DNA from: a virus
Taxonomy: Duplodnaviria > Caudoviricetes
Strand: one strand, 5' to 3'
IMG/VR virus record: IMGVR_UViG_3300030372_004293
Span: 1-38,063 of that record
Length of the DNA: 38,063 nucleotides
The notes beneath the pieces are model-generated. The model had not been told where the DNA came from. It was given only the letters and a program-made list of their open reading frames with translations, and did no database searches. The position numbers and the translations under genes were made by a program. The number at the start of each line of letters is the position of its first letter. The first letter of the stretch is position 1. Below, one piece after another: positions 1 through 38,063 of this stretch.

Positions 1-99
1 GATGACGGGTCAGGGTATTACGATGTTGCAAACGCACGTCAATTAGTCGGCGCTACTAGGAGCGTTTTTTCCGCCTATTTCTTGCGATACGGCAGGGGT
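1..99. repeat. Terminal direct repeat (assembly overlap), copy 1
   Basis: 1-98 is identical to 37965-38062; base 99 is T versus G at 38063. Confidence 0.97.
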
Positions 100-1350
100 G
101 GGGCGATTGACAGAAGCACGAGAAGGGAAGATTACCGCATTGGGTCTGTCAGAATTAAAGACCCTCACGGCTCTTCATCTGGCGCTATTAGAAACGGCAT
201 ACTTCTGTTTGATGAGCCAATAGTCCTTCCTGTTGGGTACAAGTTTTCGATGCCTGGAGTTGCTGGCCACACCGTTATCGAAGACCAGGAGACAATACTT
301 GTTCCTGTAAAGATAGCGACGCAGAGTCTTGGCGCTACTGTTCATGGCGTGGATGAGATTCACATAACCATGCAGTTTGACAACACTTTGTGGCAGCCGT
401 TGTTTTCTGCCCCATTTGTTATCTGGCCCATGTTTCCATCCGAAAGGCTTGGGAGCGCTGCTGGATGGTTTACTGGGCCAACGGCAAACATTTCCGAGAT
501 GAGGTGCTACGACAACATAGGTGGCGCTTTAAGCTCATCGGGGAACACTCTCCAGCTTCATTTCTCGGGTGCAGCGGTAGCAGCCAACCTGTGGACTCAT
601 CACCCAAAAATGAACCTGCCTGTAAATCAGATGGCAACTCTGATGTTCTTGCCTTTTGTGAAGAAGATACCGTCAGACGCAAACTCAAGCAGTCTCGGGA
701 TTAGCAATGTCACCTGCACCTACGATGAAGCCAGCGCTGTAGTTTCAAAAACTGCCAATGTTCTTGTGACTAGCAAGACATCGATGGCCCCTGCCACAAG
801 GCACTACAGTAGCTCCAAGGCTCAGGCTGTTGACTGGACGATTAAGTCTGAACCAGCAGCCCTTCAAGAAGGCATTCTCATGCAGGGGAGAGGGCTCTTC
901 ATCCTTATAGAAAACAGGGGCCTTGGTGATAGCACCACTAGCGTCGCTCCATCTACAGCAGCGGGCTTGATGAGCCTTATCTCTGCTGCCGATGGCAAGG
1001 AGTGGGTTGGCCAGATAATAGACACTTCAGAGCTAAACCCCACCCCTGCGCTTCTTAACACTGCAAACAAGCAAACAGTCCTTGAGAGGGTGTTTAGTTC
1101 TGGCTCTGTAGTCCGGCCCCTTTACGGCTCCGCTGATGTGACGTATGGAAATTCATTAGCCCCTGCTACGGGGACGTACATCTGCGGAAGCGCAGAAATA
1201 GATATAGTTCAGATTAGTGAAGCTCAGAAGGGTGAGTCGATCTCTTGGATGCTATACGGGTACGTCACATCTCGTGGTCAGGGGCTGCGCGTACAATCGG
1301 TTAAGGCCGAGGTGACAAAGGCCGGAGAGCGCCGGAGGTATAACCGGTGA
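1..1350 (+). CDS. C-terminal part of tail nozzle/hub protein (continues from 36468 across the junction)
   Basis: Frame 1 is open from base 1 (DDGSGYYDV...) and in frame with the ORF starting at 36468. The joined protein is about 948 aa. The TTG start at 82 in the ORF track is an artefact of linearisation. Confidence 0.85.
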   Translation, partial: DDGSGYYDVANARQLVGATRSVFSAYFLRYGRGGAIDRSTRREDYRIGSVRIKDPHGSSSGAIRNGILLFDEPIVLPVGYKFSMPGVAGHTVIEDQETILVPVKIATQSLGATVHGVDEIHITMQFDNTLWQPLFSAPFVIWPMFPSERLGSAAGWFTGPTANISEMRCYDNIGGALSSSGNTLQLHFSGAAVAANLWTHHPKMNLPVNQMATLMFLPFVKKIPSDANSSSLGISNVTCTYDEASAVVSKTANVLVTSKTSMAPATRHYSSSKAQAVDWTIKSEPAALQEGILMQGRGLFILIENRGLGDSTTSVAPSTAAGLMSLISAADGKEWVGQIIDTSELNPTPALLNTANKQTVLERVFSSGSVVRPLYGSADVTYGNSLAPATGTYICGSAEIDIVQISEAQKGESISWMLYGYVTSRGQGLRVQSVKAEVTKAGERRRYNR

Positions 1351-1934
1351 ACTATCCTGATGAGATGCTGCCCTATGGCGATAGCCCAGTTGGCATGTTT
1401 AACTGGGCGGCAAGAGACCAGTTTAGAAGCTCGTTAAGGGGCTCGGGAACTGAGCCAGTGGGCATGTCTATCGAAGACCTATCTTCAAGGACAAGGCATA
1501 TCCGGCTTGGCAATGGCGAATACTTTGGAGGCAAGCTGTCTAGGCAAGGTTCTGAGCTGCCGATAGTCGTGTCTGGCAACGTGTCTAGAACCATGGTCAA
1601 GTCACCACTCCGTGTAGAAGAGGCTAGCGCTTACATATATGGAGTAACCTTTGTTGCGGCAGGAGACGGGGCACCTGTCTTGGAAATAAGCAACGGAGCA
1701 AGGGTCACAGTTAAGGACTGCGTATTTAGGTTTGTGGGCACAACAGACAACTACACTGTGACGATGGACAGCACGTCCAAGATGGTAATAAGCGGGTGCC
1801 ATTTCTATGGGGGGAAACCTACGCCAAGGATTGTTGATAACCCCGGCGTGTTGGCCAACCTTATTATAGCCACAAGCTACAGGGGCTACGGCTCGGCTTG
1901 GTCTACTAGCTTTTCAGGGATAGGTAACATCTGA
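1347..1934 (+). CDS. Tail-associated protein with short right-handed beta-helix
   Basis: Repeats such as RVTVKDCVFR and KMVISGCHFY resemble parallel beta-helix rungs; GTGA overlap with the upstream gene. Confidence 0.6.
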   Translation: MNYPDEMLPYGDSPVGMFNWAARDQFRSSLRGSGTEPVGMSIEDLSSRTRHIRLGNGEYFGGKLSRQGSELPIVVSGNVSRTMVKSPLRVEEASAYIYGVTFVAAGDGAPVLEISNGARVTVKDCVFRFVGTTDNYTVTMDSTSKMVISGCHFYGGKPTPRIVDNPGVLANLIIATSYRGYGSAWSTSFSGIGNI

Positions 1935-2896
1935 TGGCTTACGTCTGGAAAAACCACCCAAGAAACATTACGGACTACCAGCCGCAAGACGGATGTGTTG
2001 TCGATGCAATGTCTCTTGAAGACGCAATGCAAGACCTGGTGGATTGGGCTAACAACATGCCGCCAGGCTCGATAAGCAACAGGTGGCTAAGCCACACAGC
2101 GTCTGCTGGCTGGTCTCCTGCGTTTCAATATCAAAGCTGGAACGGAACATCTTTTGGCCCAACGACCCTGACCCCGAGGCAGTACCCGTTCTTAAGACAC
2201 CTTAACGCATCAGATGCGTCATCGGTTATCGGGACTACTTTGCCGGACAGGTTTATTAATAGGCAGCGCGTCAAGGGATGCGAGGTGCCTGGCCTTAAAT
2301 CAAACGATGGCGGTGGGAAGAGTTACCAGCTTATCTGGACCGTCCCGTTAGGGTTTCCGTCTGCTGCTATTTTAAGAAGCATAGACCTGACACTCGTTAC
2401 TGACGACTGGCATGGAGACAGGCTGGGAGGGTATAACAATACGTTTGTCTACGATTCCTCTGGCGCGCGAGAAATACCGCAGGGGTACAACGATAAAGAC
2501 CCAATGCAAAACATGTCGTTAGTAGTCCACGTTGACCACCCTCTAGCTTCAGAAAGAAGAAACCTTAACGACGTTGAGGTGGCCATACACAATCTGTCTA
2601 CAGCGGCTGGCGACGGCACTACTTACCCCGCCAGGAGAAGGTCTGTTAGCGCCGTTCAGATTCCTGCGTCAGGGTTTTCAGACATGTCTCCTGCAAAGTT
2701 AGGAGGCTCTCTAGAGGGGATACACATAAGCGAAGAGTTCAACATTCCTCTTCGCCCAGGAGCAAGGGTAAGGATTGCTGTAGTGATACCTGTGGACGGA
2801 GCAGGGGCAACGACTTTCCCAGGGTGGAATACCGATGTCCCTCAACTGACACAGCAGTGGAACCTTAGCTACACCTGGATGGAGGCACTGTCTTGA
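1934..2896 (+). CDS. Putative tail structural protein
   Basis: 320-aa ORF with TGATG coupling, located in the tail module; short N-terminal helix followed by a beta-rich body. Confidence 0.6.
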   Translation: MAYVWKNHPRNITDYQPQDGCVVDAMSLEDAMQDLVDWANNMPPGSISNRWLSHTASAGWSPAFQYQSWNGTSFGPTTLTPRQYPFLRHLNASDASSVIGTTLPDRFINRQRVKGCEVPGLKSNDGGGKSYQLIWTVPLGFPSAAILRSIDLTLVTDDWHGDRLGGYNNTFVYDSSGAREIPQGYNDKDPMQNMSLVVHVDHPLASERRNLNDVEVAIHNLSTAAGDGTTYPARRRSVSAVQIPASGFSDMSPAKLGGSLEGIHISEEFNIPLRPGARVRIAVVIPVDGAGATTFPGWNTDVPQLTQQWNLSYTWMEALS

Positions 2897-4791
2897 GCGA
2901 CACAACCCGAAGCAGGATAGCCAGAGGCAGCAAGCTTTACAGGGAGCACATCGGCAACCCGCTTGTGGCGGTTAGGGATAAGCTCTCTGGCTCTATCGGC
3001 CCCGATGACATGCAGGAGAACATGGGCTCGTTCTGGATTGGCCCGCTAACCATTCCTGCAATAACGTCTACGTTTACAGGCAGGAACCAGAACCTGGTCT
3101 CTTCAGATGATGACATCAGGAACCTGTATCTTATCCCTTTTCTTGTTCCTCCGCTTAGAGATGGGTTTGAGACAGAAAGCGGACAGCCAATTTATAGCGA
3201 AAAGACAAGCCCCGTTACGCTCGATGCCATCTCGTTTGGTTTTGATAACAGGGACGAGCAGGCTCCGATAGCAGACCACAGAAGCGGAGTGGCTATAGGC
3301 TCTGTAAACTACGAAGCTTCTGGCAAGCTGAACTACGACACACCTGACCCGCACCCGTACACCATCTCTCTGTTCTTGTTCCAGAAAGACCAGTACTACT
3401 TTCAGGACAGCGAGCTAAAGGCCGCAACAGGCGTGTACCCTAAAGACAAAGCTTACGCTCCAGGTTCAGAGATTTGGAGGTATGACTTTTCTGGCCTTGA
3501 AGTCCTTATGGAGCAGGGCAAGCCTAACCCGTTTACTGTAAACAGCATCGGGCTAGAGCTGGACAGGTACTCAACCTACACCCTTGGGATTTCTTGCAAG
3601 CTGGGTGTTCCTCACGAGACACTGTTTAAGTCCTTCGCTTTGGTAGGCGCTACCATTGGGCTCAGATGTCTTCACCCTCTTCTCCCTATAGACAAGTCTA
3701 GCGTAACAACTTTTGGACCGCTGGGTGTTCAAAACCAGCCGACAAAGCCGGGGACCTTATTAAGCATTAGCGGTTCTGCGGCAGCGCCAGGAGCCCCGAT
3801 ATCTGCTGACGATGCGTCTAATGGAATCTCTACCTTTATGGGAGCAATCGATGCGGTTGCTGACGAAGGAGTTAGGGGCGGGTTTACCAGAGAGGGTGAG
3901 CCCTGTTTTAACAGGAGCTTGTCTAACGAGGCTTGCTACGAGGTTATCGCTGTCCCTCTTATGCAGAACCGGGCGCGTGGAGGCATTGGTAGCTACACAA
4001 ACGGCGTCGTATCAGACATTAACTATGAGCCCTACATAAACACGTCGGGAATTACGGGAGAGTCGCTTGGCAACATCCTAGAAGATGTTCGAATCATCCC
4101 GATAAAAGCCCCCTTAACAATCCACAACATCTTCTTGGCCTGGAGCTGGGACTACTTTCTTCAAGAGACCGACGCTGCAAGCTTCAAAGAAGTTTACGGA
4201 CACGTCGCGTCTAGCCAAAACATGAAGGTAACGGTTGGCGTTGGGATTGGTGAAGGTATTGGCTCAGACAACGTAAGCTACCAGCAGGTAGCGCTACACA
4301 CCATGAGCGAGCCAATAGCATCGGGCGGGTCTGGAGAGCCAAGCGCTGCTAATTGGGACAAGACTCTTGTTGATAGAATATCAAGCATTGGCGCAGTCAA
4401 TGGGCCCAGCAGGCTTACTGACAACATTTCCCTATGGGGCCATGAGGTTCACCAGATTCCGCTAGTTAAGCCTACTGGTGTGCTGCCAGCAAGCTACAGC
4501 GTTGGAACGTACTACGAGCAAGGCGAGCCATTCTGGGTGTCTAGAGCGTGGACCGGAACAGGCAACTGGCCAGGTGGTTCTGCTGCGCGAACCGACGTTA
4601 ACCTTGCAAGTCCGACCCCAGGTCAAGCCTCTACAGGTGGGCGTGAGACTTTCTTGGAAGTGAGAATGCAGATTACAGACACCGCGGGTAAGCTGATTGA
4701 TTACGGGGCTACCAACAGAGAGGTTGTCTCTGGATATGGCGGCCACTGGCTGTACATAATTGGAAAGAAGAAACTTGTAGGAGACTATTAA
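2893..4791 (+). CDS. Putative tail structural protein, possibly two tandem related domains
   Basis: 632-aa beta-rich ORF with TTGA coupling to the upstream gene. Confidence 0.6.
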   Translation: MSDTTRSRIARGSKLYREHIGNPLVAVRDKLSGSIGPDDMQENMGSFWIGPLTIPAITSTFTGRNQNLVSSDDDIRNLYLIPFLVPPLRDGFETESGQPIYSEKTSPVTLDAISFGFDNRDEQAPIADHRSGVAIGSVNYEASGKLNYDTPDPHPYTISLFLFQKDQYYFQDSELKAATGVYPKDKAYAPGSEIWRYDFSGLEVLMEQGKPNPFTVNSIGLELDRYSTYTLGISCKLGVPHETLFKSFALVGATIGLRCLHPLLPIDKSSVTTFGPLGVQNQPTKPGTLLSISGSAAAPGAPISADDASNGISTFMGAIDAVADEGVRGGFTREGEPCFNRSLSNEACYEVIAVPLMQNRARGGIGSYTNGVVSDINYEPYINTSGITGESLGNILEDVRIIPIKAPLTIHNIFLAWSWDYFLQETDAASFKEVYGHVASSQNMKVTVGVGIGEGIGSDNVSYQQVALHTMSEPIASGGSGEPSAANWDKTLVDRISSIGAVNGPSRLTDNISLWGHEVHQIPLVKPTGVLPASYSVGTYYEQGEPFWVSRAWTGTGNWPGGSAARTDVNLASPTPGQASTGGRETFLEVRMQITDTAGKLIDYGATNREVVSGYGGHWLYIIGKKKLVGDY

Positions 4792-4792
4792 G

Positions 4793-5554
4793 ATGCCTAG
4801 CAGTAGCGAGCTTAAGGATGCAGCAAAAAGAGAAGCCGCCCGAGGCGTCGGGGAGCGCATTAAAGGAGCTTTTGGGAGTAGCGGTAGCGGCAGCGCTAGC
4901 GGCATAAACGACCCAGAGCACAGAGCCAACACGACAACCGAAACGTATCAGCGAGGCAGGCAGGCTCAGAGAGACCTCGAAAAGACTGCTGGCATGGTGC
5001 GTCAGGGCTACGACGCTGCCGTGCGGGAAGTTAAGAGAGGGCAGGAGGCTGCCAGAAGAGCAGCAGAAAAGAAGCACGCGCAGGGCTTGTCTTATACAAT
5101 AGGCCAAGCAGGCGGCAGCCAAAGAGGCGCAGCTCAAGACATGGCGACATCAAACGCCGCGCAAAACCAAGCGTTAGCTGCTGCTGACATTGCTGCTGGA
5201 GGGGCTGGGCAGATTGCTAACCTAAAAATCCAGGGCGGCAAGGACATCTCCCAAGATGCGAGAGACGTAATCCAAAGCAGGATTCACTTGCAAGAGTACC
5301 TTAACAGCATTGCTACGCTGCCTGAGCAAGAGCAGGCAAGACTCAAGCAGAACATAAGCGAGCTAGAAGGGCTGTATTCAGCCCATGGCAAGTACTCTTC
5401 TTTTAGCAGAGAGAAGGTCGCTCAACTCCTTTCCGGAGCTATTACCCAGGAAGAGAAAGACTTTTACCAGTCTGAGTTGGACAGGATTGATAGCAGGATT
5501 CAGGCGCTGTCCAGTAGAGACAATCCGCTTACCCGACTTCCTTACGCCTGGTAG
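4793..5554 (+). CDS. Putative DNA ejection (internal virion) protein
   Basis: Ala/Gln/Gly-rich helical composition; SD AGGAG; first of three ORFs of increasing size after the tail genes, as in podoviruses. Confidence 0.55.
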   Translation: MPSSSELKDAAKREAARGVGERIKGAFGSSGSGSASGINDPEHRANTTTETYQRGRQAQRDLEKTAGMVRQGYDAAVREVKRGQEAARRAAEKKHAQGLSYTIGQAGGSQRGAAQDMATSNAAQNQALAAADIAAGGAGQIANLKIQGGKDISQDARDVIQSRIHLQEYLNSIATLPEQEQARLKQNISELEGLYSAHGKYSSFSREKVAQLLSGAITQEEKDFYQSELDRIDSRIQALSSRDNPLTRLPYAW

Positions 5555-5570
5555 ACATTAGGAGACAACG

Positions 5571-7631
5571 ATGCCTGGGAGAATACTACCGGTCAGGTCT
5601 AACATCAGGGCAGACAGGCCAACGATACGCTGGCAGAGAAGGCAGGACGACAGCCCTGGCTTTATGGAAGTGTTTGGCGACATACACACCGTGCTGTCTA
5701 GCCCTCTGACAGCCCCAATAGCCAGGGGTATGAAGGATGTTTTCGGCAATGACCCCGAGGCTCTTCGTACAAAGGGGTCGGCTGGTACTCCCGAAAGTGC
5801 ACTTACCCAGGGGAAGGATGTTTCTGGTCAGGCTCAGGACATTTCTGGTCAGGCTCAGGACATACTGTCTGGAGACTTTGGACCGAAGCCGGGCCTAAGC
5901 CTTACAGAGCCAGGAATGCTTTCTGGAGCTGGCGCTGGCTTTGGCCTTAGGGGACAGGCTACGCCTCCGATGAGCTTAAATACTGAGTTCCCGCAGGGCT
6001 ACTCGAGCTTCCCAGAATCGCTATCTGTTGGCGAAAGGGCTCCTCTTGCCCCGATGCAGCCCGGCATGCAAACCCCCATTCGGCCTGAAGATTACCAGGG
6101 TGTTTATAGTCAGCCGCCTGTAGATGTAGACGCACTGACGCTTGAGCAAAGCGGCAGACTAATGGACGCAGGAATCCTTAATGACTCAGGGGGGCTACAG
6201 GCGCAGAGAGATATTCGTGATGTTATCGGGCAGACCCCAGTTCTTGACCAGCTAACTAGCTACAGGCCGCCAGAAGAGCTGCTCCAGCAAGCAGCAGCGC
6301 AAGAGCTTGGAATCCCAGACCCGAAGCCAGTCCCAGACATCGCTCCTGCTCCAGAGCTTCCGCCTACGCAGCCTGTTCCAGAAGGGCAGCAAGAGCCCAC
6401 GCCTGAACTGATGGACAAGTACAAAGACATGACTGCAATACAGGCAGCCAGGGCAGCGCTAGAGGAAGGCGCTATTATGCGCGCTGACCTAGACCTTACA
6501 GGCATTGAGAGCTGGAGCCCTGAGCAGATTGCCGCTGCGATACCTGACGCTAACAAGAGCCAGGTTCCGTTCATGACTCAATGGGCTGAGAGAAACACCG
6601 AGCCAGAGTCGCTGCTTGACTGGATTAGCGGAGCGTCTGAGCGCAAAACACGCAAGCTGCTTGCATCTAAGAAGCCTAGCAAGGGCATAGCCCAGTCTGA
6701 AATTATCAGCCTTGCCGCCAAGATACAGGACCTGCGTAGGAAAGAGGGAGAAGACCCGCTTCGCAGAGAAGACATGGCGGCAGGAACCGAGCTTACCAGG
6801 GCCAGAACTGAGAACACGCGAGAAAAGACTAGGAAAATAAAGCGCTACAACGACTGGAAAGAGAAGAGGTATCCGCTTGATGCAAGCGGCAACCCGAACA
6901 CTGGCCGGGTAAGAAGAGATGCCAACACCATCCTGGGCCTTAAGTCTCTAGACGGAGCGACCAATGAGGTTAAAGAGATGGTGCGCCAGGCATACGTTGG
7001 CCTCTCTTTGCGTAGGCCGAGCGAGTTTCCTCCTGTAAACATCTCAAACGACTCTTCGATTTTAAGGTCCGTTCAGGCAGCCCTAACCCCCCCGACCAAA
7101 GTAAGCAAAAATGCCAGGAAGAGTTACGCCTTAACCGAATACAAGAAGCTCGTGTCGATAAGAGAGCCGAGAGTTAAGCCGACGCCGACGAACGAATCTA
7201 GATGGAAGAAGATGCCCGAGGGCGAGAGAGAGTCTCTGATTGCTTATGTGGAGCGAGTACAGAAAAGAAACCCTAGCGCTAAAACGGAAGGCAGCGCGAC
7301 AGAAGTAGCGAGGATGCTCGCCAACACTGGGGTTAAGCCGTCAGCCTGGGCTGCTGAGTTTAAGCCAAAGAAGCCACCAGCACAGACCAAAGCGCAAAAA
7401 GATTCAGCCGCAGCAAGGTCTAGGCTTGAGAGATTAGAAGGAGGAGCCAAAAGGGCCAAGGAGCTTCTCAAGAAAGGAACGCTCACAACGCCAGAAAAAC
7501 AAGAAATTCTAGGCGTCTACCCTAGCACTTCGAAAATTGACGAAGCGAAGAGTATGCTTCGTGGTGACTTAAACCAAGCGAGGTCTGGCGGGCCTGGCGG
7601 GCCTGGGTTTGTGCTGCCGTCAGAGGATTAA
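5571..7631 (+). CDS. Putative DNA ejection (internal virion) protein
   Basis: 686 aa with a Pro-rich acidic N-half and basic helical C-half; SD AGGAG upstream. Confidence 0.55.
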   Translation: MPGRILPVRSNIRADRPTIRWQRRQDDSPGFMEVFGDIHTVLSSPLTAPIARGMKDVFGNDPEALRTKGSAGTPESALTQGKDVSGQAQDISGQAQDILSGDFGPKPGLSLTEPGMLSGAGAGFGLRGQATPPMSLNTEFPQGYSSFPESLSVGERAPLAPMQPGMQTPIRPEDYQGVYSQPPVDVDALTLEQSGRLMDAGILNDSGGLQAQRDIRDVIGQTPVLDQLTSYRPPEELLQQAAAQELGIPDPKPVPDIAPAPELPPTQPVPEGQQEPTPELMDKYKDMTAIQAARAALEEGAIMRADLDLTGIESWSPEQIAAAIPDANKSQVPFMTQWAERNTEPESLLDWISGASERKTRKLLASKKPSKGIAQSEIISLAAKIQDLRRKEGEDPLRREDMAAGTELTRARTENTREKTRKIKRYNDWKEKRYPLDASGNPNTGRVRRDANTILGLKSLDGATNEVKEMVRQAYVGLSLRRPSEFPPVNISNDSSILRSVQAALTPPTKVSKNARKSYALTEYKKLVSIREPRVKPTPTNESRWKKMPEGERESLIAYVERVQKRNPSAKTEGSATEVARMLANTGVKPSAWAAEFKPKKPPAQTKAQKDSAAARSRLERLEGGAKRAKELLKKGTLTTPEKQEILGVYPSTSKIDEAKSMLRGDLNQARSGGPGGPGFVLPSED
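5821..5862 (+). repeat. Perfect 21-bp tandem duplication (SGQAQDI x2)
   Basis: TTTCTGGTCAGGCTCAGGACA occurs twice, in frame. Confidence 0.95.
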
Positions 7632-7635
7632 AGCT

Positions 7636-10600
7636 ATGGCAGAAAAAACTCTTATCGAGTGGCTTTCGGAAGTCGACCAAGCAGCTAAAAAGCAAGGCTA
7701 CAGTTGGTCTGACATTAGCCAGCAAGTAGAGGACCACCTTGGGATTGAAGACCCAACTAGCCTAAGCGAGGAGGACCTCAACCTTCCTGTTAAAATGTAC
7801 ACTCATCCAGAGCTGTACCAGTCCAGCCCAGATAAGGAGATGATGAGGCGTGCAAGCCTTAGCCCCGCAGAAAGGTTTGCCGAAGAAGAGCTGACATCAG
7901 CGCCTATAGAGGGAAGGTCGCCTGCGTTTGACCCTGCTGCTGGGCTAGGCCCCGACGCCTTTGACGCTACATTCCCAGAGGCCGCTCAGATTCACAGCCC
8001 CACAGGCTACGAGTCACAACTAAGGTCTCCCGTTGAAGTCCCCTACGCTGGTGACCTGGGTGTTAGGGAGCTGGCAAGGCAAGAGGCTCTCGGATTAAGG
8101 CAGCAGTCAGACTACATCCCATCCATAAGACGCGGCCTTGAGCAAAGCGAGAGAGAGCTATCTCAGCAAGAAGAAGACAAAGACGGCATTGACCTTGGCT
8201 GGGCAAACGCATTCTGGGCACCTCTTAAGGCTGCCATCAGACTTCCTTCCTGGGGTGCCGGAGGCGTAAAAGCATCGGGAGACCTTGTCCGCTCAAGGAT
8301 AGACCCAGCGATTGATGCGAAAAGGGTGTCGTTTGGAAAGAAAGACCCGCTAGACAAGGGAGTGGCAGCCGGGCAAGCCGGCGCTTACGACACGGCAATG
8401 GCGTTAGCCGGCCTTCCTTCTTTCGGTGGAGTCCGGGCATCTTTAAGGCATGTTCCGCAAGACTGGAAAGGGAAGAGAATCCCATTAGACTTTCAGGTTT
8501 ACACTAGAGAGGGGGGTTACCAAGACGCGGACGATGCGCTAAGGGCTGCTGCTTTTGACGAGTCTAAACTAAAGGATATGAAGGAAGGGCTTCGCGGCGC
8601 AGGCATGCAGGAGCTAGACCCCGAAGATTTGCGGGCGCAAGACGTTGAAGACACGCTGTTTAACAAGAGCTTTAAGGATGCAAAGGCTGCCAATGACATA
8701 CTTATGGCGACCAGAGAGGCAAACGACCTAGGCCCGGTAGCCCAGGAAGCGTTTAACGCTTTAAGCGATTTAGGGGAGATAGCCACAGCCCTGTATGAAC
8801 TTGGAACCTATGGCCTTGGCCTAGACACGGACCCGTTTAACCCTGTAAGAGAAGCAGAGACAGCCTTCGACATGGGCGTCTCGATGGTGTCTGGCGCAGC
8901 CGCAGACGTTGATGACATTGTTCAAGACCTGGGCAGAAAGGCAAGCGCTCAGCCAATAGTCACGTTCCTCACAGTCATGCCCATGTTGCGAGCAGGCGTA
9001 GCTGCCGGCGCTATGTCTAAGACAGTAGCGGCGAACGCACGGAAGTTCGTGGGTAGATACGGGAAGCTTTACGACAACCTTATGAATGCCGCCTCTAAGT
9101 CTGGCGTTCTTGGCGGTGCTGCTCAAGCAGCTAAGATGGCATGGTCAGGAGCTAAAAAGTTTGAGGATGCTGCCTCTACAGCCCTTATTGCTCCGGCTGC
9201 TAAGCTTGCCGGAAAAGCAGCAAAGCCGTTTGTTAGAGCGCTAAACCCTCTTAGCGAATCTGCAACATCCCCTGCGGCTGAAGCTCTTTTAGATAAGACG
9301 GTTAACCAGCGCCAGAATGTTGTAGATGCCGCTGTTGAAATCCTGGCAGAACGACTTGATAGAGAAGGTCTATCTCCAGAGGACCTCGCACCTGTCATGC
9401 CAAGGCCAGGAGAAGGGCCTGCTAGCATACGCTTTGATGAGATTGAAAGCGCCGAAGCTCCCGTGCAGCAGTTTGAAGGTGACGCCCCTGGCGACTTAAC
9501 CCCACACGAAAGGCTTATACCTCCTAATGAAGTGCACCTTCACCAGAAGGCAGAAGGGTGGCCAGAAGGACACAGCCCGATTGAATACTGGGACCTGGCC
9601 AGAGAAGAAGTTCTTCGCGGCAAGAGGATGTCTTACGGTGCCATGGTCGAAGAGACCCCTGGCCCAGGGACACAAGGAAGGGAGTACAAGGTTGTTGTCC
9701 TTCCAGAAGAGATTGCAGCAGCAGAGCGCAGGGGCGTAACCACAACCCAGCACGATGGCGTTTCGTTTGTGAGAGACCAAGACGGCAACGTGGTTCTTGT
9801 ACCAACTAGGCCAGGCATAAAGGTCACCCCGTTGTGGGAAGAGGGCTCTAGACTAAGAGGCATAACTGAAGAAGGTGGCCTCCAAAGCCCATACACAACA
9901 AACCCCACGGGCTCAAGGGCATCGGCTGTCACAGCAAGAGGTAGCCTTGCTTACGACCTAACCTATGGAGGTTACAAAGACTTCATTGAAGGGCACGCTG
10001 GAAGGCCCAGGCTAGCGAGGCGAGAAGGCTCTGAGTACACGGAGAGTTACGGGCAGTCTGCTACCGACCTGTACGATAGCGAAGCCAGAAGACGCGCCAT
10101 GCTTAAGCGCGACATACCTGAGTCTCGCAAACGGCAGCGGCTTAAGGAGCAGAGAAGAAGGGAGGGCGAGCTTGGCGAAGAGGCCGCCGGGTTTGACGAT
10201 GCAGAGCGTATAAGAAGGACCGCCCACCTCGACCCCTCTGTTACAGGGGACGCTAGGTGGCTAACCCAGAGCCAGCTAGACGCTATCAGAAGCGAGGCCC
10301 CACGGGTTGCTGGCGAGCCCGTGATACCAGACAAAGCGCCTCCTCTTGAGGCAGCGTTCGACATACCCCTGCAAAAGTATGTGCTGAAAGACGCAGACGG
10401 GAACGTGGTAAGGCAGGTTGAGCCTGAGCCTGCTGTTCAGCCTGACATGCCTGAGCCTGACGCAGCTCCAAAGCAACCAGAGCGCCTAGACCCTGAGACA
10501 GAAGCGGCATTAGACAGGGCGCTGATAGAGCAGATGCCTCTTCGCCCAGAGGTTGAGCCCACAGGGCAGGGCTCTCTGGCCGAATACAAACCGAAGGAAA

Positions 10601-13600
10601 AGTGGGCTAGCACGGTCGATGGAATACGCAACCAAAAGACAGTCCCGAAAAAAGGAAAGGAAGGATACGCGCTAAAGGGCATGGACCTTCCATTGAACCT
10701 TGTAGGAAAAGGGCAAAGGATAAAGGCCCTGCTTACACACATAAAGAACTCTGGTGGGGATGACTTCAGCGCAGTCAAGCCAACCAAATCCCGGAGTGAG
10801 TCGTTTGAAGCCTATTTTGATAGGGCTAAGCAAATAGAGGAGAGGTTTAACAGAGCGCGACTATCCTCCAAGGGTCGAAGAGAGGGCTTGTCCCCCAAGG
10901 AAAGAGAGGGGGTTATCGATGCAGAAATTGACCGCAAGACGCAAGACCCGCCAGGCGACTGGGAAACCCGAGCCCTTGTTGAGAGGTTAAAGAAGCGCCT
11001 GTCTCCTTCTTGGAAGAAGCAACGCAAAGAGTACCTGTCAGAAAAGCTAGACACCTTGCCAGACGCAAGCCTGTCTAGGCTTCTTGAGGAAGAGGTCTAC
11101 ATAAAGTCTACCGAAGACCTCGTTCGGTGGTTTGAAGCTGAGTCACAGAGGGTAGACGCTGACAATTACATTAGAGGAATTAGAGAGGAGCGCGCTGAAA
11201 AGCCATTCATTCAGGATGGCAGGAAGGTAAGGAGCCCGACAAGGTTAACGGGAAGAAGGCAAGCCGACGGCCCCGACGCAGACGCTCCAGTAGAGCCAGA
11301 AGCCGGCAAGGCAGAAGCCGATACGCCAACCGACTCAGGACCAATCAGACAGCGGGAGTCCGGCCTTTTCTATGCACCTAAAAAAGGGCGCAGTCTAGAG
11401 CCAGGCGTTGAGGCAGCAAAGAAGGCAGCCAAAGAAGCTGGGGTAAAGATAGCCAAGGAGAAAGAAGAGGCTATTAAGGCGCGCAAGGAAGGGCGCACTA
11501 ATGAGGATATGCAAGAGCTGCGCGACAAGATATACGAAGACAGCGAGAGGATAGGCTGGGACTACGCAAACGAGGCCACTCGCATGGAAGTCGAGAGGTC
11601 TTACAAGTTCTTAGACGAACTAAAGAAAGACCCAGAAGCAGTCACCTCTGACGCCCCTGCTGTGATGGAAGAGTCTGCCAGGCTAGAGGCTATCGACCTT
11701 ATCGATGCTGCCCCGGACAGCAAGAAGCTGCGTGCCATTAAGAAGCACCTTGAGTCGATGAACACCCTGTCTAACCACAAGTACTCGTGGCTGATTAGGA
11801 CGTTTGGAGACATAGCCGGAGGCAAGACAAAGAAGTCATCCCTGCTAGAGCGAGGCACCGACGCAGTTCTTAGCAAGGCGATGAAGAAGGAGCTTGAGAA
11901 GACAGGCAGCGAGCTGGCCTGGGCAGATGGTGTAGCCGATGCGCTTGCATGGCAGCAGCGATCCATTGACCTACAAAAAGATGTCGGTTGGGGGAACTCG
12001 CTAACAAGAATGTGGAAGAAGGGTCGGGTTATCCGAGACCTTGGCGGCGTTGTTAATGCTGCTGTTGCCAACTGGTTTGTTGAGGCTGCTACTGAGGGCA
12101 ACTTCACTGCTCCAGTCAAGGCTCTTAACAGGCTTAAGAAGTACAGAGATTGGGAGAAGAGCCCAGGCTCGCGCGACCGCAATTCCCTTGAGGGAGTGTT
12201 TCACGAGTCCGCTAGACAGAACAGGCTGGCAGCAAGCGACATCCACACCGCTGAGATAGACCTAGCAATTAACGCCTTGAGAGAAGAGCCCAAGACAGCC
12301 ACCGGGAAGGTGCTTAGAAAGGCTTCGGAAGCTGTCGATAAAGCCTACAGCGTGGCGCAGATAGAGAAGACATGGAAGAACATCGATAAGTCCTACAAGT
12401 TGAGCCGCGCATGGACAGGGTTTAACAGAATACATTCGGACTTCTCTAAGATGAAGGTCGGTGACTCTGCCATTGTTACTACCGGGCGTAAGAAATCTTA
12501 CAAAATAAGTAAGGGTCCTGACGGGTGGACGATAGACGGCAAGAACGTAGGAAGGACTGTCAATGGCAGGCCACCTAGAAAGGTAGAGAGAATCATAGCT
12601 GACTCTGCTGCGTTTGATGCCAACAGTAAGTACTTCGACTACCGCAAGCGGAGCCGGGCTCAGATATTCCTTCAAGACCCTAAGCTGAACTGGCTTGTCA
12701 GCCCGTTCTATAGCTGGACCCACTATGCCTTAACAGCTCCTGGCAAAGAGGGCTTAGCCGGAGCAATGCTCAGGTCTGAGCCAACTGTTAAGTACTCGTC
12801 TCCATCGCTTCAGGCTAGCCAGAACGTAAGAAAAGCGCTGGCGGCTACTCGAGTTCTCTTGTCTATACAGGGCGCTCAAAACGACATGAGCAACACCCCT
12901 AACATAGACCCGTCTGCTGCTAAGTGGAGCGCTACAGACCCCGCGTTGCTTTACAAAGATGGCAAAGGGACTGTCATGTCAAGGAGCCTGAAGTCCTTTG
13001 CTCCGGCAACGACTATTGGCGAGCAGCTCGGTGTCCTTGCTTGGATAAGCCAGAACGCAGCCTACGCTTTTGGTGCAGAGCTAAGCGAAGAAGACATCAT
13101 GGAGATGAAAGAAGAAGAGTACGCGAACCTAAGCGAAGAGGAGATTGGCAAGGCGGTCAGGGCTGCCAATCTTATGCGAGACTTAAAGCCGATGGACAAG
13201 CTGCTGTCTCTTGGGGGGATAGAGGGAGGCCCGCTGCATGACCTTATGTCTCCGCTGCTAAAGAGTGGAGTGCCTGATGGTGAGAAGTTCTTAACAAACA
13301 TCTTGGACATGGCGATTACCGCAATGGCGGGAGGAGCTACGTCTGACTTTGTTAACGCAATCATTGGCATGGCTGAGCCTGAGAGTAAGTTCTCAAAAAG
13401 AATGTCCAAGTCTTTAAGGATAGCGGGAGAAAAAGAAGGCGAGGCTTTCGATAAGGATACTGATGAGAGGTTCTTCTTATCGACGATGTTTAACATCGGG
13501 GCTCAAGTCGTTGGCGAAGAGGAAGCTATCAACGCAAGGTTCATTCGCAACTTCAAGCACCGGTATAGGAAAGAACACATCGAGCCAATAAAGGACAAGA

Positions 13601-13716
13601 TTAAGAGAAGGGAGGACCGTGGTCTGGATACTAGCGAGCTGGAGTCCAGCCTTGAAAGAGCGAAAGAGATGATGGAGATTGGAGCTACACAGCTAGAAAT
13701 GCAGAGGTCTAAGTGA
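7636..13716 (+). CDS. Large DNA ejection / internal virion protein (~2026 aa)
   Basis: Very long helical, charged ORF at the end of the virion module. The likely start is ATG 7636, just after the upstream stop, rather than 7609. No enzymatic domain recognised. Confidence 0.65.
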   Translation: MAEKTLIEWLSEVDQAAKKQGYSWSDISQQVEDHLGIEDPTSLSEEDLNLPVKMYTHPELYQSSPDKEMMRRASLSPAERFAEEELTSAPIEGRSPAFDPAAGLGPDAFDATFPEAAQIHSPTGYESQLRSPVEVPYAGDLGVRELARQEALGLRQQSDYIPSIRRGLEQSERELSQQEEDKDGIDLGWANAFWAPLKAAIRLPSWGAGGVKASGDLVRSRIDPAIDAKRVSFGKKDPLDKGVAAGQAGAYDTAMALAGLPSFGGVRASLRHVPQDWKGKRIPLDFQVYTREGGYQDADDALRAAAFDESKLKDMKEGLRGAGMQELDPEDLRAQDVEDTLFNKSFKDAKAANDILMATREANDLGPVAQEAFNALSDLGEIATALYELGTYGLGLDTDPFNPVREAETAFDMGVSMVSGAAADVDDIVQDLGRKASAQPIVTFLTVMPMLRAGVAAGAMSKTVAANARKFVGRYGKLYDNLMNAASKSGVLGGAAQAAKMAWSGAKKFEDAASTALIAPAAKLAGKAAKPFVRALNPLSESATSPAAEALLDKTVNQRQNVVDAAVEILAERLDREGLSPEDLAPVMPRPGEGPASIRFDEIESAEAPVQQFEGDAPGDLTPHERLIPPNEVHLHQKAEGWPEGHSPIEYWDLAREEVLRGKRMSYGAMVEETPGPGTQGREYKVVVLPEEIAAAERRGVTTTQHDGVSFVRDQDGNVVLVPTRPGIKVTPLWEEGSRLRGITEEGGLQSPYTTNPTGSRASAVTARGSLAYDLTYGGYKDFIEGHAGRPRLARREGSEYTESYGQSATDLYDSEARRRAMLKRDIPESRKRQRLKEQRRREGELGEEAAGFDDAERIRRTAHLDPSVTGDARWLTQSQLDAIRSEAPRVAGEPVIPDKAPPLEAAFDIPLQKYVLKDADGNVVRQVEPEPAVQPDMPEPDAAPKQPERLDPETEAALDRALIEQMPLRPEVEPTGQGSLAEYKPKEKWASTVDGIRNQKTVPKKGKEGYALKGMDLPLNLVGKGQRIKALLTHIKNSGGDDFSAVKPTKSRSESFEAYFDRAKQIEERFNRARLSSKGRREGLSPKEREGVIDAEIDRKTQDPPGDWETRALVERLKKRLSPSWKKQRKEYLSEKLDTLPDASLSRLLEEEVYIKSTEDLVRWFEAESQRVDADNYIRGIREERAEKPFIQDGRKVRSPTRLTGRRQADGPDADAPVEPEAGKAEADTPTDSGPIRQRESGLFYAPKKGRSLEPGVEAAKKAAKEAGVKIAKEKEEAIKARKEGRTNEDMQELRDKIYEDSERIGWDYANEATRMEVERSYKFLDELKKDPEAVTSDAPAVMEESARLEAIDLIDAAPDSKKLRAIKKHLESMNTLSNHKYSWLIRTFGDIAGGKTKKSSLLERGTDAVLSKAMKKELEKTGSELAWADGVADALAWQQRSIDLQKDVGWGNSLTRMWKKGRVIRDLGGVVNAAVANWFVEAATEGNFTAPVKALNRLKKYRDWEKSPGSRDRNSLEGVFHESARQNRLAASDIHTAEIDLAINALREEPKTATGKVLRKASEAVDKAYSVAQIEKTWKNIDKSYKLSRAWTGFNRIHSDFSKMKVGDSAIVTTGRKKSYKISKGPDGWTIDGKNVGRTVNGRPPRKVERIIADSAAFDANSKYFDYRKRSRAQIFLQDPKLNWLVSPFYSWTHYALTAPGKEGLAGAMLRSEPTVKYSSPSLQASQNVRKALAATRVLLSIQGAQNDMSNTPNIDPSAAKWSATDPALLYKDGKGTVMSRSLKSFAPATTIGEQLGVLAWISQNAAYAFGAELSEEDIMEMKEEEYANLSEEEIGKAVRAANLMRDLKPMDKLLSLGGIEGGPLHDLMSPLLKSGVPDGEKFLTNILDMAITAMAGGATSDFVNAIIGMAEPESKFSKRMSKSLRIAGEKEGEAFDKDTDERFFLSTMFNIGAQVVGEEEAINARFIRNFKHRYRKEHIEPIKDKIKRREDRGLDTSELESSLERAKEMMEIGATQLEMQRSK

Positions 13717-14564
13717 AGCAATACACGCTAAGGAAAGGCGACCGTGGCCAGGAAGTTGCGCGCATGCAGCGCGTACTCAAGGTGGATGACGACGGGATCT
13801 TTGGCAGCAAGACAGAGTCAGCCGTCAAGCAGTACCAGTTAGCTAACCAGCTAGTTCTTGATGGCATTGCAGGCCAGAACACGCTGGGCGCGATGGGCAT
13901 CCCTGTATGGCTTGGCATTGACGTGTCATCCCACAACGGAGACATCGACTGGGACGACGTTGCTGCGGCAGGCGTGAAGTTCGTATGGATTAAGGCCACC
14001 GAAGGGACGACCCATACCAACCCAGGCTTCGAGGCTAAGTTCCGAGGGGCTCGTGATGCTGGCCTTATCGTTGGCGGCTATCACTTCTCCAGGCCAGACA
14101 CCAACATCAGCCAGAAAGACGACGTCTACAACGAAGCTCAGAACTACCTTAACGCTATGGCTAAGGTTGGCATTAGGTGTGGAGACCTAGTTCCTGCCAT
14201 GGACCTAGAGGCTGGGCTCAAGACCGACGATGACTACAACGCAAACTGGGCTCTCAAGTGGTTGTCGTTCGTCCAGTGTTCGGTGCGCGCAAGGCCCATT
14301 GTCTACACTGCCAAGTGGGCGTGGGACTTGTACCTACGCAAAGCAGACGAGGGAACGCTTAGGAGTTTATGCGACTACCCGGTATGGTGGGCCAGCTACA
14401 AGAACGGAGACGTCCGTAGCGAGCCACATACATCCCCACTAGGATGGGACGAATGGCAGACCTGGCAGTGGTCAGGAAGCAGCAGCGTCCCTGGCGTTAA
14501 GGGGAAATGCGACACCAACTGGATGAACTCGGACGGCATTAGCCAGCTAATCGTAGGAGAGTAA
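13713..14564 (+). CDS. Endolysin: N-terminal peptidoglycan-binding domain plus GH25 muramidase
   Basis: LRKGDRG...DGIFGSKTESAVKQYQ...DGIAGQNT (PG_binding_1 pattern); GIDVSSHNG, IKATEG, GGYHF, DLE, WQWS and DTN (GH25 motifs). Confidence 0.93.
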   Translation: MKQYTLRKGDRGQEVARMQRVLKVDDDGIFGSKTESAVKQYQLANQLVLDGIAGQNTLGAMGIPVWLGIDVSSHNGDIDWDDVAAAGVKFVWIKATEGTTHTNPGFEAKFRGARDAGLIVGGYHFSRPDTNISQKDDVYNEAQNYLNAMAKVGIRCGDLVPAMDLEAGLKTDDDYNANWALKWLSFVQCSVRARPIVYTAKWAWDLYLRKADEGTLRSLCDYPVWWASYKNGDVRSEPHTSPLGWDEWQTWQWSGSSSVPGVKGKCDTNWMNSDGISQLIVGE

Positions 14565-14565
14565 C

Positions 14566-14907
14566 GTGACCGACAAGCCCTCAGCAGAATCGACACACAG
14601 TAAGATGCTCATGGCAGTTGCTGCCATGGTCGTTGGTGGCGGCGCAGCTACCGGGGGCTTTGCGCTAGGCGGGCAGCCCGTAGACATGACACCCATCGTG
14701 TCACGTATAGAGAAGGTTGAAGAGACTCTCTCTACTCACGGCATTGAGCTTGCGCGCATGGAGGAGCAGGGCAAGGCCATGCGAAAGCTCCTTGAAGAAG
14801 AGATACCCAAGCTTAGAGAGAGCGTCATGGTGATGACCAAAAGCGTAAACTCTCTAGAGCTTCGATTGTCATTGGTTTGGAACAAGTTTAGCGAGGCACC
14901 AAAATGA
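14566..14907 (+). CDS. Membrane-anchored coiled-coil lysis protein (i-spanin or holin-like)
   Basis: N-terminal hydrophobic segment followed by a heptad-like helix; directly after the endolysin; SD AGGAG. Confidence 0.5.
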   Translation: MTDKPSAESTHSKMLMAVAAMVVGGGAATGGFALGGQPVDMTPIVSRIEKVEETLSTHGIELARMEEQGKAMRKLLEEEIPKLRESVMVMTKSVNSLELRLSLVWNKFSEAPK

Positions 14908-15335
14908 AGAGCTTACCATTCAAGGCTGCTAAGTCCGCGTTTGACATACGGAAAGTAATCTCGGGAGATGTCCATCTTTGGATGGCCATTATCTCCATTG
15001 TCAGGCTTGTCCTGCACTGGACTGGAGAGTCGGTCATCGAGGGCGGCTCTGAGGCGTTAACGGTATGGATTGTGATGGCCGTATGGGGCGTGCTCGGAGT
15101 TATCAAAGACATCCGCAAGGGAGGTACACCCTCCTCGTCAGTGAGCATTGTCCTGTTGCTGGCGCTCCTATCTCTGAGCGCAGGTTGCAGTCAGGCAAAG
15201 TTGGCGACCATGAAGAAGGGCCTGTTCAAGTGCGGGATGACGTGTTTGAGGTCGTGTTTGGCTGAGCAAGCTTTGCGTCATGCCGTGGACCTGAACGACC
15301 CTGTGAGCACGAAGGAAGTCATCGAGGATGATTAA
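14904..15335 (+). CDS. Holin-like membrane protein with an internal lipoprotein-signal-like segment
   Basis: Two hydrophobic segments, then KDIRK..VSIVLLLALLSLSAGC and a Cys-containing helical tail. Confidence 0.55.
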   Translation: MKSLPFKAAKSAFDIRKVISGDVHLWMAIISIVRLVLHWTGESVIEGGSEALTVWIVMAVWGVLGVIKDIRKGGTPSSSVSIVLLLALLSLSAGCSQAKLATMKKGLFKCGMTCLRSCLAEQALRHAVDLNDPVSTKEVIEDD

Positions 15336-15471
15336 GAAGTGGGGCGGCGACTACTACGTCTACGATAGCAGCGGCAAGAAGCGCTTGAACAAGAAGCCCA
15401 AGACAAAGAAGGAAGCGCTCCAGCAGGTTGCCGCCATTGAAATTTCAAAGAAGAAGAGAGGTAAAGCATAA
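15328..15471 (+). CDS. Small basic protein (47 aa), absent from the ORF track
   Basis: MIKKWGGDYYVYDSSGKKRLNKKPKTKKEALQQVAAIEISKKKRGKA; fills the gap, overlaps the upstream stop and has TAATG coupling downstream. Confidence 0.75.
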   Translation: MIKKWGGDYYVYDSSGKKRLNKKPKTKKEALQQVAAIEISKKKRGKA

Positions 15472-15737
15472 TGGCTACAAAGAAAAAGGCGGCTCCCAAG
15501 AAGGCGACTAAGAAGTCTACCCCCAAGAAAGCCGCCGCCGTTAAGAAGCCTGAGCCCGTTGGCCTTTGGTACGTTGGCCACATGATGAACCCGGTGCTTG
15601 GCTACAGGGCTAACGACATCTCAATCTCGCCAGTAGCTTACGGTTACTCCACATACGAAGAGGCGCTTAGCGCATCTGAGAAGAAGGTCTCAGGCGCTAA
15701 GCTCCCAGTGGTGGTATTCGTCAGCAAGGTTGTCTAA
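15471..15737 (+). CDS. Hypothetical protein with Lys/Ala-rich (histone H1-like) N-terminus
   Basis: MATKKKAAPKKATKKSTPKKAAAVKK followed by a small globular domain. Confidence 0.7.
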   Translation: MATKKKAAPKKATKKSTPKKAAAVKKPEPVGLWYVGHMMNPVLGYRANDISISPVAYGYSTYEEALSASEKKVSGAKLPVVVFVSKVV

Positions 15738-15763
15738 CGACCCAGAGTCCAGGTTAGTCTACG

Positions 15764-16324
15764 TCACAGTCGCAATGGCGGTTGTGATTGTAGCAACCGT
15801 TCTTCATTTGCTTTGCGGATACGTTTAGCCCACCTCTTTAGCAGCTTCCAGTGAGCGCTTTGCTGCCTGCATCTCTTGTGGCCGGCAGCCCTAACAGCTC
15901 TTACTTCAGCTACCCTCCAGGCAGCAGCCCCTGACACCCGGCACAGTCGAGTGGCCTTGGCTAGCTGCCTTGTTACGTGGTGCAGGTAAGCGGACACGCT
16001 ATGGTGCGCGTTGAACCTATCCACGTTGTAGCGACGTTCCCACCAAGGCCATAGCTGCATCATGCCGTGCGCCTGACAGCGCCTATACCCATAGTTACAG
16101 TCACCCATGGCAGCGCTTAGGTAGCCTGACTCAACGCATGCTGTTGCCAGCACTATGCCCCTTGCCTCTTCGTGAACCCCAGCTAGCTCCTCCATTCTCA
16201 GGAAAGAGAGTAGTCGATACGGGTCAGGGCTAGTCGCATTCCGACAGGTCATTGCCTGCTCCACTAGCTGCCGCTCATGGAGCGTAGGCTCCGCAAGCGA
16301 CAGCACAATGGCGATGGCTATCAC
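15764..16324 (-). CDS. Lytic transglycosylase (SLT)-like protein with hydrophobic N-terminus
   Basis: ATACVESGY (catalytic ES motif) and AHGMMQL (GLMQ-like motif). Confidence 0.65.
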   Translation of the reverse strand: MIAIAIVLSLAEPTLHERQLVEQAMTCRNATSPDPYRLLSFLRMEELAGVHEEARGIVLATACVESGYLSAAMGDCNYGYRRCQAHGMMQLWPWWERRYNVDRFNAHHSVSAYLHHVTRQLAKATRLCRVSGAAAWRVAEVRAVRAAGHKRCRQQSAHWKLLKRWAKRIRKANEERLLQSQPPLRL

Positions 16325-16539
16325 GATGGATAAGCTCTGTTAATCTCCTCCTCGGTGGCCTTCCTCTCGATAGAGGATGACGGCACGATAGAGAAGGTTC
16401 CATCAGGGCGCTTCATTCGGCACATGCTTGTGCGACCCTTCTTAACAGGGCCCATGTATCGGCTTATCCGAATCATGGTGCGCTGTACTCCTAGCAGCTC
16501 TCGGTAGTAGCCGCCCTCTTGCATCTTAGCTATTCTCAT
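16321..16539 (-). CDS. Hypothetical protein
   Basis: 72-aa ORF with SD AGGAGG, coupled to its neighbours. Confidence 0.7.
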   Translation of the reverse strand: MRIAKMQEGGYYRELLGVQRTMIRISRYMGPVKKGRTSMCRMKRPDGTFSIVPSSSIERKATEEEINRAYPS

Positions 16540-16548
16540 TAGAGCCTC

Positions 16549-17223
16549 CTACAGCAGTGGTGCCGGTTCGTTAGATGACTTGGGGGAGATGAGGCCAAGG
16601 AAGGCGTCTCTTTCATTGAGAGGTATCTCTGAAAGCCTTGAGTAACCGCCCTGCTTAAGAACCTCCCTAACCCTGTCAGTACTGGTCCCGTCTTCCTGCA
16701 TGACCTTTACCTGGAGTTGAAACTTCTTATCTACCAGGGCTCTCATCTTTGGGTCCTCGGCGGTCCAAGTCCCCCCTTTGCCGTCCCTGTCCGTCTGGAC
16801 AGCTCCGTCCGTGTCCTCTCCAGTGCATATCCCCAGTGTTCCAGAGATTGCGTACCGCCTTGCATACGAGTAGCAGATTCCGCAAGCCTGTGCTGCGTTG
16901 GTGCCCCTGCCCTGACTAATGGTGAGCATGGTCATGCTCCGTATCCACTGGCCAGAACTGTGCCCAAGAATCTGTATCACACCAGCCTGGTTGCCCACCG
17001 TAGTGGGAAGGTGGGTGATGCTCAGCCCAGTGGCCTTAAGGACTGGGCGCGCAACATCCCAAACATCCTCAAGCTTGGCGTAGTCGTTTCTAAGATGGGG
17101 GTTCTTGCCCGTCTTCTTGGCTGGCTTGATTGTCGATTGCGCGACTGACAGCGCCGCTAGCAGCTCGTTTAGCTGCGGTGAAGTCGATATCAACTCAGTG
17201 ATGAACTTGTCTTCTGCTTCCAT
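16549..17223 (-). CDS. erf: ERF-family ssDNA annealing protein
   Basis: KTGKNPHLRNDYAKLEDV, LGHSSGQWI, AQACGICYSYARRYAISGTLGI and EDTDG match ERF motifs. Confidence 0.92.
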   Translation of the reverse strand: MEAEDKFITELISTSPQLNELLAALSVAQSTIKPAKKTGKNPHLRNDYAKLEDVWDVARPVLKATGLSITHLPTTVGNQAGVIQILGHSSGQWIRSMTMLTISQGRGTNAAQACGICYSYARRYAISGTLGICTGEDTDGAVQTDRDGKGGTWTAEDPKMRALVDKKFQLQVKVMQEDGTSTDRVREVLKQGGYSRLSEIPLNERDAFLGLISPKSSNEPAPLL

Positions 17224-17236
17224 GATTGCTCCTCCT

Positions 17237-18235
17237 TTAACTTAGCTCTCTTTGACTCATGCTGAACCTGCGGTTGCCTCGCTTGTCCGGCTTAGAGTTC
17301 TTAACGGTAAAGCCTTCCTCTATCTCTATCCCTATGCCAACACCTATGGCCACCTTAAGCCTGGCCTTAATGTTGTCCTGCTCCTCCTTCAGCTCCTTCA
17401 TCTGCTTTGATATGGCCTGATACCTAACAACATCATCCCTGCACTCGGGCGCTTTGGATATGTTGCCGTGCTCAAACCTAGACGCCTTGGCTATCGCGTC
17501 GAAGTCGGTATTAAGGGGCTGCGGAACGTGGTCCCCATTCACCGAGTTCTCCCATAGCCAAGACAGCCTCTTCTCTGCCGCGTCTATCCACTCTTGGTCC
17601 CGTTGTATCTCAAAGATATACAGGTCCTTAGCAGAAGACCCCAGGTCTGCCCCTGCAAGTAGCCTGCAATGCAGGTCCCTTCCGCAAGCACCCACGAGGT
17701 AGCCCATCGGCGCATCTAACACCCATAGCTGGTGCTGGACCTGAGCCCAGTAAGCATAGAGCGTGGTGCCCCTTATCGACAGTGGGTTGCAGCCGGACTC
17801 GGCAAAGGTCTGCCAGGCTGCGAAGTCCTTAACGACCTTAACCTCTATAGATATGTCTATAAGGCCAGGCGTCTCAAGGAAAGCGTCTGGCGTGGCTGTA
17901 GCCCACTCGTACTTGGAATGCCTGAACGAGTATGACCCTGACTTAAGTACCCAGTCAGGACGCCTGTGCTCAACCACTGCCTGCAAGACGTAAGGCTCAA
18001 GCTTTACCCCTAGCTGGACAGCAAACTTGCCAGAGATATCCTCGTGCTGGATGTCTCCCCTGAGTAGCTTGACTGCCGTATAGGGGCCTTGCCACTTGTT
18101 GACACCAAGAAGAGCGGGAGCCGTGCTCGCACCCACGCTTTTGTGTGAGTTGCGCCAGGCGCTCCACTCCTCTTGGCTTAGCCCATGCGAACAGAAGATT
18201 ACCTCCGCTCTTGTTCTTGGGACAGGTGGCTTCAA
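17237..18235 (-). CDS. YqaJ/lambda-type exonuclease
   Basis: EEWSAWR..VGAS, G..LEP, ATPDA, IEVK and YWAQVQHQLWV motifs. The likely start is TTG 18235, overlapping the upstream TGA with SD GAGGTG, rather than 18301. Confidence 0.9.
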   Translation of the reverse strand: MKPPVPRTRAEVIFCSHGLSQEEWSAWRNSHKSVGASTAPALLGVNKWQGPYTAVKLLRGDIQHEDISGKFAVQLGVKLEPYVLQAVVEHRRPDWVLKSGSYSFRHSKYEWATATPDAFLETPGLIDISIEVKVVKDFAAWQTFAESGCNPLSIRGTTLYAYWAQVQHQLWVLDAPMGYLVGACGRDLHCRLLAGADLGSSAKDLYIFEIQRDQEWIDAAEKRLSWLWENSVNGDHVPQPLNTDFDAIAKASRFEHGNISKAPECRDDVVRYQAISKQMKELKEEQDNIKARLKVAIGVGIGIEIEEGFTVKNSKPDKRGNRRFSMSQRELS

Positions 18236-18501
18236 CTCCCCACCTCGTCTGATGGTACAGATTGAAGAACGGTCTGCGTCCTTAACTTGAACCGCTTGCA
18301 CACCTTAATGACAAGCCAGGTTGTAGAGTCTAGCCATTCCTCTTTCTCTAGCCCGTGTCTTAGGTACTTCTCTGCCTCGTCTACGCTGTTCAGCTTTGGC
18401 TGGTTGTCTACATAGAAGAACTCTCCAGGGTTATCGTCGCTGTAGTATGCAAGCATTACCTGACCGTGGTTTCGTCGCGCCTTTGCTTTGTTATCAGTCA
18501 C
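18232..18501 (-). CDS. Hypothetical protein
   Basis: 89-aa ORF with SD GAGGAG, overlapping both neighbours. Confidence 0.7.
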   Translation of the reverse strand: MTDNKAKARRNHGQVMLAYYSDDNPGEFFYVDNQPKLNSVDEAEKYLRHGLEKEEWLDSTTWLVIKVCKRFKLRTQTVLQSVPSDEVGS

Positions 18502-19462
18502 AATACTCTCCTCTCATTGGTTGCTTTCTCCTTCTATAATCAATCGGGTCAGTCTCTCCAGCGTAGTTAGACGCTGCCCATCGAGACTCCACGTCTGCTC
18601 CAAACTCTCTGAACATCGGCGGTATTAGGGAGATAAACACTGTAGCCTTCCCGCCGTGCTCGAACCTGTACCTAAGCAGCCCAGCGACAGAGGCTAGCTG
18701 AGTGTCTGTGTACCCAGGCAGCTTGCGCGAAGAGCTAAGCATGTCGTTCTTAGGCGCACCCCTAGAGCGCGCACTATCCCAGCTATCTATGATTAGGATG
18801 TCCGCATCCCTTAACCGCTTCCACTTCCTGTCGTACCCCTCCTCGTTACCAGCAGACTTGCTGGCGTAAGCCTTCATCGTCTGCTCCCTTATCAGGGCAG
18901 GGTACTTCCAGACCTTGTCCATCATCCCACGTCTAACTATCCTAGATATGATAGTGGACTTCGAGCTGCCCGGCTGACCGTACAGGTAAAGGGGTGACCA
19001 CCCGTCTGACTTTCCAGACCGGTACCACTCGTTAATCACACCCTCTATGTACCTACGGTTCGGCTCTTGCTGGTAGTAGTTATCCACACCCTTAACGATT
19101 GCAGGCTGGTCGGAGTAAAGCGAGCGCCACTTGGACTCGGAAGCATCTCTCGACTTCTTAGCTGCACCTATAGCGGCGCACCCACAATGTCCCTCAAGGT
19201 CATACCAGGTAACGCCACCTTTGGAGTTAACGTGCCTATCCATCTTAGCGTATTCGTTACATCCATCTGCCCAGCAAATCCTAGGCCACGGCTTGTCACA
19301 GTGCATACACTTGCTGTAATCGTTATGAGTAAGAACCTTACGGCACTCCATGCAAGTAGACTCGCCAAGGACAATCCCATGAACAGATTGAATTATATAT
19401 TCAGGAGTTAGCTTGGCTCTAAGCTCTTCAGGTATGCGAGTAAAGACTTCTGATATATTCAA
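18494..19462 (-). CDS. DnaC/IstB-like ATPase with N-terminal Cys-rich (zinc-binding) region
   Basis: CxxC pairs; LYLYGQPGSSKS (atypical Walker A); DADILIIDSW (Walker B-like); RF..GKATVFIS and VESRW. Confidence 0.7.
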   Translation of the reverse strand: MNISEVFTRIPEELRAKLTPEYIIQSVHGIVLGESTCMECRKVLTHNDYSKCMHCDKPWPRICWADGCNEYAKMDRHVNSKGGVTWYDLEGHCGCAAIGAAKKSRDASESKWRSLYSDQPAIVKGVDNYYQQEPNRRYIEGVINEWYRSGKSDGWSPLYLYGQPGSSKSTIISRIVRRGMMDKVWKYPALIREQTMKAYASKSAGNEEGYDRKWKRLRDADILIIDSWDSARSRGAPKNDMLSSSRKLPGYTDTQLASVAGLLRYRFEHGGKATVFISLIPPMFREFGADVESRWAASNYAGETDPIDYRRRKQPMRGEYCD

Positions 19463-19555
19463 TTGTCTATCTCCTTTAGCATTAGTGTCGGGCTAGAAGC
19501 CGTCGCCCTCCGTCGATGTCGGTTGAGACACTGACCAAAGCATAGCGCGTGATAT

Positions 19556-20098
19556 ATGTCAACATATACCATTGTATCCATTGACCCCGGATGGCTGAAC
19601 ACTGGATGGGTCGCCATTCAAGACGGAAAACCGGTCGATGCCGGGGTCATCGTGAATGACAACGCACGCGCGAAGCGCCGGACCCGGACCGAGCGGACTC
19701 GAGATATTATCATCGATGTCATGGCAGTGCTTAACATGTACAAGCCAGACGTCGTTGTGTATGAGCGCAACCTAGGCAGCTTAAGCGTGCGGGCAGCAAC
19801 CGCTATGCGGGCAGCGTACACCATCGTCGTGTCTGCGCTTGCCGCTCTTGGGTATGATAACGAAAGGTGCATCGAGCTAACTCCACAGGCTGTAAGGAAA
19901 CACATAACGGGCAAAGGTAACGGCACCCCTAAGCATCTGCTTAACGAGTGGATAAGGGCGCGCCCCAACTTTAGAGACTTAACCAAGGTGCTGACGGACC
20001 AGGGTATCTGTGAATCTAAGATGGAGCACGCCCTTGATGCTGCCTTACTTGGCTACGTCGCCATGAGGATGGACGAAGTCCGACGCCTTCTTCCCTAA
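19556..20098 (+). CDS. ruvC: RuvC-like Holliday junction resolvase
   Basis: VSIDPGWLNTGW, KPDVVVYE, TPQAVRKHITGKGNG.K and EHALDAA motifs. Confidence 0.92.
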   Translation: MSTYTIVSIDPGWLNTGWVAIQDGKPVDAGVIVNDNARAKRRTRTERTRDIIIDVMAVLNMYKPDVVVYERNLGSLSVRAATAMRAAYTIVVSALAALGYDNERCIELTPQAVRKHITGKGNGTPKHLLNEWIRARPNFRDLTKVLTDQGICESKMEHALDAALLGYVAMRMDEVRRLLP

Positions 20099-20479
20099 CG
20101 CTCTAGGGTGTCCATCCTTAGCCAGCTTCTTATGCCGAAGGCGACCTATCTCTAGGACTGTTTCCTTAACGTCCCATATCTCCGGGTACTCTAGCAGCAC
20201 AAGGTATAGGTCGAACACTGACATGCCTATGTAGCCTGACAGCTTACTCCCGACAGTTGACTTGTGCAGAAGCATTGCATCTGCGAGCCTCTGTCTGCCC
20301 AGGCCAGACCTATCGCTGAACACATCCTTAAGAGTCTGCTTTACAAGGACCTCCCCTTCGGGAGACACCATCTTTAACTGTAGTTCTAACGCCTCAACCT
20401 TGCTTTCAAGGACCATCTTCTTGAGACGCTCCATGTTTAGCTCTGTTGTTAACTTATCGTTGCTCGCTGCATCTGACAT
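20045..20479 (-). CDS. Helix-turn-helix DNA-binding protein
   Basis: GRQRLADAMLLHKSTVGSKLSG resembles an XRE/CII-type HTH; N-terminal coiled coil; SD AAGGAGGT. Confidence 0.6.
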   Translation of the reverse strand: MSDAASNDKLTTELNMERLKKMVLESKVEALELQLKMVSPEGEVLVKQTLKDVFSDRSGLGRQRLADAMLLHKSTVGSKLSGYIGMSVFDLYLVLLEYPEIWDVKETVLEIGRLRHKKLAKDGHPRALGKKASDFVHPHGDVAK

Positions 20480-20490
20480 TATCTACCTCC

Positions 20491-20694
20491 TTAAGGTATT
20501 AACTTCTCTCTCTTGTGTGAGTGGAAAGCGGACGGTGATACTGGCGGGCAGTGCGAGTAATCACACTCCAGGCACCCTTCGCATATGTCGCTATCTTCAG
20601 AGGTATGGAAGCTACCTCCGCACTCTTCGCATACCTTCAGCACTGATATATCAGCCTCAGTTACTGGCTCAAATTGGTCTTCATAAAATAACAT
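20491..20694 (-). CDS. Small acidic zinc-finger-like protein
   Basis: CEECG...CEGC; likely start ATG 20694 after GGAGA. Confidence 0.6.
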   Translation of the reverse strand: MLFYEDQFEPVTEADISVLKVCEECGGSFHTSEDSDICEGCLECDYSHCPPVSPSAFHSHKREKLIP

Positions 20695-20695
20695 G

Positions 20696-20968
20696 TTAGC
20701 TGTCTCCAAGCCTGGCTAACACTGACAATAGATCGTCGTCGGACCCCTTCTCGATGCTTGCCTGTAGAGATTCAGCAAGCGCAATCATGTTGTCTGTGGA
20801 CGACTTGAACGCATGAAGGTAGTAGTCCCTGTCAATAATCAGGTTGACGTAAGCCTTGCCTATTAGCCTTAGCTTCTCTTCGACTGGTATGTTCGCCTTA
20901 ACTAGGTCGTTAAAGTATTTGAGTTCGCTATCAGAGCTGTCGCTTTTCCAGTTGCTGTCGGCTGTCAT
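20696..20968 (-). CDS. Hypothetical protein
   Basis: 90-aa ORF with SD AAGGAG. Confidence 0.7.
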   Translation of the reverse strand: MTADSNWKSDSSDSELKYFNDLVKANIPVEEKLRLIGKAYVNLIIDRDYYLHAFKSSTDNMIALAESLQASIEKGSDDDLLSVLARLGDS

Positions 20969-20999
20969 ATTATAATCTCCTTGGTTGTGCCTGTTGGCA

Positions 21000-21029
21000 T
21001 TGCCTTAATGTGACTGTGGCTGTTATGTT
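21000..21029 (+). promoter_or_regulatory. Putative sigma70 promoter with extended -10, antisense to the early operon
   Basis: TTGCCT (21000-21005), 18-nt spacer ending TGT, then TATGTT (21024-21029). Predicted +1 at about 21036 coincides with the 5' base of a long hairpin. Confidence 0.5.
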
Positions 21030-21035
21030 GCTGGC

Positions 21036-21102
21036 TGGATGGCTGGCGTGGGCGTCTCGGTTTTGCTATCTCCTTGACGGGACGCCCACTGCCGGTCATC
21101 CA
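21036..21102 (+). ncRNA. Candidate hairpin sRNA with anti-Shine-Dalgarno loop
   Basis: 24-bp stem with three G-U pairs and one bulge on the + strand; 18-nt loop GUUUUGCUAUCUCCUUGA. Confidence 0.55.
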
Positions 21103-21106
21103 CTAT

Positions 21107-21382
21107 CTAGAAAGGTATGTCGGCAGGGCTCTTGTACGGATTGCTATCGTCTGCCCACACCGTTGTCCTCACCTCCTTACCATCCCTGATAACGACAAAC
21201 TTATCCGGGTAGTTGCGGTAGATATGCGAAGGGCTGTTATAGATATACACGTTACAGTCCTTCCACTTGTTCGGCACCCCGTGTTTAAGCAGGTTGCTTT
21301 CAAGCTTGTACTCTCGAGTTAACGTACCAGGTAAGCGCTCAAGCTCGTACTCGCCCACCTTATATACGAACGCAATCATCAC
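21107..21382 (-). CDS. Hypothetical protein
   Basis: 91-aa ORF with GTGA overlap and SD GGAGGT. Confidence 0.7.
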   Translation of the reverse strand: MMIAFVYKVGEYELERLPGTLTREYKLESNLLKHGVPNKWKDCNVYIYNSPSHIYRNYPDKFVVIRDGKEVRTTVWADDSNPYKSPADIPF

Positions 21383-21696
21383 CCCACCTCCGGGTACATC
21401 TTGCCAAACGAACAGTACCGATATGTGACACCCCTGCCTGGGCAGAGACCGAGAGACACGATCACCACCCCGTTAGCCATCCTGTTATTGTGCTCCACGT
21501 ACCCACCGTAAACGCCTATCGGCACAACTACTGTGCTCTCATGCCCGAAGTCCACAAGCTCGCTTGCTTCACGGATCATCGCCGCTTCTTCAGGTGCCAG
21601 CTTAAGGCCGCCCTTCATGGCCTCGTTAAGGTCCCTGTTAAGGTCAGTGGTTCGGAACCAACCCGTCCCACTATTTGTCTTAGCTATCATCGCCAT
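21379..21696 (-). CDS. Hypothetical protein
   Basis: 105-aa ORF; SD AAGGAGG suggests the second ATG may be the start. Confidence 0.65.
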   Translation of the reverse strand: MAMIAKTNSGTGWFRTTDLNRDLNEAMKGGLKLAPEEAAMIREASELVDFGHESTVVVPIGVYGGYVEHNNRMANGVVIVSLGLCPGRGVTYRYCSFGKMYPEVG

Positions 21697-22024
21697 CCTC
21701 CTTGGCTACAACACTTCTCCAGCTTGAGTAGGGCCTTAGCCCCCTAAGTAACACGTCTTCAACGAACGCTTCGACTGCCTCTCTTGCGTCAGATAGGCTG
21801 GCGTACTCGCCACGCGGGCTATCGCTACCTGTGTAGTTAAAGGTCCCGATGCCGTCGCCATGCCTGTGGTCATAGACACGCCACACCTCATCATCACTAC
21901 CTACCCTAGCGCTCCTTGCCACACAGAACCAAGCTGTCTGTGGCTTAAGCTCACTACCTCTGGAGATACGCCACGTCACCAGGTTGTTTCTAGGATTGGC
22001 TGGGTCTTTAAGCACAGTCCACAT
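21680..22024 (-). CDS. Hypothetical protein
   Basis: 114-aa ORF with SD AAGGAGGT. Confidence 0.7.
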   Translation of the reverse strand: MWTVLKDPANPRNNLVTWRISRGSELKPQTAWFCVARSARVGSDDEVWRVYDHRHGDGIGTFNYTGSDSPRGEYASLSDAREAVEAFVEDVLLRGLRPYSSWRSVVAKEDGDDS

Positions 22025-22025
22025 G

Positions 22026-22139
22026 CTATCTACCTCCTTGGAATAAGCGCGCCACTAACGGCAGGGATACCAGGCCAAGTATCGTTAGGGCTGGACCCCA
22101 AACCATCAGCGCTAACCCTACAAATAAGTCATCATTCAT
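22026..22139 (-). CDS. Small membrane peptide (37 aa), absent from the ORF track
   Basis: MNDDLFVGLALMVWGPALTILGLVSLPLVARLFQGGR; SD AAGGAG; fills the intergenic gap. Confidence 0.7.
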   Translation of the reverse strand: MNDDLFVGLALMVWGPALTILGLVSLPLVARLFQGGR

Positions 22140-22151
22140 CGTGCTGTCTCC

Positions 22152-22421
22152 TTAGCTGTGCAGCTTACCGTCTTGAGTCACGCCATAGGTCAACACCCTA
22201 TCTGTGCCACGTATCCTAAACGCGACCATGGCGCACCCTACTGGGCAGCCCGCGATGCCGGTCCTGTCAGTACCGACGTAGATAGCGGCACCCTCGTGTT
22301 CGTACCTGTTAACTGTGCGGACTAGGGCTTCGCGCTGCTCCGCTGTTAGTGGAAGTAGATTGTCACCAGGGAACTCCGCAACTCGCTTGTCTATGCTGCT
22401 AATGGCGTCTTCAATATTCAC
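22152..22421 (-). CDS. Hypothetical protein
   Basis: 89-aa ORF with GTG start and SD AAGGAG. Confidence 0.7.
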   Translation of the reverse strand: MNIEDAISSIDKRVAEFPGDNLLPLTAEQREALVRTVNRYEHEGAAIYVGTDRTGIAGCPVGCAMVAFRIRGTDRVLTYGVTQDGKLHS

Positions 22422-22447
22422 CGTGCTATCTCCTTAGCTAGGTGGGT

Positions 22448-22492
22448 AGTGGTAGGGTAGCGCGCCACCGTGACGCGCTACCCCTGGCCACT
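22448..22492 (-). other. Intergenic RNA hairpin without U-tract
   Basis: 14-bp upper stem with two G-U pairs on the - strand, asymmetric internal loop and 5-bp lower stem. Confidence 0.6.
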
Positions 22493-22493
22493 G

Positions 22494-23126
22494 TTAGATC
22501 TCAAGAGCGGGACCGTTGCGACGCGTCGCCGGCGCTGGCGTGTGGTCCACCATGGGCGCGTCAATCTCAAGTCCACGCGCGCGACGCGCGACACGCTCCG
22601 CTGTAGCGTCCGGGTTAGCTAGCCGGTCGCGCGCCGTGGCTGGCGCGGGCTCTGGCGCGGGCTCTGGCGCGGGCGCGACGTGTCGCCGTCCTTGCTTCTC
22701 GATTGCGCCTTTGAGCATGTGTGCGACGCCCATATGTTGTTCGACCCACGGCTTGAGGTCGCCTTCAAAACCAAGCGACGCCCACGCGTCGAGGTCATCG
22801 GGTCCGAACTTGAGCACGGTCAACATGTTCTTAAACGCGGATTGCACGCGCGCGACTGCGCGGTATGCCTCGGTTTCTGGCGTCTTAGACTTCTTGGTCT
22901 TGACCTTGGCAACGGGGGCGACGACTTGCGGCGCAGTATTGCGCGCGTAGACTACGAAGGTAGGGCGCAAGTCCATGGTGATGTTATCGGCGGACACCGT
23001 GACACGTCCGCTTGCGTGTATCTCCACGGTCGCATCCTTGGGTGGCTGCTTACCTGCTAGGGATACGTGCGTGAGGATAGAGACTTCCTGACCGTTGACT
23101 AGGGTGTTATGGTCGAGTGCTTGCAT
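22494..23126 (-). CDS. Hypothetical protein with Pro/Ala/Glu linker
   Basis: 210-aa ORF with SD AAGGAG; a 12-bp tandem repeat near 22640-22674 encodes PAPEPAPEPAP. Confidence 0.7.
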   Translation of the reverse strand: MQALDHNTLVNGQEVSILTHVSLAGKQPPKDATVEIHASGRVTVSADNITMDLRPTFVVYARNTAPQVVAPVAKVKTKKSKTPETEAYRAVARVQSAFKNMLTVLKFGPDDLDAWASLGFEGDLKPWVEQHMGVAHMLKGAIEKQGRRHVAPAPEPAPEPAPATARDRLANPDATAERVARRARGLEIDAPMVDHTPAPATRRNGPALEI

Positions 23127-23155
23127 GGTGTATCTCCTTATTTATGGTGCTAGGG

Positions 23156-24178
23156 TTATGCTGCGAGGGCGCTGACGTGCTGGTACGCGCGGCGGATAGC
23201 CTTCTGACCAGGGCCATTCTGGACCGACTTCCAACGCGAGTTTGCGGCGGACACTGAGCAGCCACCCGAACGCGAGCCGCCGCTAGAATATTGTTCGTAC
23301 TCACTTACGCCACTAAGCAGCTGAAAGCCTGTCCCCGCCATGCCGAACGACTGGTGACCTTGTCCGCCTTGGATTGACTCGACTACGTTACGCCACTTGG
23401 CCACGTCATCGAAGGCGTGGTCACCACTAACGGGATAGGTAGCGCGCACAAAGTCCTGCATTTGCTTCTCGGTGTAGTAAAACGAGCCAATAGCCTGCAA
23501 AGACTCCGACATTGCTTTGACACCGTCGCGCGCAATCAAGCCTGACTGCGTCAAAGCGTGACTGATAACGGAATCCAGGTTCTTTTGGTGCTTAAGCTTG
23601 AACTCTAACGTGTGCCCCTTAGCGCTTGCTAGCAGTTGTGCGAGCATGTTGGTGCATGTAACGTCTTGACCGCACCAGAAAGCCCAAACGGACGCCATGC
23701 CCCCATGACCCCAGCGCACCATAAGCGTGTTCATAATCTCGCGACCTGGCACAGGTTCAAACGTGCTACCGAGATCTAATTGCATCCAATTCGTGAGACC
23801 GGGCTTGTTCAAGTCATCGGAAAAGATGCGCATGACCTTAGAGCCCTTGTGGGCGTCCATAACTGGCTGGAATACGCGCGCGATATCGGACTGTTGAAAC
23901 GCGTTGTACCTTTCGGATACGTTGCCGAAATGCCACCCCGTGTCACTGCGAACCTGGCACAGTCCAGCCTTGTCCTGAAGTCCAGGTTCGAAGCCATGAT
24001 CACGCAAGTCTGCTATGTGCGTGTCGAACCAAAGTCCGGCAGCTTCCATAGAAGCCTGGATATTGTGCGCTAAATCCGGGTTCAACATGTTATCGGTCGG
24101 GGTCCAGTTCATTGCATGCTCTGGCAAACAAGCACCTGTGATTCCGTTGTAGTGCTCAGAAGTGTGAATCTCAGTCAT
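23156..24178 (-). CDS. DUF932-family protein
   Basis: VRSDTG..FGNVSERY..FQ, WGHGG..S, VTCTNML and KLKH match my recollection of the DUF932 (TIGR03299) pattern. Confidence 0.8.
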   Translation of the reverse strand: MTEIHTSEHYNGITGACLPEHAMNWTPTDNMLNPDLAHNIQASMEAAGLWFDTHIADLRDHGFEPGLQDKAGLCQVRSDTGWHFGNVSERYNAFQQSDIARVFQPVMDAHKGSKVMRIFSDDLNKPGLTNWMQLDLGSTFEPVPGREIMNTLMVRWGHGGMASVWAFWCGQDVTCTNMLAQLLASAKGHTLEFKLKHQKNLDSVISHALTQSGLIARDGVKAMSESLQAIGSFYYTEKQMQDFVRATYPVSGDHAFDDVAKWRNVVESIQGGQGHQSFGMAGTGFQLLSGVSEYEQYSSGGSRSGGCSVSAANSRWKSVQNGPGQKAIRRAYQHVSALAA

Positions 24179-24215
24179 GATGTCTCCTTAGATAGTGCGA
24201 AGGCGTGCTAGTACT

Positions 24216-24257
24216 CGCCCTGCTAAGCGTGACCGATAAGTCACGCCTAGACGGGCG
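24216..24257 (-). other. Intergenic RNA hairpin without U-tract
   Basis: CGCCC-GU-CUAGGCGUGAC / GUCACGCUUAG-CA-GGGCG; the G-U pair forms only on the - strand. Confidence 0.6.
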
Positions 24258-24261
24258 CTCA

Positions 24262-24384
24262 CTAACGAGCGATGCGTGCGCGCTTAAGGCGGCGCAACTT
24301 GGACGCGCGGTTAACGCGCGCACGTTGTGCAAGTGGGGAAGCGTTACGGGCGCGCTTAGCTTGGGTCTGTTGTGCAATGGTCAT
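24262..24384 (-). CDS. Arginine-rich peptide (40 aa), absent from the ORF track
   Basis: MTIAQQTQAKRARNASPLAQRARVNRASKLRRLKRARIAR; TAATG coupling to the upstream gene and SD GGGAG. Confidence 0.7.
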   Translation of the reverse strand: MTIAQQTQAKRARNASPLAQRARVNRASKLRRLKRARIAR

Positions 24385-24590
24385 TAGTTAGCTCCCATGT
24401 TCTGGCATGTGATACTCCCACCGAATAAGGATAGGCGCTTCCAGCGTTCCACCTCAGCGTCCGCGTGGCGTAGGTCCTCAGATAGGCGCAAAACCTGTGC
24501 GCGGGACTTTTCAAGTTCAAGACGTACAACGGCCAAGTCGTTGCATACTTGCCTGAAAGCCTTGCTGCGTTCTTTGTGTGCGTCAGTCAT
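24384..24590 (-). CDS. Small coiled-coil early protein
   Basis: 68 aa; TAATG coupling; SD GGAG. Confidence 0.7.
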   Translation of the reverse strand: MTDAHKERSKAFRQVCNDLAVVRLELEKSRAQVLRLSEDLRHADAEVERWKRLSLFGGSITCQNMGAN

Positions 24591-24820
24591 TAGTTGGACT
24601 CCGTGATGCGCGCGACGTTCGCCATGATGCGTTCGAAAGTGGCAGCGCTTTCACGTATCGCATCGTCCATCTCTTGACTGGCCTTGCGCATGGTGTCATC
24701 GGACTTTCGCAAAGCCAGGCGCATATCTTGGCGCGCCTTGCTAAGGGCCAAGAATCGGCGGGATTGAAAGCGCGCCATGCGCATACGCTCATTTTCAAGT
24801 CTCATGTCAATCGGGTTCAT
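24590..24820 (-). CDS. First early gene, small helical protein
   Basis: 76 aa; leader TAAGGAGATACATATG directly after the promoter. Confidence 0.75.
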   Translation of the reverse strand: MNPIDMRLENERMRMARFQSRRFLALSKARQDMRLALRKSDDTMRKASQEMDDAIRESAATFERIMANVARITESN

Positions 24821-24847
24821 ATGTATCTCCTTAGTGAATGTGAAGAG

Positions 24848-24876
24848 ACCTTAAACCCTGACAACTCACGAGTCAA
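24848..24876 (-). promoter_or_regulatory. Sigma70-type early promoter
   Basis: TTGACT-N17-TAAGGT with AT-rich upstream DNA, just before the first early RBS. Confidence 0.75.
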
Positions 24877-24924
24877 GTACTTGTACGCATTAATCAAGAA
24901 TTAATTACCAGAGACTTCTCGCTA

Positions 24925-24941
24925 TACAAGAACCATGCCAG
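24925..24941 (-). promoter_or_regulatory. Sigma54-like -24/-12 element
   Basis: CTGGCATGGTTCTTGTA versus consensus YTGGCACGNNNNTTGCW; the -12 C is mismatched. Confidence 0.35.
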
Positions 24942-25247
24942 GAAATCCTAAGGACGCATGCCCGTCAAGGGCCTGTTTTGGTGCCTTCACGGCGTCGAGT
25001 CTCGGAAGCGATAGGAGTACCAAGCTAAGAGCCCCAAAATGGCAGGACGGGGTATAGGGCTTCGCGTGCAGCGTTCTTGCGCTGGGGTGGTTTGTCTCGT
25101 GTTGTGCGTGCTTTGACGTGTTGTGACGTGGGGTATGGGTGGGGGGTATGGTGGGGTTAGCTCCCGTGGTCCCTTGTCCGTGCAGGTAGCGCCATGGTCC
25201 CGTGTATATGCAGCGCGCCCGCGCGCGTGAGGCATGTGCTCGTGCTT

Positions 25248-25342
25248 GTCAAGCCAGGCTGCGAGCCAGGGCTACCAGGCCAGCCAGTGGGGGCGGCGAA
25301 AATTCTAGCAGGCCAGTCAAGCCAGGCTGTGAGCTAGGGCTA
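25248..25342 (+). repeat. 27-bp direct repeat pair
   Basis: 25248-25274 and 25316-25342 are 25/27 identical. Confidence 0.85.
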
Positions 25343-25496
25343 GGCTGCACAGGTAGGGCGGGGGCTAGCGTGGGCAGGTGGGGGGGAGGGGGTGATGAGA
25401 CGACGGGGTCCGCTCGCCAGGGGCCCCGTGAGAAAGGTACCCTCCCCAAACAACACCCCTCCTGAACGCTGTAGGGGGCCCCAATCTCCCAAACCC

Positions 25497-25525
25497 TTGA
25501 CAGTTACATATTAGTAATATAAGCT
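25497..25525 (+). promoter_or_regulatory. Sigma70-type rightward promoter
   Basis: TTGACA-N17-TAAGCT upstream of the late module. Confidence 0.7.
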
Positions 25526-25575
25526 TCGCTAAGCGCTAAAGAGCTAGCTCTTGGGGCAACGCGAACTTATATTAC
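25514..25575. repeat. 62-bp imperfect palindrome
   Basis: GTAATATAAG/CTTATATTAC and TTCGC/GCGAA arms around the perfect palindrome AAGAGCTAGCTCTT. Confidence 0.85.
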
Positions 25576-25623
25576 AACCTTGTGAGTGTTGTGAGTTGTT
25601 GCGCTAGTTGCCTATAGTGCTGT

Positions 25624-25833
25624 ATGTCTGTGTGTATGGTTAAGTTATTCGTATCTGATCATCTCTACAGCACGAGCACCGTAGCCAAGCGCCTTGACGT
25701 CAAGAACCAGACGTTACTCAAGTGGGTACGTACTGGGACGTTTCCGTCATCGAGTCTTCGTAAGGGCAAGAGTCTGTGGTGGTTGGGTTCGGTGTTAAAC
25801 ACATGGATACAGGAGCACTCTAATGGAGAGTGA
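25624..25833 (+). CDS. Xis/AlpA/MerR-like winged HTH protein
   Basis: LYSTSTVAKRLDVKNQTLLKWVRTGTFP...GKSLWW....LNTWI; start uncertain (25624 or 25636). Confidence 0.8.
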   Translation: MSVCMVKLFVSDHLYSTSTVAKRLDVKNQTLLKWVRTGTFPSSSLRKGKSLWWLGSVLNTWIQEHSNGE

Positions 25834-26212
25834 AGAGTCAGCCAGTTACTCTTACGTCGTTACATCTTCGAGGAACCGTCAGTGGCAGGTTGAGTTACGT
25901 GCCATCCCTACTGAGGGCGGTGTTCTAATCACGAAGGACTGTGTTGATCCGCATCATCCTGACGGCTTTGAGCGTATAGCCTTGGGTGGCATAGCGTTTG
26001 TTCCGTCTGTTGAGTCTGAGCAGGATGCGATCATTCGGGATGTCAACGAGATGGTTAAGGAGATGGTGTCTTCTGCGCCTGTTGCTGTAGACATCCAGCC
26101 TGACCTTGGGTCTATGACTCTTAAGGAGTTAAAGGCTTACGCTAAGGAGAAGGGAGTCTTTGTGGGCAACAAGAAGCGTGCTCGTTTGATTAAGGACTTG
26201 TCTAACCTCTGA
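25823..26212 (+). CDS. Hypothetical protein with C-terminal Rho-N/HeH-like domain
   Basis: DLGSMTLKELKAYAKEKGV....KKRARLI pattern; SD AGGAG. Confidence 0.65.
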   Translation: MESEESASYSYVVTSSRNRQWQVELRAIPTEGGVLITKDCVDPHHPDGFERIALGGIAFVPSVESEQDAIIRDVNEMVKEMVSSAPVAVDIQPDLGSMTLKELKAYAKEKGVFVGNKKRARLIKDLSNL

Positions 26213-27846
26213 TGGTAGTCCGTGTTTCAGAAGAGAGTTTGAACGACCGTAAGATTAGGTTGTGGCGGCTTAACAAGCATAAGGCCATGACTGAGCTTCT
26301 TAAGGTGCTCTCTGAGGAGCGGTCTATTGTCCCTTTCAGTTTTAGAAAGGGTCTTAAGAAGTATGGTCAGCTTAGGCGTAGGGAGAGGTGGATATACACC
26401 CTTAAGTCCAGACGCCTTGGGTATACGACTACTATAGCTGGCTATAACTTCATCGAGGCTCTCTTTGAGCCTAATACTCGAATCTGTGTGATTGCCCATA
26501 CGGATTCAGCAGCTAAGAAGATAGCTAGAATCTATTGGAGGTTCTGGCTCCATCTTCCTGACTGGATGAAGGAAAGAGAAGAGTTCGCCTCAATGCGCTC
26601 AAGCGCTTATGAACTCATCTTGGGCAACGGGTCCCGTATCGTTACAAGTACAGCCAACACCGAATCGTTCCGTGGCGAAGCCTACGACGTTATTCATATG
26701 AGCGAGTTCGCGTTCTATGCAGACATCGAGGCTACGCTCATGGCTGTGCTACAGACGGCTACGCCTGGGGCTAGGGTAGACTTTGAGACTACCGCTAACG
26801 GGATGAATGAAGCGCACGCTATCTGGGAAGACCCAGAGGTTGGCTACGCTAAGCACTTCGATACCTGGGTTGGTAACGTCCTGTGTGAAAGCGAAGAAAA
26901 GCCCAAGCGCATACCCGGTGAGATTGTTGAGCTTGGTAAGCAGGCCAGGCTAAACGTTAAGCAGCTCTGGTGGATTACGCATAGGTACCAGAAGTATTGC
27001 CGGGCTAACCTTAATATACTCAAGCAAGAGTACCCCCGGACGCCAGAGGAAGCCTTCATCACTACAGGTAGAAGGTTCTTCGCTAGCGTCTACTACCCAG
27101 GAGCCCAAGCCGTTGAAGGCTACAAGCAGTTTGCCCCGCCAAAGGTGGGCAGGCTCTACTCGATGGGAATTGATACCGCGACAGGGGACCCTAACGGAGA
27201 CTTCAGCGCGTTCGCCGTGTGGGACGTTACCAACAAGGCTAAGCCGCAGATTGCGTCGAGCTTTTATAAGCGGACAGACGTAATCCCTTTTGCCAGAATT
27301 ATTGTTGATGAGCTTAAGAAATACAACGCTTTGGCCGTACCTGAAGTCAATGGCGTTGGACTTACTATACTTACTCAGCTACAGCTATCTGGCTGGGGCT
27401 TTGTTTATCGACGTCTCCAGTACGACAAGATAGACAACCAACACAAAGAGACCCTGGGCTTTACCACCACGCGCAAGACAAGGACTATGGTCCTCGTAGC
27501 GCTACAAGAGCTGGTAGCCACAGGGATGCTAGAGGTCGTAGACGAAAGGCTTAAGGCTGAGATTAACGCCTTTATCTATGACAAGAGAGGCAAGCCTATC
27601 GCCTCCACTGGACACCACGACGACATGATATTTGCGCATGCACTGGCCTGGGAAGGTGCCAAGTACATAGAGATGGAACCGGAGATGAGGAAGGTGCAGA
27701 AGCCCTCTAACATCAGAGAACTCTTGCTATATGAGCTTCAGACCGGTAACACTAAGCGCAAGAAAGGTGAATGGCTAGGAGAGCCTGACGAAGAACCAGA
27801 ACCTTCCCCCATGCAAGTCCTGTTTAACAAGCAAAGGAAATCATAG
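26212..27846 (+). CDS. terL: Terminase large subunit
   Basis: LKSRRLGYTT (Walker A), IHMSEFAF (Walker B), ETTANG, and nuclease motifs GIDTATG..DFSA and HHDDMIFA. Confidence 0.95.
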   Translation: MVVRVSEESLNDRKIRLWRLNKHKAMTELLKVLSEERSIVPFSFRKGLKKYGQLRRRERWIYTLKSRRLGYTTTIAGYNFIEALFEPNTRICVIAHTDSAAKKIARIYWRFWLHLPDWMKEREEFASMRSSAYELILGNGSRIVTSTANTESFRGEAYDVIHMSEFAFYADIEATLMAVLQTATPGARVDFETTANGMNEAHAIWEDPEVGYAKHFDTWVGNVLCESEEKPKRIPGEIVELGKQARLNVKQLWWITHRYQKYCRANLNILKQEYPRTPEEAFITTGRRFFASVYYPGAQAVEGYKQFAPPKVGRLYSMGIDTATGDPNGDFSAFAVWDVTNKAKPQIASSFYKRTDVIPFARIIVDELKKYNALAVPEVNGVGLTILTQLQLSGWGFVYRRLQYDKIDNQHKETLGFTTTRKTRTMVLVALQELVATGMLEVVDERLKAEINAFIYDKRGKPIASTGHHDDMIFAHALAWEGAKYIEMEPEMRKVQKPSNIRELLLYELQTGNTKRKKGEWLGEPDEEPEPSPMQVLFNKQRKS

Positions 27847-27854
27847 AGGAAATT

Positions 27855-28676
27855 ATGGGAATCGAAACACCTGACATCCCGGCTGAAGAGTACAACAGTA
27901 TTGTTGAGCCGGAGGGGACTCCAGAGGCCCTTAACGAAACTTCTGAGCCAAGCGAGTCGGATGACCTGGCTAGCTTGTTAGACCGTGAAATGTCTAGTTC
28001 TGAAGAGCCGGGGTCAGCCCCCGAGGTCAAGGCGACGACTCAAACACCGCCAGCGGTTGATCATAGGTATGATGAGCTGAAGCGCCAGAATGACTGGTTT
28101 AAGCAGCAGCTTGAACATGCGATGGCTCAGCGTAATCAGCACCAGCAACGACCTGCTTCGCCACAGACACCCCGGCGACCTGCTGTTCCAGAGTTCCTGA
28201 AACAGATAGCCGAGGGCGAGTCGGTTGACCCCAGGATTATAGAGGCGCAGTGGAACCAAGCGCTCCACAACGCTGTTAGTCCTGTGCAACAACAAGTGGC
28301 CCAAATGGTCTCGCAGCAGCAAAACGCTGCTAAGCGTGCTGAAGCCGAAGCTCATCTAAACTCTTTGATTGAGACCGCTCAGAAGGCGCATCCTAATACG
28401 CCTCGACAATACCTCTTGGGACGAATCGTTAATGCGGGACCCAATGAAAAGCTCGACGTAACAGAGTACGCGCGTGAGTTTCAGGGAATGGTCGATGCCG
28501 AAATCACTAGACGGGGAGGGACGGTCCAACAGACCGCTGAGCCGGGGGCCAGTAAAAAGGTTCCTCGCGCTCGGCGGTCTGGCTCAGGGAAGTCTAATGA
28601 GTCGTCTGAGAAGAGTGCTGGCAAAGGTCTCCAAGATATTCACAACCGCTTACTACGTGCTGTCGGGAAACGATAA
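27855..28676 (+). CDS. Capsid scaffolding protein
   Basis: Acidic disordered N-terminus, Gln-rich helices and basic C-terminal helix; immediately before the capsid gene. Confidence 0.75.
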   Translation: MGIETPDIPAEEYNSIVEPEGTPEALNETSEPSESDDLASLLDREMSSSEEPGSAPEVKATTQTPPAVDHRYDELKRQNDWFKQQLEHAMAQRNQHQQRPASPQTPRRPAVPEFLKQIAEGESVDPRIIEAQWNQALHNAVSPVQQQVAQMVSQQQNAAKRAEAEAHLNSLIETAQKAHPNTPRQYLLGRIVNAGPNEKLDVTEYAREFQGMVDAEITRRGGTVQQTAEPGASKKVPRARRSGSGKSNESSEKSAGKGLQDIHNRLLRAVGKR

Positions 28677-28695
28677 ACACAAGTAGGAGAGTATT

Positions 28696-30204
28696 GTGGC
28701 ACACGGAATCGGAGCTGACACGTCGTCAGCAGCCTCTATCTTAAAGAAATGGTATCGCGGACCCGTTAAGTATGAGCTTAACGACCGCACCTGGGCGTTT
28801 AAGAACTTCAAAAAAAGCAGCTACTCATGGAACGGTTCTGAAGTAATCGTCCCAATTCACACTGGACGCAACAGCGGCGTTGGCTACAAGGCGGAAGGCG
28901 GCACGCTTCCGACCGCTGGCCACCAGACGTTCGAGCACTTGACCATCCCGGCCAAGTTTTACTACGGGCGTTTCCAGCTCACCGGCCCTTCAATGGCTAA
29001 GGCCAAGTCTTCAGGTCAAGGCGCGTTCCTTAACCTTCTTAAGACTGAGATGGACCGTCTTGTTATCGACGTGAGCATGAACGCTGACGCTCGTGCTGTG
29101 ACTGGTGGCCCAGTGCGTGGTCTTCTAAATGAGCACAAGGCTAACGCTGCCCAAACGGCAGCTCAGTCAAACGCTGCTCCTGGCGGTGGAGCTACCGTCT
29201 GGGAATACAGCGGAGATTACGCTCCGTTCTTAAATGTAGACCCAACAGCCGTGGCAGCAACTACCTGGGTTAAGGTCAACCTCATCCGGCTTGATACTTA
29301 CGAGCTGATTACAGGTGGTGGTGTTAATCCCAATATCTTTGTCACCAACATTCCTGCTGGTATTGGTCAGGGAAATCTTGCCCCTGGACAGATTGAGCTG
29401 ACGTTCTGTAGCGACACGGCAGGTGCGCCGTTCGACACCTTTGACACGTCAGTTGTTGAGGATGGTTACGCCATTGCGTTGCAGGTTGCAGCAACTCAGG
29501 CTGCAAGCGCAGCAGCTCCTACCACGATGGGGCTTGACCCGACTGTTGCTGCCTTTGACTTAACACCTGCTAACTATCCCCCGCAGTTTCCTCTCTACGC
29601 TACAGGTGGGAATTTAAGCACATGCTTAGAGCCTGAAGGTATGCTTTCCAACCTTTGCACGCAAAGCCACTTCGGCGTTGCCCGTGCAACTGTTGGCGGC
29701 GTTAAGCACATCCTCCAGTCGAATATGCACACGATGGCTGTCGGTGGCGCTCAAACTCGCACCACCCTTACAAAGAAACGCATCCAGCAAATGATGGACA
29801 AGGTTCTGCTGCGAAGCGGGAAAGAGTTCACTATCTTGGCTTGCTCGCCTATGCAGCGTGCTGAGTACGTTGCTTTGCTTACCGGGCTTATCGAAGTTAC
29901 TGGTCAGAAGGCTACGAAGGGAGACGCTGGGTTTGTCTCTACAGAGAAGGGCGGCCTGAGCTATGGCGGCTTGCGTATCTGGACGAGTCAGCACATCCCC
30001 GATGGAATGTGGTTCTTCCTTACTCTCGATGCCTGGGAGATGGCTACGCTTGAGGGAGGCGACTTTGCTGACCTCGACGGCTCCATCCTTAGCCGCGTAA
30101 GCGCATCGGATACCTGGGAAGGGTTCTGGCGTATGTATTACAACACGTACACCGCCTCCCCTAACTGCAATGCCGTCCTTACGGGCGTCAGTTTGGGCGC
30201 TTAG
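28696..30204 (+). CDS. Major capsid protein (HK97 fold, with large insertion)
   Basis: GSEVIVPIHTGRNSG...AEGGTLP E-loop-like segment and GLSYGGLRIWTSQHIPDG C-terminal segment; Ala/Thr/Gly-rich middle; SD AGGAG. Confidence 0.88.
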   Translation: MAHGIGADTSSAASILKKWYRGPVKYELNDRTWAFKNFKKSSYSWNGSEVIVPIHTGRNSGVGYKAEGGTLPTAGHQTFEHLTIPAKFYYGRFQLTGPSMAKAKSSGQGAFLNLLKTEMDRLVIDVSMNADARAVTGGPVRGLLNEHKANAAQTAAQSNAAPGGGATVWEYSGDYAPFLNVDPTAVAATTWVKVNLIRLDTYELITGGGVNPNIFVTNIPAGIGQGNLAPGQIELTFCSDTAGAPFDTFDTSVVEDGYAIALQVAATQAASAAAPTTMGLDPTVAAFDLTPANYPPQFPLYATGGNLSTCLEPEGMLSNLCTQSHFGVARATVGGVKHILQSNMHTMAVGGAQTRTTLTKKRIQQMMDKVLLRSGKEFTILACSPMQRAEYVALLTGLIEVTGQKATKGDAGFVSTEKGGLSYGGLRIWTSQHIPDGMWFFLTLDAWEMATLEGGDFADLDGSILSRVSASDTWEGFWRMYYNTYTASPNCNAVLTGVSLGA

Positions 30205-30207
30205 ATA

Positions 30208-30375
30208 ATGCTTGAGTTCATGCTGCTGTCGGCCTCGTTGCTCTTTCTTTCTGGAGCGTCCTTTGTTGGGCTGCTTGCATACAGAATGCACAAGGGTGAC
30301 AGGCTGACGCAGCATGACTCGATGCCTGTCAGCCCAATTCAGCAACACTTCGAAAGGTATAACGGGAGAGAATGA
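30208..30375 (+). CDS. Small protein with N-terminal transmembrane helix (55 aa), absent from the ORF track
   Basis: MLEFMLLSASLLFLSGASFVGLLAYRMHKGD...NGRE; ATGA overlap with the next gene. Confidence 0.65.
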   Translation: MLEFMLLSASLLFLSGASFVGLLAYRMHKGDRLTQHDSMPVSPIQQHFERYNGRE

Positions 30376-30989
30376 TGACTCAGAAAGCTAGCGATGGCTT
30401 CACGCTAGGAGCAGGCAACCTTTCGTTGCCTGACTTGGCGCAGCCCAATCTTACGACAACCGTTCCAGTAACCGTCCAGTCTAATTCGATTGTTAAGGGA
30501 GCTTTTACAATCGTTCAAATTGGCGACGGCGGCGGCCTTTGCGTTGCTCCGTACCTTGTTACTGATTTCAAAAATGCAGGAACCACGGGCAGCAAGGTGT
30601 GGCTTGTGTCAGGAACTCACGGGCAGTCTGATGCGGAGTACGTGTATGTGAAAGACCAGGGAGATGCGATTCCTGACAACCATGCTTCTCAGGCGTATAC
30701 CGTCTTTGTGAAAAAAGACGGGTCTGGCATTGCTTACTCTAGAGAGTCTGCCCACGCCTCAGATGATCCTCACGGGCAGACGATGTACTTATCCACCAGC
30801 TCTGGGCGACTTCTAGAGATTCCATACGTTGGAGGCGCTCACACGTCAGCAGACTATGTAAACCTTCTCTCCGACCATGCCGCAGCGGGTAACACCAACA
30901 CGGTAGTCGGCATAGGTGACGGCGGGTTAGGCGTCACCATGACATTCCAGACAAGCAGCAAGGCTTGCCTTGTTAATGTAATCTCTTAA
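30372..30989 (+). CDS. Putative virion structural/decoration protein, paralog A
   Basis: 205 aa, beta-rich; homologous to the next gene. Confidence 0.7.
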   Translation: MMTQKASDGFTLGAGNLSLPDLAQPNLTTTVPVTVQSNSIVKGAFTIVQIGDGGGLCVAPYLVTDFKNAGTTGSKVWLVSGTHGQSDAEYVYVKDQGDAIPDNHASQAYTVFVKKDGSGIAYSRESAHASDDPHGQTMYLSTSSGRLLEIPYVGGAHTSADYVNLLSDHAAAGNTNTVVGIGDGGLGVTMTFQTSSKACLVNVIS

Positions 30990-30999
30990 ACGGGAGAGA

Positions 31000-31632
31000 A
31001 TGATGACCCAGAAAGCTAGCGATGGCTTCACGCTAGGAACAGGGAACCTATCGTTACCAAACCTTGCGCAGCCAAACATTACAACTACGACAACCGTCAA
31101 AATTGCAAATAATAGCATTGATACCGCCAGCCGGGTTCACTTTTGTGCAGACGGAGGGATTGCTGTTATCACTTCTTTAGTTGCAGACTTCGCTACAGCC
31201 GGAGCCGCCGGGTCTAGAATGTGGCTGGTGTCTGGAGCTTTGGGAAGTAATGACGCTGACTACATATGGGTTAAAGACGGAAAGTTTGGGTCTGGGAACG
31301 AAGGCAATCTTTTATGCAGCAACGCTAGCATAAAGGGCGTGTACACTCTTCATGTAAAAAAAGATGGCAGCGAGTTTGTTTGGGAGCCAAACACAGCCCA
31401 CCCTGACAGAGGGGTTGTTGTTCCAAACTCAGTTTACATCTCGCTTATGTCTGGCAAGCTACTTGAGGTGAAATACAAAGACGGCGCAGCCGCTTCGTCT
31501 GATTACGTATATGCGACTTTTGACCATAGCAAAAAAGAGGGCAATGACATTATTGGGGCTAATTTTGGCTCTGATGTGACTTCAACAATCGAGACAAGCA
31601 GCAAGGCTTGCCTTGTCAATGTGATTGTTTAA
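31000..31632 (+). CDS. Putative virion structural/decoration protein, paralog B
   Basis: 210 aa; shares N-terminus MMTQKASDGFTLG and C-terminus TSSKACLVNVI with paralog A. Confidence 0.7.
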   Translation: MMTQKASDGFTLGTGNLSLPNLAQPNITTTTTVKIANNSIDTASRVHFCADGGIAVITSLVADFATAGAAGSRMWLVSGALGSNDADYIWVKDGKFGSGNEGNLLCSNASIKGVYTLHVKKDGSEFVWEPNTAHPDRGVVVPNSVYISLMSGKLLEVKYKDGAAASSDYVYATFDHSKKEGNDIIGANFGSDVTSTIETSSKACLVNVIV

Positions 31633-31636
31633 GCAG

Positions 31637-31927
31637 ATGGCCGACTACACTAACGTGCGGTCGGACGGGTGTACCGTCACTGGAACCATGGTTGATGGTA
31701 AAGTTGATGGGACAGTGACGGTCACCTACCCCAATGGTCAGAAAGAGTCAGTTAAGTATTACAGCATGAATGTCCCCGTAGGAACTCATACAACCTGGGA
31801 CGTATTTGGCGAAGTCGTGCTGACACTTAAGTATGAAAACGGGGAGGTCGTGGAAGTAAACGGGATGCCTGTAACGCCAGGGACGCCCCCGGATGACCCG
31901 CCCCCACCCCCCACACCTCCGGTGTAG
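31637..31927 (+). CDS. MORN-variant repeat protein with Pro-rich tail
   Basis: GKVDGTVTVTYPNGQKESVKYY...VGTHTTWDVFGEVV...YENGE; likely start ATG 31637. Confidence 0.7.
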   Translation: MADYTNVRSDGCTVTGTMVDGKVDGTVTVTYPNGQKESVKYYSMNVPVGTHTTWDVFGEVVLTLKYENGEVVEVNGMPVTPGTPPDDPPPPPTPPV

Positions 31928-31930
31928 AAG

Positions 31931-33523
31931 TTGGCAACGTACACAGTCGGCTCTGGTGGAGACTACACTGGCCTGCAAAGCTGCCTGCTGTCAGGGGTCC
32001 TTGCGGCAGGAGACACCGTTCAGATACTGGCTGGGCATAGCCAGGTCGATTCTGTTGGTCTTGGCGTAACGTGGCCGGATAACCTAATTGTCCAGGGTGA
32101 TATAAGCGACCCGTCTAACGCCGTGCTTGAGTGGGACAACCCAACGTCAGCATCGGATTCGCGGGTGCTGTTAATAAATAACGGAGCCACTGGCGTAACC
32201 TTTCGCGGCCTAACAATAAACTACACCGGCCCTTCCACAACGTATTCGACGTGCTATCGAGGCGGGTGGGCAGGGCATTCCGGCATTACGTTTGAAGATT
32301 GCAGGCTGTCTTCGTCAGGGAACTACGGGGTGCGCGTTGTCGGTGCAGGCTTTGTTCTCAGGAGGTGCAGGCTTGATAACTCAACAAACACCACTAGCAC
32401 CAACACCGTAGGAATGTATGCAGGCACATGCACTGTCGAGTCTTCACTTTGGGTGGGGTGGACCAAATGGGCCATGCTTGTATCCACCGCGACGATTACG
32501 AACACGACGATATACAACAGCAAAGATGCCTCACTGCTTAATACCGGCGGGCTTATAATCTACATAACGGCGAACGGAACAACGATCGCAAACTGTGTGG
32601 TACAGACAGTTAACTCGGTAAACTACCACAAGGGCATAGTCGCCACGTCGTCAGGGACGACAGGCACGCTCAAAAACAGTATTATTTCAGGCTTTTACAC
32701 CGACGTTTCTGCTCCTGGTTTTACTCAAACAAACGTCACGACAACAGCTGGCATTGGAACAAACCCCGTCTTAAGAGACCCTGCGGCAGGCGACTTCTAC
32801 CCCGCTAACCCTGGCCTTGCTTATCACACGGGAGACCCGTCATCGATACCAGCAGGGGGAGACCTTACTAGAAGGGCGTTTAACAACCCACCCTCTATGG
32901 GCGCTTTGGAGGTCATACCTCCCACCCCTCCCTCTACTCTTACCGTCTCTGGCGTGTTTGTTGTGCCGCCACCTAACGTCACAAGTATATCGACGCTCAA
33001 TATACCGCACACGCTTTCAGCTCCTTCTCAAATCAAAGACATCTATCTTGGCTACCCAGCTATGGGCAACGTTGTCTCCCTAGTCTCGGACTTTACCGGA
33101 GCGGGAAGCGCAGGCAACAGGCTGTGGCTGGCCAAGGGAACGCTTGGAGCTTCCGACGGAGAATACATTCCTATCTGCGATACAGAGAGTAACCTGGCCA
33201 ACTGCCTAAGAACGACAGACTCTGTTCGCTCAATCTATGCAGTCTTTGTGGACCACGGGAACAAGAGGCTTGTTTGGGACCAGGAGAACCCGGCCCATGT
33301 GGCTGCTGGAGAGCCCACGAAGGCAACATATTACATAGCGACAAGCACTGGCCGCCTCATTCCTGTAACATACTACGCATCAGCGGGAGCAGTGTTTGGC
33401 AAGCTAACCTGCCCGAATGCAGCTTCTGCTTCTACAACTAATGATATAATAGGGGCCAACACTGGCACGGCGACAGAGATTCTAACCAGCAGAAGCGCCT
33501 GCTTCATAAACATAGACGCTTAG
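31931..33523 (+). CDS. Right-handed beta-helix protein fused to a C-terminal paralog-C domain
   Basis: TYTVGSGGDY start, rungs VTFRGLTI / ITFEDCRL / VLRRCRL / TIANCVV, cap NPVLRDPAAGDF...PSMGALE; the last ~195 aa align with paralogs A and B. Confidence 0.8.
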   Translation: MATYTVGSGGDYTGLQSCLLSGVLAAGDTVQILAGHSQVDSVGLGVTWPDNLIVQGDISDPSNAVLEWDNPTSASDSRVLLINNGATGVTFRGLTINYTGPSTTYSTCYRGGWAGHSGITFEDCRLSSSGNYGVRVVGAGFVLRRCRLDNSTNTTSTNTVGMYAGTCTVESSLWVGWTKWAMLVSTATITNTTIYNSKDASLLNTGGLIIYITANGTTIANCVVQTVNSVNYHKGIVATSSGTTGTLKNSIISGFYTDVSAPGFTQTNVTTTAGIGTNPVLRDPAAGDFYPANPGLAYHTGDPSSIPAGGDLTRRAFNNPPSMGALEVIPPTPPSTLTVSGVFVVPPPNVTSISTLNIPHTLSAPSQIKDIYLGYPAMGNVVSLVSDFTGAGSAGNRLWLAKGTLGASDGEYIPICDTESNLANCLRTTDSVRSIYAVFVDHGNKRLVWDQENPAHVAAGEPTKATYYIATSTGRLIPVTYYASAGAVFGKLTCPNAASASTTNDIIGANTGTATEILTSRSACFINIDA

Positions 33524-33531
33524 GGGTAGCC

Positions 33532-33873
33532 ATGACGATGAAGAGCAACCTTACCGCAGCTCCTCAAGGTGAAGAGGATGCGAAAGCTGCCGCACGTAGG
33601 GAGCTTCAGATGCAGAGGCAGCAGCCCCAAGACTCAAGGTCCGTTATAAACGTAGGCAACTCTACCGCTCAAGAGGACATGCCCGGCTATCAGGAAAGCC
33701 AGGCCGTTAAAGATGCGTTTGCTAGAACAGTGGCCAAGAACCAGATGGAAAAAGCAAACGAGACAACCTTCATGGACGTCCTTAACCCCATTGCCATGGT
33801 AAACAGCCTGGTCCCTGGCGGTGGAATCCTTAACGCATTTAGCAAGATGTTTGATTCAGACAACACGGCTTAA
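33532..33873 (+). CDS. Hypothetical protein
   Basis: 113-aa ORF filling the gap before the portal gene. Confidence 0.65.
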   Translation: MTMKSNLTAAPQGEEDAKAAARRELQMQRQQPQDSRSVINVGNSTAQEDMPGYQESQAVKDAFARTVAKNQMEKANETTFMDVLNPIAMVNSLVPGGGILNAFSKMFDSDNTA

Positions 33874-33891
33874 GATGGCTGGAGATTAGCA

Positions 33892-35799
33892 ATGGCGCTC
33901 ATCCCGTTTATGAAAAAGAGCAAGAGCGACGAGCCGGACTTCCCTAAAGACCCGGCGTCGATGATTACTCGCTCTAAGAACGACCGGAACCTAGACAAAG
34001 AGGTCTGGGATTTGTGCGCCCAGTTTCTTCAAGGCAACCAGTGGCTAAGATGGAGAGACAAGGACGAGATATGGCGCACGATTGTTGACAAGCAAGACAG
34101 CCAATTCGAGCGCATAACCGTAAACAACATCCTTGTTAGGTATCGCAACGTCCGCTCCCGACTGTCACTTGCGTATCCGTCTATTGCGGTAATGCCGGCC
34201 AGCACATCTCCTGAAGACATCACTAAGGCCAAGGCTTCCGAACTTGCTATCAGCTACCTGTGGAAGGCTGACGACCTTGAGGGGAAGTTCGACAAGGCTA
34301 TCGGGCACCTTCTTACATTTGGTTGCGCCGGGCTTCACACCTACTACGACGAGTACCTTGGCAGGCCAACTGTTGAGGTCTTCTCTCCTTACGACATCTT
34401 TCCAGAGCCTGACTGCTCCAGCTTTGAAGACTGCGACTGGTGCGCAATAAGGACTTTCCACACAAAGAAAGACCTTCTTGAGACATACGGAGTTACGCCA
34501 AAGCTCCGCAAGCTCATTGAGGCTAACGCTTCAGCGCCCATGAGCCCGGTAAGCGAAGGCGCTAACTACACAGACGGGGAGAGGCACCCCAAGAACCGCA
34601 TCGAGCTGTACGAGTTCTACTGGCGAGATGGCCGGCATGGCATAGCCCTTAACGACGTGTGGCTCTACAAGGGATACGAAGACAAGTACGACTATCCTAT
34701 TGAGATAATCGAATACTCAAACATCCCAACGAAGCTCTGGCCTATCGGGTTAGTCATGCCAATGATTGACCCGCAGTACCAGTACAACAAAACCAGAAGC
34801 AGGATTGGGGCTAACGTGGCTGTTCACAGCAGCCCCGTCTGGATGGTTCCTCGAGGTGCCGGCGTAGCTAAGACAGCGCTAAGCAATCGGCCTAACTCTG
34901 TAGTTATGTATAATCAGGGAGCCGGCAAGCCTACTAGAGATGCTCCGCCCCCTGTCTCGTCTGGCGCGTTTACTCACGCAGAGATGCTGGTCAGAGAGAT
35001 TGATGACGCCAGCGGCACCTACCGCACGATGATGGGCCAGAGAGAGCCTGGCATCCACAGCGGCACAGCCATTAGAGAGATGGCCAACCAGGGCGTTACG
35101 CAGTTGCAGATGACACAGGCTAGCATTGAGCGCGCCGCTGTCCGCGTAGCCAAGCGTATGCTTAAGCTGATGGCTGCAAACATTGAGACGAGTAAGGTGA
35201 TTACTGCGTTTGATAGCTCAGGGCTTATCGTCTCGCAGGCAATCGCTAACACCAACCTGTCTGAAACGCCTGAAGTGTTCTTCCAGGCAGGCTCCATGTT
35301 TAGAGACAATGCCGCCGAAAGAGAGCGCGCACTGCTTGACCAGTTTGACCGAGGGTTAATTACGCCACAGGAATACAGGCAGCAGTCCACGTTTAGGTCT
35401 GGGCCTGTCTTTGCTGTACAGAGAATGGAATCTATATCTCATTTTAGAGAACTGCTTGAAGCCGCTAAGGCAGGCTACATCATCGAGATACCCCCATGGG
35501 CAGACCTCGAAGCATTCCGCATTGTGTGGGAGCAGTTCATGAAGTCTCCAGAGTACTACTCTCTGGAGCCTGCTCCCTGGCAGTACGTTGCCGAAGTGTA
35601 CACACAGGTGATGCAGATGTTGATGGGTGGTGCTCCTGGCGCAGCTCCTCCAGCCGATGGAGCACCGCCCAGCAACATGGCTAGCGTTCAGAATAGGGCT
35701 GGGGCTGCGGGAGCAATGGCTACTAGTCCCCAGGCTGAGTTCACCCAGGCTCCAGCCCCCCCAACTATCCCCGGCAATAAAGGGGTGGAGGCCGTATGA
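33892..35799 (+). CDS. Portal protein (P22-like)
   Basis: FLQGNQW, ITVNNI, SPYDIFPEP, WPIGLVMPMIDPQYQYNK and SGTAI motifs; Pro/Ala-rich C-terminal tail. Confidence 0.9.
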   Translation: MALIPFMKKSKSDEPDFPKDPASMITRSKNDRNLDKEVWDLCAQFLQGNQWLRWRDKDEIWRTIVDKQDSQFERITVNNILVRYRNVRSRLSLAYPSIAVMPASTSPEDITKAKASELAISYLWKADDLEGKFDKAIGHLLTFGCAGLHTYYDEYLGRPTVEVFSPYDIFPEPDCSSFEDCDWCAIRTFHTKKDLLETYGVTPKLRKLIEANASAPMSPVSEGANYTDGERHPKNRIELYEFYWRDGRHGIALNDVWLYKGYEDKYDYPIEIIEYSNIPTKLWPIGLVMPMIDPQYQYNKTRSRIGANVAVHSSPVWMVPRGAGVAKTALSNRPNSVVMYNQGAGKPTRDAPPPVSSGAFTHAEMLVREIDDASGTYRTMMGQREPGIHSGTAIREMANQGVTQLQMTQASIERAAVRVAKRMLKLMAANIETSKVITAFDSSGLIVSQAIANTNLSETPEVFFQAGSMFRDNAAERERALLDQFDRGLITPQEYRQQSTFRSGPVFAVQRMESISHFRELLEAAKAGYIIEIPPWADLEAFRIVWEQFMKSPEYYSLEPAPWQYVAEVYTQVMQMLMGGAPGAAPPADGAPPSNMASVQNRAGAAGAMATSPQAEFTQAPAPPTIPGNKGVEAV

Positions 35800-36464
35800 A
35801 GGTTGGTGACGTAAACGCTCTGTACCAAAGGTTGATTGGCGAGACTGACCGAACCTTTGAAACGGAGGCCATCATCCAAGCTGACCTTGGCCAGGGCTAT
35901 CGCCGCTTGCGTGGCACAGTCAGGACATACGACCCTTACTACTACGCTCAGCAGGTAAACATCTCTGTTGGCGGCGCTGTGTACGATGCCAACGCCGGAG
36001 GGGGAGAGGCGGTAACCTTTTACGGGGATGCAGCCACGCACCCTCTTAATAGGCTGCTCAACATCTTTGTCCTTGGCTCCAGCGGGGTTCCCGTAAACAG
36101 CCTAAACGAGATTAAAAGCATCCACGAGCTGCAAGGTGCTCCGTCTGGCTACCTTGTTACAGGCGGCAAGTTTTACTTTGCCAACAACAGAAGCAAGACG
36201 TTTGCGGTTCAGTACGAGGGGGCATACGGAGCTTGGCCTAGCGCCTCTCTTACAGACACTACCTTCATTGATAACCTGCATGACTTCCATGACCTGATTG
36301 CCCTGTACGCAGCCGAGTATTACTACAGCCGAGTTCAGGGCAGTAACGCAAAGCTAGAGCAGCTTCGCTCTCGCAGGGAGCAGGACCTTGCAGGGTACAT
36401 GTATGAAGCTCACTCTGGAGAAGGCCCCCTGGTTGCAATCCACGACATCTGGGAAGGGATATAG
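35796..36464 (+). CDS. Head-tail adaptor protein
   Basis: 222 aa, helix-beta-helix layout with FHDLIALYAA motif; directly after the portal. Confidence 0.7.
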   Translation: MKVGDVNALYQRLIGETDRTFETEAIIQADLGQGYRRLRGTVRTYDPYYYAQQVNISVGGAVYDANAGGGEAVTFYGDAATHPLNRLLNIFVLGSSGVPVNSLNEIKSIHELQGAPSGYLVTGGKFYFANNRSKTFAVQYEGAYGAWPSASLTDTTFIDNLHDFHDLIALYAAEYYYSRVQGSNAKLEQLRSRREQDLAGYMYEAHSGEGPLVAIHDIWEGI

Positions 36465-36467
36465 CCA

Positions 36468-38063
36468 ATGGCGAGAGACGGCCATAGCGAGATAGACGTA
36501 ACTAGCCCAGGCATCACAAGCGGAGCACCGTCTAAAGGCGGGTGGGTTCAGAACGCTTTTTGGAGAAACAATGCCTGGGAGATACGCAAAGGTTTTGGCC
36601 AGATGGGGGAGTGGGATACATCACTCTCAGCAACTAGAGATACTGCAAGCATAGACGACGAAGACCTCGGGCTAGAAAAGCAGCTAGGCGCTTACACTAT
36701 CGACAAGACGTCGTTTGGCCATACTCAGATAGTTAGTGTCTGGAAGGCCAAGGTCATCACTTCGAAGATGGTGATGAGAGGCAGGCGTCAGCCTGTCTTT
36801 GTTGTTTTTATCTACGACGTTACGACCGGCAAGATGTGGGAAGAGGTTCTGTATAGGCACACCTCGCAGACCGCATCGGAGAGCAGTCTTGTCACGTCTT
36901 CTGACGGCACGACGACGCTGTTTGTTGGAGCAGGCAAGCGCACGTATGACATGTCTAGCTGGCACGCCAACTACGAAACCAGCTTTGACGAAGACTACCA
37001 GTCCTGGTCTTCTGGCGCAGATACTGGCTGGTGGTTTGTATGGTTTAGAGACTCTCTGTACATGGGGGCCAAAGGTGTTCCTCCCATGGTTTACTCCCCG
37101 ATCGACCCATGGAAGAGGAAAGGGCAGCAGTGCAACCGGCTTCTGTCAAACGACCTAGCCCCTGTCTACGGGGAGTCTTCTTCTCTCGCTTGGGCTGGGC
37201 CTGTTGAAGGCATAACTCCTGAAAGCTTGCCTTACCTGTCTTCGTCTCAGCTTCCTTGGTTTTCATCTGCGGCAGCGATTGGAAACTTTGTGGCTGCTGC
37301 TAAGGATTACAACGTCTACTTCTCCGTGAATGGTCAGCCGTTTATCTTTGGAGGAGACTCGATAACAATGACCGAAAAGGTAAGGGCGCTGTTTCCGCAA
37401 GGGAACTCGCTTTTAATCTTTACGGATTCTAAGACGTACATGCTTCAGCCTGGCTCGCCGATGCTGTCTAGCGGAAGGCTTATAACCCTTAGCGACTCGA
37501 TTGGATGCGCGGGCAACCTGGCTGTTACTCAGATTGGCAGGAGCGGGCAGTCTGTTGCCTGGGCTGACAAGTCTGGCGTCCATATCACTACTGGCAGCTT
37601 GCAAGTGCAGACTATATCCGATGACGTGGACCCGTTCTTCTCTAGCTTTCTGGAGGACCCTCTAACAAGCTACTTCGTTGCGTCTGGGCTCACTGATGTG
37701 TCCAAGGAACAGCCAAGGTCTGTGTCTAGCTATGACCCAGATGGTTGCAATCTTACCTATAGTCCGTCGCTAGACCTCCTCCTTGCTACGTTTCCTAACG
37801 CTGGCGTTAGCCTGTGCTACTCAGAGAACAAGTGGTCTTTGTGGACGACTACATCCAGGGCCACAGGAATATTTGCTTACGCTGTCGAGAACATTAAGAG
37901 GCCATTTTACTGCGCTTCTTCGGATGACCTGTTCTTGGTGGGTGGCGTTGACTCAGAGCTTATTGATGACGGGTCAGGGTATTACGATGTTGCAAACGCA
38001 CGTCAATTAGTCGGCGCTACTAGGAGCGTTTTTTCCGCCTATTTCTTGCGATACGGCAGGGGG
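36468..38063 (+). CDS. N-terminal part of tail nozzle/hub protein (P22 gp10 / tubular-B-like), continuing at position 1
   Basis: Open frame translated by hand from ATG 36468 (MARDGHSEIDV...WEIRKGF...SLLIFTDSKTYML...LSDSIGCAG), beta-propeller-like. Missing from the ORF track because it has no stop before the window end. Confidence 0.8.
   Translation, partial: MARDGHSEIDVTSPGITSGAPSKGGWVQNAFWRNNAWEIRKGFGQMGEWDTSLSATRDTASIDDEDLGLEKQLGAYTIDKTSFGHTQIVSVWKAKVITSKMVMRGRRQPVFVVFIYDVTTGKMWEEVLYRHTSQTASESSLVTSSDGTTTLFVGAGKRTYDMSSWHANYETSFDEDYQSWSSGADTGWWFVWFRDSLYMGAKGVPPMVYSPIDPWKRKGQQCNRLLSNDLAPVYGESSSLAWAGPVEGITPESLPYLSSSQLPWFSSAAAIGNFVAAAKDYNVYFSVNGQPFIFGGDSITMTEKVRALFPQGNSLLIFTDSKTYMLQPGSPMLSSGRLITLSDSIGCAGNLAVTQIGRSGQSVAWADKSGVHITTGSLQVQTISDDVDPFFSSFLEDPLTSYFVASGLTDVSKEQPRSVSSYDPDGCNLTYSPSLDLLLATFPNAGVSLCYSENKWSLWTTTSRATGIFAYAVENIKRPFYCASSDDLFLVGGVDSELIDDGSGYYDVANARQLVGATRSVFSAYFLRYGRG
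37965..38063. repeat. Terminal direct repeat (assembly overlap), copy 2
   Basis: Matches 1-99 except the last base. Confidence 0.97.

Follow-up and report, generated by a model that had tools for sequence, protein, structure and literature searches.

A long inverted repeat lies in the gap between two minus-strand genes of an uncultured phage, and the question that it raises is which strand of this element acts and on which partners. The window, i.e. the whole stretch of DNA that was analysed, corresponds to the IMG/VR record IMGVR_UViG_3300030372_004293 (38,063 nt; Duplodnaviria; Caudoviricetes), which comes from marine and seawater metagenomes. A 98-nt overlap between its ends indicates a complete circular phage genome, and the virus record is rated as 100% complete. 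The structural genes (terminase, capsid, portal and lysin) are carried by the plus strand, and the minus strand holds, from approximately 15.8 to 24.8 kb, a block of small genes together with those for an ERF ssDNA-annealing protein, a RecE-like nuclease, a DUF932 protein and an IstB/DnaC-like loader. Judging from this gene content, the minus-strand block would be the early one, and it is so termed hereafter. The loader gene (18494-19462), which a previous reading of the sequence alone had regarded as DnaC-like, was indeed assigned as IstB/DnaC-like (atlas score 0.97), with a weak match to a helicase loader of the PDB (E 0.23). The same sequence-only reading had recognised no integrase, and none appeared among the 50 ORFs scanned against PHROGs, nor was any lysogeny module found in the phage genome.

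With regard to the general layout, an ORF of about 949 codons apparently crosses the terminal overlap (36468-38063 and 1-1350, plus strand), the first ORF of the window being its C-terminal part, and genes 30372 and 31000 constitute a tandem duplication with near-identical starts (30361-30460 and 30989-31088) and ends (30942-30989 and 31585-31632). The RuvC resolvase gene (19556-20098, plus strand) is a late-strand gene enclosed by the early block, and a palindrome (ATATGT/ACATAT) spans its start, which has no Shine-Dalgarno (SD) sequence.

Anatomy and strand preference of the hairpin

The stem of 24 bp previously described for this gap was recovered on the plus strand by RNA folding, with a 5′ arm at 21036-21059 and a 3′ arm at 21078-21102 that contains a single bulged U (T21090 in the DNA). 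Both arms enclose an open loop of 18 nt (21060-21077, GUUUUGCUAUCUCCUUGA), made up of a variable U-run (21060-21064) and an invariant core, GCUAUCUCCUUGA (21065-21077), which is antisense to AAGGAGAUAGC. Each base of the loop has a probability of being unpaired of 0.77-1.0, and the anti-SD seed is single-stranded in the predicted fold. The element occurs in a single copy, and it is the sole hairpin of the 38-kb window with a stem of at least 20 bp and a loop of at least 8 nt. Folding of both strands bore out the preference for the plus strand formerly deduced from the wobble pairs (−46.0 kcal/mol, z −7.9, vs −32.4 kcal/mol, z −5.7, for the minus strand), and none of 200 shuffled sequences matched the RNA fold energy of either strand. 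The hairpin is a real, non-random feature. Its three wobble positions (21042:21096, 21044:21094 and 21057:21080) are all G-U on the plus strand, an arrangement expected by chance alone in one of eight cases if transitions fall evenly. No match was found in Rfam for positions 18000-27000 (4227 families, E up to 1).

A hairpin in this location may also act within the early mRNA, i.e. on the minus strand, either as an RNase III site, as a 3′ stabiliser just past the stop codon at 21107, or as a start-less SD that would hold a 30S subunit and protect the RNA downstream. The RNase III sites of T7 early mRNAs and the STAB-SD elements offer precedents for such roles. The minus-strand fold is itself far from chance, the hairpin begins a few bases past the stop codon, and a natural change at 21080 improves the pairing of both strands. 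However, the stem on that strand contains three A-C mismatches and no G-U pair, with a fourth A-C in one variant genotype (X12), no U-tract accompanies it, and the conserved plus-strand promoter predicted at the base of the stem (see below) would be left unexplained, which makes an element of the early mRNA quite unlikely.

The hairpin could also work as DNA, through a cruciform or a single-stranded hairpin involved in replication or recombination, or derive from a REP-like repeat. The genes for ERF, the RecE-like nuclease and RuvC are all found within 4 kb, and the DNA fold is likewise better on the plus strand (−23.3 vs −17.4 kcal/mol). Sequences of the REP/REPIN type are multi-copy and show an inner palindrome in each arm. 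The element is single copy in the window, and none of the 119 viral matches listed for its 5′ arm has an inverted partner or a REP-like inner palindrome, so that a REP/REPIN origin was rejected. A role at the DNA level, which explains neither the promoter nor the match between loop and leaders, seems highly improbable.

Predicted promoter, 3′ end and natural variation

The plus-strand promoter put forward in the sequence-only reading, TTGCCT-N18-TATGTT with an extended TG, is present upstream of the stem. Its −35 element (TTGCCT, 21000-21005) and extended −10 element (TG-n-TATGTT, 21021-21029, with the TG at 21021-21022) are separated by an 18-nt spacer, and the promoter ends 7 nt before the stem, a spacing from which transcription would start at, or adjoining, position 21036. 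The predicted promoter matches 8 of the 12 consensus positions, plus the TG, and a standard scan at 9 of 12 misses it. It is the sole site of the type TTG.../TGnTA...T on both strands of the 38 kb (0.9 expected by chance) and one of 62 sites at the loosest cut-off. The chance of such a placement at the stem base ranges from 0.0003 to 0.004 (the latter for the loosest cut-off, with 62 sites and the right 5-nt slot), under criteria and cut-offs that were chosen after the site had been seen. A palindrome upstream of the −35 element (TGCC-N4-GGCA) occurs at a frequency attributable to chance (2 found vs 1.06 expected).

A second promoter-like sequence, TTGTGA-N18-TATAGT (25589-25626, plus strand), stops 5 nt short of the ATG of the gene heading the late operon; this gene is of the excisionase-type HTH class and has no SD. 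The mRNA of this gene is likely leaderless, and would thus be beyond the block by an anti-SD RNA. The same spacing and strand as in the hairpin promoter hint at a shared control of both sites.

There is no U-tract after the stem on either strand, and the hairpin, with an 18-nt loop, was therefore discarded as an intrinsic terminator. Lacking an intrinsic terminator past the stem, the sequence does not delimit a discrete small RNA, and the first weak terminator-like folds on the plus strand occur at approximately 21672 and 22692. This arrangement would also suit a long cis-antisense transcript running from this promoter into the upstream early genes, where the hairpin would be a 5′ stabiliser and the loop a relic leader, and repression would proceed by full-length duplexes or by polymerase collision. 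The resemblance of the loop to a typical early leader fits this scenario, as do the cassette swaps of early genes seen in the genotype X4, which could leave relic leaders behind. On the other hand, the loop core is unchanged whereas the U-run varies, late leaders avoid AAGGAG, and genes outside a plus-strand transcript starting at 21036 (20696, 20045 and the loader gene) also have sites of 9-12 pairs, all of which makes the long cis-antisense transcript an unlikely explanation.

Natural variation was read from six of the 22 listed runs; four of these (X4, X6, X7 and X12) cover the hairpin, and X8 and X13 gave no coverage. X7 is identical to the window across the hairpin, and in the three variant genotypes (X4, X6 and X12) both promoter elements and the whole region 21000-21029 are unchanged, with variable positions at 20984, 20987, 20993 and 21034. 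Two natural changes in the 3′ arm preserve pairing on the plus strand: a G>A at 21080 (X4 and X6), which converts U-G into U-A, and an A>G at 21102 (X12), which converts U-A into U-G and keeps the pair on the plus strand only. Both are one-sided, and no double compensatory change was found among the covering runs. The core of the loop, GCUAUCUCCUUGA, is invariant in all four runs, and the U-run alone varies, through a 2-nt insertion and one substitution in X6. The contigs of X6 and X12 have depths of 4.3 and 3.1, at which errors are possible, and one difference in each is not itemised. The X4 genotype has 52 differences in 20718-21379 and only 2 in the 125 nt of the element (20994-21118; p 0.0005), vs 2 in 106 nt of adjacent coding DNA (p 0.002); since this adjacent DNA is equally little changed, the low divergence alone is no proof of selection, and it may reflect recombination instead.

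A 44-codon ORF of the minus strand (21099-20965), missed in the sequence-only reading, spans the hairpin. It was rejected as a protein-coding gene, being frameshifted in X4 (2-nt deletion) and X6 (2-nt insertion). With this frame lost in two of the three variant genotypes, and with no start codon behind the loop SD in any relative nor, as formerly stated, following the SD on the mRNA strand of the window, the loop does not behave as the ribosome-binding site of an ORF that relatives keep intact.

A direct repeat of 29 nt (86%) at 22129-22157 and 22411-22439 covers two early leaders together with their start codons. In X4, the gene between both repeats is swapped for another sequence, the gene 20491-20709 is absent, and an insertion of 350 nt occurs at 21379. 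By this replacement, loss and insertion, the early genes behave as swappable cassettes.

Complementarity of the loop to early and late leaders

The loop was compared with the leaders of the early genes, all of them on the minus strand. The best predicted target is the leader of gene 22152-22421, where the 12-nt exact match previously reported (22424-22435) extends to 13 contiguous pairs. The other exact matches of that report were also recovered, at the leaders of the loader gene (19467-19476, 10 pairs), of gene 22494-23126 (23131-23139, 9 nt), of gene 20696-20968 (20975-20983, 9 pairs; outside a plus-strand transcript from 21036) and of the first early gene, 24590-24820 (24824-24832, 9 nt; 10 pairs in the duplex, in a leader predicted to be structured). 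Two more sites were confirmed in part. The match of 11 out of 12 nt at 22142-22153, before a 37-aa ORF, stands as a count, but an A-C mismatch leaves a contiguous seed of 8 bp; and the site described as a bulged match at 22024-22040, before gene 21680-22024, exists, but as 11 contiguous pairs with one G-U (22030-22040). Further predicted targets are the leaders of gene 20045-20479 (20483-20494, 12 contiguous pairs with G-U) and gene 21379-21696 (21697-21704, 8 pairs), and weaker ones those of the DUF932 gene, 23156-24178 (24183-24190, 8 pairs), and of the ERF gene (17231-17237, 7 pairs, open).

The 37-aa ORF (22026-22139) encodes a hydrophobic peptide with a basic C-terminus behind a strong leader; its similarity to small membrane toxins or exclusion peptides is one of shape alone, and NCBIfam gave no match. 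Just upstream of the best-matching leader there is a short perfect stem, GGGTAGCGCG/CGCGCTACCC (22445-22485, minus strand), a possible processing or stabilising hairpin.

The preference of the loop for early over late ribosome-binding sites, which the sequence-only reading had pointed out, became clear when leaders were counted. With curated starts, AAGGAG occurs within 20 nt of the start codon in 11 of the 16 early genes and in none of the 25 late ones (Fisher p 1.4e-6), and a contiguous seed whose energy, including the opening of the target, is −7 kcal/mol or better was found in 10 of 16 early vs 0 of 25 late leaders. Among 2000 shuffled loops with CUCCUU kept fixed, the real loop beats 99.3% on the early leaders (p 0.007) and is unremarkable on the late ones (p 0.29). 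It also beats antisense copies of 11 out of 15 real early leaders, and copies of the other 4 bind the remaining leaders better than it does. Two start positions used in the shuffle and antisense-copy tests were off by 2 and 6 nt, and the early/late counts use the corrected starts. In a genome-wide duplex scan, two sites in plus-strand coding regions score slightly above the best leader. The loop thus reads as a typical strong early leader backwards, no better than the best antisense-copied early leaders, and it may have arisen from a copied leader just as it may serve an antisense function.

Nineteen distant relatives without the hairpin served as a control for the early/late split. In these genomes, which have about 35% identity in the capsid protein, probably infect other hosts and are partly redundant, AAGGAG was counted before 20 of 140 automated starts on the early strand and before 28 of 224 on the late strand (p 0.64). 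The same automated start calls in the window gave 11 of 18 on the early strand and 0 of 11 on the late strand. Two of the relatives (G004 and G005) have a slight early preference for AAGGAG (4/11 and 3/11), and no hairpin was found in them. In another four (G001, G003, G008 and G014; L142-L147, L156-L157 and L168-L169), a leader of the form GGAGG(G/A)CT(AG/CC) is repeated on the early strand, and a hairpin with a matching loop was not found.

Another explanation would be a general anti-SD decoy directed mainly at host mRNAs, the phage early leaders matching the loop because they copy strong host leaders. The motif CUCCUU is part of the usual tail of 16S rRNA. The core of the loop equals this part, the early leaders are simply stronger SDs, and a generic anti-SD also binds early leaders better than late ones (p 0.001), the added advantage of the loop being borderline (p 0.06). 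Nevertheless, the bases beyond the core fit the phage early leaders better than those of the shuffled loops, and it is unlikely that a phage would expose its own early genes to the strongest match without that being the purpose. A decoy for host mRNAs is therefore regarded as very unlikely.

Homologues beyond approximately 92% identity were not found in viral, metagenome, genome-contig, annotated-phage, plasmid or protein searches. Among viral contigs, searches by the DUF932 protein, the terminase, the stem-loop pattern and close capsid alignment yielded no close or mid-range DNA, and the metagenome contigs contained only two near-identical loci. Genome contigs gave two short MAG contigs with 33-35% capsid identity and no evidence of a host. 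Nothing above chance level came from the annotated phages (15 records with E 0.4-4) or from the plasmids (23 records with E 2-7). At the protein level, DUF932 retrieved only the 92% relative and gene 21107 only itself; two capsid proteins with about 65% aligned identity exist. A 16-mer of the loop had 62 viral matches, none of them within a long stem. Among the 119 viral matches listed for the upper-stem inverted repeat (about half of the collection), neither the 45 that fold best nor the 46 with an SD-like middle include one with this loop in a stem of the kind. Capsid alignment delineated 78 loci of a wider marine family, and 21 distant records of this family (whole or partial; 19 in the later scans) are devoid of a comparable hairpin and of any shared early gene nearby.

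Many distant relatives carry, downstream of the capsid gene, a long hairpin with a CU-rich loop (CCUCCU). These hairpins were rejected as homologues, as they fall within the start of an ORF for a small membrane protein and their loop corresponds to leucine codons. In the window, the start of such an ORF right after the major capsid gene is likewise spanned by a very stable hairpin (30204-30375, plus strand; −64 kcal/mol over 133 nt), found with different sequences in many family members (L093, L095, L104, L108, L113-L118, L122-L124, L127, L131, L136, L137 and L140), which may represent a conserved translation step-down after the capsid gene. Another strong hairpin (35617-35678, plus strand; about −38 kcal/mol) is embedded in the 3′ end of the portal gene, and its energy differs little between the two strands.

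Proposed mode of action and known antisense systems

The way in which phages shut off their early genes is only partly understood, and the phage antisense RNAs known so far mostly control one gene or operon. For the element described here, the favoured reading, to which a probability of about 0.5 is assigned, is that of a plus-strand antisense hairpin RNA acting in trans, which would mask the ribosome-binding sites of early genes and dampen their translation. The anatomy of the hairpin, its strand bias, the placement of the promoter, the early/late split of the leaders and the pattern of variation are observed, whereas it is inferred that the RNA is transcribed, where it ends, that it pairs in vivo and that it represses early genes. 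The trans-acting RNA advanced in the sequence-only reading is thus retained as a structured plus-strand RNA with its own predicted promoter and an early-favouring loop. The dormancy switch and the targeting of host mRNAs that accompanied it found no support, and no lysogeny module was found in the genome.

The process would begin with the host RNA polymerase starting at approximately 21036. The stem of the 67-nt hairpin would fold at once, shielding the 5′ end, and the 3′ end would be trimmed back to the stem, or else the RNA would stay longer, no terminator being seen. The core of the loop, CUCCUUGA, would seed on AAGGAG and extend to 8-13 pairs, with the U-run as a flexible linker. In an 18-nt loop with a seed of 12-13 nt, the U-run would be what is left to span the helix, which would fit with its being the part of the loop that varies. 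The stable RNA would accumulate during infection and lower the translation of early genes, including that of the helicase loader, and late genes, with leaders of the type TAGGAG, GGGAG or weaker, would escape. The outcome would be a brake that acts on early expression with some delay, which seems likelier than a sharp switch, since a host-type sigma-70 promoter would fire from the start of infection.

Among the known systems, the C4 antisense RNA of phages P1 and P7 is likewise phage-encoded and, as described in the cited sections, blocks the translation of a phage mRNA by pairing of its open loops with the ribosome-binding region (PMC5320573, PMC12197685); for the present hairpin, the equivalent is a predicted complementarity. 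According to the same sections, C4 has three stems and about 77 nt, is cut out by RNase P and regulates one target operon through loops a′ and b′ (PMC5320573, PMC12197685), whereas here there are one 24-bp stem, one loop, a predicted start at the stem base that suggests a primary 5′ end, and about ten predicted targets. The hairpin was rejected as a C4 RNA, as it has neither an Rfam match nor the P1-P3 layout of three stems and two loops. The cuckoo (RSs0680/ar14) sRNAs of Alphaproteobacteria likewise display an anti-SD motif in hairpin loops but, in the account consulted, they consist of 2-4 short hairpins, each with CCUCCUCCC (PMC4615179), in contrast to a single long phage hairpin with GCUAUCUCCUUGA that matches the leaders of the phage itself. 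Having one hairpin and the loop GUUUUGCUAUCUCCUUGA instead of CCUCCUCCC, the element was also rejected as a cuckoo/ar14 RNA. The antisense RNAs Sar of P22, OOP of lambda and aQ share with it an opposite-strand promoter inside a phage operon, although in the passages cited they are cis-encoded and act on one gene each (ant, cII and Q, respectively) (PMC12197685), and the hairpin loop would reach many leaders in trans.

A different kind of parallel is found in the SAS of cluster K mycobacteriophages, a standardised extended SD before non-structural genes that was proposed as a binding site, with its RNA or protein partner left open (PMC3203893). In the portions of that work considered here, one SAS copy is unlinked to a gene start and, in the K1 phages, is inverted on the genome, no hairpin or promoter being described for it (PMC3203893). 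The phage studied here similarly combines a standardised extended leader with one copy off any gene start, but the odd copy is oriented as the leaders are and is made antisense by the predicted promoter on the opposite strand, and the sequences differ. Its leaders, of the AAGGAGATA type, do not conform to the 13-bp GGGATAGGAGCCC consensus as given in the source, and were not classed as SAS. At the functional level, the closest counterpart would be the endoribonuclease RegB of T4, which, in the text cited, inactivates early mRNAs class-wide at a shared GGAG-containing SD with an extended consensus (PMC3014915). As a protein, RegB cleaves the SD, assisted by S1 (PMC3014915), whereas in the present case an RNA would mask it.

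A more ambitious reading, which can be offered only tentatively, is that the phage sorts its genes by SD variant, with AAGGAG(AUAG) as an early address that late genes avoid, and that one self-promoted hairpin RNA shuts off the early class, as an RNA-only counterpart of RegB and a member of a widespread and undescribed class of anti-leader RNAs that would include the missing partner of SAS. In the literature covered, largely outside subscription journals, no phage RNA was found that targets a class of the phage's own genes via a shared SD. If true, a whole gene class would be silenced by a 67-nt RNA that recognises a common ribosome-binding code. Such an RNA would amount to a simple timer that needs no protein, would offer an explanation for the standardised leaders seen elsewhere among phages, and would supply synthetic gene control with a compact part acting on several targets. 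In any case, when set beside C4, the cuckoo sRNAs, Sar, OOP, aQ, SAS and RegB, the hairpin appears from its sequence to fall outside the described families, and would represent a new form of loop-presented antisense RNA with a predicted function.
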